DNA from: Deltaproteobacteria bacterium
GTDB lineage: Bacteria > Desulfobacterota > Desulfobacteria > Desulfobacterales > Desulfobacteraceae
NCBI GenBank assembly: GCA_027858995.1
Contig: JAQIBP010000072.1
Location: 6,614 to 70,613 of the forward strand
Reading direction: 5' to 3'
DNA length: 64,000 bases
Shown here: positions 1-64,000 of the stretch, in pieces
How the letters are laid out: each line of letters starts with the position of its first letter
Position numbering within the stretch: the stretch's first letter is position 1
Position numbers and translations under genes: made by a program
Notes under the pieces: model-generated
Told to the model about the DNA's origin: nothing
The model's input: only the letters and a program-made list of their open reading frames with translations
Database searches by the model: none

Positions 1-1106
1 CAATTGTCAGCATTGATTCAAGCATGCCTGCACTGTGGTGAATATAATTGGACCCGCCCATGGCTGCAAGAAGAGCGGTAAAAGCTTTTTCATAGCCAGC
101 CTGGGCATCAGGAATCTTGGAATCAGTGAGACCTGATGAATTATAATTAGGTACATTTATATGATTTGACAGCTGATGAATGGCTGCATTCATCATACCG
201 CACTCCACAGCGCCTCCTGAATACCCCATGGTTTTAAGATTTGCCATGCCTGGGATACCACCGTAAAGCAGAGGAGCTCCAGGATTGGTAAGCTGGCAGA
301 TAGTAATACCGGCAAGCTGTTCTGCATGCAGCTGTGCAAGGGTTCCTGCCATTGTCAAAGGTGAAGTAGAGCCTGCCATGGGTGCTGAAGAGAGAGCCAC
401 AGGAATAAAATTACGGTTTGCCTCCTGCATGATATGGGTAGACTGGGTACACAGCTTTAACGGGCTTATGGCAAAGGAGGTAATCACTGAGATAAAAGGT
501 CTTTTCTGCAGCTTATCAATACTTCCTGCGATCATGGAAGCCATCTCAATGACATTTTGCAGACCCTTTTCATCGTTCACTCCTGCCATGACATGCTTGG
601 AAGAGCCTGAAAGACAAGCATAGAACATATTGATATCATAATCTTTCTCATCAATATCCGTGGGAATACAGGGCCTTACCAGAAAATGAATATTTTCAAG
701 CTGATCCGCAAGTCTTGATACATTATATAGATCCTTCAGAGTTGTTGATCTGACCTCTCCTGTGTCTGGATCAAGAATCTTGATTGCAGCTCCTCCGGTT
801 CCAAGATGGACACGATTTTCAGTCAAATTCAGATCATTTTTTTCATCCTGACCGCAAAGGACAACTTTTTCAGGTGTTTTTGCCACCTGTTCTATGATCA
901 ATTCCTGTGACATTCTGACTCTTTTTTTTTCCCCTGTCAATTTCAGCTCCATTTTCTTCCAGAAGCTTTATTGTATCATCCAGTCCATTCTCATAAGTAA
1001 TTCCTGTCTTTTCAAGAATTTTGAGAGATGTTTTATGTATAATTTGTATTTGTTCCGGTGACAGAGGACAATACTGCCCACCCTGAAGACCCATTAAATT
1101 CATCAT
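1..1106 (-). pseudogene. MttB-family (trimethylamine/quaternary-amine) corrinoid methyltransferase. It runs off the window edge and is interrupted by a frameshift in an A9 (plus-strand T9, 922-930) tract.
   Basis: The N-terminus MMNLMGLQGGQYCPLSPEQIQIIHKTSLKILEKTGI...ENGAEIDRGKK matches the track ORF 870-1106. The +1 frame continues as RVRMSQELIIEQVAKTPEKVV...DAQAGYEKAF...HHSAGMLESMLTI with no stop to position 1. These are typical MttB-superfamily blocks. No in-frame TAG is present in the visible ~368 codons. Confidence 0.8.
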
Positions 1107-1279
1107 AATCTCCTTTACAATGATTTTTATTTATAATTATCGTGTATCAAAATCATATACAGACAATTTACAGTCATCTGATATGATTACATACCATGAT
1201 CATAATCCAATCATGAATAACTGGCACCATTTGGACAGCTTGTCAAGTTAAATATAACAAAACTTCTCATTTTTTTTTA

Positions 1280-1304
1280 AAATTTATTAAAAATTAATAA
1301 ATTT
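1280..1304. promoter_or_regulatory. Perfect 11-bp inverted repeat AAATTTATTAA-aaa-TTAATAAATTT in the divergent mttB-like/rpiR intergenic region; candidate operator.
   Basis: Read directly from the sequence. A second inverted repeat, TGTCAAA-N9-TTTGACA, lies at 1431-1453, about 60 nt upstream of the rpiR start. Confidence 0.3.
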
Positions 1305-1515
1305 GATGTGTTTTGTTACATTATTTTTAAAAGATCAGTCCCAATTAAATATCTCTTTTATTTAAACATGTTATTGTTAATTCACAAATTAGCTATCAAA
1401 TATATTCAGATAATTCTTTGCAAGTGTCAGTGTCAAAATAACAAAATTTGACAATTTCAGGCAGAAATGCAACAAATCAATAACATACAAACTTTTTGAG
1501 ATACGGGAAATTCAG

Positions 1516-2382
1516 ATGGGTAGAAAAACAACTTCTTTGAATAAAATTATCAATAAACGTTATCCCCAATTGACTGTAAAAGGAAAATTGCTGGCAGAAT
1601 TTGTATTATCCAGCCCGAATAAAGCTGTCTTTATGACAACAAGAAAACTTGCTGCTGCCGTTAATGCCAGTGAGGCCACTGTGGTAAGATTTGTCCGGCA
1701 GTTGGATTATGCCAGCTATGCATTATTTATCAAAGCTTTAAGAGAGCACATTGATATTGAACTCACCCTGATTGACAGGAGCCGACTTATCAACCCTGTT
1801 GTACGAAACGAAGATGCTGTGCTTGAAATGATAACCAACCAGGATATTGAAAATATCAGGGCCATGGGTAAAAAGATTAATTTATCAGAAGTAAAAAAAA
1901 TAAAAAAAATCCTGAAAAAATCAGAGGCAGTATATGTTATCGGATCAAGACTTTCCTACGCTCCTGCATTTTACCTGGGGTGGGCCATGGCAAAAATCAG
2001 GAAAAATGTAAATATTTTTAAAGGAAGTGACAGAACAACCATTGACCGTTTGATTTTTGCTTCCCAAAATTCTGTTGTAGTCATTATCGCAACGTCAAGA
2101 TATCCCAATGAATTAATTAAAATGGGAAAGCTTGCAAAGCGACACAAACTGAAACTGATATTGCTGACAGACAGTTCATCCTGCCCTCTGGTACAGTTCA
2201 GTAACCATGTTCTTATTGCACCGCTGAAAACAATTCCTTTTCTGGGTAACCCTGCTTCTCTGATCAGCCTGATCAATTATCTGGTACACTCTCTGGCAGC
2301 AGATATGGGCAAGGATATGAAACAACACCAGAAAAAACTTGAACAAGTCTACCTGGAAAATGACATTTTATTTAATTATTAA
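1516..2382 (+). CDS. MurR/RpiR-family transcriptional regulator (N-terminal HTH plus SIS domain)
   Basis: KLLAEFVLSSPNKAVFMTTRKLAAAVNASEATVVRFVRQLDY is an RpiR-type HTH. The C-terminal part is an SIS-like sugar-phosphate binding fold. Confidence 0.85.
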   Translation: MGRKTTSLNKIINKRYPQLTVKGKLLAEFVLSSPNKAVFMTTRKLAAAVNASEATVVRFVRQLDYASYALFIKALREHIDIELTLIDRSRLINPVVRNEDAVLEMITNQDIENIRAMGKKINLSEVKKIKKILKKSEAVYVIGSRLSYAPAFYLGWAMAKIRKNVNIFKGSDRTTIDRLIFASQNSVVVIIATSRYPNELIKMGKLAKRHKLKLILLTDSSSCPLVQFSNHVLIAPLKTIPFLGNPASLISLINYLVHSLAADMGKDMKQHQKKLEQVYLENDILFNY

Positions 2383-3166
2383 AAAAATCAGCTAACAGAC
2401 TGCCGGGGATATGACAGACCGGTATTGGTTCCATTTTATGTTTGTTGGCGATATGGAATTTTTTATAAATGGATAGAACCTTTTTCTGTCTTTTATTCAA
2501 TGTCTCTTTTTGGGAAGAATCAAGATATGCCATTGCCCACTCAAGTTCTTTATAAGTAGCACCTATCTGGCTTTCATCACTTCTGTTATCGTACCATAGC
2601 CCATCTGTGGGTGCAGCAGTCAAGATATCTTCAATAATTCCTAAACTTTTACCAAGGCTGTAAACTTGAGTTTTTGTAAGATCGGCAATGGGTGATATAT
2701 CCACACCGCCATCTCCATATTTAGTATAAAATCCCACTCCAAAATCTTCAACTCTGTTGCCTGTTCCTGTAACAAGCATTTTATGGCTTGATGCAAAGGC
2801 ATACAAAGTAAGCATGCGAAGTCTGGATCTTGTATTGGCCATGGTCATACTATCCTGAATAGAGCCGGGAAAGCTTCTTTTTATCTCTTCAAAAACAGGG
2901 GACAGCTCCATGTCAATGCCCTGGACATTGTCAAATTTTTTTTCAAGCCATGCAATATGGTCGCAAGATCTTACGATCTGATCTTTTGCCTGATAAATCG
3001 GCATATTCAGCACCAGAACAGGTTTGCCAGTTTTTGCACAAAGAGATGATGTAACAGCTGAATCAATTCCGCCTGAAACACCGATGACAAACCCTTTTAA
3101 ACCGGATCTGCCAAGATAGGTATCAAGCCATTTTACAATATGATCAATTATCTGTTTTGATTTCAT
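2372..3166 (-). CDS. nadE: Ammonia-dependent NAD+ synthetase
   Basis: The PP-loop GFVIGVSGGIDSAVTSSL is present. Length and overall layout are typical of NadE. Confidence 0.9.
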   Translation of the reverse strand: MKSKQIIDHIVKWLDTYLGRSGLKGFVIGVSGGIDSAVTSSLCAKTGKPVLVLNMPIYQAKDQIVRSCDHIAWLEKKFDNVQGIDMELSPVFEEIKRSFPGSIQDSMTMANTRSRLRMLTLYAFASSHKMLVTGTGNRVEDFGVGFYTKYGDGGVDISPIADLTKTQVYSLGKSLGIIEDILTAAPTDGLWYDNRSDESQIGATYKELEWAMAYLDSSQKETLNKRQKKVLSIYKKFHIANKHKMEPIPVCHIPGSLLADFFNN

Positions 3167-3200
3167 ACATGCTTTTTATCAATTATATTTTGAAAGGCTG

Positions 3201-4742
3201 CTAAGACTTTGCTTCAGGAAAATAAATATTGAATATGGCTCCCTTGCCAGGCTCGCTTAAGACCCGTATCTCTCCATTCATTTTTTTAACAATACCATGT
3301 ACTGTAGCAAGTCCCATTCCTGTACCTCTGCCCTTCTCCTTGGTAGTGAAAAATGGATCAAAAATTTGTTTTATCAACTCCTCATCCATCCCCTTGCCTC
3401 CATCTGCTATTGAAAGGCATATATAAGTACCAGGTTTCATATCAGGACTTATCAGATCATTTTCACCAAATTTTATCTCTTTCAAACTCACTTTAATTAT
3501 ACCGCCATTCTCTTCCATGGCATGGGAAGCATTGGTTGCAAGGTTCATGACTATTTGATGAATTTGTGTGGAGTCAGCCTTAACAGCTTTGCAATTATCG
3601 TCAATATGCTCCTCAATCGCCACTGTATCCGGCATAGCTGCTTTTACAAAGCTTATGGTTTCTTTTACTATTGGCTGCAATTTCATTGTTTTAAGCTCAA
3701 CGCTCCCATGGCGGGAAAATGTAAGGATCTGTCTTACAAGATCTTTGGCTCTTTGAGCACCTTTATAAATTTTTTGCAGTCTATTGTGTGTGGGGTTGTC
3801 CTCTGGTGTCTCCATCAACAGTATTTCAGTATGGCCCAGGATAGGAAAAAGGATATTATTAAAATCATGGGCTATGCCACCTGCGAGGGTACCAATGGCT
3901 TCCATTTTTTGGGCATGCTGGAGCTGATTTTCAAGCATTTTTCGATTGGAAATATCTTTTAAATTAACAACAAGCCCGTTATGCATCCCTTTATAATCTT
4001 TTATAATTGCTGCACTAAGGAAAATATCGATGATCCTCCCCTGCTTGGTGAACCTTTTTGTCTCAAATCTAACAGAGTCCCCTGTTCTGTAGATTTCTTC
4101 TATCTTTGTTCGGGCTAACTTTTCCTGATCTTTGGGAACAAATGGAATATGTTTCCCCTGCAATTCTTCTATAGTCCAGCCAAAAACATCTATAAAAGCA
4201 GTATTTAAATAGAGTGGATGCCCGTCAGCATTATATACAGCAACAGGATCAGGATTTGCTCCGAAAATTGCTTTCAGCCTCTCTTCACTTTCTCTTAAAG
4301 CATCTTCGGCTTTCCTGCGTTGTGTGATGTCTGTAAGCACAGAGATTGTTTGATCCTTTGAAAAAGTAGATCTGAATTCTATCTGTTTTGACTCACCATT
4401 TTTACACCTTATTTTAAATTCCCGGATCTCTCCCACACCAATTTTATCACTATCTTTGTTCCAGGCTTGATTTATTTGCTTTCTATAATCTTCATCTGGA
4501 TAGACTTTTTCAAACCATTTCTTTTTGTTGGGGATATCATCTAAAGTATAGCCGGTAAGCTTTGTAAAATGAGAATTTATACGAAGATAATTACCTTTCT
4601 TATCAAGGGTAGCAATTCCATGTGGAGTATTGTCAATAATCTGGGATAAAGCATCTCTCTCTTTTTTTAGTTTCTCTGCTCCACGTTCCAACTCTTCATA
4701 GCTTGGTTTTCTATGCATTGGAATAATTATCTCCGAATTCAA
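3201..4742 (-). CDS. PAS-domain sensor histidine kinase (two PAS domains, HisKA, HATPase_c)
   Basis: Contains the H-box GGIAHDFNNIL, the N-box MNLATNASHAM and G-boxes DGGKGM / GTGMGLA. PAS-like segments lie upstream. Confidence 0.85.
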   Translation of the reverse strand: MNSEIIIPMHRKPSYEELERGAEKLKKERDALSQIIDNTPHGIATLDKKGNYLRINSHFTKLTGYTLDDIPNKKKWFEKVYPDEDYRKQINQAWNKDSDKIGVGEIREFKIRCKNGESKQIEFRSTFSKDQTISVLTDITQRRKAEDALRESEERLKAIFGANPDPVAVYNADGHPLYLNTAFIDVFGWTIEELQGKHIPFVPKDQEKLARTKIEEIYRTGDSVRFETKRFTKQGRIIDIFLSAAIIKDYKGMHNGLVVNLKDISNRKMLENQLQHAQKMEAIGTLAGGIAHDFNNILFPILGHTEILLMETPEDNPTHNRLQKIYKGAQRAKDLVRQILTFSRHGSVELKTMKLQPIVKETISFVKAAMPDTVAIEEHIDDNCKAVKADSTQIHQIVMNLATNASHAMEENGGIIKVSLKEIKFGENDLISPDMKPGTYICLSIADGGKGMDEELIKQIFDPFFTTKEKGRGTGMGLATVHGIVKKMNGEIRVLSEPGKGAIFNIYFPEAKS

Positions 4743-4865
4743 AAGATGGTAGTACCCCTAAGTATTTTTGTTTAATCTTTATATGGGATATTTATCTTTG
4801 TCAACAGGCAGTTACACAATTACTGATTTCTCCAACTTTAACGCTGGTAACAAAAAAGATATTAT

Positions 4866-5777
4866 TTAAATTTCTTTTTTGTTTTGAAACATGATTTCAA
4901 GAATCTCTTCAATAGTTTTATCTGCTGTTTCAGCATCAAGTGTGCATCCTCCGGCACCGGCATGGCCGCCACCGCCATATCTGGCAAGAAGATTGCCTAT
5001 ATTAACATTACACTGTTTCTTAAAAATAGAGTGACCAATACTCAGTTGCACATTTTGCCGGCCTGATTGATGCTTTGAGCTGCCAAATCGTAATTTTACA
5101 CTGGCAATGGTCTCCGGGAAAAGAGAATAAATCAAGAATCGATTCCCTTCAGGTACTATATCAAGTGGTCTAAAATCTGTAATGGATATTTTATTAATAA
5201 TTTTTGTATGTGTAGACAGATGTCTTTCAAAAGCTGTATTTTCTTTAATCACATTATAACAGCGCTTTTTCACCTCCGGGTCTGCAATAATATGATCAAT
5301 ATCTGTCTTCATCAAAAGATCAATAAGCTTGTTCCAATAAGGAATATCTTTATACTCCTGGTTCCTGATAGTCATGGAGAGTAAAATATATGGATAATTT
5401 TCAGGATATCGAACCTGATCAATGTTTAGATCAGCTGCATCAATAATATCTGTATTTAAAACCAGTTCATCAAAATTACTGTTTATTTTTTTTCTCTCTT
5501 TATAATATTTGTAAATAACCCCGGCTGCAGAAGGAGCAATCTCAAAAGCGCCTTGAAAATCCTGTATTGGCTTATTAGAGATATGGTGATCAAACCATAA
5601 CCCGCAATCAGGCGACCAGGGAAGATTTGCCATGATATCATCTTTGAAAATATTGACCTGCCCTTTCTGGATTTCATTGGGTTCAGTCCATAAAATATCT
5701 CTGTCAATATTTTCAGCCTCCCGCAACAGCACTGCACAGACAATCCCGTCAAAATCCGGTCTTGTAACTATTCTCAT
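4866..5777 (-). CDS. DHH/DHHA1-family phosphoesterase
   Basis: MRIVTRPDFDGIVCAVLL...WFDHH gives the DHH motif and GGGGHAGAGG gives the DHHA1 motif. The start was moved to the ATG at 5777, which is preceded by GGTG. The track ORF extends to 5804. Confidence 0.7.
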   Translation of the reverse strand: MRIVTRPDFDGIVCAVLLREAENIDRDILWTEPNEIQKGQVNIFKDDIMANLPWSPDCGLWFDHHISNKPIQDFQGAFEIAPSAAGVIYKYYKERKKINSNFDELVLNTDIIDAADLNIDQVRYPENYPYILLSMTIRNQEYKDIPYWNKLIDLLMKTDIDHIIADPEVKKRCYNVIKENTAFERHLSTHTKIINKISITDFRPLDIVPEGNRFLIYSLFPETIASVKLRFGSSKHQSGRQNVQLSIGHSIFKKQCNVNIGNLLARYGGGGHAGAGGCTLDAETADKTIEEILEIMFQNKKEI

Positions 5778-5900
5778 GATTTTGCACCTTTCAATTAAAT
5801 ACAACCTTATTATTCATAGTGTCTACTGATTACAGATAAACTTTACTGGTGAAAGTTTCAAGTTTTTTTAACCCAAAGCCTTTTTCCCATGAAAATTCTA

Positions 5901-5980
5901 TTATGTACTCTTTTGATATCTTTTTATAATTTTGACCTTAATATACTGTTTACAGTGATAATTATCATTGAATTTTAAGC
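5901..5980. repeat. Copy 1 of an ~80-bp direct repeat, upstream of the HDAC-like gene. It contains the perfect palindrome TGATAATTATCA (5956-5967).
   Basis: Aligns by eye with 6743-6820 at roughly 80 percent identity. Confidence 0.7.
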
Positions 5981-6070
5981 TGTCACAATAAAATATTAGG
6001 ATTGATTCAATTTTCTTTAATAATATGGTAATATTTTTTAAATTATCAAAACCTTTCCACGGGAGTGAAG

Positions 6071-6716
6071 ATGAGCATAAAAATAATATTTCATGAGCAT
6101 TATTATAATTGCCAATATGCTGTAGATCCTGCGGCTTCCGAGGGACGTCTGGATGGAATCTTAAATATTATAAACAGCAAACCTCAATTGTATGAGATCA
6201 TTGAACCAATCCCAGCTACAGAAGCAGATATCCTCAGAGCGCATGGCAGGAACCATTATGAAAAAATAAAAAGACAGCCCCTGCTGTATGAATTAGGGGT
6301 ATTAGCAGCTGGTGGAGCTCTATTCAGAAAAAAAAATTAAAAAAGCTTTTATTCTGGATTTTGATCTTCATACCGGAGACGGAAATATCAATATTCTGGA
6401 AAATCGAAATGATGGATTAAGGGTTTCAATACTCAATCCTGAGTCAACAGAAAGAGGAAACTATATTCAGAAAGTTGAAGAATATATGAAAAAAATTACT
6501 GACGTCGACATTTTCGCAGCATCAGCAGGCTTTGATCAGGGCGTTGAAGATTGGGGGAACCTTCTTTTTCCAGAAGATTATGCAGAACTTGGACGGCTGA
6601 TGAAAGAATACTCGAAGAAGATATGCAATGGAAGAAGATATGCTATTCTTGAAGGGGGATACAACCACCAGGTGATTGGTACAAATGTAGATTCCTTTTG
6701 CTGTGGATTCGCATAA
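6071..6716 (+). pseudogene. Minimal histone-deacetylase/AcuC-family-like protein, split by a frameshift in an A9 tract (6328-6336)
   Basis: Track ORFs 6065-6340 (...ILRAHGRNHY...LAAGGALF) and 6312-6716 (FILDFDLHTGDGN...SAGFDQG...LEGGYN) fuse if A9 is read as A8. The HDAC metal-ligand and EGGY motifs are present. The RPPGHH catalytic block is absent. Confidence 0.6.
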
Positions 6717-6742
6717 TGTTGTTTTTCTACCAAAATTTTTGA

Positions 6743-6820
6743 TGATGTATTCTTTTGACATCTTTTATAATTTCAGCCTTTTAATACTACGTACAGGGAT
6801 AATAATCATTGATTTTAATT
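6743..6820. repeat. Copy 2 of the ~80-bp direct repeat, upstream of the thioesterase-GNAT pair. It contains GATAATAATCATT (6798-6810).
   Basis: Aligns with 5901-5980. Confidence 0.7.
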
Positions 6821-6895
6821 TTAATGGTATTATAGATATATGATCAATAATTTTTTATAATAGAATAAAAAAAGATTAATGGATGCTATTAAAAA

Positions 6896-7342
6896 ATGAA
6901 AAAAGAGATAAAAAATCCTTTTCCCGATGGCAATTGCTTCTTTTGTGGAAGCAATAACAAATTTGGTTTGAAACTTAAATTTTATTGGGATGAAGAAAAA
7001 AAAGAAGCCTCTACTGAATATCTGGCTGCTAAGCACTTCACCGGTCAGGGGAATATACTTCATGGAGCAATTCAAATGGGTCTTCTTGATGAAATCATGG
7101 GATGGACCAGTTATGTATTTACTGAAAAAATGGCTGTTACATCTGGTATTAATGTCAAATTTTTGAAGCCGGCTTATATTGATGGGGAAAAAATAAGCAT
7201 TACATGCAAAGTGACTTCAAAAGAAGGTTTGAAAATAAAAATGCATGCAAAACTTTTCAACATTAAAGGTGCTGCCTGTACAGAAGCTGAAGGAAGTTAC
7301 CATATTCTGTCATCAGAAAAATACAGGGATATTATTCAATGA
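6896..7342 (+). CDS. PaaI-family hotdog-fold thioesterase
   Basis: CFFCGSNNKFGLKLKF followed by HGAIQMGLLDEIMG is a typical hotdog thioesterase N-terminus. Confidence 0.7.
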   Translation: MKKEIKNPFPDGNCFFCGSNNKFGLKLKFYWDEEKKEASTEYLAAKHFTGQGNILHGAIQMGLLDEIMGWTSYVFTEKMAVTSGINVKFLKPAYIDGEKISITCKVTSKEGLKIKMHAKLFNIKGAACTEAEGSYHILSSEKYRDIIQ

Positions 7343-7800
7343 TAAAGATAGTGCCTTTTGAAAATATACATGCCGCAGCATTCAAACAATTGAATCTGGA
7401 ATGGCTTGAAACTTACGATCTTTTTGAGCCTGCTGATTTAAAATACCTTGATGACCCCCGGTCGAATATACTTGAGCAGGGCGGCAGAATTTTAATGGCC
7501 ATAAACAATAATTTTGTTATCGGCACTTGTGCAATTATAATGGAAACAAGTGATACTGCGGAACTTGCAAAACTGGCTGTTTCTCCTGATGCCCAGGGAG
7601 AAGGAGTCGGCCGTATGCTGGCCATGGAATCTATAAAAAAGGCACATAAAATGGGATTAAAAAAAATATTCCTTGTTTCAAACAGGAAATTGAACAGAGC
7701 TATTCGGTTGTATGAGTCCTTTGGGTTCAAACATATGCCAATCCCTAAAGACACAATATATAACACAGCTGATGTTTATATGGAAATGATAATAAATTAA
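7339..7800 (+). CDS. GNAT-family N-acetyltransferase
   Basis: The acetyl-CoA binding segment is LAVSPDAQGEGVGRMLA. The start overlaps the upstream stop by 4 nt (ATGA). Confidence 0.8.
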   Translation: MIKIVPFENIHAAAFKQLNLEWLETYDLFEPADLKYLDDPRSNILEQGGRILMAINNNFVIGTCAIIMETSDTAELAKLAVSPDAQGEGVGRMLAMESIKKAHKMGLKKIFLVSNRKLNRAIRLYESFGFKHMPIPKDTIYNTADVYMEMIIN

Positions 7801-7910
7801 AAATCAATATTTTAAAGTGTTAAGTAATCGGCTCTATAAAACAGACTTACAATTTTCTTTACTTTGCGAACAGCCCTACCAAGCAAACCATAACATCCAG
7901 AGTAGGTTAA

Positions 7911-7924
7911 ATTTACCGGTAAAT
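7911..7924. promoter_or_regulatory. Perfect 14-bp palindrome ATTTACCGGTAAAT, about 190 nt upstream of carA
   Basis: Read directly from the sequence. Confidence 0.25.
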
Positions 7925-8112
7925 ATTTTGATAACATCAAAACTAACTTGCAAAAATAACCTTGATTGTGTTAATAAAATGCCTTGATTTGCAAAGCTTT
8001 TATTTAAAAATTTTTGCAGGTTATATTCAAAATGATCAGGTGTTATACTCGGGTTGTTTTTAAAAATTTAGTTTATATAAATTATGATAATGGTTAACAG
8101 GTGTAATTTTTT

Positions 8113-9255
8113 ATGAAAGCATTATTAGCCCTTGAAGACGGCAGGATTTTCCCCTGCAGGAGTTTTACCGGACCAGGTGAAGCAAAAGGGGAAATCGTTT
8201 TTAATACCAGTATGACCGGTTACCAGGAAATCCTGACTGACCCCTCCTACTATGGTCAAATGGTCACCATGACATATCCTTTAATAGGAAACTATGGAGT
8301 ATGCCCTGAAGATATTGAATCTGACAGAATTCAGGCGGCAGCATTTATTGTTAAAGAATACCAGAATTTTCCAAGTAATTTCAGATCAAAGGGGAACCTT
8401 GCTGACTACCTTATGAAAAGTCACGTTCTGGGTATCGAAGATATTGATACAAGAGCATTAACCCGCCATATAAGAAAATCCGGTGCCATGGGTGCTGTTA
8501 TTTCCACGTCTGATCTTGATCCTGAATCTCTGATTAAAAAGGCAAAAGAGTTGCCTTCCATGCAGGGAAGCGATCTTGTGGGCAAGGTTACAACAAAAAA
8601 ACCTTATTTCTGGAGATATAACCAGCCTGATTATATTGATACCGATAAATTGAATGATCCGCTGATCTGGCATTATAAGGGCAGAAAGCACTCTGTTGTT
8701 GCCCTTGATTTTGGTATAAAATACAATATTATCCGATGCCTTGAAAAGGCTGGCTGTGAAGTCCTGGTGGTTCCTGCCACAACAAAAGCTTCCACCATTA
8801 AAAATTTACAACCTGAAGGCATTTGCCTCTCCAATGGCCCTGGAGACCCTGAACCTGTTACCTATGCAGTTCATACCATAAAAGAGCTGCTTGGATTTGT
8901 TCCCATATTCGGGATCTGCCTTGGCATGCAGCTTCTCGGCCTTGCCATGGGCGGGAAAACAATGAAAATAAAATTCGGCCACAGGGGCGCAAACCAGCCT
9001 GTTAAAAATCTTTCAACCTCCAGGGTTGAAATCACTTCCCAGAACCATGGGTTTGCTGTGGATTTAAATACAATTGGCAAGGATGACTCTGCCATGACAC
9101 ATATTAATTTAAATGAAGACTCCCTTGAGGGCCTGAAAAATGATAATATAAAGGCATTTGCCGTGCAATATCATCCCGAAGCATCACCTGGCCCGCATGA
9201 TTCAGCCTATCTTTTTAACCAGTTTGCAAAAGTGATTGAAAATGCCAAAGCGTAA
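8113..9255 (+). CDS. carA: Carbamoyl-phosphate synthase small (glutaminase) subunit
   Basis: Contains the typical N-terminus [12 protein letters not shown], the amidotransferase triad region GICLGMQLL, and HGFAV...[10 protein letters not shown]. Confidence 0.95.
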
Positions 9256-12200
9256 AGATATAAAAAAAATCCTGATCATTGGTGCAGGTCCAATTATTAT
9301 CAGTCAGGCCTGTGAATTTGATTATTCAGGAACTCAAGCCTGTAAAGCCTTAAAAGAAGAAGGCTATGAAGTTATTTTGATTAACTCCAACCCTGCAACC
9401 ATCATGACTGATCCTGAAACTGCTGACAAAGTTTATATTGAGCCTGTAACTCCTGAAACTGTTATCAAGGTCATTGAAAAAGAGAGGCCTGATGCTATTT
9501 TACCTACTCTTGGCGGTCAGACAGGTTTGAACACAGCCATTGAAGTAGCAAAAACAGGTGTTTTTAAAAAATATGATGTTGAGATGATCGGAGCTTCTGA
9601 AGAGGCCATCAATAAGGCAGAAGATCGGGAACTTTTTAGAAATGCCATGAATAAAATCGGCCTGCGAATTCCCAGAAGCGGTTTTGCTACGAATATGCAG
9701 GAAGTTGAAGAGGTTTCAAGACATATTGGCTTTCCCATTATTGTCAGGCCAAGTTTTACCCTTGGAGGAACCGGCGGCGGCGTTGCCTATAATATGGAAG
9801 AGGTTAACACTCTTTCAAAGGCAGGGCTTGATGCAAGTCTCATCACTCAGGTTATGCTGGAGGAATCCGTCCTTGGATGGAAAGAGTACGAGCTTGAAGT
9901 CATGCGGGATCATGCAGATAATGTTGTTATAATATGTTCCATTGAAAATGTGGATGCCATGGGTGTTCATACAGGTGATTCCATTACAGTGGCTCCTGCC
10001 CAGACCCTTTCAGACAAGGAATACCAGAAACTTCGTGATGCCTCCATTGCCATTATAAGGGAAATAGGAGTTGATACAGGGGGATCAAATGTCCAGTTTG
10101 CAGTCAATCCTGAAAACGGGGATATGATTGTGGTGGAGATGAATCCCAGGGTATCAAGAAGTTCAGCTCTTGCCTCTAAAGCAACCGGGTTTCCAATTGC
10201 AAAAATTGCTGCAAAACTTGCTGTGGGATATACTCTTGATGAAATACCCAATGATATTACAGGCAAGACCCTTGCCTGTTTTGAGCCTTCCATTGATTAT
10301 TGTGTGGTAAAAATTCCAAGATGGACCTTTGAAAAATTTCCCGAAACCACTGATATTTTAACTACAGCCATGAAGTCTGTGGGTGAAACCATGTCAATAG
10401 GCAGAACTTTTAAAGAGGCCTTTCAAAAGGGACTTCGTTCCCTTGAAATCGGAAGGGCTGGATTTGGAGCAGATGGCAAGGATCCGGCACCGGGCAGTGT
10501 TGCCGGCAATGAATTGGAGTACAAGCTTTCCACACCCAACTCACAACGCCTCTTTTACATAAAATATGCCATTGAACATGATATGCCGATCACCATGATT
10601 TATGAAATGACCGGCATTGATCCATGGTTTCTCAACCAGATGAAGCAGATTGTTGATCTTGAAAAACAGTTAAAACTTGCAGGCAAAGAGGTTCCAAAGA
10701 ATCTTTTTGAAAAGGCAAAAAAATATGGATTCTCCGATGTACAGCTTGCACACATTGCCAATTTGACAGACAAGCAGATAGAACAGACAAGGAAAGATCT
10801 TGGCATAGTCCCTGTTTACAAACTTGTGGATACCTGTGCAGCAGAATTTCGGGCTGAAACCCCCTACTATTATTCCACCTATGAAACAGAATGCGAAGCA
10901 AGGGTGTCGGACAGGAAAAAAGTAATTATCCTTGGAGGCGGTCCCAACAGGATCGGCCAGGGGATTGAGTTTGACTACTGCTGTGTTCACGCCTCTTTTG
11001 CCTTAAAAGAGGAGGGGGTGGAGTCCATCATGGTAAACTCCAACCCTGAAACAGTATCCACTGACTATGACACCTCTGACAAGCTCTACTTTGAACCTCT
11101 GACAAGGGAAGATGTACTTCACATTGTTGAGAAGGAAAAACCCTATGGTGTCATTGTGCAGTTTGGCGGACAAACACCCTTAAACCTTGCCTCTGATCTT
11201 CAAAAAGCAGGAGTTCCTATTATAGGAACCAGCCCTGAAAGTATTGACAGGGCGGAAGACAGGGACCTTTTTCAGGAGATGCTTGATAAACTGGGCCTGC
11301 GCCAGCCTGAAAACGGAATCGCTTTCTCTTATAAAGAGGCAATAAAGGTTGCAAGGGAGATTGGATATCCTGTCATGGTTCGCCCCTCCTTTGTCCTGGG
11401 CGGCCGCGCCATGAAAATTGTATATGATGAAAATGATCTTGAAGAGTATTTTAACCTGGCGGTTCAGGCCTCTCCAGACAAGCCGGTACTCATTGATAAA
11501 TTTCTTGAAGAAGCCTTTGAGCTTGATGTTGATGCAATCTGTGACGGCGAAAAAACCATTATCGGAGGTATGATGGAACACATTGAAGAGGCTGGCATAC
11601 ATTCCGGTGACTCTGCCTGCGTGCTTCCTCCATACTCAATTTCCAAAGAACATATTGATGAGATGTCAGAGGCTGCAAAAGCCATTGCAAAAGAGCTGAA
11701 TGTTAAGGGTCTGATGAATATTCAGTTTGGAATCATGAATGAGAAGGTCTATATTATTGAAGTCAATCCAAGGGCTTCAAGGACAATCCCCTTTGTATCA
11801 AAAGCAATTGGAATTCTCCTTGCAAAACTTGCAACAAAGATCATGCTGGGTAAAACTCTTGATGAACTTGGATTTACAAAAGAGATAATTCCAACCTATT
11901 ATTGTGTTAAAGAGGCAGTTATGCCCTTTGACAGATTTGATAATGTTGATCCGGTCCTGGGACCTGAAATGAAATCCACAGGTGAAGTTATGGGAATTGA
12001 CAAGGACCTTGGTGCTGCTGTTGCTAAAGCCCAACTTGCAGCCGGGCAAAAACTTCCAACTAAAGGAACGGTATTTATCAGTGTCCAGGATAAGGATAAA
12101 AAGGCTGCCCTGCCCGTTGCCAGGAATTTTCATGAAATGGGATTTACAATTATGGCAACAAAAGGAACTTGTATGTTCCTTGAGGATAACGGTGTTCCTG

Positions 12201-12472
12201 CAAAACTTGTTAAAAAAGTTTCTGCAGGCAGACCCCATGTTGTGGATGCCGTGAAAAACAATGAGCTCCAGCTTATTTTGAATACAGGCGCATCAAGTCA
12301 AACCAAACAGGATGGCTATGAAATAAGGCATGCTGCCATCCAATACAAAATTCCCTATGCCACAACAACAGATGGAACAAAAGCAATCTGCAGTGCTATT
12401 CAGGCCTTGAAAAAAGAGGAACTAAGTGTCAACCCCATTCAAAATTATCACAAGGAAAATAGAAATGGTTAA
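9242..12472 (+). CDS. carB: Carbamoyl-phosphate synthase large subunit
   Basis: [33 protein letters not shown]. Two ATP-grasp halves and an MGS-like C-terminal domain are present. The start overlaps the carA stop. Confidence 0.95.
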
Positions 12473-13907
12473 TCCCCCAATATTTAATCAAATGGCTGCA
12501 AGTGAACGCCCAAAAGATGAATGTGGTGTGTTTGGGCTGTTTAAACATCCTGAAGCTGCAACCATCACCTATTTTGGCCTTTATGCCCTCCAGCACAGGG
12601 GACAGGAGAGTGCCGGCATCTCGGTAAACAGAGGAGTAAATGATAAGATATTCTCCCACAAGGGCATGGGACTTGTTCCTGAAATTTTTAATATGGATGA
12701 TCTTGACAGGATTGAAGGCGGTTCTGCCATTGGCCATGTGAGATATTCCACCACAGGTGATTCTGTTATAACAAATGCCCAGCCCTTTGTTGTCAACCAC
12801 AGACACCGCTCCTATGCTGTTGCTCACAACGGCAACCTTGTTAATGCCCATCTCCTCAAAGAAGAGCTGGAAGAGCAGGGATCTATCTTCCAGACCACCA
12901 TGGATTCAGAAATTTTCCTTCATCTTTTTATTAAAAACCTGATTAAGGGCGATATTGAGAGTGCAATTTTACAATCTGTCTCTAAAATTGAAGGAGCCTA
13001 TTCCATGGTTCTTTTAACCTGTAAAGGTGAGATTATAGGAATAAAAGACCCTAATGGTTTCAGACCACTTGCCCTGGGAAAATTAAACGGTCATTATGTT
13101 CTGGCATCTGAAACCTGCGCTTTTGATCTGGTTCAGGCTGAATTCATAAGAGAGCTTGATCCGGGAGAAATTGTAATTATCGATGACGAAGGCATAAAGA
13201 GCATCAAACACCCTAAAGCTGCCAAACATAAATCTTTATGTATATTTGAATATATCTACTTTGCAAGGCCCGATTCCACCATTGACGGCAAAAATGTCTA
13301 TGAGATGAGAAAGGCACATGGTAAAAGGCTTGCTCAGGAGGCTCCTGTTGGTGCAGATCTTGTTATGCCTTTTCCTGATTCAGGTAACTATGCAGCCATT
13401 GGATATGCGGAAGAATCAGGTATCCCCTTTGAAATGGGAATGATTAGAAACCATTATGTGGGCAGAAGCTTTATCCAGCCCACCCAATCCATGCGAGATT
13501 TTGCAGTCAGGGTAAAACTCAACCCTGTAAGAGAGTTGATCAAGGGCAAAGAAATTATCATTATTGAAGATTCCATCATCCGCGGCACCACTGCAAAGAC
13601 CCGTGTCAAATCCCTGCGTGAACTTGGAGTTAAAAAAATACATATGCGTGTCTCCTGCCCTCCCCATAGATTCCCCTGCTATTACGGCATTGATTTTTCT
13701 TCCAAAGGAGAGCTGATTGCTGCTCAAAAGTCTGTAAAAGAACTTGCAGATTACCTTGGACTTGATTCTCTGCATTATCTCTCCATTGAAGGCATGATGG
13801 AAGCCTCTGGGGTAAAAAACCCGGAACACAACTTTTGCAAAGCCTGTTTTAACGGAGATTATCCTGTACCTTTTGATCCGAATTTTACAAAACAGTGTAT
13901 GGGATAG
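12465..13907 (+). CDS. purF: Amidophosphoribosyltransferase (propeptide, then N-terminal Cys)
   Basis: DECGVFGLF is the Ntn-Cys region, and the PRPP loop and C-terminal Fe-S cysteines are present. The ATG at 12465 overlaps the carB stop (ATGGTTAA). An alternative ATG lies at 12492. Confidence 0.92.
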
Positions 13908-13908
13908 C

Positions 13909-14976
13909 ATGCAAAAACAAACTGTTGCATTTTCAAAAAATTCTTCCAACCTGTTTTTCCATATCCTGACAAAATGCAATCTTTCATGTACTCACTGTTA
14001 TATCAATAAAGACCAGCATGGAGTTGATACTCTTGATATTGGCACTATAAAAAAGTGGCTCAAACTTTTTGCAAACAGGCCTGTTTCAGATAAAAACAAT
14101 CCAAAGCAAGCCCTGATTAATAAAAATCCAGCTGATAAAAGTATGGTTAACAAAGCCGCCCAGACCAATGTTATTTTCCTTGGAGGTGAACCAACTCTTC
14201 ATCCGGATCTTCATCTTGCAGTAAAAGAGGCTAAAAGCCTTGGATTCAAATCCATTACCATTGATACAAACGGTTATCTGTTTAATAATATTCTTGATAA
14301 AATTTCCTGCGATGACATTGACTATTTCTCTTTTTCGCTTGATGGAGCAACACAGACAACAAATGATTCCATCAGAGGAGAAGGAAGTTATGACAAGGTC
14401 ATGGAGGGTATAAAGAAAGCTGTTGCAAAAAACTTTTCATGTTCAATGATCTACACTGTTTCTGAAAAAAACTTCCATGAGCTTGAATTGATGGAGGATT
14501 TAATTAAAAATCTTGGTATTAAACGATTTTTTATCCAGGTTATAGGCATGAGAGGCAAATCTTCCGGGAGCAAAGGCAATTTTCAGGTCTCAAAGGAAAA
14601 CTGGCTTAAAACAATCCCGAAAACAGCCAAGAAAATAGCAGGTCACGGCATTGTTGTAACCTATCCAAAAGTATTTCTTAACAATGACGAAACCTTTCAA
14701 TGTGCCGGCAATGTGGCTGATAATTTTTTTGTATTTCCCAACGGCAGAGTGTATCAATGCCCCATATGCGAAGATTTCCCTCTGCATTCCCTTGAAATCA
14801 GGGGAAATAAGCTGATCCCCACGCAAAAGATTAATGAAAAGGACCTTTTCAAATTAACCATTCCCGAAGGGTGTGTTATGAACAAAATGATCCAGCCCCA
14901 AAACCTCTCTTATAACAAAGTTGGAGAACCTTATCATCAAATCGCCTGCTGCATGCTTAAAGAGGAAATTTCATAA
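13909..14976 (+). CDS. Radical SAM protein with a Cys-rich (SPASM/twitch-like) C-terminal region
   Basis: CNLSCTHC gives the CX3CX2C motif, and C-terminal cysteines occur in CAGN...YQCPICEDF...GCV. The ATG lies 1 nt after the purF stop. Confidence 0.8.
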   Translation: MQKQTVAFSKNSSNLFFHILTKCNLSCTHCYINKDQHGVDTLDIGTIKKWLKLFANRPVSDKNNPKQALINKNPADKSMVNKAAQTNVIFLGGEPTLHPDLHLAVKEAKSLGFKSITIDTNGYLFNNILDKISCDDIDYFSFSLDGATQTTNDSIRGEGSYDKVMEGIKKAVAKNFSCSMIYTVSEKNFHELELMEDLIKNLGIKRFFIQVIGMRGKSSGSKGNFQVSKENWLKTIPKTAKKIAGHGIVVTYPKVFLNNDETFQCAGNVADNFFVFPNGRVYQCPICEDFPLHSLEIRGNKLIPTQKINEKDLFKLTIPEGCVMNKMIQPQNLSYNKVGEPYHQIACCMLKEEIS

Positions 14977-14982
14977 AATAAA

Positions 14983-15351
14983 CTATCGCACAGGTAAAAT
15001 TTCAAGCCAGTATCCATCAGGATCATTAATAAAATAGATACCCATTTCCTTGTTTTCATAGCAAATGCAGTCCATATTTTTATGAAGCTCATATGCAGCA
15101 TCAAAATCATGAGTCCTGAAAGCAATATGAAATTCTTCATCTCCGAGGTCATAGGGTCTGTCCATGGCTTTTAGCCAGGTGAGTTCAAGTTTCATAGAAG
15201 AGGCTTCATCTCTTAGAAAAACAATGATAAAACTGCCATCCGGGGCATTTGTACGTCTCTCTTCCTTAAGCCCCAAAGCTTTTTCATAAAACAAAAGGCT
15301 TTTATCAAGATCAAGTACATTAATATTAAAATGATCAATTACGAATTTCAT
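14983..15351 (-). CDS. VOC/glyoxalase I-family protein
   Basis: MKFVIDHFNINVLDLDKSLLFYEKALGL... and the ~120 aa size fit this family. Confidence 0.8.
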   Translation of the reverse strand: MKFVIDHFNINVLDLDKSLLFYEKALGLKEERRTNAPDGSFIIVFLRDEASSMKLELTWLKAMDRPYDLGDEEFHIAFRTHDFDAAYELHKNMDCICYENKEMGIYFINDPDGYWLEILPVR

Positions 15352-15600
15352 ATCAAATTTCCTTCCGTGTTTTTTTTACTCATATATACAGTCTCCTTTA
15401 TTATAACTATTGTCATAACATTACTAAAAATTGCAATTTTGTTCTACAAAATAAATAAGTTTTGAAAACCTTTTTTTTATTGGAGGAGATATTAATTTGA
15501 AAAATAATTCTATACCATGTCAGGAGCAAAGATAGCAAAATAAAATGGCATGTGGAATTACTCACCTCGCTCAACAGGCATAATGAGGCAATTTGGCCCA

Positions 15601-16920
15601 CTATTCTATTCCCTTACAACATGTCTCTTTGGTAAAAAACAGAATTATTGTGGATAAAATAACCCATCCCATCATGGGGATAAAAGCATATTCATATGCA
15701 TTGAGAGAATAAAATCTTACTTGGTTGACCATTTCCCCTGACCAATATATATCAAGAATTTTACCCACAACAGGTTGGAGCAGCATAGGTCCCATCATAA
15801 CACCCATATTTATTAGACCGGAAACCGTTCCAGACAAATACCTGGGAACAGATTCCATAACAAAGGCAAAGCTGATAATCATACAACCGGAACAAAATCC
15901 GGTAATCCAAAGGATAACGACCAAAGGATAAAAAGGGAGAGTTTCCATAAAAAGGATGAATGACCATCCTAAAGTTACCGCCATAGCTCCCACAATATAA
16001 ATGGGCTTGCGTTTCCCCAGTCGATCGGAGAACCATCCGAAAAAAGGCCCTCCCATAGCCCATCCAATAAGCAGGCAAGATGTAAGAGACGCTGCCTTGG
16101 TTGGATTCAATTGATGATGCGAGACAAGAAAAGGTACGCCCCAAAGTCCTGAAAAAGTCAGACCACAACCCACAATTCCGCCGGGGATAATAAACAACAA
16201 CAAGGTATTTCGATATTGCAGAACCTTGAAAAGATTCTGCCAGGTTCCTTTGAAAGATAATGCTTTAGATTGGGGAATGCTGTCAGTAAATCCAGAATAC
16301 CCTTTTTCCTGAGGCCTGTCCCGGACAATTAACCAGATAATACATCCCAGCACAAGAGTTATCAGTCCGCTTACAAAAATCACACTTCTCCAGTTAAAGG
16401 TATCAATAAGAAATCTTAAAGGAGGCCCTGCGGTTATAGCTCCAATCAATCCTATAGATAATGCATTACCAGCAACAAAGGCATATAATTTTTTAGGGAA
16501 CCAGGAAGAAGATAATTTTAAAAGGCCTACAAAGGCAACAGCCACGGAGCCGCCAATAAGAAACCGACCAAGTCCTGCTCCAATGAATCCCGGAGAAATT
16601 GAGAATAAAAGAGTTCCTATTCCTGCCACGATACAGCCAGCTGTTAAAAGCTTTCTAGGCCCAAGTGTATCTGCCAGAATTCCTGTGGGAATCTGCATGG
16701 CAACATAAGAATAAAAATAGAGGGCGGACAAATTACCCAAACCTGAAGCGGAAATTTGAAAATCCTGCATTAATTCCTGAGTCATAACTGCCGGAGCTAC
16801 TCGCTGAAAAAAGCCAATAAGATAAAAAAGGGCTCCCAGGCCCCAGATAAACCATGCCAAAGACATGGGAGGTCGATGTCTTGTATCGCTCCTGTTAAAA
16901 TGTCCCTTTTTATTTTTCAT
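15601..16920 (-). CDS. MFS transporter
   Basis: About 12 predicted hydrophobic helices, with GILADTLGPRK as the MFS loop 2-3 motif. The start is set at the ATG at 16920 (MKNKKGH...). Confidence 0.8.
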   Translation of the reverse strand: MKNKKGHFNRSDTRHRPPMSLAWFIWGLGALFYLIGFFQRVAPAVMTQELMQDFQISASGLGNLSALYFYSYVAMQIPTGILADTLGPRKLLTAGCIVAGIGTLLFSISPGFIGAGLGRFLIGGSVAVAFVGLLKLSSSWFPKKLYAFVAGNALSIGLIGAITAGPPLRFLIDTFNWRSVIFVSGLITLVLGCIIWLIVRDRPQEKGYSGFTDSIPQSKALSFKGTWQNLFKVLQYRNTLLLFIIPGGIVGCGLTFSGLWGVPFLVSHHQLNPTKAASLTSCLLIGWAMGGPFFGWFSDRLGKRKPIYIVGAMAVTLGWSFILFMETLPFYPLVVILWITGFCSGCMIISFAFVMESVPRYLSGTVSGLINMGVMMGPMLLQPVVGKILDIYWSGEMVNQVRFYSLNAYEYAFIPMMGWVILSTIILFFTKETCCKGIE

Positions 16921-17086
16921 CAAGGCTTCTATATAACACAGTTCAGATTTGATCAATAAAAGAATTGGAAAAACCATGCAAAACAACGTAAAGATAATAA
17001 TATAAAGGAACAGGGTCAGGTCTTCTGACCCCTGATCTTCCATTATTTAGGGCTTGTAAGTCCACTGGACTTTGAGTATAGATATA

Positions 17087-17126
17087 ATCAGAAAACATAC
17101 GAAAATGCAGCATGAATTTGTGTCTA
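17087..17126 (+). repeat. 40-nt repeat, copy 1, abutting the helicase stop codon
   Basis: Its reverse complement matches 62463-62502 at 39 of 40 positions. Confidence 0.8.
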
Positions 17127-18359
17127 TTTCTTTTTTCTCTTTTTTCTCTTTTTTCCCCACTCTTCCTGCTCTATGATTAAATCCTGGACACTTTGGGTCT
17201 CATTGGAAAGGATAATAGTGTGGGAATACTCTTTTTTACTTATGGATATGGTTTCGATATCTTTATTTAAAAATAATTCAATATCTTTAAGCTGTTCTTT
17301 CTCCTCTTTACTGCAAAAGGAGATGGCAATGCCTTTCTTAACTCCCCGTCCGGTTCTTCCTACCCTGTGAACATAATTTTCCTTTTTTTCGGGAAGGTCA
17401 TAATTTATGACATAATGGACATCTGAAATATCAATCCCTCTGGCACTTACATCAGTTGCAATGAGTATATTTATCTCCCCTTTTTTAAAAGCCTCCATCA
17501 CATTTGTTCTCTCTTTCTGGACTTTTTCACCATGAAGTGTTGAGGCCTTTATGTCACCTCTTTCAAGTGCTTTTGCCACCCGTTCCGCCCTGACCCTGGT
17601 CCGGACAAAAACAATTATTTTTGCTTCTGGATTATCCCGGATAAATCTTCGTAAAAAAAAGCGTTTATCATCCATTTCAACAAACATTACAAAATGGGTC
17701 ACATTTTTGGAAACCGGATCTTCAGGAGAGATTTGAATTCTTATGGCAGAAGATTTAACCTGGAAAAAAGCAAGTTTTTTAATTGTTTTATTAATAGTGG
17801 CTGAAAAAAACAGGGTTTGATGTTTTTTAAACAGCTTTTTTTTTATGGCTTTAATATCATTGATAAATCCAAGATCAAGCATCTGATCGGCCTCATCAAG
17901 AACAAGGGTATCCACATGTTTCACGCTGACAACCTTCTGGCTGATGAGATCAAACATCCGCCCCGGGGTTGCCACAAGAATATCAATACCGTCTTTAAGC
18001 TTCTTAATCTGGGGATCCTGCTCAACGCCTCCGTAAACTGCAAAGGATTTTACTTTAGTGTGTTTTGAAAAGTCATAAAAAACTCTGCCTATCTGGTCAG
18101 CCAGCTCCCTTGTGGGTACCATAATAATACATTGAATACCCCAGGAGCGTTGTGAACTTTTTATTCTGTGAATCTTATCAATAATTGGAATGGCAAATGC
18201 TGCTGTTTTCCCTGTGCCTGTCTGGGCAATTGCAAGCACATCTTCTCCTTTCATTATAGAAGGAATGGCTTTATACTGGATATCTGTAGGTCGTTTAAAT
18301 CCAAGGTCTGACAAATTTCTCTTTATGGCCGTTGAGATGTGATACGTTTCAAATTTCAT
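17124..18359 (-). CDS. DEAD-box ATP-dependent RNA helicase with a Lys-rich tail
   Basis: The Q-motif region, AQTGTGKT, DEAD (VLDEADQMLD), SAT and HRVGRTGR motifs are all present. Confidence 0.9.
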   Translation of the reverse strand: MKFETYHISTAIKRNLSDLGFKRPTDIQYKAIPSIMKGEDVLAIAQTGTGKTAAFAIPIIDKIHRIKSSQRSWGIQCIIMVPTRELADQIGRVFYDFSKHTKVKSFAVYGGVEQDPQIKKLKDGIDILVATPGRMFDLISQKVVSVKHVDTLVLDEADQMLDLGFINDIKAIKKKLFKKHQTLFFSATINKTIKKLAFFQVKSSAIRIQISPEDPVSKNVTHFVMFVEMDDKRFFLRRFIRDNPEAKIIVFVRTRVRAERVAKALERGDIKASTLHGEKVQKERTNVMEAFKKGEINILIATDVSARGIDISDVHYVINYDLPEKKENYVHRVGRTGRGVKKGIAISFCSKEEKEQLKDIELFLNKDIETISISKKEYSHTIILSNETQSVQDLIIEQEEWGKKRKKRKKK

Positions 18360-18371
18360 GGAATCCTGCGT

Positions 18372-18515
18372 AACAGGCTGTTACAAAATGCTAATTTCTC
18401 CAGTTTCGGCGTTGGAAGAATAAAGTTGATCCTCGAAATACTGCTTGTATGCCTGTGGTCAAATTTATTTTCCGCCTTGAACTTGAAAAAATTATCTATT
18501 CTGTAACAGCCTGTT
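18372..18515. repeat. Nested-palindromic ~144-nt element, copy A (MITE-like or structured RNA). Its 14-bp termini are AACAGGCTGTTACA / TGTAACAGCCTGTT.
   Basis: About 85 percent identical by eye to 47906-48048, including a 33-nt identical core. It begins 13 nt upstream of the helicase ATG. Confidence 0.8.
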
Positions 18516-18778
18516 GATTTAAATTAAAGTTTTAAGATACTTAGAAATTGTATAAAATGCAACAGGCATTATTTACTTTTAGCCTTTTTTTCCTATATTT
18601 TGTGTTATGACAAAAAGAGAAATTGACTTGACTTGACCTTTTGAGAAAAGTATCAATAAAAATCAGGCAGAGGTTATGTTTTATTAAAAGAGCCTATATT
18701 AAAAGCATGCGGTTCAGTTAACTTTATATTGTAAATTAATATAGATAAAATAGAATCAATTAAATTAAAGGTGATAAA

Positions 18779-19204
18779 ATGACAGAGACAATTTTTGCGT
18801 TCCTTAATAGTGTTGGTTTTACCCATCCTCTTCATCCTGCATTGACTCATATCCCCATGGGAATGGTCATGGGAGCAGTAGTATTCAGGATGGCTTCTTT
18901 TTTGCCCAAAATGAAACATCTTGCAAAGACAGGTTATCATTGTGTGATCTTAGGGCTTCTCGGTATTCCTCCAACTGTATTTGCAGGCTATCTTGACTGG
19001 CAGCATACCTATAGAGGTGAGTGGGAATTTTTAATTATCCTGAAAATAATACTTACAGGGATACTGACCATTACCCTGGCTGCCATTGCAATAATGGATG
19101 ATCCACAGGATACCAGATTTGACAAATTAACACTGTTCTATATTCTAACTTTTATTATGGCAGCAGGACTTGGCTTTTCAGGCGGAGAGATTCAATCTGG
19201 ATAA
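18779..19204 (+). CDS. DUF2231-like integral membrane protein
   Basis: Four hydrophobic helices, with HPLHPALTHIPMG and GYLDWQ motifs. It is a paralogue of the N-terminal domain of 26111-26821. Confidence 0.6.
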   Translation: MTETIFAFLNSVGFTHPLHPALTHIPMGMVMGAVVFRMASFLPKMKHLAKTGYHCVILGLLGIPPTVFAGYLDWQHTYRGEWEFLIILKIILTGILTITLAAIAIMDDPQDTRFDKLTLFYILTFIMAAGLGFSGGEIQSG

Positions 19205-19217
19205 AGGAGTAATTTTG

Positions 19218-19505
19218 ATGAAAAAAAATCTGTTTTTAATTTTATCAGTGATTATACTATCTTTAATGCTGCCTGTTTTTGCTTCTTCCATGGATTACAA
19301 CCACAAACTTGAAATGGACGATATGCAGTTTTCCTCGACAATTGAAGGGGATAAAATCCATGTAAAACTCACTTGCAGAGACAACAGGCTGGGTGGCAAA
19401 AATGATATATTAAATCCAGCAGTGACCAGTAAAATAATGCTGGCTTATGAAAGTGGCAGAGACTCATTTAAGAAACGGCATCACCACAGGAGTATCCTTT
19501 GTTGA
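19218..19505 (+). CDS. Hypothetical secreted protein
   Basis: The signal peptide is MKKNLFLILSVIILSLMLPVFASS and GGAG lies upstream of the ATG. Its 3' end overlaps the next ORF by 59 nt. Confidence 0.4.
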   Translation: MKKNLFLILSVIILSLMLPVFASSMDYNHKLEMDDMQFSSTIEGDKIHVKLTCRDNRLGGKNDILNPAVTSKIMLAYESGRDSFKKRHHHRSILC

Positions 19506-19686
19506 TCTTGGGAACCTGAATGTATGGATAACCCACTCTATTGCCACTATAAAAGGATCGCTGGTTCTAATGTTTTTCATGCATATGAAATATGAGGGGA
19601 AGGCGCTTATATTATCATTTATAGGTACAATATTCTTTCTAACTATCATGATCAGTTTTACATTCTGGAATGTTGCCTTCAGGTGA
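19447..19686 (+). CDS. Cytochrome c oxidase subunit IV (COX4_pro)-like small membrane protein, apparently lacking the first helix
   Basis: VSFVDLGNLNVWITHSIATIKGSLVLMFFMHMKYEG resembles the prokaryotic subunit IV signature (...KA.LV...FMHLK.E). There is no obvious SD sequence. Confidence 0.45.
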   Translation: MKVAETHLRNGITTGVSFVDLGNLNVWITHSIATIKGSLVLMFFMHMKYEGKALILSFIGTIFFLTIMISFTFWNVAFR

Positions 19687-19754
19687 GAAGATATGCACAG
19701 GTTGTGCTGCCATTGATGTTGCTCGATCCGGCATATGGCAATTGATAGGGGCAT

Positions 19755-20360
19755 TTATTCTTGAATAAGCTTTTCAAGAGTCTCATAGCGCTGAGCTCCC
19801 ACAAGTCGGTTGTTCCCATAAAAAAAAGTGGGGACCGCAGTTACACCTTTGGTTCTTGAAAGCTTCCAGTCTGAGCCCACAGCATTTGAGAATTTCCGTT
19901 TCTCAATAATTTTTCTCCCCTTTACAGGATCCAGCCCTGAATTTTCAATCAGATCAATCAGTACGTCTTTCAGTCCAATATTTAATCCTTGAACGAAATA
20001 TGCTTTAAAGACGTTCATATGAAACTTATGGCCAAGACCTTTAGATTCCGCCCAAAGACCTACTTCCTGGGCAAGACGGCTGTTATAAGTCATTGTCCTG
20101 TCACCAAAGCCAAACCCAAGTTTTGCTGCTGTTGTTTTTAATTGATCCACAATTTTATTCACATCAACTTGAACCCCCTTTTTTTTAAACATCTCTTTTA
20201 AAGTCTGACCCTGTTCAGGTGTATCAGGGTGAAGTGGGAAAGCTCTCCATTTTACATGAATATCATACTCTTTTTCCAATTTTTCAATACTCCCGGTACT
20301 GAAATAACACCAGGGTCATACATAGTCTGAAAATATTTCAAGCTCAAAAAATTTTGACAT
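19755..20360 (-). CDS. DsbA/FrnE-like thiol:disulfide oxidoreductase, predicted selenoprotein (UPWC active site; in-frame TGA at 20316-20318)
   Basis: The upstream in-frame extension reads MSKFFELEIFSDYV-TGA-PWCYFSTGSIEKL and joins the track ORF 19755-20279. The TGA falls exactly on the first Cys of the family's CPWC motif, and a hairpin follows. Confidence 0.8.
20292..20314 (-). promoter_or_regulatory. Candidate bacterial SECIS hairpin
   Basis: The mRNA reads UGA-C-CCUGGU-GUUAUUUCAGU-ACCGGG. This gives a 6-bp stem, extendable by two G.U pairs, that starts 2 nt after the UGA. Confidence 0.5.
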
Positions 20361-20471
20361 TACTGTTTTTAATTCCTATTACAATTTTATATTTTTTATA
20401 TTCCTGAAATTATATTGCTTTGTTATCACAACTTGAAATTATTATCTGTTTTCAGATATAAGTCAATCATT

Positions 20472-20535
20472 AAACCTCAACCTAGTCTGAGACAAAAATA
20501 TCAGTACTGACGTAACGAGGTTTTTTATTTTTTTT
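20472..20535 (+). terminator. Orphan terminator-like structure: stem AAACCTC/GAGGTTT with internal small stems, then T6AT8
   Basis: Read directly from the sequence. No plus-strand gene ends upstream of it. It lies about 175 nt before the TIM-barrel gene. Confidence 0.35.
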
Positions 20536-20710
20536 GATGGGGATTTATGGCCTGACAATCAGGGTGTTTTGATGACTATTTAGTAACTTTTCTTTGAAAC
20601 AGTGAATTTCCTTGACTTGTCCAGACCTTAAAAGTATTTATTAAAGCAGACCGTCAAATAATAGGTGTTCTTTATAGGCAGCAAAAAAAATTTATTTATT
20701 GAAAAAGAAA

Positions 20711-21553
20711 ATGATATTTTCATACAGCACTAATGCATTTGTTAAATATTCCCTTTCCGAAGCTGTGAAACTGATTGCCCAAACAGGGTTCCGAGGCGTG
20801 GAAATTATGTGTGACAGGCCTCATCTGTATCCTCCTGATGCAAATTCACAGAATCTTGAAAAATTCAGACAATTACTTGAAAATTTAAAGTTGACTATTA
20901 CGAATCTCAACTGCTTCACTCTTTTTGCCGTGGGAAACACCTGGCTTCCTTCCTGGATAGAGCAGAATGAAAAAAAGCGGCAGGAAAGGATTGACCATAC
21001 ACTTAACTGCCTGGATCTGGCCCACTTTTTAGGATGTCCTTGTATTTCAGTGCCGCCTGGAGGGCCTTTGGTTGAATTAGACACAAAGGCATCATTAAAC
21101 CTTTTTCGGCAGGGGCTTGAAAAAGTGATCCCAAAAGCCCAGGAACTGGATGTGTCCATCCTGATTGAGCCGGAACCAGGTCTTTTAATAGAAAACAGTC
21201 TGCAGATGAGTTTGTTTATCAAGGAAATTGAATCTCGGCATATAGGGGTCAACTTTGATGTGGGACATTTTTTCTGTGTGGGCGAGGCGCCTGAAAACGC
21301 CCTTGAAACCCTGTTTGAAAAAGTCGGTCATATTCACATTGAAGATATTGCTTCAACAAGAGAGCACAAACATCTCATCCCAGGCCTCGGCGCCATAGAC
21401 TATGACGCGTTTTTTAAAAAACTCAGGGAGCTCAAATACAAAAAAGATGTTTGCCTTGAACTTTACCCATATACTAAAACCCCTTGCCAAGCCGGCCTCA
21501 AAGGCATTGAAAACTTAAAGCCTGTGATGGAAAAATACGGTTTTTCTGTTTAA
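20711..21553 (+). CDS. Xylose-isomerase-like TIM-barrel protein (sugar phosphate isomerase/epimerase family; possible EboE-like)
   Basis: GFRGVEI...HLYP, ILIEPEP and NFDVGHF are family motifs. The start is set at the ATG at 20711. Confidence 0.75.
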   Translation: MIFSYSTNAFVKYSLSEAVKLIAQTGFRGVEIMCDRPHLYPPDANSQNLEKFRQLLENLKLTITNLNCFTLFAVGNTWLPSWIEQNEKKRQERIDHTLNCLDLAHFLGCPCISVPPGGPLVELDTKASLNLFRQGLEKVIPKAQELDVSILIEPEPGLLIENSLQMSLFIKEIESRHIGVNFDVGHFFCVGEAPENALETLFEKVGHIHIEDIASTREHKHLIPGLGAIDYDAFFKKLRELKYKKDVCLELYPYTKTPCQAGLKGIENLKPVMEKYGFSV

Positions 21554-21565
21554 AAAAAACATTAT

Positions 21566-22756
21566 ATGAATCATTTTGCAGGCAATAATAATCATAATGT
21601 AATCTTGCTGAAATTTGATGAGTCTTATAGTTACCCGGTCTTTTTTACCCGTGATGTGTTCAAAATCAGCAACTACACCCTTTTAAAAGCTATTGCTGGT
21701 AAAAAAAACCGCAACAATGCTAAAAAATCATTGGTTTTTATTGATAAAGGGCTTGTCAGCAAGAATCCAGAGCTTTTAAAAGAAATAAACCTATGGTTTG
21801 AACATAATAAGAAATTTTTTTATCTGGCTTGTGATCCTGTGGTGTTTCCCGGTGGTGAAAGCGTAAAAAACTCCTGGGAACATGTGCACCGGGCAACAAA
21901 TATCATGAACGATTCAGCGCTTGACAGACACGGAGTGGTTGTTGTCGTAGGCGGTGGAGCACTGCTTGATATGGCCGGGTTTGCCGCTGCCATATTCCAC
22001 AGGGGAATACAGCTTATCAGGATACCAACTACAACTCTGGCCCAGAATGATGCGGGTATTGGTATTAAAAATGGGATAAACCAGTACGACAAGAAAAACT
22101 GTATCGGAACATTTTACCTGCCGGCTGCTGTGATCAATGACTATGGTTTTTTGAAAACACTGACCTTTGACCACTTCATCGGGGGTATTGCAGAAGCCTT
22201 TAAAATTGCTTTGATACGCGACAATTGCTTTTTTTCCTTTCTTGAAAATAACAGCTCTTTATTAAAACAAAGAGATCAAAAGACAATAGAAGAAACCATT
22301 AAACGATGTGCTCAACTTCACCTCGACCATATTGCAAGGAGCGGTGATGCATTTGAAACTGGATCGTCAAGGCCCCTTGATTACGGTCACTGGTCAGCCC
22401 ATAAGATTGAAATGTTGTCTGGGTTTTCCATGGGGCACGGCCAGGCAGTTTCAATTGGAATCGTCCTTGATTCATTTTATGCATGGACGCGTTCCCTGCT
22501 TTCCAGGACAGAACTGGACCGTATTATTGCAGCGTTTATTAAATGTGGGCTTCCTGTCTGGAGCCCGTATCTTGAAATCACGGACAAAGAGGGCCGGCTT
22601 GAAATAGAAAAAGGGCTTGAAGAGTTCAGGCAGCATCTTGGAGGCAGGTTGACGTTTACCATGCCGGATGGGATCGGACAATCGTGTGAACTCCATGAAA
22701 TGGACTTTAATGCTGTCAGGGAAGGGGTAGCTTTTCTTAAGAAAGCCGGGTTTTGA
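21566..22756 (+). CDS. 3-dehydroquinate-synthase-like sugar phosphate cyclase (possible EboD-like)
   Basis: VVVVVGGGALLDMAGFAAAIFHRGIQLIRIPTTTLAQNDAGIGIKNGIN aligns with the DHQS nucleotide/metal core, but with divergent residues. Confidence 0.8.
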   Translation: MNHFAGNNNHNVILLKFDESYSYPVFFTRDVFKISNYTLLKAIAGKKNRNNAKKSLVFIDKGLVSKNPELLKEINLWFEHNKKFFYLACDPVVFPGGESVKNSWEHVHRATNIMNDSALDRHGVVVVVGGGALLDMAGFAAAIFHRGIQLIRIPTTTLAQNDAGIGIKNGINQYDKKNCIGTFYLPAAVINDYGFLKTLTFDHFIGGIAEAFKIALIRDNCFFSFLENNSSLLKQRDQKTIEETIKRCAQLHLDHIARSGDAFETGSSRPLDYGHWSAHKIEMLSGFSMGHGQAVSIGIVLDSFYAWTRSLLSRTELDRIIAAFIKCGLPVWSPYLEITDKEGRLEIEKGLEEFRQHLGGRLTFTMPDGIGQSCELHEMDFNAVREGVAFLKKAGF

Positions 22757-22788
22757 CCAGGGCAATAAGGGAGAAATCAAAGGAGCGG

Positions 22789-23496
22789 TCAAACATGCTT
22801 GAAACTTGCCATATAGTTGACCATCGAGTTTTTACAAAAATAGTAGTTCCTGGTAAAAGGGTTGTATGAAAATCCAGTGATATCAAAATTCTTTAATCCT
22901 GCCCCGGAACAGACCCGGTTCAGTTCATGCGGCTTGATCAATGATTTATATTCATGGGTACCTTTGGGCAGAAGCTCCAGTATATACTCCGCAATTAGGA
23001 TGGCCAGCAAAAAAGACAGCAGATTTCGGTTAATGGTTGAAAAAATTATAATACCACCGGGATTCAGGATCTTCCGACATGCCAGGATGATTGATTTATA
23101 GCATGGCACATGTTCAAGCAGTTCCATGCAGAGAATCACATCAAACCCAGTGTTTGTAAACTGGGTGATATGCTCGATGTCCGTGTCTATATATTCGATG
23201 TCAAGATCTGCCTTTTGTGCGTGGGACCTTGCAATGGCTGTCATATGGGCAGACGCATCAATACCGAAAGTGATGGCACCCTGCTGGGCAATTTTTTCGG
23301 TGAGAATCCCGCCTCCGCAGCCGACATCGAGCACCCGTTTTCCCTTAAGACTTGTTTTCTGGATAATGTAGGAAAGCCTTAAGGGATTGATATCATGCAG
23401 GGATTTCATCCTGCCGGTTTCATCCCACCAGTCTATCGAGAATTCATTAAATTTTTCAATTTCACTTATTGAGATATTTCGTTTCATCCGATTCAT
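22789..23496 (-). CDS. ubiG: UbiG-type O-methyltransferase (3-demethylubiquinol 3-O-methyltransferase family)
   Basis: The EKFNEFSIDWWDETG, LHDINPLRLSYI, VLDVGCGGGILTE, CMELLEHV, STINRN, AEYIL..LPKGTHEY and VNYM blocks are collinear with UbiG. Confidence 0.85.
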   Translation of the reverse strand: MNRMKRNISISEIEKFNEFSIDWWDETGRMKSLHDINPLRLSYIIQKTSLKGKRVLDVGCGGGILTEKIAQQGAITFGIDASAHMTAIARSHAQKADLDIEYIDTDIEHITQFTNTGFDVILCMELLEHVPCYKSIILACRKILNPGGIIIFSTINRNLLSFLLAILIAEYILELLPKGTHEYKSLIKPHELNRVCSGAGLKNFDITGFSYNPFTRNYYFCKNSMVNYMASFKHV

Positions 23497-23744
23497 TGAT
23501 AATACCCGTCCATTGCACTATTTCATGCGTTTTATTGAATAATTTCTTGAAGTTTTTGCCTGATCAGTTTATCCTTTTTAAAAAATTGGAAATTACTGCA
23601 TCTCCTTTGCTTTTTACTAAAAGATACGGTTATCTACAATGAAAATCTTAAGGATGCATGCACAAGGTGACACCTTCAATACAAGATGAAGGCCTGGTAT
23701 TGGAAGATGATGAATGCGATATTTTTTCTTTTGGAGATTGACGA

Positions 23745-24680
23745 TTGAAATATGTAATGCTCATTTATGACACAGTGGTTCCGGAGAAACTCCAATTCTT
23801 TTTTGCGCTTTCACGGACGCATCATGGTGTGCTCGACATGATGGCGCCTGCATTTGCAGCCCTGATTTATCTCGGGCGTTTTCCTGATCCTGGTATTGCT
23901 GCGGCAGGTATTATCACTATTTTTGCAGGGTATACAGCCGTATATGCCTTAAATGATATTGCCGGATACAAAGATGATAAAAAAAAAATTCGACCCACCT
24001 TGGACAATAGAATTGATCTGGACTCGATTCTTACCCGGCATCCCCTTGCCCAGGGGATGATCAGCCTTAAATCTGCTCTGGTATGGGCCCTTTTCTGGTC
24101 TATTGTAGCGGCAGTGGGGGCCTTTTATCTAAATCCTGTCTGTATCCTGATCTTTATATGCGGTGCTCTGCTTGAGATTATTTACTGTTTTCTTTTAAAA
24201 ATAAGTTATCTCAGGGTTATTATCAGCGGGTTTGTAAAATCGGCGGGTCCTGTTGCAGCAGTTTTTGCCGTGGACCGGAATCCTGATGCCTTGTTTTTGA
24301 TTTTGTTATTTGTTTTCTTTTTCCTGTGGGAGGCCGGAGGACAAAATATTCCCAATGATTATACAGATATGGATGAAGACCGACAGATAAATGCAAAAAC
24401 ACTCCCGTTAATGTTCGATCGGGACATCACCTGCCGTCTGATCATGGGTCTTCTTTCAGTCTCTTTTTTAATCATGATGGTATTGTTTTTTATATCCTCG
24501 GTTGATTTCAGCTTGTTTTCATATCTGCTTTTCGGGACAGGCTCTGCTTTCATTTTGATTCTACCGGCAAAAAAGCTCTTGAAGACCGGAGCAGATCACG
24601 CAGCAATGAGTCTGTTTAACTCGGCCAGTTATTATCCGTTTTTTCTTTTATGTGTGGTAATGATGAATTTATTTCTCTGA
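23745..24680 (+). CDS. UbiA-family prenyltransferase (possible EboC-like)
   Basis: About 8-9 TM helices, with Asp-rich motifs ALNDIAGYKDD and NDYTDMDEDR. The track start is a TTG and an alternative ATG lies at 23757. Confidence 0.75.
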   Translation: MKYVMLIYDTVVPEKLQFFFALSRTHHGVLDMMAPAFAALIYLGRFPDPGIAAAGIITIFAGYTAVYALNDIAGYKDDKKKIRPTLDNRIDLDSILTRHPLAQGMISLKSALVWALFWSIVAAVGAFYLNPVCILIFICGALLEIIYCFLLKISYLRVIISGFVKSAGPVAAVFAVDRNPDALFLILLFVFFFLWEAGGQNIPNDYTDMDEDRQINAKTLPLMFDRDITCRLIMGLLSVSFLIMMVLFFISSVDFSLFSYLLFGTGSAFILILPAKKLLKTGADHAAMSLFNSASYYPFFLLCVVMMNLFL

Positions 24681-24692
24681 AGGAGTCATATA

Positions 24693-25136
24693 ATGCAACT
24701 CTTTAAAAAAACAACTGCAATCTTAAGTATACTATTTTGGTTTTTCACGGTGTATCTGGCTGTGCCACTCTTTGCCTCGGACAGTAAAACAGGTGCGCTG
24801 ATTAATTGTGACATCCAGCATCAACCCTGTACCCGGCAAATTTCAGGGACAATCGTCACCTTGGATATCCAGCCCAGGCCGGTAAAAGCCATGAAAGATC
24901 TTATCTTTGAAGTTCAAATTAAAAATGCGGATCTTACCCGGCTACCGATGATTGATCTGAGTATGCCGGGGATGAAAATGGGGCGAAACCAGGTTACGAT
25001 GAAGATGACGGCCAAAGGAGTCTATCAGGGAACCGGGATCATTGTCCGGTGTCCCAGCGGCAAAACCGTATGGCAGGCAACCGTTAATCTCCCGGGAACC
25101 GGCAGCACCAGCTTTATTTTTGATGTCATCTATTGA
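24693..25136 (+). CDS. FixH/YtkA-like periplasmic protein (signal anchor plus Ig-like domain)
   Basis: It has an N-terminal TM segment, and LDIQPRPVKAMKDLIFEVQI...MPGMKMG resembles YtkA/FixH-type domains. It sits beside cbb3 accessory genes. Confidence 0.5.
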   Translation: MQLFKKTTAILSILFWFFTVYLAVPLFASDSKTGALINCDIQHQPCTRQISGTIVTLDIQPRPVKAMKDLIFEVQIKNADLTRLPMIDLSMPGMKMGRNQVTMKMTAKGVYQGTGIIVRCPSGKTVWQATVNLPGTGSTSFIFDVIY

Positions 25137-25815
25137 TACATTATCTTTGGTGTTTCTGACAACCGGATTTACAGTGGGATTCGGCCATTGTATCGGTATG
25201 TGCGGTCCGATTGTCATTTCCATGTCATTGAACTTGAAGACCAGAAACACGATCTGGCCCCACATATTGTATCATGCCGGACGGGTGACAACCTATACGC
25301 TCCTCGGCGGAATAATGGGAGTGACAGGATCATTTGCAATGGTGGCATCCCGCATCGCACTGATTCAAAAAGGCGTTCTTATATTTTCCGGCGTACTCAT
25401 CATATTCATGGGAGTAATGATGGGTCCCTGGCTAATAAAATTTTCCTGTTTTAAGAACGAAACAGGCATCCAGACATTTTTTTCCAGAACCTTTGGATCT
25501 CTTGTCGGACTAAAATCGACCCTGGCCTTTTTCCCCCTGGGGTTGATGCTGGGTCTTTTGCCCTGCGGTCCGGTATACACGGTTCTGATTGCATCTGCCA
25601 GAGCAGGCATGGAGACAGCGGGTATGTATCAAAGTTTTATGAGTGGCATGGTTCTGATGCTCTTTTTTGGTATCGGTACCATTCCTGCACTTTTTTTCGT
25701 GGGCAGACTGGCAGGAACTGCCCGGTTTATACGGGGACCGATCATATACAAATTGGGTTCCTTCATCATGATGGGTCTGGGTATTTATTTTGTTTTTAAG
25801 GGAATTCGATATTAA
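25123..25815 (+). CDS. DsbD_2/TauE-like membrane protein with a GHCxGMCGP motif
   Basis: GFGHCIGMCGPIV and LLPCGPVY are present, with about 6 TM helices. The ATG at 25123 overlaps the upstream gene by 14 nt. Confidence 0.6.
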   Translation: MSSIDTLSLVFLTTGFTVGFGHCIGMCGPIVISMSLNLKTRNTIWPHILYHAGRVTTYTLLGGIMGVTGSFAMVASRIALIQKGVLIFSGVLIIFMGVMMGPWLIKFSCFKNETGIQTFFSRTFGSLVGLKSTLAFFPLGLMLGLLPCGPVYTVLIASARAGMETAGMYQSFMSGMVLMLFFGIGTIPALFFVGRLAGTARFIRGPIIYKLGSFIMMGLGIYFVFKGIRY

Positions 25816-26110
25816 ACTCACTTAAAACCATTTGTAAGGTTTTTAATATTTTTACGACTGATTATCGGGTGGTTCTCCACAGGGCTTGCGTTTTGACAAT
25901 AAAATGAAATGAACTCAATTGGCTTGAGTACTAAGATTAAAATAATAAAAAACAAAATGGATGTGTGGCAGACACTGTGAAAAGCGGAGAAAGATTTAAT
26001 TATTGTCCTTGACATTGAATAGCTATTTTTGTAATTTTTGGATCACCTTTTATCCATTCAATGGGGCAATAGAATCTATAAATTATTATAAAGATTAAAA
26101 GGGGGGTTTA

Positions 26111-26821
26111 ATGGCGTCATTGTTTTACGACTTTTTAAGAAATTTAGGGTATCATCATCCCGTTCACCCGGCACTCACCCACGTACCACTGGGTCTGGTT
26201 ATTGCCAGCTTTGTCTTTATGCTTCTGGCCTTTTTCCTAAAGGGATCAGCTTATGGGAAGACGGCAAAACATTGTATTGTTTTAGCTTTGTTATCTGCTG
26301 TCCCCACAGTAGTGATCGGCTATTTTGACTGGCAAATATTCTATGCCGGTTCTTATATATTTCCTATTATCATGAAATTAATACTTGCCACTTTGCTATT
26401 GGTTCTGCTGGTGATACTGGTGTTCATCAGTTCTAACAATGAAGGAAACTTAACAAGGCGATTACAGATACATTTTCTGGCCCTTTTATTAGTGGCGGGT
26501 ATTGGCTATTTTGGTGGGGAACTGGTCTATGGGAAAAAAATATCAGCGCCAGCAGCTGAAATAAATGAATCTGTCCTGGCCGGAATGGAACTGTTTGATG
26601 CGAAATGTTCATTCTGTCACTTTGCTGATAGCAACGAAGCCAAGGTTGGACCCGGTTTCAAGGGCATATTTCAAATGGACAAGCTGCCGATGAGTGGAAT
26701 GCCTGTTACTTCCGAAAACATTGAAAAGCAGTTGAAAACACCTTTTAATAAAATGCCGTCCTTTAAAAGTCTTACGGATGATGAGATCAAATCATTGACA
26801 GATTATTTAAAAACACTATAA
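26111..26821 (+). CDS. DUF2231-like membrane domain fused to a C-terminal monohaem cytochrome c domain
   Basis: HPVHPALTHVPLG and GYFDWQ are shared with 18779-19204. The C-terminal part carries CSFCH (CxxCH) and a downstream Met-containing segment. Confidence 0.65.
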   Translation: MASLFYDFLRNLGYHHPVHPALTHVPLGLVIASFVFMLLAFFLKGSAYGKTAKHCIVLALLSAVPTVVIGYFDWQIFYAGSYIFPIIMKLILATLLLVLLVILVFISSNNEGNLTRRLQIHFLALLLVAGIGYFGGELVYGKKISAPAAEINESVLAGMELFDAKCSFCHFADSNEAKVGPGFKGIFQMDKLPMSGMPVTSENIEKQLKTPFNKMPSFKSLTDDEIKSLTDYLKTL

Positions 26822-26853
26822 CCTTTAAGCGGGTTTCCCGGCTGCCAAATTAA

Positions 26854-26887
26854 GGATCAGAAAATATATGCGTTCCATTTCTGATCC
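26854..26887. terminator. Perfect 10-bp stem hairpin (GGATCAGAAA/TTTCTGATCC) between convergent genes
   Basis: Read directly from the sequence. No clear U-tract lies on either side. Confidence 0.35.
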
Positions 26888-26898
26888 CAAGTATGGGA

Positions 26899-29349
26899 TC
26901 ATGGTTTGTTTTTCGATTCCCTTTTTACAAGCAGCAGGGTATTGAATGTCACGGAAAGACTGCTTAGAAGCATGGCAGATGCTGCAATGATGGGATTCAG
27001 CAGCCCGCTTGCCGCCAAAGGAATACTGATGAGGTTATAAACCAGTGCGAATATAAGGTTCTGCCTGACTTTTGAATTTACCCGTTTTGAAAGTGTTATA
27101 AAATCAAGTAACTGAACCGGAGTTTCCTGCATAAGAGTGATGGCTGCAACGCCTTCACCCGGGTTAAGGCCTGAATGAACAGCTACTGCTATATCTGATT
27201 GTGCCATTGCCGGGGCATCGTTTATTCCGTCACCCACCATGGCGATCTTTTTACCGGATTGTTTAAGGGCCTTGATAAAATCGGCTTTTTCGTGGGGCAG
27301 CAATCCCCCATGAGTATGCTCAGCCGGGATGTGTACAAATGATCCGGCATCCATGGTGGTTTTTGGGGCATCTCCTGAAATTAAAAAGCTGGTGAATCCT
27401 GCTTCTTTAAGATCGGAAACAAGTGCTTTTACCCCGGTTTTCATGGAATCCCCCAGATGGACAGCCGCTACAATTGTATCATTCATTGACAGGAAAACCG
27501 TTGATATTACCTGGGCTCCTTGTCTGGAAGGGGAGACAAAAGATGGGGTACGACTCCTTTCTTTCTTTGCAAACTCCATACTGCCGAAAAGATATGTCTC
27601 ACCTTGAAGAAGACCGCTGATGCCATTGGATTGGTACCTGACATTTTCCAGGTCAACAGATGTTATGTTCTGTGCAACCTTGAAAGCTCTGATGGCGTTT
27701 GCAATAAAGTGGTCCGATCCTTGTTCCATGGCACAGACAATCTGCCAGGCTTTTTTGGAAGAAAAATCAGGCGCTGTATCCATGCCCAGTACTTCGAGTT
27801 TCGCAGTTGTCAGTGTACCGGTTTTATCAAAAACGATTGTATCAAGGCCTTCAATTTTTTCAAATGCTTCAAAATCCCTTACCAGAATTCCTTTTTTCCC
27901 TGCGGCAGAGACACCGGCCACCAGTGCAAGTGGAATGGCAATACCCAGTGCACAGGGACATGAAATCACCAGGACTGAAATCCCCCGGTTGAATGCTTCA
28001 TAGGAAGACAGCCCGTTTATCATCCAGAAAAAAAAAGTGAACAAGGAAAGTCCCATAACCGACGGCACAAAGAATTTTAAAAGAGTTTCAAACCGCTGGG
28101 TCTGGGCGGTTTTAACAGACAGGCTGTTTTCCATGATAAAAAGCATTCTGCCGAGAATTGATTCCTCACCTACTTTCACGGCGTTTACCTGAATGGCTCC
28201 GGAAATAATTTTTGTACCGCTTTTGACCTTGTCCGTAGGAGTGACCCTGACCGGTTTTGCCTCACCTGTTATTGAGGACTCGTCAATAACGGCATTCCCT
28301 TTTGTGACAATGCCGTCCGCAGCCAAAATTTCTCCTTGTTCAGCCTGGAAGGTGTCTCCCTTGGACAATTGTTTTATGGATACATACCGTCCTCTGGGAA
28401 ATAATTCTGTACAGATTCTTACCTTTTGGGGAACTAAAGAGAAAAAACTCCAAAGCCCTTGGGCGATCCTGGCTTTAGCAGACTGCTCCAGCATTTTCCC
28501 GATCAGGATTAACAGGACCAGCATGGATGCTGCATCAAAGTAAAGATGGATACTGCCTATGGAAAGATGAAACAGACTGTAAAAATAGGCAGAGAAGGAA
28601 CCGGTTGAAATCAGAGTTTCCATCCCCGGCCGTCCGGATTTGATACCTGTAATCGTCCGCTTATGTATGGGATATCCACCGTAAAACACAACCACTGAGG
28701 CCATCAGGAAAACAGGCCATGCCAGCATTTGCACGGAACGAGTTGACAGTTCAATGAAGAACCCCGAATAGAGGGCCCAGGAGAGCATCATTACATTCAT
28801 GGTTAAAAACAGTGTGACGAAAAGGCGGATAAATTCCCTTGTGTTCTTTTGGGGCTTTTCATCAGGGGATGCTGATGAGTAACCCAGTTTTTCAATGGTA
28901 TGAAAAATTTTATCAGGAGATGTTTTTACAGGATCATAAAGGACGTTTCCCCTGTCACTGGAAAAATTGCAGCAGGCTTTTATCACACCGCTTGACTGTG
29001 TGAGGGCATTTTCAATGACCCATGCACAGGCAGGGCACCACATATGGAGGATGTGGAAATTGAGGGCAAGGAGGTTCTCAGTATTTCCGGAAAATGCCTC
29101 GCGGTTCTCTTTGGAAAATGTCACACCGGAGGCGGGTTCTTTTTTTAAAGGGTCCGGAATAACCCCTGCTGCAACACATTGTTTGTACAGAAGGGTTTCT
29201 TTGAAGTCAGTTGAATCTTTGCACTGATCTGATTCCATCAGCATGGTATAAACCATTTTACAGCCATTGCAGCAGAAAAGATTTTCTGCCGGATTTGTTG
29301 GCATCAAAACCGGCAGACCGCAAAGTGTACACGAACCAGAAGTGTTCAT
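26899..29349 (-). CDS. ccoI: Copper-translocating P1B-type ATPase, CcoI/FixI-like
   Basis: The N-terminus CTLCGLPV...CCNGCKMVY is followed by an HMA-like MWCPAC, the CPC motif (SCPCALGIA), DKTGTLT and GDGINDAP. Confidence 0.9.
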   Translation of the reverse strand: MNTSGSCTLCGLPVLMPTNPAENLFCCNGCKMVYTMLMESDQCKDSTDFKETLLYKQCVAAGVIPDPLKKEPASGVTFSKENREAFSGNTENLLALNFHILHMWCPACAWVIENALTQSSGVIKACCNFSSDRGNVLYDPVKTSPDKIFHTIEKLGYSSASPDEKPQKNTREFIRLFVTLFLTMNVMMLSWALYSGFFIELSTRSVQMLAWPVFLMASVVVFYGGYPIHKRTITGIKSGRPGMETLISTGSFSAYFYSLFHLSIGSIHLYFDAASMLVLLILIGKMLEQSAKARIAQGLWSFFSLVPQKVRICTELFPRGRYVSIKQLSKGDTFQAEQGEILAADGIVTKGNAVIDESSITGEAKPVRVTPTDKVKSGTKIISGAIQVNAVKVGEESILGRMLFIMENSLSVKTAQTQRFETLLKFFVPSVMGLSLFTFFFWMINGLSSYEAFNRGISVLVISCPCALGIAIPLALVAGVSAAGKKGILVRDFEAFEKIEGLDTIVFDKTGTLTTAKLEVLGMDTAPDFSSKKAWQIVCAMEQGSDHFIANAIRAFKVAQNITSVDLENVRYQSNGISGLLQGETYLFGSMEFAKKERSRTPSFVSPSRQGAQVISTVFLSMNDTIVAAVHLGDSMKTGVKALVSDLKEAGFTSFLISGDAPKTTMDAGSFVHIPAEHTHGGLLPHEKADFIKALKQSGKKIAMVGDGINDAPAMAQSDIAVAVHSGLNPGEGVAAITLMQETPVQLLDFITLSKRVNSKVRQNLIFALVYNLISIPLAASGLLNPIIAASAMLLSSLSVTFNTLLLVKRESKNKP

Positions 29350-29366
29350 TGCATCACCGGATCTTT

Positions 29367-29897
29367 TTAGTGAGCATTTTTCTGCATGGATCTGACATAT
29401 AGGATAACAGCGTTCCTACTTTCAACGGTCATTGAGCTTGCAAGGGCAGGTGTTTTTTCACTGCCGTAGCTAATAACGGAAAATATTTCTTTATCACGTA
29501 AGTCAGATACTTTTTTCCCTGTCAAATTCGCAGGAAGGGGAAAAAAACTTTGTCCCACAGTTCCGAGTCCATCCAGGTTGACCCCGTGACAATGGGAACA
29601 GAATGTCTGGTAATCTTTTTCTCCTTTTGTCAATGATGCTTTCAAGGATCCTGTTGGCATTTCGGGAAACATATTTTTATAGTTTTCTTTCATCAGTTTT
29701 TCTTTCATCAGTTTTTCGCTTTTATGGAAAGCCACTAATCGTTTGTCCATTACCAGAAGCGGTTCCTCATGGGGACGAAGAACCGGGGTCTGGTTCATTC
29801 TTCCAACTTTCATAGTTGAATCGTACAGTGTGATGACAGTATAGACACCTGTTAACGCAATCATTGCAAAAACCGCAAGAAATAGAACCTTTTTCAT
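29367..29897 (-). CDS. Membrane-anchored monohaem cytochrome c (ActE-like/CcoP-like)
   Basis: An N-terminal TM anchor is followed by CSHCHG and the distal segment ...SEKTPALAS. It contains a perfect 5-aa tandem duplication, KLMKE-KLMKE. Confidence 0.75.
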   Translation of the reverse strand: MKKVLFLAVFAMIALTGVYTVITLYDSTMKVGRMNQTPVLRPHEEPLLVMDKRLVAFHKSEKLMKEKLMKENYKNMFPEMPTGSLKASLTKGEKDYQTFCSHCHGVNLDGLGTVGQSFFPLPANLTGKKVSDLRDKEIFSVISYGSEKTPALASSMTVESRNAVILYVRSMQKNAH

Positions 29898-30124
29898 TTG
29901 ATTCCCTCCCTGCCGTTTATATGTTGTCCTGCAGGATTTTTTTCATACACGGCATAGGGGGATTCCGAAGGAATACTTTTCACCGGCCGATAATCCCATG
30001 TGGGCTGGCCCTTATCCGACACCACGATAAAGGTGAAGTATCCGACACCAATTATAATAGCGACCATAGCGAAGATATGCAGCCAGGTAAACCATATCGT
30101 ATCTTTAAATCTGGGTAAGTTCAT
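29894..30124 (-). CDS. Hypothetical single-TM membrane protein within the oxidase operon
   Basis: Its ORF is tightly packed (4-nt overlap) with one hydrophobic helix. No motif was recognised. Confidence 0.4.
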   Translation of the reverse strand: MNLPRFKDTIWFTWLHIFAMVAIIIGVGYFTFIVVSDKGQPTWDYRPVKSIPSESPYAVYEKNPAGQHINGREGIK

Positions 30125-30128
30125 AAAT

Positions 30129-30404
30129 TTATAATATTACCTCCGAAAAGCCATAAAACAGGATATAATACAGCGCCCAAAGAAACGTACCGGCAATCAG
30201 CAATGTTATGATCAGCGGGAAAGGGCCATCTGCCTTTTCTATATTGTCTGCAAAGTGCTGAATCGGTTTAATTTTCAGGACTCGGCTGATGGGCCCTGAT
30301 GTTGGGATAAATGCCAGGGCAACGCCAAAAAGAATTAAAAAAATTATGGCGACAATGATCAGGGCAATGACGTGCTGAGTGTTTAAAAGCTCAAAAAATC
30401 TCAT
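30129..30404 (-). CDS. Hypothetical two-TM membrane protein within the oxidase operon
   Basis: Its ORF is tightly packed with two hydrophobic helices. No motif was recognised. Confidence 0.4.
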   Translation of the reverse strand: MRFFELLNTQHVIALIIVAIIFLILFGVALAFIPTSGPISRVLKIKPIQHFADNIEKADGPFPLIITLLIAGTFLWALYYILFYGFSEVIL

Positions 30405-30431
30405 TAAAAATTCCTCTTTGAGAATATCTGC

Positions 30432-30686
30432 CTAACTAAAAAAAAGTGCATACCCTAAAAGGGCAATGCTTGCCAAAATTGCTGCAAGGGCCAGTGAAAA
30501 AATAAAATAGAGCTGGTATCTGCCTCTCATGGAAGTGGGTCCTGCCTGTGGTCCGATATCTTCCAGAGCCAGAAATCTTGCCCGCTGCTGGTCAGAGAAC
30601 TGCCCGCTTTTCAGAGCCCAGTAAAAAACTGTGCCACCGATAAAAAGTCCTGTAAGAATATATGTCAGAAAAAATGGATAATACAT
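30432..30686 (-). CDS. ccoS: cbb3 oxidase maturation protein CcoS/FixS-like, with an extra C-terminal helix
   Basis: FYWALKSGQFSDQQ matches the CcoS signature (W.....GQFDD). Confidence 0.7.
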   Translation of the reverse strand: MYYPFFLTYILTGLFIGGTVFYWALKSGQFSDQQRARFLALEDIGPQAGPTSMRGRYQLYFIFSLALAAILASIALLGYALFFS

Positions 30687-30713
30687 TTGTCCGGCCTCTA
30701 TGTTTGTAATGGT

Positions 30714-31649
30714 TTAAGGTTCATAGGATGCATCAATTCCTTTGGGTTCCATATCTGCATCGATTTGATCAATGAAATATTTTGCAATAAAATTTCCAAC
30801 ATCCCATATTTTTTCGGATTCCAGCTCTCTTTTAAAGTAGGGCATGGCGGTTCCGGTGATACCGTTCATTATCTGATAATAGATAATTCCCCCGCTTATC
30901 CCCCGGCCTTTTAGCGTGGTAAAGTTTAAGGGCGGCGGATAAATATAGGGTTGGGCCGGTCCCATACCGTCCCCGACGGGCCCGTGGCAGCCAAAACAAA
31001 AATCCTGGTATATTTTTCGGCCCCGTGCAAGTCCTGCGTCTGTAGCCGGGTAGGGAGTGGGAATGTTTCGCCACCCTTTGGGTACATTTTCATGAATCCA
31101 TGCCACGTTTTGATCCACACCGGATTCGTAGGCATCAATAGTTTTCTGTTTCCAGAGTTTTTGTCTTTCAACTCTCTTGTCGGCATTCTTCATCCCGAGT
31201 CCCTGGACATACCGGGTCAATATGTCAATATTTTTTTCTTTTAAAAATTTAAACGGCGGCATGATGGAAAGGGGTCGTGTAAATCTGGGGTTGATAAAGT
31301 GAGCCAGATGCCAGTCATCCGGATGCTCTCCACCCTCCTGGGATAGATCGGGACCTGTTCTCTGGGAGCCCAGAAGTATAGGGCGATCCTTTAAATAATC
31401 TCCGGCCTGTGCAATTCTTTCCGCGCCCAGTCCCCAGTCTACAGCCCGTATGGACTGGGTATGACAATAAACGCATCCGTTGCTGATATAGAGGGCACGG
31501 CCTTTTTTTTCCACACTAGTCCTTGTTCTGAACAAATCCGAAGGTATGGTTTTGCTTGTGTCTGCATAGGGAAGAATCACGACGACCGATACCACTGCAA
31601 TAAGAATGAGAAGGCTGCCGCTGACAATGGCTGTTGCTGTCATTTTCAT
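30714..31649 (-). CDS. ccoO: cbb3-type cytochrome c oxidase subunit II (CcoO) fused to a second monohaem cytochrome c domain
   Basis: NGCVYCHTQSIR, GPDLSQEG and DDWHLAHFINP are CcoO blocks. A second CFGCHG domain with ...GTAMP lies at the C-terminus. Confidence 0.85.
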   Translation of the reverse strand: MKMTATAIVSGSLLILIAVVSVVVILPYADTSKTIPSDLFRTRTSVEKKGRALYISNGCVYCHTQSIRAVDWGLGAERIAQAGDYLKDRPILLGSQRTGPDLSQEGGEHPDDWHLAHFINPRFTRPLSIMPPFKFLKEKNIDILTRYVQGLGMKNADKRVERQKLWKQKTIDAYESGVDQNVAWIHENVPKGWRNIPTPYPATDAGLARGRKIYQDFCFGCHGPVGDGMGPAQPYIYPPPLNFTTLKGRGISGGIIYYQIMNGITGTAMPYFKRELESEKIWDVGNFIAKYFIDQIDADMEPKGIDASYEP

Positions 31650-33028
31650 GAGTTTTCTCCGGAAGTTAAAAACAGGGATCTAAAAATATTATAACATCCT
31701 GCAATGGAGGCTAAAAAAATCAACAGGCCCAGTGACGCCCTGACAACATTGTATATGTGGATCTGTGGGAGTATCCGATACACGGTCTCTCCGTTCAGCC
31801 ATGCATTGCCCTGGATGAGTCCGGAAATGGTTAACACAATTGTAAATCCGGCCACGCCGATCACGATCATCCAGAATTGCAAATCAGCCAGAAATCGGCT
31901 GAAAAGTGGTTTGCCCGTTATTCTCGGAATAGTGAAGTAAAGGCCTCCCAGTGCAATCATTCCGGCAAATCCAAGGACACCCACATGGGCATGGCCCACG
32001 ACCCAGTGGCTGAAGTGGGTCACCCGCTGAACATCCGGAAGCGACATCATGGAGCCCCTTATACTCACGATAAAATACATGACGGTTCCGGTAAAAACAA
32101 ATTTTCCCCCGATATCCTCATGGATCAACCCGAGTTTTCCCCTGGCTGTGTACCAGATATTGATGAGAAACGCCATCACCGGAATGACCATGGCGATACT
32201 GTCAACAATGGCAACTACTTTGAGCCAGGTGGGAACCGGCACCTGTAAAAGATGGTGGGTTCCGATATGGGTATAGATGACAATCAGGGCCCAGAATCCC
32301 AGGAGTGAAAGGGTATGACTGTATAGAGGCGATCTGCAGACCTGGGGGATGATATAATACGCAGTTGCTGCGGAAAGCGGTGTCAACAGAAGCCCAAACA
32401 CATTGTGTCCGTAAAACCATAAAAGAATCGCATCCGGAATACCGCTTAATGCGCCGGAATCCGGTTGCCAGATAACATTTCCCATGGCATAGGTGCATGC
32501 GGTAAGAATGGTCGCAGCCAGTACATACCATACAGACACATAAAGGATTTTCTCTTTTCTGTTTTTTACCGTCATTGCAAAATTAAAGAAAATCAGAATA
32601 AAAACAAGAACAATGCCGACATCAATAGGCCAGATCATTTCTGCATATTCTCTTCCCTGTGTAAATCCGGCGCCAAGGGTGATCACCAAGGCTATCAGGG
32701 CAATATTCCACAGGACAATCGTCACGATTCCCAGTTTTTCACTATAAAGTTGGGTTCGCAGTAACCGGGGAACAAAATAGAATGCACTGGCAAGAAGACC
32801 GGGAGTCACAAATCCGAAGAGTACCAGGTTGACATGGATGGGGCGAAGTCTTGAGAACAACAGCCAGGTAATGTTGCCGGTCAGATCAGGGGCGACAAGT
32901 TCTATGGCTGCCACAAGTCCTGCCAGTGTTGCAACCATCATCCAGGCCGCAGAGGTCAGGCAGAATCCTTTGGCTGTCAGGTAAGTGGCGGTATTGGGTC
33001 GGGTCAGATTCTCGGGCAAAACAAACAC
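31646..33028 (-). CDS. ccoN: cbb3-type cytochrome c oxidase subunit I
   Basis: WFYGHNVFGLLLTP and HWVVGHAHVGVLG are haem/CuB ligand regions, with about 12 TM helices. Confidence 0.9.
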   Translation of the reverse strand: MFVLPENLTRPNTATYLTAKGFCLTSAAWMMVATLAGLVAAIELVAPDLTGNITWLLFSRLRPIHVNLVLFGFVTPGLLASAFYFVPRLLRTQLYSEKLGIVTIVLWNIALIALVITLGAGFTQGREYAEMIWPIDVGIVLVFILIFFNFAMTVKNRKEKILYVSVWYVLAATILTACTYAMGNVIWQPDSGALSGIPDAILLWFYGHNVFGLLLTPLSAATAYYIIPQVCRSPLYSHTLSLLGFWALIVIYTHIGTHHLLQVPVPTWLKVVAIVDSIAMVIPVMAFLINIWYTARGKLGLIHEDIGGKFVFTGTVMYFIVSIRGSMMSLPDVQRVTHFSHWVVGHAHVGVLGFAGMIALGGLYFTIPRITGKPLFSRFLADLQFWMIVIGVAGFTIVLTISGLIQGNAWLNGETVYRILPQIHIYNVVRASLGLLIFLASIAGCYNIFRSLFLTSGENS

Positions 33029-33035
33029 TCCTTTA

Positions 33036-33665
33036 TTAGTTGTGACAGGAAAGCCAGCAGTCCAGGTTGGCTTTTTCTTTTCTGTGACATTCTATACAAA
33101 ATCCCATTTTAAAATCATGGCGCTTGAGCCTGTCAGTTCCCTCTATATCCCCATGGCATGTTTCACACTGGACTTCTTTTTTTATGTGGCGTTCGTGGTT
33201 GAACATGACATGTTCCGGGACATAAAAAACCTTTTTCCATGGTGTGGGTGTCTTCGTATCAAAGTAATCGTGTTCTTTTTTTATTTCCGGGTGTTTTGGA
33301 ATGATGAAATTATGACAATAAAGGCATTTTTCAACCGGTGGAATCCCCGGGTGGATAGACCGGTCAACATATGAATGGCAGAAACGGCAGTCGATCTGTT
33401 TGTCCCCTGCATGCAGCCTGTGACTGAATGCGATGGGTTGCACGGGACCTGCATCCACATGGGGCATGGCGTAGTAAAAATAGGCAAACAGGGCAAGTAA
33501 AATGATCAGCGAGCTTAACGTGAGCAGCTGGACTTTGTTGTCAACAATCCGCGCTGTAACCGAATTAAAGTGATAAACCAGAGTCAAAGGTTTTCCTTTT
33601 GTTCCCACCAGAATCATCAGGATGGCAAGGGTTAGAAGTGTCAGGGAGATCAGTATTATTTCCAT
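33036..33665 (-). CDS. actA: Alternative Complex III pentahaem cytochrome c subunit ActA-like
   Basis: It has a TM anchor and PIAFSHRLHAG. Haem motifs are CRFCH, CLYCH, CETCH and CIECH, plus a terminal CWLSCH (CX3CH). Confidence 0.8.
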   Translation of the reverse strand: MEIILISLTLLTLAILMILVGTKGKPLTLVYHFNSVTARIVDNKVQLLTLSSLIILLALFAYFYYAMPHVDAGPVQPIAFSHRLHAGDKQIDCRFCHSYVDRSIHPGIPPVEKCLYCHNFIIPKHPEIKKEHDYFDTKTPTPWKKVFYVPEHVMFNHERHIKKEVQCETCHGDIEGTDRLKRHDFKMGFCIECHRKEKANLDCWLSCHN

Positions 33666-34894
33666 TGAATCACCTCGCCTGAATCCGGTTTCAATACTTC
33701 AGGAAATTCCTTGAAATAAAATTTTACAGCAATGACCAGGAGAGCCAGAAATCCAAGTGTAATGATTATTCCGCTTAACCCGATGGGGAAAATGCCGGGG
33801 TCGTGATCCAGGTAGCTTGGGCCTAACAGGAGAAAATGCTCGACCCAGAGACCCACCAGAACACATGAGCTGACAACGATCATGCACCTGGGGGATTCTT
33901 TGACCTTCCGGATTAAAAGGATGATAAAGGGCATGAGAAAACAGATGATAAATACCGTCCATGCCAGGATGTTCCAGGGGGCTGTCATGGTCCGTTCAAT
34001 TATATAGGCGGTTTCTTCGGGAATATTCGCATACCAGATAACCACGAATTGTGAATAAAAGAAATCCCCCCATACAATACTGAAACCAAAAAACAATGTA
34101 CTCATGTCGCGCAACTGGGAAGATGAAAGGCGAAACGGATTATTCGGGTTTAAGTGAAGGAGGGCTGCCAAAAGGATAATCGCACCAAACCCCCCGTAGA
34201 TGGCTTTGATGAATGTATAGGCACCAAAAAGAGTTGAATACCAGTGCGGGTCCATGCTCATGACAAGATCAAACCCTGTCAGGGACAGAACCAAAGCAAA
34301 GACCAACATATACCAGCCTGCAAAAATTGTCATTCGCTTTTTAATTGTTTCAGGGGAATCCGGGTATTTTTCAAAGTATTTAAATAAAAATTGTTTCACC
34401 TGAGTGTTTTTTTCTGCATGTTTTAATCTGAACTTAAGCGCATTATAAAGGTAGGCAAATCCAAGGGAATAGAGAATCAGAAAACCTACAAAGTCCCGTG
34501 TGAATAAAAAGGGAACATTGAGCCATACACCCTTGCCGTGCAGGTCTTCTCCTATCCATGTGAACACGTGGTTCTGTCCTGCGAAAAGAAAAATAAAAAG
34601 AATGAAGGAAACAGGGAAAAAAGCGGCAAAGGCTTCTGCAACAGCCGCAAGGCTGTGGCTCCATTTGGCTTTGGTAAAGTGCATGAGGGTTGAAAACAGA
34701 AGCCCCCCGGCAGTCAGGGCAGTAAAAAACATGAAATTTGTCAGATATAAAAGCCAGGCTTTTTCCGGATGTGCCATTGCGGCATAAAAAATAAAAAACA
34801 AAAACCCGGCGCCTGCAATGGCTGCAGGAATCAGAAAAACATTTTTTCTCCAGGTGACAGAAAATTTTTTCATGACTGTATCCGTAGACGTCAT
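33656..34894 (-). CDS. actF: Alternative Complex III membrane subunit ActF-like
   Basis: A polytopic membrane protein of about 10 TM helices, placed after actD within the ACIII cluster. Confidence 0.65.
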   Translation of the reverse strand: MTSTDTVMKKFSVTWRKNVFLIPAAIAGAGFLFFIFYAAMAHPEKAWLLYLTNFMFFTALTAGGLLFSTLMHFTKAKWSHSLAAVAEAFAAFFPVSFILFIFLFAGQNHVFTWIGEDLHGKGVWLNVPFLFTRDFVGFLILYSLGFAYLYNALKFRLKHAEKNTQVKQFLFKYFEKYPDSPETIKKRMTIFAGWYMLVFALVLSLTGFDLVMSMDPHWYSTLFGAYTFIKAIYGGFGAIILLAALLHLNPNNPFRLSSSQLRDMSTLFFGFSIVWGDFFYSQFVVIWYANIPEETAYIIERTMTAPWNILAWTVFIICFLMPFIILLIRKVKESPRCMIVVSSCVLVGLWVEHFLLLGPSYLDHDPGIFPIGLSGIIITLGFLALLVIAVKFYFKEFPEVLKPDSGEVIQWK

Positions 34895-35406
34895 TTGTTT
34901 TCCCTATATTCTTTTAAAGACCCTGTCTGTTGAAGCAGGTCCCTAAGACTGTCAACATCTTCGGGTGCTGAAGTGACTTCAATTCCATACAGGGAGCCGG
35001 AGCATTCCGGGGCATAGTTCTTTTCATAGTCTTTTTCAGGTAGCCCCACCTGGGTCAATATTCCCAGCACATTCCCCAGCACGGCAAAAAGGATGGTGCA
35101 CTCAAAGGCGATGACAAAAAAAGGTATCCAGGAAACAATGGGCTTTCCGCTGACAATGAGGTTCCATCGGGTGGCAGTGAACACGGCAAGTGCAAATCCG
35201 GAAAAAAATCCAATGATCCCGCCGGTGAGCGTAAACCATCCGACTTTGCTTTTTTTTCTGCCCAATGCCCGGTTGATGGTGCTGCTGGGAATGGGACTGT
35301 GGACTTCTTTCACCTTCCAGCCCTTTTCCTGAACTTTTTTAATTGCCGCAAGAATTTCTTGCTGGGTATTAAAAAGACCTGTGACGATGACGGCATCCGT
35401 GCTCAT
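34891..35406 (-). CDS. actD: Alternative Complex III subunit ActD (DUF3341)
   Basis: A soluble N-terminal domain is followed by two TM helices. GKPIVSWIPFFVIAFECTILFA is typical of DUF3341. Confidence 0.75.
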   Translation of the reverse strand: MSTDAVIVTGLFNTQQEILAAIKKVQEKGWKVKEVHSPIPSSTINRALGRKKSKVGWFTLTGGIIGFFSGFALAVFTATRWNLIVSGKPIVSWIPFFVIAFECTILFAVLGNVLGILTQVGLPEKDYEKNYAPECSGSLYGIEVTSAPEDVDSLRDLLQQTGSLKEYRENK

Positions 35407-35409
35407 GAA

Positions 35410-36714
35410 TTACTCCGTTTTATGTATAAGTTCTTTCATTTCAGTCATGGAAACAGACGGCAGGTGCTTGACAAAAAGCAGAAACAGAAAAAAGAAGAGA
35501 CAAAAAGCACCTATCATGATACCCCCCTCGACCCATGTGGGCCGGTAATGGCCCCAGGCATTGGGAAGAAAATCATGGGCAACGCTGCCCACGATGATGA
35601 CAAACCGTTCAAACCACATGCCGATATTAACAAAAATGGAAATGATAAACAGCCAGATCACATGGGTCCTGCATTTTCTGAATAAAAACAAAAGGGGGAT
35701 AATGGTATTGCATACCACCATGATCCAGTATTCCGGTGCGTAATGACCGAACGCCCTCCAACTGAATGTTTCCATTTCAATAATATTCTGGCTGTACCAG
35801 CTGATAAAGACTTCTGTACCGTAAGAAAATCCCACGATGACGCCTGTGAAAATAATGGTTTTTGCTATGTTTTCCAGCACATCCATGGTGATGAGGGCTT
35901 CATATTTGAATATCTTTCTCAAAGGAATACTTAAGGTCAGAACCATGGCAAGGCCTGAGTGAATCGCACCGGCAACAAAATAGGGTGCAAAAATGGTGGT
36001 GTGCCATCCCGGTATCACGCTCAGGGCAAAATCCCAGGAAACCACACTGTGGACGGAGATAACAAGAGGGGTTGCCAATCCGGCAAAGAGCATATACGCC
36101 CTTGTATAGTTCAGCCATTGACCTGTTTTACCGGACCATCCAAGTGCCAATACCGTGAAAATTTTTTTCCGCAAACCTTCGGAGCGGTCCCTGATAATGG
36201 CCAGATCCGGAATAAGCCCGGTATACCAGAAAAGACTGCTCACGGTTAAGTAAGTGCTGATGGCGATAACATCAAAGATCAACGGCGATTGAAAGTTTGG
36301 CCAAAGTGTCCGCTGGTTGGGAATGGGCAGCATATAGAACACCAGCCAGACCCGTCCCAGATGGATGAAAGGAAACAGCCCCGCTATGCAGACGGCAAAT
36401 ACGGTCATGGTTTCTGCTGCCCTGGCAATGGGGTTTCTCCACCCTGCGCGAAAGAGAAACAAAATCGCTGAAATCAGGGTTCCTGAATGGGCAATTCCCA
36501 CCCAGAAGACAAAATTGATCAAATAGGTGCCCCAGTGGACCGGGGTATTCATACCGGCCACGCCCACACCCACAAATATCTGGTATATCCAGCAGGCAGC
36601 ACCCAGGACCACTCCGGAAAACATCAGCGCAATGGTGCACCAGTAAATCTTTTCCGGACGCGTCAGCGTGTTCAGGACCGTGGTATTGATTGTTTCAAAA
36701 GTCAATTGAGACAT
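35410..36714 (-). CDS. actC: Alternative Complex III quinol-interacting membrane subunit ActC (NrfD/PsrC family)
   Basis: NrfD-like polytopic protein of about 10 TM helices, located immediately after actB. Confidence 0.8.
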   Translation of the reverse strand: MSQLTFETINTTVLNTLTRPEKIYWCTIALMFSGVVLGAACWIYQIFVGVGVAGMNTPVHWGTYLINFVFWVGIAHSGTLISAILFLFRAGWRNPIARAAETMTVFAVCIAGLFPFIHLGRVWLVFYMLPIPNQRTLWPNFQSPLIFDVIAISTYLTVSSLFWYTGLIPDLAIIRDRSEGLRKKIFTVLALGWSGKTGQWLNYTRAYMLFAGLATPLVISVHSVVSWDFALSVIPGWHTTIFAPYFVAGAIHSGLAMVLTLSIPLRKIFKYEALITMDVLENIAKTIIFTGVIVGFSYGTEVFISWYSQNIIEMETFSWRAFGHYAPEYWIMVVCNTIIPLLFLFRKCRTHVIWLFIISIFVNIGMWFERFVIIVGSVAHDFLPNAWGHYRPTWVEGGIMIGAFCLFFFLFLLFVKHLPSVSMTEMKELIHKTE

Positions 36715-36739
36715 ATTTTTAAAACCCCTGAGTAAAGAT

Positions 36740-39700
36740 TCATAACTCCTGTACCACTTTCTTTAGATAAATAACGGCGGATTTTGTATTCAGATAGCCT
36801 AAAACCTGGTAAGCCCTTTCATCCCGGGCAAGGGTGCTGACGGCACTGTTCTCATCCAGAAAGCTGCCGAATGTCAGTGCATTGGCAGGACAGGTCTGTA
36901 CACATGCCGGCTGGACTTCCTTGTCCCGGATTTTCCGGTTCTCATTTTTGGCCTGGTTACGGGCACGTTTTATTCTCTGTACACAAAAAGAGCATTTTTC
37001 CATGACACCTTTGCTTCTGTCTGTGACATCGGGGTTGAGCTGGAGGTTGAGAGGTTTTGGCCTTTCCCAGTCAAACCAGTTGAATTTTCTGACTTTATAC
37101 GGGCAGTTCTGGGCACAGAACCGTGTGCCGATACAGCGGTTGTAAACCTGGTTGTTGAGTCCTTCTTTAGAATGATGGGAGGCATAAACCGGGCATACGG
37201 ATTCACATGGCGCAGCATCGCAGTGCTGGCACATCATGGGAAGGAAGATCAGTTTTTCCTCGATGGTCTGGTCCTGGTACCGCTCGATTCTCAACCAGGC
37301 CATCTCCCGGCCTTTTGCCAGTTGAGTTTTTCCCACCACACCGATATTGTTTTCCGCATAACAGGCGGCCACGCAGGCGCTGCAGCCCACACATCTGTCC
37401 AGGTCCACTATCATTCCCCACCGGTATCCTTCATGGTCATGGGAAGGGTAAATATCTCGTTTTTTGTCGTATCCGTCTTTTGTAGGAAGGGTCAGCGGGA
37501 ACCGGTTCATATCCAGACCTTCTCCCTCTTCTTTTTTATGCCCGACAGGGTCATGACCCCTTGTCACTGACAGGGCAATTTTCCGATGATACTGTGACCG
37601 GCTTCCGTCTGTCTGTGGAAGCGTAACAGCTGTGCCTGTTTTCTTAACCAAAGTGGGTGTGATTAAATAAGACAGGAAATTTGAAGTTCCCTGATTATTT
37701 ATCGGATTACTTGACAAAAGATGGATCGGGCTGCTTCCAAACCCTGCTGCATATCGACCGTAAGATTTATGGCCCTGACCGATCTGCATGACGATCAGTT
37801 CAGGGGCAACCCCGGTGTAAGAGTAGACTGGTGCTTTAATTGTTTGGTTTTCAGCTTCAATCTTCAGGATGTCTCCGTGCGTGAAACCATATTCCCCAAG
37901 GGTTGAAGGGTGGATCATGAGCATGGTTTCCCAGGCAATATTGGTAACGGGATCGGGTATTTCATTGAGCCAGGACTTGTTGGCCCCGCGCCCGTCATAC
38001 AGGCGAAGTGACGGTACAGCCAAAAAGTTTAAGGATTTTTTCTCAAATGGTTGAATCAATGCAATCGTCTCTTTCAGCTTCGAAAGTGATCTTTCGTTAA
38101 GGGACGGTTTTCTGGATTGAGATGTGTTGCCGGGAGGAAATATCCCACCTTTTTGAATCGTTTCAATGAAATCGGTTTTGCTGTTTCCCTCCATATTCGT
38201 ATACAGGTAGTCTGCAAGGTATTGATAATAATCTTCAAACTGCTGATGCCGGCCTGACAGTTTAAGAAAGACATCTCCCACGGAAGGGGCTTTTGTCATT
38301 TGTCCCATGGCAGGCTGGAGCGTTGAGATACAAGCTGTGTTGCTTTTATAACTGTCCCAGGTTTCCAGGGGCAGCTGGACAGGAAAGATAAGGTCTGCGG
38401 CGTTGGATGTTTCATCCAGAAAATTTGAGAAACTGACTTTAAATATATCATCTTGATTGAAAATTTTAGTTAATTCACTATTGATGGGAAATGTAAACAA
38501 GGGATTGGTATTATAAAATAATAACAGATCTGTGGTCCCGGCAACAGCCGTTTTAAAGAAATCAGTCGTTTCTTTGGCTGTCATGACCTGTTCCACAGAA
38601 TGTCTTTTTTCAAAATCATACAAAGAAAGATCCTTGTCCAGCATCAAATTAATGAGTGTTGCGACCATGTCCAGGGCCAGTGATGAGTCCGCATTAGTGG
38701 CGCCTGCAGATCCGAGAACCAGTGGGCGGTCAGAAGAAATCAATAACCGGGCCAATTGTTTCTGGTCGTCGGCCAAGAGTCCTGTCTTTTCCTGGATGGA
38801 TGTTGAATCATATGCTGCACAAATGCCTTTGAGTGCGCCCACAAACAGATACGGCAGATGATCACAGGTTTCGGTTTTAAGGATTTGACGCATGATACCT
38901 AGGGCTGCCAGATATTCCTGACCGGCAGTGATGGGGAGAAATTTATCCGCATTGGCAGCGGTCAGAGACATGTACGGTCCGGCATGGATGAAAACCCCTT
39001 TTTTACCTTTTTTTTCAGCATGCATGGATTTGAATTTTCGGATATATTCAACCGGTGAAAGCCATGTTTCTATAAAATCCGCTCCAAAACCCAGGATAAA
39101 GTCTGCTTTCTCCATATGAAAAGAGGGAAGCGTGGCGGTTGAAAACAAGGCCTTATGGGCGGCTTTCAACGCGTCATGGGAATAGGGTTCATACATAACG
39201 GCAGGGCTTGAATCAAAGGCTTTCAAAGCGGTTGAAAACAGTGAAGAAAGGGGATCGGAAGTGATACCTGTCATCATCTTGATGCGGTTGCTTCCTTTTT
39301 TTGATGATGCCTGCATCCGTTCTTTGAGAATGTCAAAGGCCTGATCAAAAGAGATGGATTTAAATGTCCGGCCTGTTTTCAGCTGCGGCAGGGTAAGCCT
39401 GTCCGGATCATAAACAGATTGCAGGGCAGCCTGCCCCCGGATGCAGAGCTTTCCCTGGTTAACCGGATGAGCGGGATTTCCCTCCAGTTTGATGACACGG
39501 CCTTCGCGGTTCTTTGCAATAATACCGCATCCTGCCGGACATTCCATGCAGGTCGATGCATACCATACCGCTTGCCCGGTCACAAAATCTTCAGGGGCCG
39601 TCACCAGGGAGAAGATATTTTTATCATGGTTTGAGTCGCAGCCATAGGCAACAGCAATACTTCCAAGTCCGGCGGTTTTGAGAAATGTTCGCCTATCCAT
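36740..39700 (-). CDS. actB: Alternative Complex III subunit ActB (Tat signal, molybdopterin-oxidoreductase-like domain, 4-cluster ferredoxin domain)
   Basis: MDRRTFLKTAGLGS is a twin-arginine signal and CMECPAGCG...C is the N-terminal Fe-S motif. The C-terminal CVGCSACVAAC, CQHCDAAPC and CIGTRFCAQNC motifs are ferredoxin-like. Confidence 0.85.
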   Translation of the reverse strand: MDRRTFLKTAGLGSIAVAYGCDSNHDKNIFSLVTAPEDFVTGQAVWYASTCMECPAGCGIIAKNREGRVIKLEGNPAHPVNQGKLCIRGQAALQSVYDPDRLTLPQLKTGRTFKSISFDQAFDILKERMQASSKKGSNRIKMMTGITSDPLSSLFSTALKAFDSSPAVMYEPYSHDALKAAHKALFSTATLPSFHMEKADFILGFGADFIETWLSPVEYIRKFKSMHAEKKGKKGVFIHAGPYMSLTAANADKFLPITAGQEYLAALGIMRQILKTETCDHLPYLFVGALKGICAAYDSTSIQEKTGLLADDQKQLARLLISSDRPLVLGSAGATNADSSLALDMVATLINLMLDKDLSLYDFEKRHSVEQVMTAKETTDFFKTAVAGTTDLLLFYNTNPLFTFPINSELTKIFNQDDIFKVSFSNFLDETSNAADLIFPVQLPLETWDSYKSNTACISTLQPAMGQMTKAPSVGDVFLKLSGRHQQFEDYYQYLADYLYTNMEGNSKTDFIETIQKGGIFPPGNTSQSRKPSLNERSLSKLKETIALIQPFEKKSLNFLAVPSLRLYDGRGANKSWLNEIPDPVTNIAWETMLMIHPSTLGEYGFTHGDILKIEAENQTIKAPVYSYTGVAPELIVMQIGQGHKSYGRYAAGFGSSPIHLLSSNPINNQGTSNFLSYLITPTLVKKTGTAVTLPQTDGSRSQYHRKIALSVTRGHDPVGHKKEEGEGLDMNRFPLTLPTKDGYDKKRDIYPSHDHEGYRWGMIVDLDRCVGCSACVAACYAENNIGVVGKTQLAKGREMAWLRIERYQDQTIEEKLIFLPMMCQHCDAAPCESVCPVYASHHSKEGLNNQVYNRCIGTRFCAQNCPYKVRKFNWFDWERPKPLNLQLNPDVTDRSKGVMEKCSFCVQRIKRARNQAKNENRKIRDKEVQPACVQTCPANALTFGSFLDENSAVSTLARDERAYQVLGYLNTKSAVIYLKKVVQEL

Positions 39701-39709
39701 TATATATCC

Positions 39710-40504
39710 TTATTTTCTTCCTGAATGAATCACAGCGATTCCATTTGTTAACTTTTTGATTTTGATCTCCTTAAAACCGATTTTTTGTAAAATCAGACTT
39801 AACTCCCCGGGTAAGGGAAACGCTCTAATGGATTCGGGGAATGCCGTATAGGCTTCTTTTGAACCGGTGATGAGACCACCTATCAACGGCATTACCTTAA
39901 ATGAGTACAGATCGTAAAGATATCTGAAAATAGTGTTGTCAGGTTTTGAGAATTCCAGACAGCACATGGTGCCGCCTTTTTTTAATACCCGGAAGATTTC
40001 CTTGAAACCGGTTTCAAGATGGGTGACGTTCCGAATTCCAAATCCAATGGAGATAGAGTCAAAGGAGTCATCGGGAAAAGAGAGGCATTCAGCATCCCCT
40101 TGAACAAAGGTCACACCTTTCAAGGATTTTTTTTCCCCTTGCCGGATCATTTTCCGATTAATGTCGTACACCACGGACAGGCCTTTTTCTCCTGTTATGG
40201 ATGCGGATAAACCAGCCATATCTCCGGTTCCTCCGCATACATCAAGAACTCTGTGTTTTGGTTTGATCATAAGTGTTTCAATTGCTTTTCGCTTCCATGC
40301 GTAATGGATTCCAGCGCTCAGGATGGTATTCATTAAGTCGTATCTAGTTGCAATGGTATCAAAATGCCGGTTGACCCGGTGAATTTTGTCGGATTCGGCA
40401 CAAAAATTAAATCCAAATCTTGCAGTCCGGGTCACTGATACATGTTTTTCAAGTTGTTCGAGTCGTTTTTTTCTATTATACCATTTATTCATGTTTAAGA
40501 TCAT
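39710..40504 (-). CDS. ubiE: Demethylmenaquinone/ubiquinone C-methyltransferase
   Basis: HFDTIATRYDLMNTILSAGIHYAWKR and VLDVCGGTGD are UbiE/MenG blocks. Confidence 0.85.
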   Translation of the reverse strand: MILNMNKWYNRKKRLEQLEKHVSVTRTARFGFNFCAESDKIHRVNRHFDTIATRYDLMNTILSAGIHYAWKRKAIETLMIKPKHRVLDVCGGTGDMAGLSASITGEKGLSVVYDINRKMIRQGEKKSLKGVTFVQGDAECLSFPDDSFDSISIGFGIRNVTHLETGFKEIFRVLKKGGTMCCLEFSKPDNTIFRYLYDLYSFKVMPLIGGLITGSKEAYTAFPESIRAFPLPGELSLILQKIGFKEIKIKKLTNGIAVIHSGRK

Positions 40505-40687
40505 TTTCTTACCCGATTTTATTTGTAAATGATGTAAAACATGCTGTTTTTATAACACATGTACCGAAAAATGATAATAGTTTTTTAAAAATATATTTAT
40601 GGTATTGATAATTTGACAAAGAATGAATATGAACATATAATTGGTAGATATGATTGAAACTAAAACTTAAATTTCAGGAAGGATATT

Positions 40688-41014
40688 ATGACACAAAATA
40701 TAATTGAACTTGAAGATGATTCTTTTGAGCAGAAGGTTCTTAAATCAGAAAAACCTGTGATGGTGGATTTCTGGGCACCCTGGTGCGGTCCTTGTAAAGC
40801 CATTACTCCTACTGTGGAAGCTCTTGAAAAAGAGTATGGTGACAAAATGACATTTGCAAAGGTAAATGTTGATGACAACCCTGTCAGCCCCAGTAAATAC
40901 GGTGTACAGGCAATTCCAACACTGATCTTTTTTAAAAACGGCGAAATAGCTGAACAGATTACCGGGATGGTTGCCAAGGAAAAACTTGAAGAAACCATTA
41001 AATCAGTCTTGTAA
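40688..41014 (+). CDS. trxA: Thioredoxin
   Basis: WAPWCGPCK is present and the protein is 108 aa. Confidence 0.95.
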   Translation: MTQNIIELEDDSFEQKVLKSEKPVMVDFWAPWCGPCKAITPTVEALEKEYGDKMTFAKVNVDDNPVSPSKYGVQAIPTLIFFKNGEIAEQITGMVAKEKLEETIKSVL

Positions 41015-41026
41015 GGAGAGTGTATC

Positions 41027-41947
41027 ATGGCGGAAACTGACAATGATCTTGTCATAATAGGGGCAGGTCCCGCAGGTCTGACAGCTGGTATTTATGCTGC
41101 AAGAGCAAGGATGAATGTACTTTTGCTGGAAAAAGCAGTACCAGGCGGCCAGATTCTGGTGACAGACTGGATTGAGAACTATTCCGGATTTCCGGAAGGT
41201 ATTTCAGGGTTTGATCTTTCTGAAAAAATGAAAACCCAGGCTGAAGAGCTGGGATTGAAGATTGAAACAGCAGAAGTTCATTCTCTCAATCTTGCCGGAG
41301 AAGTAAAGGAAATTATTCTTAAAGACAGAAGCATTACAAGCAAAAGTCTTATCATTGCATCCGGCGCATCCCCGAGAAAACTCGGTATTGGAGAAGATAA
41401 ATTCATGGGAAAAGGTATTTCTTTTTGTGCCACTTGTGATGCACCTTTTTTCAAAGAAAAAACAGTGGTTGCCATTGGCGGAGGAGATACCGCGGTCCAG
41501 GAAGCCGTGTTCCTGACAAAATTTGCTTCAAAAGTATATCTTATTCACAGAAGAGATAAATTAAGAGCCGAAAAAATACTCCAGGAAAGAGCCTTTGAAA
41601 ATGATAAAATTGAAATCATCTGGGACAGTATTGCAACAGGTGTGGAAGGTTTTTTTGGTGTGGAAAGTGTTAAAATAAAAAATGTAAAAACCAATGAAGA
41701 GAAAACCTTAAAAGCTGACGGATGTTTTATATGGGTTGGAATTTTACCCAATACCTCTTTTTTAAATGAATCCCTTAAAACAGATGAGACAGGTTTTATT
41801 CAAGCTGATAAAAACATGCAGACATCTGTTCCAGGTGTGTTTGCCGTTGGAGATGTAAGAGATACTCCTCTAAGGCAGATTGCTACTGCAGTTGGAGATG
41901 GTGCTATGGCTGCTGTATCTGCAGAACATTTTATTGAAAATCTTTAA
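41027..41947 (+). CDS. trxB: Thioredoxin-disulfide reductase
   Basis: GAGPAGLTAGIYAAR gives the FAD motif, CATCDA the redox centre and GGGDTAVQEA the NADPH motif. Confidence 0.9.
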   Translation: MAETDNDLVIIGAGPAGLTAGIYAARARMNVLLLEKAVPGGQILVTDWIENYSGFPEGISGFDLSEKMKTQAEELGLKIETAEVHSLNLAGEVKEIILKDRSITSKSLIIASGASPRKLGIGEDKFMGKGISFCATCDAPFFKEKTVVAIGGGDTAVQEAVFLTKFASKVYLIHRRDKLRAEKILQERAFENDKIEIIWDSIATGVEGFFGVESVKIKNVKTNEEKTLKADGCFIWVGILPNTSFLNESLKTDETGFIQADKNMQTSVPGVFAVGDVRDTPLRQIATAVGDGAMAAVSAEHFIENL

Positions 41948-41949
41948 TT

Positions 41950-42600
41950 ATGAGAAAACTATTACTACTTGTCACAACTCTTTTTTTATTTACCGGATGT
42001 TCTCTGTTTGAGCCCTCCCATGAAATGGAAAAAAATGCTGAAGAGCTTGTTTCCGATGGATCTTCAGCATTTGCAGCCGGAGACTATAAAGATGCTGTCA
42101 AAGCCTATACAGATTTAAAGGATTGGTATCCGTTCAGCAAGTATGCCATTCTGGCCGAACTTAAAATTGCTGACTCCCATTTTCATCTTGAAGAGTATGA
42201 TGAAGCGATCCTGGGCTATGAAGAGTTTGAAAAAATGCATCCAAAAAATGACGCCATTCCCTATGTGATCTACCAGACCGGACTCTGCTGGTTTAAACAA
42301 TTGGATACAGTTGACCGGGACAGCTCCCCTGCGAGAAACAGTCTGACCCAGTTCAACAGATTAATAAACCAGTTTCCTGAAAATGAGTATGCAAAAAAGG
42401 CTGAGAAAAATATTAAAGAATGTGTGGCAAACATTTCTGGACATGAACTTTATGTTGCCAATTTTTATATGAAAACAAAAAAATATAAAGCTGCATTAAA
42501 AAGATATGAGTATATTGTTGAACATTACCCAGGCTCTGAGGAGAGCAAGGAATCTTTAAATAAAATCTCCAAGTGCCGAACTCTTGCCAATAAAAAATAA
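41950..42600 (+). CDS. bamD: Outer-membrane protein assembly factor BamD (TPR lipoprotein)
   Basis: The lipobox is LFLFTGC. TPR-like repeats and the size fit BamD/YfiO. Confidence 0.8.
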   Translation: MRKLLLLVTTLFLFTGCSLFEPSHEMEKNAEELVSDGSSAFAAGDYKDAVKAYTDLKDWYPFSKYAILAELKIADSHFHLEEYDEAILGYEEFEKMHPKNDAIPYVIYQTGLCWFKQLDTVDRDSSPARNSLTQFNRLINQFPENEYAKKAEKNIKECVANISGHELYVANFYMKTKKYKAALKRYEYIVEHYPGSEESKESLNKISKCRTLANKK

Positions 42601-42682
42601 AAATTTCTTTACTTTCATCTGTTTTTAATATATACATTTAAGGTTTTTATTTTGTTAAAAGACAATTACAGGAGAATATAAT

Positions 42683-42877
42683 ATGTCAAAAGAGTGTGCT
42701 ATCTGCGGAAAAAAATCAATGGTTGGCAATAATGTCAGTCATGCTCATAATTTAAACAAAAGAAAATTCAACCCTAATCTTCAAAGAGTTCGTGTTGTTG
42801 TTAAAAAAGGTTGCGTTAGAAAAATCGATGTCTGTACAAGTTGCATAAAAGCCGGAAAAGTTGTTAAAGCTGCATAG
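42683..42877 (+). CDS. rpmB: 50S ribosomal protein L28
   Basis: [11 protein letters not shown]...[16 protein letters not shown] is the L28 signature. Confidence 0.95.
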
Positions 42878-42952
42878 ATTAAGTTAATTTTTACTCTTAA
42901 TCTTGAGTTTTTATTTTAATAAAGGAATCTATCTTTAATTGAAAATTAAAAA

Positions 42953-45112
42953 TCATTCAATTTGTATGATACGCTTTACATCAATAACTTTTTTTACTTT
43001 TCTGATATCTGACATAATTTTGAGAAGCTGATCTGAACTTTCCACCAGGAATGTAAAATAAAACAGACCAAGACCACTGTCTCTGGTTTCACTTTTTGCA
43101 TTTAAAATATTAGATTTATATTTACTGATAACCGAAGCTATATCTGCAAGAAGGCCGAATCTGTCATCTGTTTCAACCTTTATACTGGCAGGATAAGATT
43201 CTGAAAAACTGCCACTCCATTCAACTTCAATCTGACGCTCCTTGCTCATTTTCATGACATTGAGACAGCCCTTACGGTGAATGGTTACTCCCTGCCCCTG
43301 GGTAATATAACCAGTAATACGTTCCCCCGGCAAAGGGTTGCAGCATTTTGAAAATCTAACAAGGATATCATCAAGCCCTTTTACTATAATCCCTGTACTC
43401 TCTTTTTTCTTACGCCTGCCAACCACTTTTTGAAGAATACTATCCTCTTTTGCTTCCTGCTTTTCAAATTCAGGCAGGGCTTTATTCAACACCTGCAAAG
43501 GAGTAAGTTTTCCAAACCCGACATGGGCTATGAGATCACCTATACTTTTAAAACCAAAAGTCTCTGCTACCTTTTTAATTTGACCTGATTTAATGAGAGC
43601 ATTAAAATTCTGGTTTTTCTTTTTAAAAGTTTTTTCACACATTTCCCTACCCAGAGAATAACTTCTCTCTCTTTCCTTTGCATTGATCCAGGCGCGGATT
43701 TTGGTCCTTGCCTTTACGGTTTTTACAAAGTTGAGCCAGTCAGGGCTTGGGGTATGATTTTTGGTAGTAATAATCTCTACTGTATCACCAGTGTTCAGTT
43801 TATGGGTAAGCTGCACTATTTTTCCATTTACCTTTGCTCCTGTGCACTGGGCTCCAACCTCAGTGTGTATCATATAAGCAAAATCTACAGGCGTAGCTTT
43901 TTTCGGCAGGGTCTTTATCTCTCCCTGGGGTGTGAATACATATATTTCATCGGGATATAAATCAATTCGAACATTTTCAAGGAATTCATCTGGATCATTA
44001 TAACTTTCCTGATTTTCCACAAGCTTGCTGATCCATGCAAATAGCTCACCCGTAGTCTCATCAGTCTTGGTACCCTCTTTATAACTCCAGTGAGCTGCAA
44101 TTCCAGATTCTGCAATTCTATCCATATCATGGGTTCTGATCTGAATTTCAACCCGCTCTCCTTTTGGCCCCATCACTGTTGTATGAATAGATCGATACAT
44201 ATTGGGCTTGGGATTACCAATATAATCCTTGATTTTATAATAAATCGGCTTCCATGTGGAGTGGGAGTGTATGGCACCCATGGCTGCATAACACTGGGGT
44301 ATTGTATCAAGAATAATTCTAAAGGCTATGATGTCATAAACTTCCTCAAAGTCCAGATCCTGAGAAATCATCTTCTGATAAATGCTGTAATGCTGCTTAT
44401 ATCTTCCCTTTATTTCACACTTCAGGTCCATCTCCTCCATTTTTTCATGAAGAGCTGCTCTTACCTCTTTAATATGATTCTCTTTTTCATCCTTTGCTTT
44501 ATTGACAAGAGCATCAATACGTTCATAATCCTCTCTTAAAGTATAATAAAAAGCAATTTCTTCCAGCTCATATTTTATCCAGAATATTCCAAGACGTGCG
44601 GCTATGGGAGCATAAATATCTAAAGTCTCCTGGGCAATGGCTACCTGTTTTTCAGGCTTCCCATGATATTTAAGAGTCCTCATATTATGGATTCTATCGG
44701 CAAGTTTGATCAGCACCACCCGGATATCATCTGCCATGGCAAGGATCATTTTCCTCAGGCTTTCTGCCTGATATGCGATTTTAGTTGAAAACGATAAACC
44801 TGAAAGTTTTGTGACGCCTGAGACAATATGGGCAACACCCGGGCCAAACATATTTTCTATATCTTCTCTTGTTGCAGCGGTATCTTCAATGACATCATGC
44901 AAAAGGGCTGCTGCAATACTTTCAACATCAAGACGCATATCTGCCAGAATATTGGCAACTTCCAGGGGATGGGACAAATAGGGTTCACCGGAAAGCCGCA
45001 TCTGGCCTTCATGGGCTTTTGCCGAATAAATATATGCCCTGTCTATAATATCAGAATCTCCTCCTGGATTATAGTCATATATTTTATCAAGTATGTCTGT
45101 AATTCTGATCAT
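42953..45112 (-). CDS. rel: Bifunctional (p)ppGpp synthetase/hydrolase (RSH/Rel-SpoT)
   Basis: Contains the HD domain (HPLEV...HDVIEDT), the synthetase block (YRSIHTTV) and TGS and ACT C-terminal domains. Confidence 0.95.
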   Translation of the reverse strand: MIRITDILDKIYDYNPGGDSDIIDRAYIYSAKAHEGQMRLSGEPYLSHPLEVANILADMRLDVESIAAALLHDVIEDTAATREDIENMFGPGVAHIVSGVTKLSGLSFSTKIAYQAESLRKMILAMADDIRVVLIKLADRIHNMRTLKYHGKPEKQVAIAQETLDIYAPIAARLGIFWIKYELEEIAFYYTLREDYERIDALVNKAKDEKENHIKEVRAALHEKMEEMDLKCEIKGRYKQHYSIYQKMISQDLDFEEVYDIIAFRIILDTIPQCYAAMGAIHSHSTWKPIYYKIKDYIGNPKPNMYRSIHTTVMGPKGERVEIQIRTHDMDRIAESGIAAHWSYKEGTKTDETTGELFAWISKLVENQESYNDPDEFLENVRIDLYPDEIYVFTPQGEIKTLPKKATPVDFAYMIHTEVGAQCTGAKVNGKIVQLTHKLNTGDTVEIITTKNHTPSPDWLNFVKTVKARTKIRAWINAKERERSYSLGREMCEKTFKKKNQNFNALIKSGQIKKVAETFGFKSIGDLIAHVGFGKLTPLQVLNKALPEFEKQEAKEDSILQKVVGRRKKKESTGIIVKGLDDILVRFSKCCNPLPGERITGYITQGQGVTIHRKGCLNVMKMSKERQIEVEWSGSFSESYPASIKVETDDRFGLLADIASVISKYKSNILNAKSETRDSGLGLFYFTFLVESSDQLLKIMSDIRKVKKVIDVKRIIQIE

Positions 45113-45277
45113 TATTAATTAGTTCCTGGTCAAACACCAGTGTTTGATTGAAAAATTGACCATATGTGAGGCGCTAAAAATTTTAAAACCGGAGTGTACT
45201 TTAGTACATGAGGCCAGTTTTAAAATTTGGCAAAATTTTGCAGCAACGAAGCAGATGGATGAATTTTCGTTCAAACG
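45113..45277 (-). other. Structured intergenic region: a long AU-rich hairpin (45176-45230), a shorter hairpin (45131-46) and an AACGAA/TTCGTT stem
   Basis: Complementary arms were read directly. One arm position is a G.U pair only in the minus-strand transcript. Confidence 0.4.
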
Positions 45278-46789
45278 CTAATATGCCTTGGCAAAAAGCA
45301 CCCTCCTTGAGCTGGAATTATCACAGCAGATACATTTGCCCTGTTCTGTGGGACTGTTAAATGGAATACACCGGATAGTTACGGATAGATCGTTTTTTAT
45401 TTTTTGTTCACACTCTTGTGATCCACACCAGTGTGCCATGACAAATGCACCATTATTAAACCCTTTTGCCTTTTTATATAATTTATAAAATTGTTTTTTA
45501 TCATCAATTTCAAAAGTGTTTTCTTTTCTATGATTCACAGCCCGGTTAAAATAATTATCCTGGATACTGTCCAGTATATCCACGATTTGATCTATAAATT
45601 CTTCCCTGTTCATGGATTGTTTCCTGTTTGATGGCTCATCCCTTCTGGCCATATAAACGGAGTTTTGTGCGATATCCCTCGGTCCAAGCTCAATACGTAC
45701 AGGAATACCTTTTTTGACCCATTCCCAGCCTCTGGCTCCACCAATATCTCTATCATCAATTTCAATGATAAGTTTTCTGCCATGAAATTGTTTGTCTTCC
45801 AGTGCATCTTTAAGGCTTCTGGCACTTTCCATGATACTCCGGCTCTCTTCATCTTTTTTCAAAATCGGCAGGATAACAATATGGGCAGGAGCCACTTTGG
45901 GCGGCACCACAAGACCATCATCATCGGAATGCACCATGATCATCCCACCTATCATACGGGTGGAAGTTCCCCATGATGTAGTCCAGACATAGGCCTCCTG
46001 GCCCTCTTCATTTTGAAATTTAATATCAGAACCCCTGGCAAAATTCTGTCCCAGAAAATGTGATGTTCCTGCCTGCAGTGCTCTTTTATCCTGCATCATG
46101 CATTCAATACAGAGAGTATCTTCAGCTCCCGGGAATCTTTCTGAAGCAGTTTTTCTACCCCTGATTACCGGCATGGCAAGATACTCTTCAACAAACTTTG
46201 TATAGATATCCAGCATGAGCATGGTTCTCTCTTTTGCTTCAGACTCTTTTGCATGGGCAGTATGGCCCTCCTGCCATAAAAATTCACTGGTTCTTAAAAA
46301 CATGCGGGTGCGCATTTCCCACCTGACCACATTTGCCCACTGATTTAAAAGAATGGGAAGATCCCTGTAACTTGATGTCCATCTGGACATGGATTCACCT
46401 ATGATTGTTTCAGATGTGGGACGTACAATTAAAGGCTCAGCAAGTTTTCCTGCAGGCACAAGGCCTCCTTTATCATCTTTTTCAAGCTTGTGATGGGTGA
46501 CAACAGCACACTCTTTGGCAAAGCCCTCTATATGTTCTGCCTCTTTTTCAAAATAACTTAAAGGAATAAAGAGAGGGAAATAGGCATTTTTCACACCGGT
46601 TTCCTTAAACATTAAATCCATCTGGTTCATGATATTTTCCCACAGAGCATATCCCCATGGTTTTATCACCATACATCCCCTAACAGGAGAGTTTTCAGCC
46701 ATGTCAGAGGCCTTAATCACCTCCTGATACCAGGCTGGATAATCTTGCTCCCTGGTTGGTGTGATTGCTGTTTTATTTTTTTTTGCCAT
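45278..46789 (-). CDS. proS: Proline-tRNA ligase (archaeal/eukaryote-like type, no INS editing domain)
   Basis: TPTREQDYPAWYQEVIKASDMAENSPVRGCMVIKPWGY... is followed by class II motifs and a C-terminal Zn-binding domain ending in ...AY. Confidence 0.95.
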   Translation of the reverse strand: MAKKNKTAITPTREQDYPAWYQEVIKASDMAENSPVRGCMVIKPWGYALWENIMNQMDLMFKETGVKNAYFPLFIPLSYFEKEAEHIEGFAKECAVVTHHKLEKDDKGGLVPAGKLAEPLIVRPTSETIIGESMSRWTSSYRDLPILLNQWANVVRWEMRTRMFLRTSEFLWQEGHTAHAKESEAKERTMLMLDIYTKFVEEYLAMPVIRGRKTASERFPGAEDTLCIECMMQDKRALQAGTSHFLGQNFARGSDIKFQNEEGQEAYVWTTSWGTSTRMIGGMIMVHSDDDGLVVPPKVAPAHIVILPILKKDEESRSIMESARSLKDALEDKQFHGRKLIIEIDDRDIGGARGWEWVKKGIPVRIELGPRDIAQNSVYMARRDEPSNRKQSMNREEFIDQIVDILDSIQDNYFNRAVNHRKENTFEIDDKKQFYKLYKKAKGFNNGAFVMAHWCGSQECEQKIKNDLSVTIRCIPFNSPTEQGKCICCDNSSSRRVLFAKAY

Positions 46790-47871
46790 TAATTTTCTCC
46801 ACTTTTTTCAATTTCAATATTTTCAATTTCCATCAACAGTTGCTCCACAAGTTTATCCTGATCTATTTTTCGAATTACTTTTCCTTTTTTAAACAAAATA
46901 CCCTTACCATCCCCTCCTGCAATACCAATATCTGCCTCTTTTGCCTCCCCGGGTCCATTTACAACACAACCCATAATGGCAACTTTAATCTTTGATGAGT
47001 GGTCAAGTAAAGCTTTTTCTGTCTCCCTGGCTATTTTAAAAAGATCAATCCTGCATCTGCCGCATGTGGGGCATGAAATAAGTTCAGGTCCCCGGCTTCT
47101 GATTCCAAGTGCCCGTAATATTTCATAACCTGTTCTTATCTCCTCCACAGGATCCCTTGTCAAAGAGACCCGCATTGTATCTCCAAGCCCTTCTGTTAGA
47201 AGCATACCAATGCCAATGGCAGATTTTGTAATACCGGCATAAAGCCCGCCTGCTTCTGTTACCCCGACATGGAACGGAACATCAGTTTGTGATGCCAGAA
47301 GCCTGTAGGCCTTGACAGTGCGCTCCACATCCGAAGCTTTCAGGGATACTTTTATATCATGGAAATCCAAATCTTCAAGAATTTTAATATTTTTCAATGC
47401 ACTCTCCACCATGGCCTGGGCAGTAGTTCCAAGGCGTTTTTCAATATTTTTCTCAAGAGATCCTGCATTTACACCTACTCTTATGGAAATTTTATGCTCT
47501 TTTGCACAATCCACCACAGCCTTGATCTTTTTTTTCTCCCCTATATTTCCGGGGTTTATTCTTAAAGCATTAACACCGGCTTTGGCAGATGCAATTGCAA
47601 GCCTGTAATCAAAATGGATATCTGCTATTATTGGAATAGTGATATCCTGCTTGATTTTTTCAATGGCAAGGGCTGCCTCCATATCCGGCACTGCCACACG
47701 GACAATCTCACACCCTGCCTTTTCAAGGGCAAGTATCTGTTTTATTGTGGCTTGAACATCCTGTGTACGGGTATTAGTCATGGATTGGACTGAAACAGGT
47801 GATTTTGAACCAACCTTTACACTCCCCACACTGATTTGACGTGTTTTCCGTCTTTCTTTAACCAGAGACAT
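46789..47871 (-). CDS. ispG: 4-hydroxy-3-methylbut-2-enyl diphosphate synthase
   Basis: RRKTRQISVGSVKVGSKSPVSVQSMTNT is present, with C-terminal Fe-S cysteines CPTCGRC...GCVVNGPGE. The stop overlaps the proS start (TAATG). Confidence 0.95.
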   Translation of the reverse strand: MSLVKERRKTRQISVGSVKVGSKSPVSVQSMTNTRTQDVQATIKQILALEKAGCEIVRVAVPDMEAALAIEKIKQDITIPIIADIHFDYRLAIASAKAGVNALRINPGNIGEKKKIKAVVDCAKEHKISIRVGVNAGSLEKNIEKRLGTTAQAMVESALKNIKILEDLDFHDIKVSLKASDVERTVKAYRLLASQTDVPFHVGVTEAGGLYAGITKSAIGIGMLLTEGLGDTMRVSLTRDPVEEIRTGYEILRALGIRSRGPELISCPTCGRCRIDLFKIARETEKALLDHSSKIKVAIMGCVVNGPGEAKEADIGIAGGDGKGILFKKGKVIRKIDQDKLVEQLLMEIENIEIEKSGEN

Positions 47872-47905
47872 TATATTCTGTTTTCCTATTTATTAAAGGC
47901 AGAAC

Positions 47906-48048
47906 GACAGGCTGTTACACAACACCAATTTTCCCAATTTCTTCGTTGGAAAAATAAATTTAATCCTCGGAATACTGCATGTATGCCTGTGGTTAAATTT
48001 ATTTTCCGCCTTGAACTTGAAAAAATTTGCATTATGTAACAACCTGTC
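47906..48048. repeat. Nested-palindromic ~143-nt element, copy B, between the cob operon end and the ispG start
   Basis: The termini are GACAGGCTGTTACA / TGTAACAACCTGTC and the body matches 18372-18515. The single terminal-stem mismatch becomes G.U in minus-strand RNA. Confidence 0.8.
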
Positions 48049-48103
48049 ACCTAAATTTCTTTCTTTTCTATATAAACATAATAACATTTTGTCATAAAAT
48101 CCA

Positions 48104-48937
48104 TCATATTTTTTTGCAAAAAATTTTTGAGAGAAAAATCAAAGATTTATTCAGGTTCTCAAGATTGAAGACTTCAAGACTTACCACCCCTGTATAATCA
48201 CATAACATTTTTTGAACCTGGCTTACATATTGTTTTGGCAGTTTATCAAGGCTTGTGTGATCTTTGATATGCTGTCCTGAAAAATCTACGCCATGCAGGT
48301 GAATTACAGGTGTTCTCAGTCTGTGTTTGTCAAAGGTTTCTAAAAGGCTATAGCCATATTTTATCTGATGCCCTGCATCAATGCAGACAGACATGGAAAA
48401 TTCTTCTATAAAAAATTCGACAAAACTAAAAGGATAATCCAGAGTTTCAATGGAGATAATTTCAGGGTTTGCAACTCTGAAGAGTATTGAGTCAAGACTT
48501 TGTCGTATGTTATACTGCCAGTGCTTCATTTTTTTTTGACTTTGAATATCATTTTTAATATCTTGCGGCATATCAAGGTGAAGAGTGAAGGTGCTGGGGG
48601 TTAAAGAAGCAAAAAGCTCCATGACTTGCAAAATAGTGTCCGAGGCTTTCAATCTTTTTATTGTTGATTCACTGGAGAGACTCATATCAATGGGAAGATG
48701 GATATTATAGGTAAGGTTATGCTCATGGGACAGGTTTAAAAGTTCTTTTATATCATCTTCTGTGGGCAGAACTTCTTTGGGATGACTTTCAAAAACAAGA
48801 AGTTCAATTTCATCAAAAAACCTGCCCAGTTTTTTTACGTTGGGAACAATATGATCCGGAAAAATAAATGATGTTGTTCCTAATTTAAAAGGTTTTGCAG
48901 GCAGCATGGTACTATTGTGTTGGTTAAAATCTATCAT
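48104..48937 (-). CDS. Xylose-isomerase-like/AP-endonuclease-2 TIM-barrel protein; candidate cobamide-remodelling phosphodiesterase (CbiR-like)
   Basis: The TIM-barrel pattern is LGTTSFIF...EIELLVFES...NIHLP...HLD...CIDAGH...HLHGVD. It is the last gene of the cobU-cobS-cobD-cbiB operon, 6 nt after cbiB. Confidence 0.55.
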   Translation of the reverse strand: MIDFNQHNSTMLPAKPFKLGTTSFIFPDHIVPNVKKLGRFFDEIELLVFESHPKEVLPTEDDIKELLNLSHEHNLTYNIHLPIDMSLSSESTIKRLKASDTILQVMELFASLTPSTFTLHLDMPQDIKNDIQSQKKMKHWQYNIRQSLDSILFRVANPEIISIETLDYPFSFVEFFIEEFSMSVCIDAGHQIKYGYSLLETFDKHRLRTPVIHLHGVDFSGQHIKDHTSLDKLPKQYVSQVQKMLCDYTGVVSLEVFNLENLNKSLIFLSKIFCKKI

Positions 48938-48943
48938 CTTTGC

Positions 48944-49897
48944 TTAACCCGTTAAAAAAAGGATAAAACATGAAATAAGAACAGCAAAAAATGATCCCAG
49001 CATCATAAGGTCGCAGGCATGCTTGATTCTGCTTTTTTGAGGAGCTTTAAACTCTTTTCCAATATAGGGTTTTTCAACAATGGATCCATGATAAAAGCTA
49101 GGGCCGCCAAGTCTTATTTTCAAAGCTCCTGCAAAGGCAGCTTCAGGATATCCTGCATTTGGGCTTTTATGCAGATGACCTTGAAAAAATCCAGTTTTAA
49201 AGGATAAAATACCTTTTTCCAACGAGAAAAAAGCAGTGCTTAAGGCTATGATCAAAACAGACAGTCTGGTAGGAATAAAATTGGCAGCATCGTCAATTCT
49301 TGCAGATGCCCTGCCAAAAAAAAGATAGGTATCATTTTTATATCCAACCATTGAATCAAGGGTGTTTATCATTTTATAGGATAGAGCCAATGGTACTCCT
49401 CCTATCATGGCAAAAAAGAGAGGAGATAGAAAACCATCCACAAAATTTTCTGCCACTGTTTCCACCGTGGCCATTGTAACACTGTTTTCATCAAGGGTTT
49501 TAGTCTCTCTTCCCACGATCATGGATAGTTTTTTGCGGGCATCATCAATATTGCCTTTCTTAAGGGCATAAAATACTTTCAGTGATGCTTTTTCAAGACT
49601 TGTTGATGAAAAACAGAAAAACAGCAGGAAGATCTGAATGAAATCACCGAAAAAAGGATGAATATTCATGCTCAGCTTTATTATGATAAAGCTGAGCAGC
49701 CATGTGGAAAAAATCAGAAAACCTGCAAAAAAAAACCCTGAAATCAGAAGGTGTTTGATATGTTTTCTAAACCGGTTTTCAAAAAACTCAATGGCTTTGC
49801 CCATATAAATTACAGGATGGGGTATTTTTGCAGGATCTCCCAGAACAAAATCAAGGATAAAAGCAGTCAGGATTATATACCACTCTATTTCAAACAT
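48944..49897 (-). CDS. cbiB: Adenosylcobinamide-phosphate synthase
   Basis: LDFVLGDPAKIPHPVIYMGKAI is the CbiB/CobD signature, in a polytopic membrane protein. Confidence 0.9.
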   Translation of the reverse strand: MFEIEWYIILTAFILDFVLGDPAKIPHPVIYMGKAIEFFENRFRKHIKHLLISGFFFAGFLIFSTWLLSFIIIKLSMNIHPFFGDFIQIFLLFFCFSSTSLEKASLKVFYALKKGNIDDARKKLSMIVGRETKTLDENSVTMATVETVAENFVDGFLSPLFFAMIGGVPLALSYKMINTLDSMVGYKNDTYLFFGRASARIDDAANFIPTRLSVLIIALSTAFFSLEKGILSFKTGFFQGHLHKSPNAGYPEAAFAGALKIRLGGPSFYHGSIVEKPYIGKEFKAPQKSRIKHACDLMMLGSFFAVLISCFILFLTG

Positions 49898-49898
49898 T

Positions 49899-50975
49899 TT
49901 ATAGAGCCTCTCTTATCAGGTTGGCAAGATTGAGATTATCCTGCCTTGTTTTCAGGGAAAATCGTACATATTCACCTGACAGACCTTCAAAATTGGAACA
50001 ATCCCGGATCAATACCTTATGCCGGCCAATTTCAGCACAAAACTCCTGTGATGTTGTCTTATTTGTCAAACGTGCAAGAATAAAATATGTGCTGGAATCA
50101 AATATTTTCAGTCCTTGAACAGTGCTAAGGTTTTCAAGGAAAATCTGTTTCTCTTTTTTTATGAATGCCCTTGTTTTCTCATAAAAGGGCTCAATTCTTT
50201 CAGGATGATCAAAGATATATTTGATGACTGCCTGGGCAATTGCATTTACACTCCACGGCTGGTAATAAAACATAATCTTGTCGACAATCTTTTCTGTAGC
50301 ACTTAAAAATCCTGTGCGAAGTCCTGGAATTGTGAATATTTTAGACATGGAAGAGAGGACAATAAGATTTTTATATTGAGTTTTTGTCACCATGGAAATA
50401 TCTTCTGCCTGATCTACAAAAGGAAGATATGACTCATCAATGATAAAAATGGTATTTTCATGTTTTTGGATAAGATATTCAAGTTTATCCCTTGGAATAA
50501 TCGACCCTGTTGGATTATTCGGGTTACAGATAAAAACCGCATCTGCATCTTGAGCCAGGTGTGATATCTTATCAATATTAACATCAAACATATCTGACTC
50601 CTTTGCAAAACAGTGTTCAAACAAAACACCATGCATAAGAGAGGCATCTTTGTAATCTGAATAGGTAGGAGCTGCAATGAGCACTTTTTTTGATTTAACA
50701 GCTTTGGGAATGGTATAAATAAACCAGGTTGTGCCATTTCCTGCCATCACATATTTTTCAGCAATTCCATGAAATTTTGCAAATCCTTTTCTCATGGTTA
50801 CTGCATCTGGCTCTGGCAGGCATTGTATTTTAACAAGATTTTCACAAATAATATCTTCTATATTTTCAGGGGGGCCAATAGGGTTTAAATTACTGCTCAT
50901 GTCAATAATTTCATCAATAGAACAGGATAAAATTTTTGCAAGATCCTTAATATTTCCCCCATGCCCAGTAATCAT
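49899..50975 (-). CDS. cobD: Threonine-phosphate decarboxylase (class II aminotransferase fold)
   Basis: HGGNI is at the N-terminus, followed by NPNNPTG and the SMSK PLP-lysine region. Confidence 0.85.
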   Translation of the reverse strand: MITGHGGNIKDLAKILSCSIDEIIDMSSNLNPIGPPENIEDIICENLVKIQCLPEPDAVTMRKGFAKFHGIAEKYVMAGNGTTWFIYTIPKAVKSKKVLIAAPTYSDYKDASLMHGVLFEHCFAKESDMFDVNIDKISHLAQDADAVFICNPNNPTGSIIPRDKLEYLIQKHENTIFIIDESYLPFVDQAEDISMVTKTQYKNLIVLSSMSKIFTIPGLRTGFLSATEKIVDKIMFYYQPWSVNAIAQAVIKYIFDHPERIEPFYEKTRAFIKKEKQIFLENLSTVQGLKIFDSSTYFILARLTNKTTSQEFCAEIGRHKVLIRDCSNFEGLSGEYVRFSLKTRQDNLNLANLIREAL

Positions 50976-51727
50976 TAAATAATCACTGCTCCGGTTGCAA
51001 TGAATAAAACAGCTTCCATTATCTCATTCATGGCGCCCAGCATATCTCCTGTGATACAATTCAATTTCTTTTTATAAAATCCCAGCACCACACAGAGGGT
51101 TCCAAGAAAAACAAAATTTAAAACCAGAGTTTTATAGCCGAGAAAGAGGGAAATCACCATTGGAATCAGAAAAAAAACAAAATCCCTTAATCCAATATCT
51201 TTTTTAAACAGATCAAGACCTGTACCAACCTTGTCTCTTCCATAATTTAAAAATTTTATGCCAAAAATTATTGCAGCTCTTGAATATGCCGGGATTATCA
51301 ATAATAGAATCAAAGTTTGAGAAAGGGTTTCACCTGTTTTGATGGAATAAATCCCTGCTGCTTTAACAGCAAGAATGCAAAATACTGCCACAAGTCCCAT
51401 CATTCCTGTCCTGCTGTCTTTCATAATCTCAAGTGCTCTTGATTTTGATTGGTGGCTGAACATACCATCTGCCGTGTCTCCAAGACCATCAAGATGGAAG
51501 GCTCCTGTCACAACCACAAGAAAAATAACATCCAGAAATGCTGCAACACCAGGTGCCCAAAGCCATGAAACAATCACATCAAAAAGTATAAGGCCTGAAC
51601 CCAGTATCAATCCTACAACAGGAAAAAACTTGATCATACCCTTTGGAGAGTAGGCAACATTTTTTCCGGCAGGAAGAATAGTAATAAATAAAACAGCAGA
51701 TCTAAAATCTGTAAAAATATTTTTCAT
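50975..51727 (-). CDS. cobS: Adenosylcobinamide-GDP ribazoletransferase (cobalamin synthase)
   Basis: FITILP, HLDGLGDTADG and the polytopic membrane layout fit CobS. Confidence 0.9.
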   Translation of the reverse strand: MKNIFTDFRSAVLFITILPAGKNVAYSPKGMIKFFPVVGLILGSGLILFDVIVSWLWAPGVAAFLDVIFLVVVTGAFHLDGLGDTADGMFSHQSKSRALEIMKDSRTGMMGLVAVFCILAVKAAGIYSIKTGETLSQTLILLLIIPAYSRAAIIFGIKFLNYGRDKVGTGLDLFKKDIGLRDFVFFLIPMVISLFLGYKTLVLNFVFLGTLCVVLGFYKKKLNCITGDMLGAMNEIMEAVLFIATGAVII

Positions 51728-52680
51728 GAATTACCATCTTTTATTGTCTGATAAAATATTCCCCGTTCCCGAAGTTTTCCAAGAATAATTTTTTCTTGTT
51801 CAAGCATGGTTATATGCTTTTCCAGAATCTGCGTATCAACACCCAGGAGCTGTAATAGATCCTGTTTTGTACAGGGCCTTCGACTGATGGTCTTAAGAAT
51901 AGCTGCATTTATATTTTTTGTGTCTATTTTCGGGGCAACTTTTATATTGTCATCAATTTTTGCAATAATTGCAATATTATCAAACCCTAAAATCTCCCTC
52001 ACTCTTTCAAGCTCAAGTTTTGATGCAGGCGCAATATCAGACATAGTCCCGGGTCTGTCAAGAGTATTGAGCTGGACCAGATCAGGATCTATTTTTTTTA
52101 TGGCTTCTTTTAAGAGCATCAGATCTGATTCACTGTTATTAAACCCTGGCAGGATAAAAACTTCCAGCCAGATTTCACCCTTGTATTCTCTGGCAAAAAG
52201 TTCAATGCCCTTTAAAATATCAGTAATATTCAAACCTTTATCAGGCCGGTTAATTCTGATAAATGCCTTTTTAGATACTGCATCAAGGGAAGGTATTACA
52301 AGATCTGCCTTTAAAAGTGCCTGCCTGACTGCTGGATCATCAAAAAGGGTTGAATTGGTTAAAACAGCAGTCTTGATATGGGGTTTATTATCCTTGATAT
52401 ATTCAATAATCTGACCTAACCTGTTGTTCAGGGTTGGTTCACCTGCTCCTGAAAAAGTGATATAATCCGGGTCATCATTATGAGTCCAGAAATGATTCAG
52501 CTCTTTTTTTATGTCGCTGAACCTGACATACTCTTTTGTTTCAAGAGTCAAATTTGTAGTTTTTCCGCACTCACAATAGACACAGTCTAAACTGCAGGTC
52601 TTATGTGCAACCAAATCAACTCCAAGAGAAATGCCCAGACGGCGTGATAGAACTGGCCCGAAAATATATTTATATTGCAT
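51724..52680 (-). CDS. Radical SAM protein with a C-terminal winged-helix-like domain, function unknown
   Basis: GPVLSRRLGISLGVDL...CSLDCVYC gives the CX3CX2C motif. A 4-nt overlap couples it to cobS. Confidence 0.8.
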   Translation of the reverse strand: MQYKYIFGPVLSRRLGISLGVDLVAHKTCSLDCVYCECGKTTNLTLETKEYVRFSDIKKELNHFWTHNDDPDYITFSGAGEPTLNNRLGQIIEYIKDNKPHIKTAVLTNSTLFDDPAVRQALLKADLVIPSLDAVSKKAFIRINRPDKGLNITDILKGIELFAREYKGEIWLEVFILPGFNNSESDLMLLKEAIKKIDPDLVQLNTLDRPGTMSDIAPASKLELERVREILGFDNIAIIAKIDDNIKVAPKIDTKNINAAILKTISRRPCTKQDLLQLLGVDTQILEKHITMLEQEKIILGKLRERGIFYQTIKDGNS

Positions 52681-52690
52681 ATTTACTCAT

Positions 52691-53257
52691 CTATTGCCGT
52701 GGTTTTATTTGAACATCAATTCCTGCAATGGTCATAACAACCCTGTCAGCAGCTTTTGCAATCCTCTGGTTGACAAATCCGGCAAAATCTCTGAACTGCC
52801 TTGCTATTTTATTTTCAGGAACAATACCTGTACCAACTTCATTGGAAACAAGGAACACAGGACACCTGCATAATTCAAGTGACTTCACCAGATGTTTCAC
52901 AGCTTTGTCAATTTGATCATGGTCAAAGGATTGCAATAACAGGTTGGATACCCATAATGTCAGGCAGTCCACAAGAATAACACTGGCATCCTTAGAGTAT
53001 TGATTAATTGTCTCATGAATTTTGACAGGCTCTTCAATTGTCTGCCACTCATCCCCCCGCTCATATTGATGTTTTTTTACCCGTTTTTCCATTTCAGAGT
53101 CAACGGGTACAGATGTGGCAATAAAAATTTTGGTTGTCCCCTTTTCTCTGTTGGCATGATCAAGGGCAAAAGAGCTTTTACCGCTTCTGCACCCTCCGAT
53201 CACAAATGTTATTTTTTTTTCCAAAACCAAACTATCCTTATGACCTTTGAATAACAT
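52691..53257 (-). CDS. cobU: Bifunctional adenosylcobinamide kinase/adenosylcobinamide-phosphate guanylyltransferase
   Basis: The P-loop is GGCRSGKSSFA. The ~188 aa size and DCLTLW motif fit CobU. Confidence 0.9.
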   Translation of the reverse strand: MLFKGHKDSLVLEKKITFVIGGCRSGKSSFALDHANREKGTTKIFIATSVPVDSEMEKRVKKHQYERGDEWQTIEEPVKIHETINQYSKDASVILVDCLTLWVSNLLLQSFDHDQIDKAVKHLVKSLELCRCPVFLVSNEVGTGIVPENKIARQFRDFAGFVNQRIAKAADRVVMTIAGIDVQIKPRQ

Positions 53258-53513
53258 TTCCTTAAAATAATAAAACAGGTATTATGCAAATATTCCTCTT
53301 ACTATCATACATTTCAAAATTCAAATCATATCTTATCCTTACATGTTATGGCAACTTAATTTTTCTGGGTTTATACTTTACTTTCAATAGGTATTGATAT
53401 ACTTTTTTTAAAAACAACTTTAACTGTTTTTGAATTTTTAGAGGTGTTACATTAAAAACAGTTAGCAAAACAGCCTTAAACAGCCTATATGTTAGATATT
53501 TAAGGAGGCAGAA

Positions 53514-53792
53514 ATGATAAACCGGGATACAGTCAAGGTGCTTGATCTAAAACCAATTACTCGGGCCATGTGTGATGATTTCTATGCAAAAATCAATTCT
53601 GAATTTAAAACACCTGAAGATATAAAAGAAGCTATATCCAGGTGGCAGGACGATAGTAAAAAAATAAATCATCTATGGTGGGTTTTAAACTATCATTCAG
53701 ATAATCTTGATGCGAACAGAGAACTGCGTGCCTTTATTGAAAGGCATCTCGACAACCTTGCCCAAGACGAAAAAATATCTTTGGAAGAGTGA
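53514..53792 (+). CDS. Hypothetical 92-aa protein
   Basis: A strong SD sequence (AAGGAGG) lies 5 nt upstream of the ATG. No motif was recognised. Confidence 0.5.
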   Translation: MINRDTVKVLDLKPITRAMCDDFYAKINSEFKTPEDIKEAISRWQDDSKKINHLWWVLNYHSDNLDANRELRAFIERHLDNLAQDEKISLEE

Positions 53793-53822
53793 TAACCCTT
53801 TAATCAAAGATAACACCTCTTT

Positions 53823-55025
53823 TTATCGTTCAGCATCAATGCTGGCACTCCATATATCAACTATCTTAATATTTCCAGGATAATCACGAGTACTATAGTG
53901 TGCAATATTGGATAATTTTTTTGTAATTTCTCCAAGCTTGAGTGTCTGTAATTTTATGGAATTGAGTTTATTATCTTTAAGATCATCCGATTTTGAGCTC
54001 ACCAGCAATAATTCTGAATATCCCAAAATAGCTTGGAGGGGTTGATTAATCTCATGGCAGACTGCTCCTGCCATCTCAAGAACCCCTTGAAGCCTCTCTT
54101 TTTCATATCTCTCTTTTTGAGCAAGTTCCCGCTGAGAAATATCAGCAATGATCATAATGGTAGATTCAACAGGGTTCTCAGTGCCAAAACCTGTGATGAT
54201 AACCTGGGCATTGAAAATACTATTATCCCTTTTTTTCAGCTCAAAATCAAAATCTGCCTTTCCACTCTCTTTTAAATCATGCAAGATAATTTTCTCAGCA
54301 TTTTTATAATCAGTTTCTGATTTATAAATTATCTGTACATCATAATTTTCAAAATCTTCTTTTTTTTCATAGCCGAATATTTTATGCATTTCATTGTTTA
54401 CCCACTTAAAAGTCCTGTTTTCCACAAGACAAATTCCCACAGGAGACGATTCAATAATTTGTGTAAGAATATTTCTTTGTTCTGCCAGTTTTTCTTTTGA
54501 CTCTTTTCGTTCAATGGCAAGGGCAATATGCTGGGAAACAGAGTTTAACAAATCCAGATCTTCTTTTCCATAGGCTGTTGATGATTTATAATCCTGAATC
54601 ACAACAGCACCTTTTACACTGTTATTGATAATTAAAGGGGCGCCAAGCCAGATTTCCGGAACAACACCCAAAGGCTCTTTGTTAATATTGCTTACAAAGC
54701 GGAGAATCTCTTCTCTGAAAAACATCTTTGCTGCTTTTTCTCTAATAACCCTGCCGGTTAAAGAGGAGGTTTTACTGAGATTAAAAATTTCTTCGGGATC
54801 ATCATCGTTTTCATCCACATAGTATGGAAAAGTGATGGAATCTCTCCTGACATGATGAAATGCAATAGCAAAGTTATCAACATTAATAATTTCCCCTAAA
54901 GTTTTGTGAATTGCCTTAAACAATTCATTCAAATCAAGGGTATTATTGACTGCTTCAGAGATTTTAAATAAAACTTTAATAATTTTATTTGCATCCCTTT
55001 GCACAGGTTTTTTATTTTTGTCCAT
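53823..55025 (-). CDS. GAF-PAS signalling protein ending in a DHp (HisKA-like) helix pair, without an ATPase domain
   Basis: A GAF-like N-terminus and a PAS domain (ESSPVGICLVE...) are followed by the H-box AGAVCHEINQPLQAILGYSELL. Only about 75 residues follow it. Confidence 0.75.
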   Translation of the reverse strand: MDKNKKPVQRDANKIIKVLFKISEAVNNTLDLNELFKAIHKTLGEIINVDNFAIAFHHVRRDSITFPYYVDENDDDPEEIFNLSKTSSLTGRVIREKAAKMFFREEILRFVSNINKEPLGVVPEIWLGAPLIINNSVKGAVVIQDYKSSTAYGKEDLDLLNSVSQHIALAIERKESKEKLAEQRNILTQIIESSPVGICLVENRTFKWVNNEMHKIFGYEKKEDFENYDVQIIYKSETDYKNAEKIILHDLKESGKADFDFELKKRDNSIFNAQVIITGFGTENPVESTIMIIADISQRELAQKERYEKERLQGVLEMAGAVCHEINQPLQAILGYSELLLVSSKSDDLKDNKLNSIKLQTLKLGEITKKLSNIAHYSTRDYPGNIKIVDIWSASIDAER

Positions 55026-55179
55026 GAAACCCTTTATTTTTGCATATAAACTGGTGTATTACACCTTGTTATGAAGTGGTGTTTTATTTAATAATCTACT
55101 GCAATAGATAGAAATGAATTATAATAATTATGATATAAATGCAATGTCTTATTTTAATAATTATGGGTAAGTGATCTTA

Positions 55180-56700
55180 ATGAAATCGTTTAAAGAAGTC
55201 TCTCTATTATATGAAATCAGTGAAGCTTTGAACCAGCATATGGATATGAAAAAATCTCTGTTCAAGGTGTTAAGTGTTTTATCCGACTCATTGAACCTTG
55301 TCAGGGGTATTATATTTTTGATCAACTCTGAATCAGGTGAAATCAGAATTGAAATTGCTCATGGTATTTCTAAAGAAACCATCAGCAAGGTCAAATATCT
55401 TCCAGGAGAAGGCATTGTAGGTCAGGTTATCCAGACAGGAAAACCGGCTGTTGTCCCGCAGATCAGCAAAGAACCACTCTTCTTAGATAAAACTGGCTCA
55501 AGGGATCTTGACAGAGGCCGGGAATACTCTTTTATCTGCGTGCCAATCAAAAAAGACAACCACATTGTTGGTGCCATAAGTGCGGACCGCCCCTTTGAGG
55601 GTAAAATATCTCTGGAAAAAGGAGAAAAACTTCTATCGGTTGTTGCAGCCATGGTTGCCAACCATGTCATTAATATTGAAAAAATCAGGGTTGAAAAAGA
55701 GCAGCTGAAAACAGAAAATATTCGACTGAAATCCCAGCTTGAAAACAGATATCGTTTTGACAATATCATTGGCAATTCCAATAAGATGAGAGAAGTGCTT
55801 CAGATGATTTCACAGGTATCTTCATCTCCTGCCACTGTTTTGATAAGGGGTGAAAGCGGAACAGGAAAAGAACTTGTTGCAAATTCTCTTCATTTTAACA
55901 GCAACAGGAACAAAAAACCATTTATAAAGATAAACTGTGCTGCCATACCGGAAAATTTAATAGAGAGTGAAGTGTTCGGCCATGAAAAAGGTGCTTTTAC
56001 CGGAGCGTCCCATAGTAAACAGGGTAAGTTTGAGATGGCAGACAGGGGAACCATATTCTTAGATGAAATCGGCAACATGGCTTTTGCTGCCCAGGTAAAA
56101 CTTTTAAGAGTTCTGCAGGAGAAGGAATTTGAAAGGGTTGGCGGGTATAAACCCATTAAAAGTGATGTCAGAATTATTGCCGCCACCAATGCAAATCTTG
56201 AAGAGATGGTTAAACACGGAAAATTCAGGGATGATCTCTATTTTAGACTCAATGTATTTCCCATTTATATTCCAAGCCTTAGAATGAGAAAAACAGATAT
56301 TATTCTGCTTGCTGATCATTTTCTTGAAAAATACAGAAAAATACATCAAAAAAATATTAAGAGGGTTACAACCCCTGCCATTGACATGATGATGGAATAC
56401 CACTGGCCGGGAAATGTAAGAGAGCTTGAAAACTGTATTGAACGTGCAGTTATCCTCTGCAATGAAGGAGCCGTCCACAGCTATCATCTTCCATCCACTC
56501 TTCAGACAGGAATTAAATCTAAAACCCTTCCCTCAAGCCTTGAAAATGCTGTGGCCCATTTGGAAAAAGAGATTATAATGGATTCTTTAAAAAACAGCAG
56601 CGGAAATATAAAAAAAGCTGCAAACCTTATCGGGATTACCATAAGAAAATTCTCTTATAAGGCCAGGAAATATGATATAAACTATAAACATTATCGATAG
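55180..56700 (+). CDS. Sigma-54-dependent transcriptional activator (GAF, AAA+, Fis-type HTH)
   Basis: GESGTGKE, GAFTGA and FLDEIG motifs are present, with a C-terminal HTH (IKKAANLIGITIRKFSYK). Confidence 0.9.
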   Translation: MKSFKEVSLLYEISEALNQHMDMKKSLFKVLSVLSDSLNLVRGIIFLINSESGEIRIEIAHGISKETISKVKYLPGEGIVGQVIQTGKPAVVPQISKEPLFLDKTGSRDLDRGREYSFICVPIKKDNHIVGAISADRPFEGKISLEKGEKLLSVVAAMVANHVINIEKIRVEKEQLKTENIRLKSQLENRYRFDNIIGNSNKMREVLQMISQVSSSPATVLIRGESGTGKELVANSLHFNSNRNKKPFIKINCAAIPENLIESEVFGHEKGAFTGASHSKQGKFEMADRGTIFLDEIGNMAFAAQVKLLRVLQEKEFERVGGYKPIKSDVRIIAATNANLEEMVKHGKFRDDLYFRLNVFPIYIPSLRMRKTDIILLADHFLEKYRKIHQKNIKRVTTPAIDMMMEYHWPGNVRELENCIERAVILCNEGAVHSYHLPSTLQTGIKSKTLPSSLENAVAHLEKEIIMDSLKNSSGNIKKAANLIGITIRKFSYKARKYDINYKHYR

Positions 56701-56731
56701 TGTTTGAGCGAAAAATTGTAAGGGAAATACC

Positions 56732-57841
56732 ATGAAGAGACATTTTTTATTGATAATTTTACTATTGATTCTCTCTGCCTGTGACAGTGACAAAATTCCA
56801 CCCGGGGTTTCACAGGAGAATGCTTTGAAGCAAACCACTGACTTTGAAAATATTGTCACTGTTGAACAAAAAGAGGTGCCTGGCATGTATGAAGCTGTTG
56901 GAACCATACGCCCTTTAACAGAATCTGTAATTGAATCCCAGATAAATGCCCAGGTTTTAAAGGTATCATGTGTTCCAGGCACAGCTGTAAAAAAAGGGCA
57001 GATTCTCATAAAACTTGATTCAAGAAGTCTGACAGCTCAGCTTCAACAGGCAAAAGAGGGGTTAAGTGTTGCAAAAAACAATTTAAAACAGACCTATCAA
57101 TCCATTAATGAAGCAAAAGCAGGACTTGACCAGGCGGCAGCTGCATATAACAGGACTAAAAAGCTGTTTGAAAAAAATATTGTCACTTCTCAAAAGCTGG
57201 AAATTGATAAAGCTGGATTTCTTCAGGCAAAAGCAAGACTTGAAAAAACCCAGGAAGCTGAACATTCAGCACAAGCATCAATAAGGCAGTCCCAGGAGAT
57301 AGTTAAAGAAGCCAGCATTGGGTTTGGATATTCAAATATCAAATCTCCTGCAGCTGGCGTTATAGCCCAAAGATTAATTGATCCGGGCGATCTTGCTGTT
57401 CCTGGCAAGCCTCTTTTGATTATCCAGACCAGTGGTGCTTTAAGGCTTGAAGCCAATGTACGGGAAGGCCTGATTGGAAAAATAATACTGGGCAATGAAT
57501 ATGAAGTACAAATTAAAACCATAGGCAAATCAGTGAAATCTGTCATAGAGGAAATCGTTCCCTATGCAGATCCTGCCACCCGAACCTTTATGGTAAAGGC
57601 TGCCCTGCCAAAAACTCCAGGAGTTTATCCTGGCATGTTTGGAAGACTTCTTATTCCGGTTGAAACAGACAAAACACTTCTCATTCCAAAATATGCTGTA
57701 ATCCATGTGGGTCAGTTGGAACTGGTCAATGTACAAAAAAATAAAACCTGGCAAAGGGTCTATATTAAAACCGGCAGGATATTTGGTGAAAAAATTGAAG
57801 TTCTTTCGGGCCTCTCCATTAATGAAACCATAGGATATTAA
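56732..57841 (+). CDS. RND efflux periplasmic adaptor (membrane fusion protein), lipoprotein
   Basis: The lipobox is LLILSAC. The coiled-coil hairpin and barrel-sandwich layout are typical of the HlyD/AcrA family. Confidence 0.85.
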   Translation: MKRHFLLIILLLILSACDSDKIPPGVSQENALKQTTDFENIVTVEQKEVPGMYEAVGTIRPLTESVIESQINAQVLKVSCVPGTAVKKGQILIKLDSRSLTAQLQQAKEGLSVAKNNLKQTYQSINEAKAGLDQAAAAYNRTKKLFEKNIVTSQKLEIDKAGFLQAKARLEKTQEAEHSAQASIRQSQEIVKEASIGFGYSNIKSPAAGVIAQRLIDPGDLAVPGKPLLIIQTSGALRLEANVREGLIGKIILGNEYEVQIKTIGKSVKSVIEEIVPYADPATRTFMVKAALPKTPGVYPGMFGRLLIPVETDKTLLIPKYAVIHVGQLELVNVQKNKTWQRVYIKTGRIFGEKIEVLSGLSINETIGY

Positions 57842-57844
57842 AAA

Positions 57845-60800
57845 ATGGCTGAAAAAAAGCCCTCTTTTCTCTTCAATATTGTAAAGCTGTTTTTAACATC
57901 ACAACTCTCTGTTATGCTGATTGTGATTTCATTGATGCTCGGAGCTTTCAGCATCTATATCACATCTAAAGAGGAGGAACCCCAGATTGTTGTTCCCATG
58001 GCAGATATTTTTGTTCAAGCCCCTGGAGCAAGCCCTGAAGAGATTGAAAAACTTGTGGCAACCCCGCTTGAAAAAATGCTCTGGGAAATTGACGGAGTTG
58101 AATATGTATATTCCATGTCCAAAAAGGAGAAAGCTCTTGTCACTGTGCGTTTTTTTGTGGGGGAAGATAGAGAAGACTCCATTTTAAAGCTTCACAATAA
58201 AATTGCGATGAATCTTGACAGAATTCCGTCCATTGTGACCAACTGGCTTATCAAACCAATTGAAATAGATGATGTTCCTATTTTAAACCTGACTCTCTAT
58301 TCTGACAAATACTCTGATCATGAATTAGAAAGGGTTGGAGAAGAGATGGTCGCAAGATTATCAAAACTTGAAAATATTTCAAAATCATCCATCTACGGCG
58401 GCAGAAAAAGAGAGATCAGGGTAGAGCTGGATCCTTTAAGAATGAAGGGCTTTAGTGTCTCAATACAAGACATTCAAGAAGCTCTTCAAGGAGCTGACGT
58501 ATCTACCCAGGCAGGCTTTTTAAATAAACTTAATTCACAAATCACCATAACCAGCTCCTCTTTTTTAAACTCTGTGGATCAGGTTAAAAAACTTGTAATC
58601 TCAGGCAGGGGCGCAAAACCTGTTTATCTTGAAGATGTGACAAATATCATTGACGGCCCAAGTGAAGCTGATTCCTATACAAGGATAAGCTTTTCAAATT
58701 TCTATAAAATCAGTAACAATATTCAATCTGACAAGCCTTTATCTTTCCCCTGTGTAACCCTGGCATTTTCTAAAAAAAAAGGGACCAATGCTGTTAAAGT
58801 AGCACAAAATATTCTTGAGCAGGTTGAAAAACTTAAAAAAACCATTATCCCTGACGGCATCTATATTGAAGTTACCAGGAACTATGGGAAAACTGCCCAG
58901 GCCAAGGTTAATGAGCTTTTAAAATCCCTTGGTTTTGCCATTGTTTCCGTTGTTATACTTCTGGCTTTGACCCTGGGATGGCGGGAAGCATCTGTAGTTG
59001 CAATTGCAGTGCCCATATCTTTTTCACTGGCACTTTTCATGAATTATATTCTTGGATACACCATCAACAGAGTCACTCTCTTTGCCTTGATTCTCTCCCT
59101 GGGGCTGGTGGTGGATGACCCAATAACAAATGTAGACAATATCCAACGCCATATTAAACAAAAAATTTTACAACCCTTTGAAGCTACCCTTTTTGCTGTG
59201 CAGGAAGTTCTACCGCCTGTAATTATGTCAACCATTGCCATTATTATCTGTTTTACACCGCTTGCTTTTATTACCGGCATGATGGGACCGTACATGGCTC
59301 CCATGGCGATTAATGTCCCTTTAACAGTGACTTTTTCAACACTTTGCGCCTTGACCATTGTTCCATGGGTATCATATAAATTATTAAAAAAAGAGAAAAA
59401 AAACAGTAAAGAGAAAAAAAACTCCAAACAATATCTTGCAAGGCTATACAAGGCTGCACTAATGCCGTTTCTGAACAAAGGATATATGCGGCTTATACTG
59501 TTTATTACCATTGTAATACTATTGATCGGCTCTTGTTCCCTTGCTGTTTTCAGGTTAGTACCGTTAAAACTGCTTCCCTTTGATAATAAAAATGAATTTC
59601 AAATTGTAATTGACATGCCCGAAGGGACATCCCTTGAACACACTGACAGAGTTGTCAAAAAATTTGAAGATTATCTTAAAACCATTAATGAGATAACAAA
59701 CCTTGTCTCTTATACAGGCATTGCATCCCCCATGGATTTTAACGGCATGGTACGCCACTATTTCATCCGTAAAGGCAGCCATCTTGCAGATATTCGAGTA
59801 AACCTTGTTCATAAATCCAGAAGGCAGCAGCAAAGTCATGCTATTCTTTTGCGCATAAGAAAAGATCTTGAAAAAATAGCAATGGACAACAATGCAATTG
59901 TCCAGCTTGTGGAGGTACCTCCGGGCCCGCCTGTTTTATCAACCCTTGTGGCTGAAATATATGGCAGTCATGAAAAAACCTATAAAGAGCTGCTCCAGGG
60001 TGCCGAATTTATTAAAGATATCATGGAGGAAGAGCCGTTTGTTACAGATGTTAAAATCATGACTGAAAAAAACAGCAAACGGTTTGATATAGTTGTTGAC
60101 AGGGAAAAAGCAGCTCTCCATGGTATTGATACAAAAACCATCCTTGAGACCCTAAAAAGTGCTGTTTCAGGAATTACTCCAGCAAGCATTCATCTGGACC
60201 GGGAGAGAAATCCTTTATGGATAAAGGTTATCCTGCCCCGGGATAAACGATCTGATATGGTATCTATTTCAAGTATTCCCATCAGGTCAAACATTGGCAA
60301 TATGATCCCCTTAGATGAGATTGTCCATGTAAATAAGACAAAAAACAGCAAACCCATTTATCATAAAAACCTTGAACCGGTTGTCTATGTTATTGGTGAG
60401 ATGGCTGGAAGAGCACCTGGAGAGGCTGTCCTGGATATGATGAAAAAACTTAAATACAATCCTGTAGAAGATGGTATTCATATCAACTGGTCAGGAGAAG
60501 GCGAATGGAAAATTACCCTGAGAGTTTTCAGAGATATGGGTCTTGCCTTTGCAGCAGCTCTTTTTGGCATTTATCTGCTACTTGTCATAAATACCGGCTC
60601 ATATTTTATGCCAGTGCTGATCATGATGGCCATTCCTCTGACTATTCTGGGAATTATGCCGGGCTTTTTCCTGCTCAACCTTTTTACACAAACCATTAAC
60701 GGCTTTAATGACCCGATTTTTTTTACAGCCACAAGCATGATAGGAATGATTGCCCTTGGTGGAATTGTAATTCGCAACTCCCTGGTTTTAATTGAATTTA

Positions 60801-61057
60801 TCCAGGATGCCATTGATAAAGGGGAAGCTTTCAAAGATGCCATCTTAAAAAGCGGTGTAGTCAGAATGAGACCAATTCTCCTGACAGCTTTAACCACAGC
60901 CATTGGAGCCTTTCCCATAACTTTTGATCCTGTATTCTCAGGACTTGCCTGGGCATTGATATTCGGCCTTTTTGCGTCCACACTCTTTACACTTCTCGTG
61001 ATCCCGGTCACCTATTACGCTGTTTACAGAAAACAGCATGAGGCCACCACTTTCTAA
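57845..61057 (+). CDS. RND efflux transporter permease (AcrB/CzcA superfamily)
   Basis: The protein is 1070 aa with a 12-TM layout and two large periplasmic loops. GLVVDDPI is the TM4 motif. Confidence 0.9.
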   Translation: MAEKKPSFLFNIVKLFLTSQLSVMLIVISLMLGAFSIYITSKEEEPQIVVPMADIFVQAPGASPEEIEKLVATPLEKMLWEIDGVEYVYSMSKKEKALVTVRFFVGEDREDSILKLHNKIAMNLDRIPSIVTNWLIKPIEIDDVPILNLTLYSDKYSDHELERVGEEMVARLSKLENISKSSIYGGRKREIRVELDPLRMKGFSVSIQDIQEALQGADVSTQAGFLNKLNSQITITSSSFLNSVDQVKKLVISGRGAKPVYLEDVTNIIDGPSEADSYTRISFSNFYKISNNIQSDKPLSFPCVTLAFSKKKGTNAVKVAQNILEQVEKLKKTIIPDGIYIEVTRNYGKTAQAKVNELLKSLGFAIVSVVILLALTLGWREASVVAIAVPISFSLALFMNYILGYTINRVTLFALILSLGLVVDDPITNVDNIQRHIKQKILQPFEATLFAVQEVLPPVIMSTIAIIICFTPLAFITGMMGPYMAPMAINVPLTVTFSTLCALTIVPWVSYKLLKKEKKNSKEKKNSKQYLARLYKAALMPFLNKGYMRLILFITIVILLIGSCSLAVFRLVPLKLLPFDNKNEFQIVIDMPEGTSLEHTDRVVKKFEDYLKTINEITNLVSYTGIASPMDFNGMVRHYFIRKGSHLADIRVNLVHKSRRQQQSHAILLRIRKDLEKIAMDNNAIVQLVEVPPGPPVLSTLVAEIYGSHEKTYKELLQGAEFIKDIMEEEPFVTDVKIMTEKNSKRFDIVVDREKAALHGIDTKTILETLKSAVSGITPASIHLDRERNPLWIKVILPRDKRSDMVSISSIPIRSNIGNMIPLDEIVHVNKTKNSKPIYHKNLEPVVYVIGEMAGRAPGEAVLDMMKKLKYNPVEDGIHINWSGEGEWKITLRVFRDMGLAFAAALFGIYLLLVINTGSYFMPVLIMMAIPLTILGIMPGFFLLNLFTQTINGFNDPIFFTATSMIGMIALGGIVIRNSLVLIEFIQDAIDKGEAFKDAILKSGVVRMRPILLTALTTAIGAFPITFDPVFSGLAWALIFGLFASTLFTLLVIPVTYYAVYRKQHEATTF

Positions 61058-61311
61058 TAAAGAATAGAGATAGAGATATATTGAAATATATTCAAAAATA
61101 CTACTTTTGGCTTTAACATAAATTGTAATCATGCAGAGGTTGTCGGCATAAAGCCCCCGATCCCTCAGCTTAACGTTCACGGCGGCTGCGCCGCCTGTCA
61201 ACACCGCAAGCCTTCTCCAGAAAGGATAACCAGTTTGCGTATCATGAATGATTGACAAAAGGTCTTTCGTCTTGTAATATGATCCAAAAAGATACACTAA
61301 TGAGAAATAAG

Positions 61312-62403
61312 ATGCCGAAACCATTTGTTCCAGAAAAATTGCCACTTGAAAATATTGACTGGGAAAACCTGCTCACAAGTATTGTCAGAGCAAATTCCGC
61401 CGTGGCAAAATTTGATGGCTTACTTGAAAACATACTGAACCCTTTATTGTTTTTAAACCCACTTATGACCCAGGAGGCAGTGTTATCATCAAAAATCGAA
61501 GGAACACAAGCCTCTCTGAATGAGGTTTTAGCATTTGAGGCAGCTCCAAAAAGAAAACAAGATAACATTAACGATATTGAGGAAGTCATAAATTACAGGA
61601 ATGCCCTTCTGTTTGCCACAAAGAAACTTGAAAACAGACCCATCTGCTTAAACTTTATCAAAGACATACACAAAATACTTCTACAAGGTGTAAGGGGTCA
61701 AAATAAAGCAAGAGGTGAATTTAGAAGAATTCAAAATTGGATTGGAAAATCAAATTCGACAATTGAAACAGCAAGCTATGTCCCGCCTGAACCGCATCTT
61801 CTTTTAAAATTTTTATCTAATTGGGAAAAATATTGCCACTATAACGAAAAAGACAAACTTGTACAATTAGCTGTAATCCATGCTCAATTTGAAATTATCC
61901 ACCCTTTTTTAGATGGGAACGGGAGAATCGGCAGGATCCTTATTCCACTATTTTTGTATGAACAAAAAATTCTTAAGTATCCGGTATTGTATGTGAGTGA
62001 ATTTTTTGAAAAAAACAGGCAGGATTATTATGATAATCTAAGAGCAGTATCCGACAAAAAAGCATGGTATGAATGGATTAATTATTTTCTTGAGGCAATT
62101 ACCAGTCAAGCCATAAACAACACAAATCGGGCTAAAAGTATCATTCAGCTTTATGAAGAAATGAAGTATGTTATTCAAGAAATAACCAAATCACGTAATT
62201 CATTAAAAATTCAAGATTTTCTTTTTTCAAAATTATTTTTTGAAACACCTGACTTTACAAAATCAGCAGAATTATCAAAACCGCATGCAGCCAAGGTAAT
62301 CAAAAACTTGTTAGAGAATCAAATAATAGACATAGTCACGCCTGCCCAAGGTCGACGTCCAGCAATGTATTCCTTTAAGGCATTAATGGAGATCGTTAAA
62401 TAA
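61312..62403 (+). CDS. Fic-family protein (class II, N-terminal inhibitory helix)
   Basis: HPFLDGNGRIGR is the Fic motif and SSKIEG matches (S/T)xxxE(G/N). An alternative start lies at 61300 and the track ORF starts at 61252. Confidence 0.85.
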   Translation: MPKPFVPEKLPLENIDWENLLTSIVRANSAVAKFDGLLENILNPLLFLNPLMTQEAVLSSKIEGTQASLNEVLAFEAAPKRKQDNINDIEEVINYRNALLFATKKLENRPICLNFIKDIHKILLQGVRGQNKARGEFRRIQNWIGKSNSTIETASYVPPEPHLLLKFLSNWEKYCHYNEKDKLVQLAVIHAQFEIIHPFLDGNGRIGRILIPLFLYEQKILKYPVLYVSEFFEKNRQDYYDNLRAVSDKKAWYEWINYFLEAITSQAINNTNRAKSIIQLYEEMKYVIQEITKSRNSLKIQDFLFSKLFFETPDFTKSAELSKPHAAKVIKNLLENQIIDIVTPAQGRRPAMYSFKALMEIVK

Positions 62404-62462
62404 ATAAATGAAATAGCAAGACAACTCTACTCACTCAATAAACTGATCTTTCTTGCTTTTTG

Positions 62463-62502
62463 TAGACACAAAGTCATGCTGCATTTTCGTATGTTTTCTG
62501 AT
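62463..62502 (-). repeat. 40-nt repeat, copy 2, about 60 nt downstream of fic
   Basis: TAGACACAAAGTCATGCTGCATTTTCGTATGTTTTCTGAT matches the reverse complement of 17087-17126 at 39 of 40 positions. Confidence 0.8.
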
Positions 62503-62617
62503 TTAAGCTGTGCAAGCACATGAGAGGTTTTTGTTTCCAGAGGGGAACTTCAATTTCTCCATAATCAGTGCCATACCGGGTTACAAATTCTTCAAGAAGA
62601 TATGCGCAATACGAATA
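62503..62617 (-). pseudogene. 5'-truncated, frameshifted remnant of a YheU/UPF0270-like gene
   Basis: The minus-strand translation AYLLEEFVTRYGTDYGEIEVPL, then after a frameshift LETKTSHVLAQLKS, resembles the YheU core (..FV.REGTDYGE.E..LE.KV..V..QL). It has no start codon. Confidence 0.35.
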
Positions 62618-63340
62618 TCAATACCAGGTTAACAATTCCACCTGGATATCCCCATTTTTTTCTACCATATTCTTAAATTTATCGATGTCACTGAACCCAT
62701 TTTTTCCTCTGTAATGATAAGGAATCACTACTTTTGGTTTAAATTCCAATACAGCAGATGCTGCTTGATCTTCAGTCATGGTATAAGGCGAATTCATACA
62801 TATAAAGGCATAGTCAATGTCTTTCAACATTCGCATCTCTGGAATATCCTCTGTATCGCCTGAAAGATAAATTCGTTTTCCAAACATTGTAATCACATAA
62901 CCGTTGCCCCGACCTCTGGGATGAAATTTCAGCCGATCTGTAGTAAGGTTATACGCAGGAATCGCTTCAATGTTTATTTCCTTATAGATAAAACTTTCAC
63001 CATTATTGAGAACCCTTCCCTTCTTGAGTTGTGTAACAGCATCCTTGTTTGCGATAATAAGAGTACCGGGATGTTTAACTGCATCAACTACCTCTTTGTT
63101 CAGATGATCCCTGTGAATGTCAGTGATCAAAATAAGATCCGGTTTTGGATACTGAGAAAATAATTCCGGATCTCCCACGGGGTCAACGTAAATTGTTACT
63201 GTTTTAGATTGTATGACCATTGTGGCATGTTTAATCGGATGGAACTTAATAGGTGAATTCATATCACTTCCTGAAACCATACCAGTAAATAAGATAGATA
63301 TAAAAAAGACCATAGCCACGGGTTTTATGATCTGTCTCAT
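62618..63340 (-). CDS. Secreted MBL-fold metallo-hydrolase
   Basis: A signal peptide is followed by LITDIHRDH (HxHxDH-like), GDT and further His residues downstream. Confidence 0.8.
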   Translation of the reverse strand: MRQIIKPVAMVFFISILFTGMVSGSDMNSPIKFHPIKHATMVIQSKTVTIYVDPVGDPELFSQYPKPDLILITDIHRDHLNKEVVDAVKHPGTLIIANKDAVTQLKKGRVLNNGESFIYKEINIEAIPAYNLTTDRLKFHPRGRGNGYVITMFGKRIYLSGDTEDIPEMRMLKDIDYAFICMNSPYTMTEDQAASAVLEFKPKVVIPYHYRGKNGFSDIDKFKNMVEKNGDIQVELLTWY

Positions 63341-63931
63341 AATCCCTCCTTTTTAATCAAATGAACTGAATATATCTTGTTTTATAAGGCAGGTGCTTCT
63401 TTGTTGCCTGAAAAAATATATCAAAGCTCAATAGAATTGGAAATATATTTAAAATTATACCAAGATTTTTTAAAAGATACAATTTGAATGATCCTAAATT
63501 GTGTACATGAAATTTTTCTAATTTTGATTAAACCATATAAAGAGTGGATTTTCTGTGTGATGAATGAAATTTCACCGGCCACATGATATAGTGTCAGTCT
63601 GTGATAAAAAAAACAGGCACTGTTAATAATAGTCTGGGCTTGGAAGTTCTGTGTCGGATAGATTACGTTTTTGCCATAGGCCGCACTTAAAATATTTAAA
63701 GATACCGATGCAAATCAGAACCGATACACAATAAACCGAGGAGATAGGTTGATGCGAGTACCCTTTAGGTCAAAATTCCCCTATTTCCTTTACTCTTCAC
63801 TAAAATACTGATAAAAACTTTTTAGTTATTAAAAGATCAAATATGTGTAGCGCATATCATTATAAATTCTGAGTGTTATGCGAACACTTGTATATTTACT
63901 TGTCACATTATATTCACAAAGGAAAAATACC

Positions 63932-64000
63932 ATGGGCAGAGCAAAACCTGTTAATTTACCAAGTATTCATTTTCCTACCCAAACGAAGGCAAAAGATTAT
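63932..64000 (+). CDS. Start of an unidentified CDS that runs off the window
   Basis: An ATG is preceded by AAAGGAAAA. It opens 23 codons (MGRAKPVNLPSIHFPTQTKAKDY) to the window edge. Confidence 0.3.
   Translation, partial: MGRAKPVNLPSIHFPTQTKAKDY

Follow-up and report, generated by a model that had tools for sequence, protein, structure and literature searches.

On the minus strand of the window, by which we mean the whole 64-kb stretch of DNA analyzed here, mechanical ORF calling delimits a reading frame of 174 aa that begins at a TTG and occupies 19755..20279. Read from an ATG at 20360, the same frame gives MSKFFELEIFSDYV, then a TGA at 20318..20316, then PWCYFSTGSIEKLEKEYD and onward to a TAA, a layout of ATG, 14 codons, TGA, 186 codons, and stop (Table 1). 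An in-frame TAG lies six codons 5′ of this ATG, and because no other start codon falls between that TAG and the TGA, ATG 20360 is the only possible start. Comparison with relatives is consistent with this placement: among the at least 117 distinct homologous loci described below, a Met mostly stands ~12–14 codons ahead of the TGA and, in the one homologue read for this feature (L002), an AAGGAG lies 6 nt 5′ of the equivalent ATG. An earlier note on this DNA had proposed that the longer frame hides a selenoprotein, and on re-reading the minus-strand frame we found all of its coordinates right to the base; the AGGA that it mentions, at a 13-nt spacing from the ATG, lies at 20377..20374. Its observation that the ORF from TTG 20279 has no redox motif is likewise borne out, as the 174-aa call lacks both beta1 and the entire motif. 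The ORF resembles a DsbA-like protein devoid of its redox motif because gene callers take the UGA for a stop and begin again from the next TTG.

Table 1. Features of the proposed selenoprotein gene, its mRNA and its surroundings, in window coordinates.
Feature	Position	Strand	Remarks
Predicted selenoprotein CDS, complete	19755..20360	-	201 residues, with Sec as residue 15, plus TAA (19757..19755); from translation
ATG start	20358..20360	-	Sole start codon between upstream in-frame TAG and TGA
AGGA, weak Shine-Dalgarno-like	20374..20377	-	13 nt 5′ of ATG
Promoter-like TTGACT-17-AATAAT	20438..20466	-	~78 nt 5′ of ATG; weak; such sites occur at chance number
In-frame UGA, proposed Sec15	20316..20318	-	First, nucleophilic position of U-P-W-C
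Cys18 codon	20307..20309	-	Putative resolving Cys of UxxC; C18 column invariant in alignment A2
TTG of mechanical ORF	20277..20279	-	Internal codon for Leu28; not the true start
Pro177 codon, TAVPTF loop	19830..19832	-	P177 invariant and V176 nearly so in alignment A2
Predicted tryptic peptide across Sec			FFELEIFSDYV-U-PWCYFSTGSIEK
SECIS-like hairpin	20282..20304	-	Stem UUUCAGUAC/GUAUUGAAA, 9 bp including one G.U; covariation
Apical loop CGGGA	20291..20295	-	Part of the 20304..20282 hairpin
Hairpin of the earlier note (ACCCUGGU.../...ACCGGGAGU)	20289..20316	-	Overlaps, and is mutually exclusive with, the 20304..20282 hairpin
DUF2231 membrane protein	18779..19204		Convergent neighbor
ORF without family	19170..19505		Convergent neighbor
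COX4_pro-like protein	19447..19686		Convergent neighbor
Xylose-isomerase-like TIM barrel and DHQ-synthase-like gene			Upstream, divergent
DsbD_2 protein	25042..25815		Farther off
DUF2231-cytochrome c fusion			Farther off
P-type ATPase with heavy-metal-associated domain	26899..29349		Probably copper-transporting
cbb3-like COX1/FixO	30714..33028
ACIII-like cluster	33036..39700
Thioredoxin-reductase-like gene	41027..41947

When the 201-aa product is compared, with U written as C, against protein family profiles, it matches positions 2–191 of the 191 in PF01323 (DSBA) with E = 1.3e-32. A match over the full domain indicates that the upstream extension restores the missing N-terminus, consistent with the suggestion that the upstream frame supplies beta1 and the active site; no NCBIfam model scored above its cut-off against the same product. 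We regard Pro177 as the putative cis-proline, a residue that in thioredoxin-fold oxidoreductases lies opposite the active site. Among solved structures, the best match is FrnE of Deinococcus radiodurans (PDB 5CNW, 5CP1, and related entries), with E = 2.2e-16 over residues 5–195, and the DsbA/FrnE-like identity first ascribed to the protein stands on both comparisons. In the alignment with 5CNW, the proposed Sec15 of U-P-W-C falls on Cys22 of the FrnE CPWC motif, and the AVPTF loop on GVPFF.

Likeness to FrnE goes only so far. The two proteins share an x-P-W-C motif where helix alpha1 begins, along with a conserved V/P loop, as is characteristic of the FrnE subfamily, but FrnE has Cys where the protein here would have U, and it extends to 260 residues with a C-terminal extension, whereas the present protein has no such extension and stops at 201, directly after the domain. 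A further Cys motif is located in the C-terminal tail of FrnE. Periplasmic DsbA of the E. coli type is similar in its thioredoxin fold, its CxxC-type motif, and its membership of PF01323, and differs in having CPHC in place of UPWC. Judged from sequence, MSKFFELEIFSDYV has no hydrophobic leader that would qualify as a signal peptide; nor is there room for one, with beta1 beginning at residue 5 and the active site following at residue 15. We infer that the predicted protein resides in the cytoplasm.

Evidence that the TGA belongs inside a coding sequence comes from its relatives. Metagenome contigs scanned with the DNA pattern D-Y-x-TGA-P-W-C-Y-F returned at least 120 loci, at least 117 of them distinct and genuine, which read ...LEIFSDY[IV]-TGA-PWCYF... 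with the frame open on both sides in all. Since the pattern demanded TGA and the D-Y-x and P-W-C-Y-F codons, conservation of these positions is a matter of ascertainment, and independent evidence from the scan lies only in the flanks outside the search pattern. Those flanks are informative: in the 117 sequences listed, codons −8 to −4 encode L, E, [IV], F, and S in 108–116 cases, using up to six synonymous codons, and variation across the upstream codons is 0.52 at third positions, 0.24 at first, and 0.17 at second. Such a third-position excess in the LE[IV]FS codons implies that the frame is translated upstream of the TGA.

This pattern weighs heavily on the proposition that the TGA is a true stop, with the 14 codons ahead of it forming a leader and a decayed or N-terminally truncated DsbA-like protein made from TTG 20279. 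That proposition fits the mechanical ORF and the public annotations, which give precisely the 174-aa product, and it fits the lack of Sec machinery in the sequence examined (the window and ~10 kb on either side). Even so, we consider it very improbable: in at least 117 distinct loci, the 14 codons ahead of the TGA show in-frame purifying selection on the protein that they encode; the TGA itself, a codon that the scan pattern demanded, is kept in these loci with no drift among stop or sense codons; the truncated product would be without the PF01323 positions for beta1 and the active-site helix; and a covarying hairpin, described below, lies at SECIS distance. Nor do annotated short homologues offer the truncated form a precedent. 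All three of the short "DsbA family proteins" that we checked, from a Desulfobacter sp. (complete genome CP054837), a Desulfobacula sp., and a Desulfamplus sp., have ...LE[IV]FSDYV-TGA-PWCYF just 5′ of their annotated start. Homologues that simply begin at the equivalent of 20279 and lack a CxxC motif, which would have spoken for a true stop, were thus not what we found; each of the three has the upstream in-frame TGA.

Database homologues bear on how the codon is read. The best 120 of 3,367 comprise 64 that are N-terminally truncated, 39 that are full-length with "W" at the Sec site, and 16 that are full-length with CPxC. Among the matches listed, Cys forms are confined to 52% identity or below; the genome that matches the selenoprotein most closely is a Desulfobacula MAG, at 88% identity. 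U15 aligns with the first Cys of the 16 CPxC sequences among the best 120 of 3,367 homologues, of FrnE, and of the genome loci with a located CPxC. The earlier expectation that U would fall on the first Cys of homologues is therefore confirmed by alignment to CPWC proteins, Cys22 of FrnE included.

The 39 deposited W residues among the best 120 of 3,367 homologues could be taken as a sign that UGA is decoded as Trp (codes 4 and 25), or else that near-cognate read-through places Cys there, such that the product would be WPWC or CPWC without selenium. In the one W case checked, homologue L002, the DNA codon is TGA, which the depositor's gene caller had read as Trp on a short contig. Within the window itself TGA ends 11 of 43 ORFs and every one of the 179 Trp codons counted is TGG, which together indicate the standard code and exclude codes 4 and 25. 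Furthermore, Trp at the position of the nucleophilic Cys would abolish a motif that is invariant in the Cys homologues, and a simple reassignment to Trp or Cys leaves the conserved downstream hairpin unexplained. We rate reassignment or read-through as slightly less probable still than a true stop. Least credible of all is a sequencing or assembly error concealing TGT or TGC, for which a homopolymer frameshift at ~921–931 might be cited as proof that the assembly is imperfect, because the same 174-aa product follows the TGA in independent assemblies (Logan SRR22875241, where the codon was read directly as TGA, and NCBI, JGI, and ENA entries) and more than 100 diverged homologues have TGA as well.

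Selenocysteine insertion also calls attention to the RNA just 3′ of the UGA, where two hairpins can be drawn; we number positions here from the U of UGA as 0. The earlier note had pointed to a stem-loop, CCUGGU/ACCGGG (+2..+29), that begins 2 nt after the UGA. This hairpin does exist, and for the RNA in isolation it is the fold of minimum free energy (−9.5 kcal/mol), but it does not hold up as a SECIS. Its stability is matched by 75 of 200 shuffles (z = −0.15), and its loop, only 7–10 nt from the UGA, is too near. In the ungapped alignment of the 117 sequences drawn from the distinct metagenome loci (alignment A1), it has no covariation, with 448 of 500 shuffles reaching the observed value, and 42% of sequences break +5/+25, the one pair in it that is free to vary.

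The hairpin at 20304..20282 fares differently. Its stem starts 11 nt and its loop 20 nt after the UGA, the latter inside the 16–37 nt published for the loop distance in bacterial SECIS elements (PMC10778597), and folded alone it reaches −7.4 kcal/mol with z = −3.0. Across alignment A1, the family hairpin consists of pairs +15/+35, +16/+34, +17/+33, +18/+32, +20/+30, +21/+29, and +22/+28 around a loop at +23..+27, while position +19/+31 is mostly U.U or G.U. Within +15..+35, 96.9% of cells are paired, a figure that falls to 19–58% in slid controls, and 33 cells are double-changed compared with 4.0 ± 1.8 in shuffles (0 of 500). For instance, among the 117 sequences pair +18/+32 is A-U in 106 and G-C in 10; pair +20/+30 is U-A in 99, C-G in 18, and broken in none; and pair +21/+29 is A-U in 110, G-C in 5, and G-U in 2. 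When events are counted on a neighbor-joining tree of 97 full-length sequences, computed from the part of the protein encoded 3′ of the hairpin, the compensatory double changes resolve into 5–8 independent events per pair, both columns shifting together. The coupled sites lie 10–14 nt apart and join a synonymous wobble position to a nonsynonymous first position, as where ATT/ATC goes with ATN (Ile)/GTN (Val). Because a synonymous wobble is coupled in this way to a nonsynonymous first codon position, protein-level selection cannot explain the covariation.

The loop is equally constrained in A1, being CGGGC, CGUGC, or CGGGA in 96 of 117 sequences, with an invariant G at +24. Wobble positions in the loop are biased toward C at +23 (86%) and G at +26 (88%); for comparison, ACC supplies 33% of the codons for Thr genome-wide, and GGG 16% of those for Gly. 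From our own alignment, the SECIS consensus reads UUCAKUAC-CGKGM-GUAUUGAA, contained within the F-[IS]-T-G-[RS]-I-E codons. Cys-form homologues mostly have only 3–4 of the 7 pairs left despite a near-identical peptide, as in CPWCYFMTGRIDR of Desulfofustis; two Desulfobacterales Cys forms, L007 and L029, keep all 7. With the E. coli fdhF SECIS the element has in common a position within the ORF, a small apical loop with a G, and a distance of 16–37 nt from the UGA (PMC10778597), along with a usually unpaired U.U or G.U at +19; it differs from fdhF in sequence and in its loop, here CGGGA. An Rfam scan of the hairpin region at permissive E-values gave chance matches only, with no SECIS family, for what is a very short element. 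An Rfam match to PYLIS_3 was considered as a sign of pyrrolysine and hence of a "dual code expansion", and was rejected, as the UAG position of the model corresponds to CUC (Leu) here. Taken on its covariation, the 20304..20282 hairpin is strongly supported as a putative SECIS-like element.

Decoding of the UGA would call for Sec machinery encoded elsewhere. Pfam annotation of ~40 ORFs, ARAGORN, and tblastn with E. coli SelA, SelB, and SelD located no selA, selB, selD, or tRNA-Sec anywhere in the 64-kb window or its ~10-kb flanks on both sides, and ARAGORN detected no tRNA gene of any kind over the same span. Extending the tblastn queries to the window plus 1.15 Mb of homologous loci found no Sec gene; the only match, in L114, was considered as SelD and set aside as an AIR-synthase-related protein. 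A scan of the window for ORFs broken by TGA produced no convincing case of a second selenoprotein gene. Desulfobacula-related marine Deltaproteobacteria are reported to carry selA, selB, selD, and selC (PMC8318568), and from these relatives alone we infer that the host genome would share the Sec trait.

Sec in place of the attacking Cys of redox proteins, cited at the outset as an established pattern, has been documented in the DsbA-like fold since 2005. In that year Zhang, Fomenko, and Gladyshev described, in a study of the Sargasso Sea, a bacterial selenoprotein family termed "DsbA-like protein" (COG2761, UxxC), represented by nine sequences with a predicted SECIS (PMC1088965). Members have since turned up in the Deltaproteobacteria Anaeromyxobacter and Desulfovibrio, in Desulfotomaculum (PMC1794560), and in the Olavius delta1 symbiont, which is of Desulfobacteraceae type (PMC1976440), and a 2026 review lists "DsbA-like protein form 1, PF01323, UxxC" (PMC13188914). 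The protein described here has the same Pfam domain, Sec at the first motif position, and widespread Cys homologues, and in it, too, the SECIS-like hairpin falls inside the ORF, just 3′ of the UGA, and has a small loop that contains a G. The sequence features that define the family are all present: PF01323 homology, a TGA on the first Cys, conserved flanks, and a SECIS-like hairpin. Flank conservation in the sense of PMC1088965 is found across at least 117 distinct loci, with synonymous variation in the upstream flank. This comparison was made by these criteria and extends to the family as a whole. There are also differences, in that public databases either leave the gene out of the annotation or give it in truncated form, and its SECIS consensus derives from our own alignment and not from the family literature. 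By these sequence criteria, the gene joins the known DsbA-like UxxC selenoprotein family as a new, mis-annotated member; the family itself is not new, having been listed since 2005 (PMC1088965, PMC1794560, PMC13188914).

Taken together, we put the probability at about 90% that 19755..20360 on the minus strand is a Sec-encoding gene for a DsbA/FrnE-like thiol-disulfide oxidoreductase with a Sec15-Pro-Trp-Cys18 active site. The proposal of a U-P-W-C protein truncated by ORF calling is upheld by the TGA in at least 117 loci and by CPWC in the Cys homologues. By analogy with E. coli, a ribosome meeting the UGA at 20318..20316 during translation would be served by SelB carrying Sec-tRNA(Sec), which would bind the mRNA hairpin at 20304..20282 with its CGGGA loop, and Sec would be inserted at the UGA in place of termination. 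Extrapolating from the chemistry of FrnE and DsbA, the selenolate at position 15 would then attack substrate disulfides, with Sec15 cycling via a selenenylsulfide with Cys18.

The gene had been placed beside copper and oxidase accessory genes, and this is roughly right for the window, as Table 1 attests, but the association is not conserved: across the ~118 Sec-form loci listed no neighbor gene is conserved, the biggest neighbor cluster occurring in 5 loci. With no conserved neighbor in these loci, the oxidase/copper link is not a family trait. Elsewhere in the window, an A-run at ~921–931 in an mttB-like gene carries a homopolymer frameshift. Proteins encoded in the window have identical counterparts in GenBank (MDA3917045 and MDA3917075) and on a JGI contig (Ga0534203_000016).

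No new principle emerges from this gene, since Sec in place of the attacking Cys of a DsbA-like CxxC has been known since 2005. Its significance lies in part in the record it corrects. For this MAG and many of its relatives, public databases hold a truncated "DsbA family protein" without an active site, and 103 of the best 120 of 3,367 homologues are wrong, either truncated or with an artefactual Trp at the catalytic position. Mis-calls of this kind pollute family alignments and hide a redox-active selenoprotein. A broader picture, which we advance tentatively and regard as somewhat doubtful, is of a large, mostly Desulfobacterales FrnE-like clade in which Sec is the usual form and homologues above ~52% identity are all TGA forms, the SECIS dictates the peptide, some Cys members retain a fossil SECIS, and the protein has a role in oxygen defense. 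If this were true, a single family-specific SECIS would be so conserved as to dictate F-[IS]-T-G-[RS]-[IV]-E after the active site, and the intact hairpin in the Cys members L007 and L029 would be a "fossil SECIS" documenting recent Sec-to-Cys reversions. The nearby cbb3-type oxidase, ACIII-like genes, and P-type ATPase could, for their part, point to a place for the selenoprotein in the oxygen defense of a sulfate reducer. A SECIS defined by covariation would also present a precise target, both for annotation models and for SelB-recognition mutants in Desulfobacterales.

The seven base pairs scored in the SECIS hairpin are all kept in two homologues that carry Cys in place of Sec, L007 and L029, compared with three or four in most Cys forms. 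At the Sec position these two loci have TGC/TGT, and the encoded peptide reads CPWCYFITG[CG]IE. Their intact hairpins may represent a "fossil SECIS", the remnant of a recent switch from Sec to Cys.

The window, from a sulfate-reducer-like MAG, holds a grouping of respiratory genes (see table). The first of two small overlapping ORFs encodes 111 residues, of which the N-terminal part is signal-like and the C-terminal part rich in His (KKRHHHRS), and is without a Pfam family match; it overlaps the start of the second, a COX4_pro-like ORF of 79 residues.

At the left edge of the window, the Rfam model of the mttB pyrrolysine insertion sequence, PYLIS_3, gives a 63-bit match (28..130, minus strand). 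The gene has CUC (Leu) where the model has UAG, in the context ...SSGL-TDSKIPDAQAGYEK...; it is therefore a non-Pyl member of the MttB superfamily, and coding conservation, not the use of pyrrolysine, lies behind the match. The gene looks to contain two frameshifts, the first at an A-run (window ~921-931) and the second close to the 3' end, beyond the window. Further left, a long called gene with a SIS domain adjoins genes for a corrinoid protein and pterin-binding methyltransferases. Beyond the right end, a HamA-domain gene and the adjoining helicase look like a Hachiman-type anti-phage pair; DUF3223 and, within the window, a Fic gene flank them.

Features in and around the window (L205 and L203, DNA beyond its left and right ends) and in homologous loci
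Feature	Location	Strand	Remarks
Cys-form homologue	L007 ~3028..3070		Desulfobacterales MAG; 7/7 SECIS pairs
Cys-form homologue	L029 ~1310..1350		Desulfobacterales MAG; 7/7 SECIS pairs
Respiratory genes	window 26899..39700; 25042..26821	-; +	cbb3-like oxidase (COX1, FixO); ACIII-like complex (molybdopterin subunit, two NrfD-type subunits, multihaem cytochrome c); P-type ATPase with heavy-metal-associated domain; DsbD_2 protein; DUF2231-cytochrome c fusion
Two overlapping ORFs	window 19170..19686	+	convergent to selenoprotein gene
MttB-superfamily gene	window 1..~1106, continuing in L205 6198..7654	- (match)	PYLIS_3 match
SIS-domain gene	L205 86..4603, ~2-6.5 kb past left end	-	1,505 residues; SIS domain is the sole Pfam match
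HamA-domain gene, DEAD/ResIII helicase	L203 5228..8589, ~1.4-4.8 kb past right end		adjoining

In the protein collection, the best 120 homologues include 39 whose catalytic residue is given as Trp (for instance, P0007, P0020, P0025 and P0034) and another 64 that are N-terminally truncated. In the single Trp case read at the DNA level, P0034 (locus L002, 921..1550), the codon is TGA, and the Trp is therefore the gene caller's reading of TGA, probably because code 4 or 25 was picked on a short contig. What the public record shows of this family is largely artefactual.
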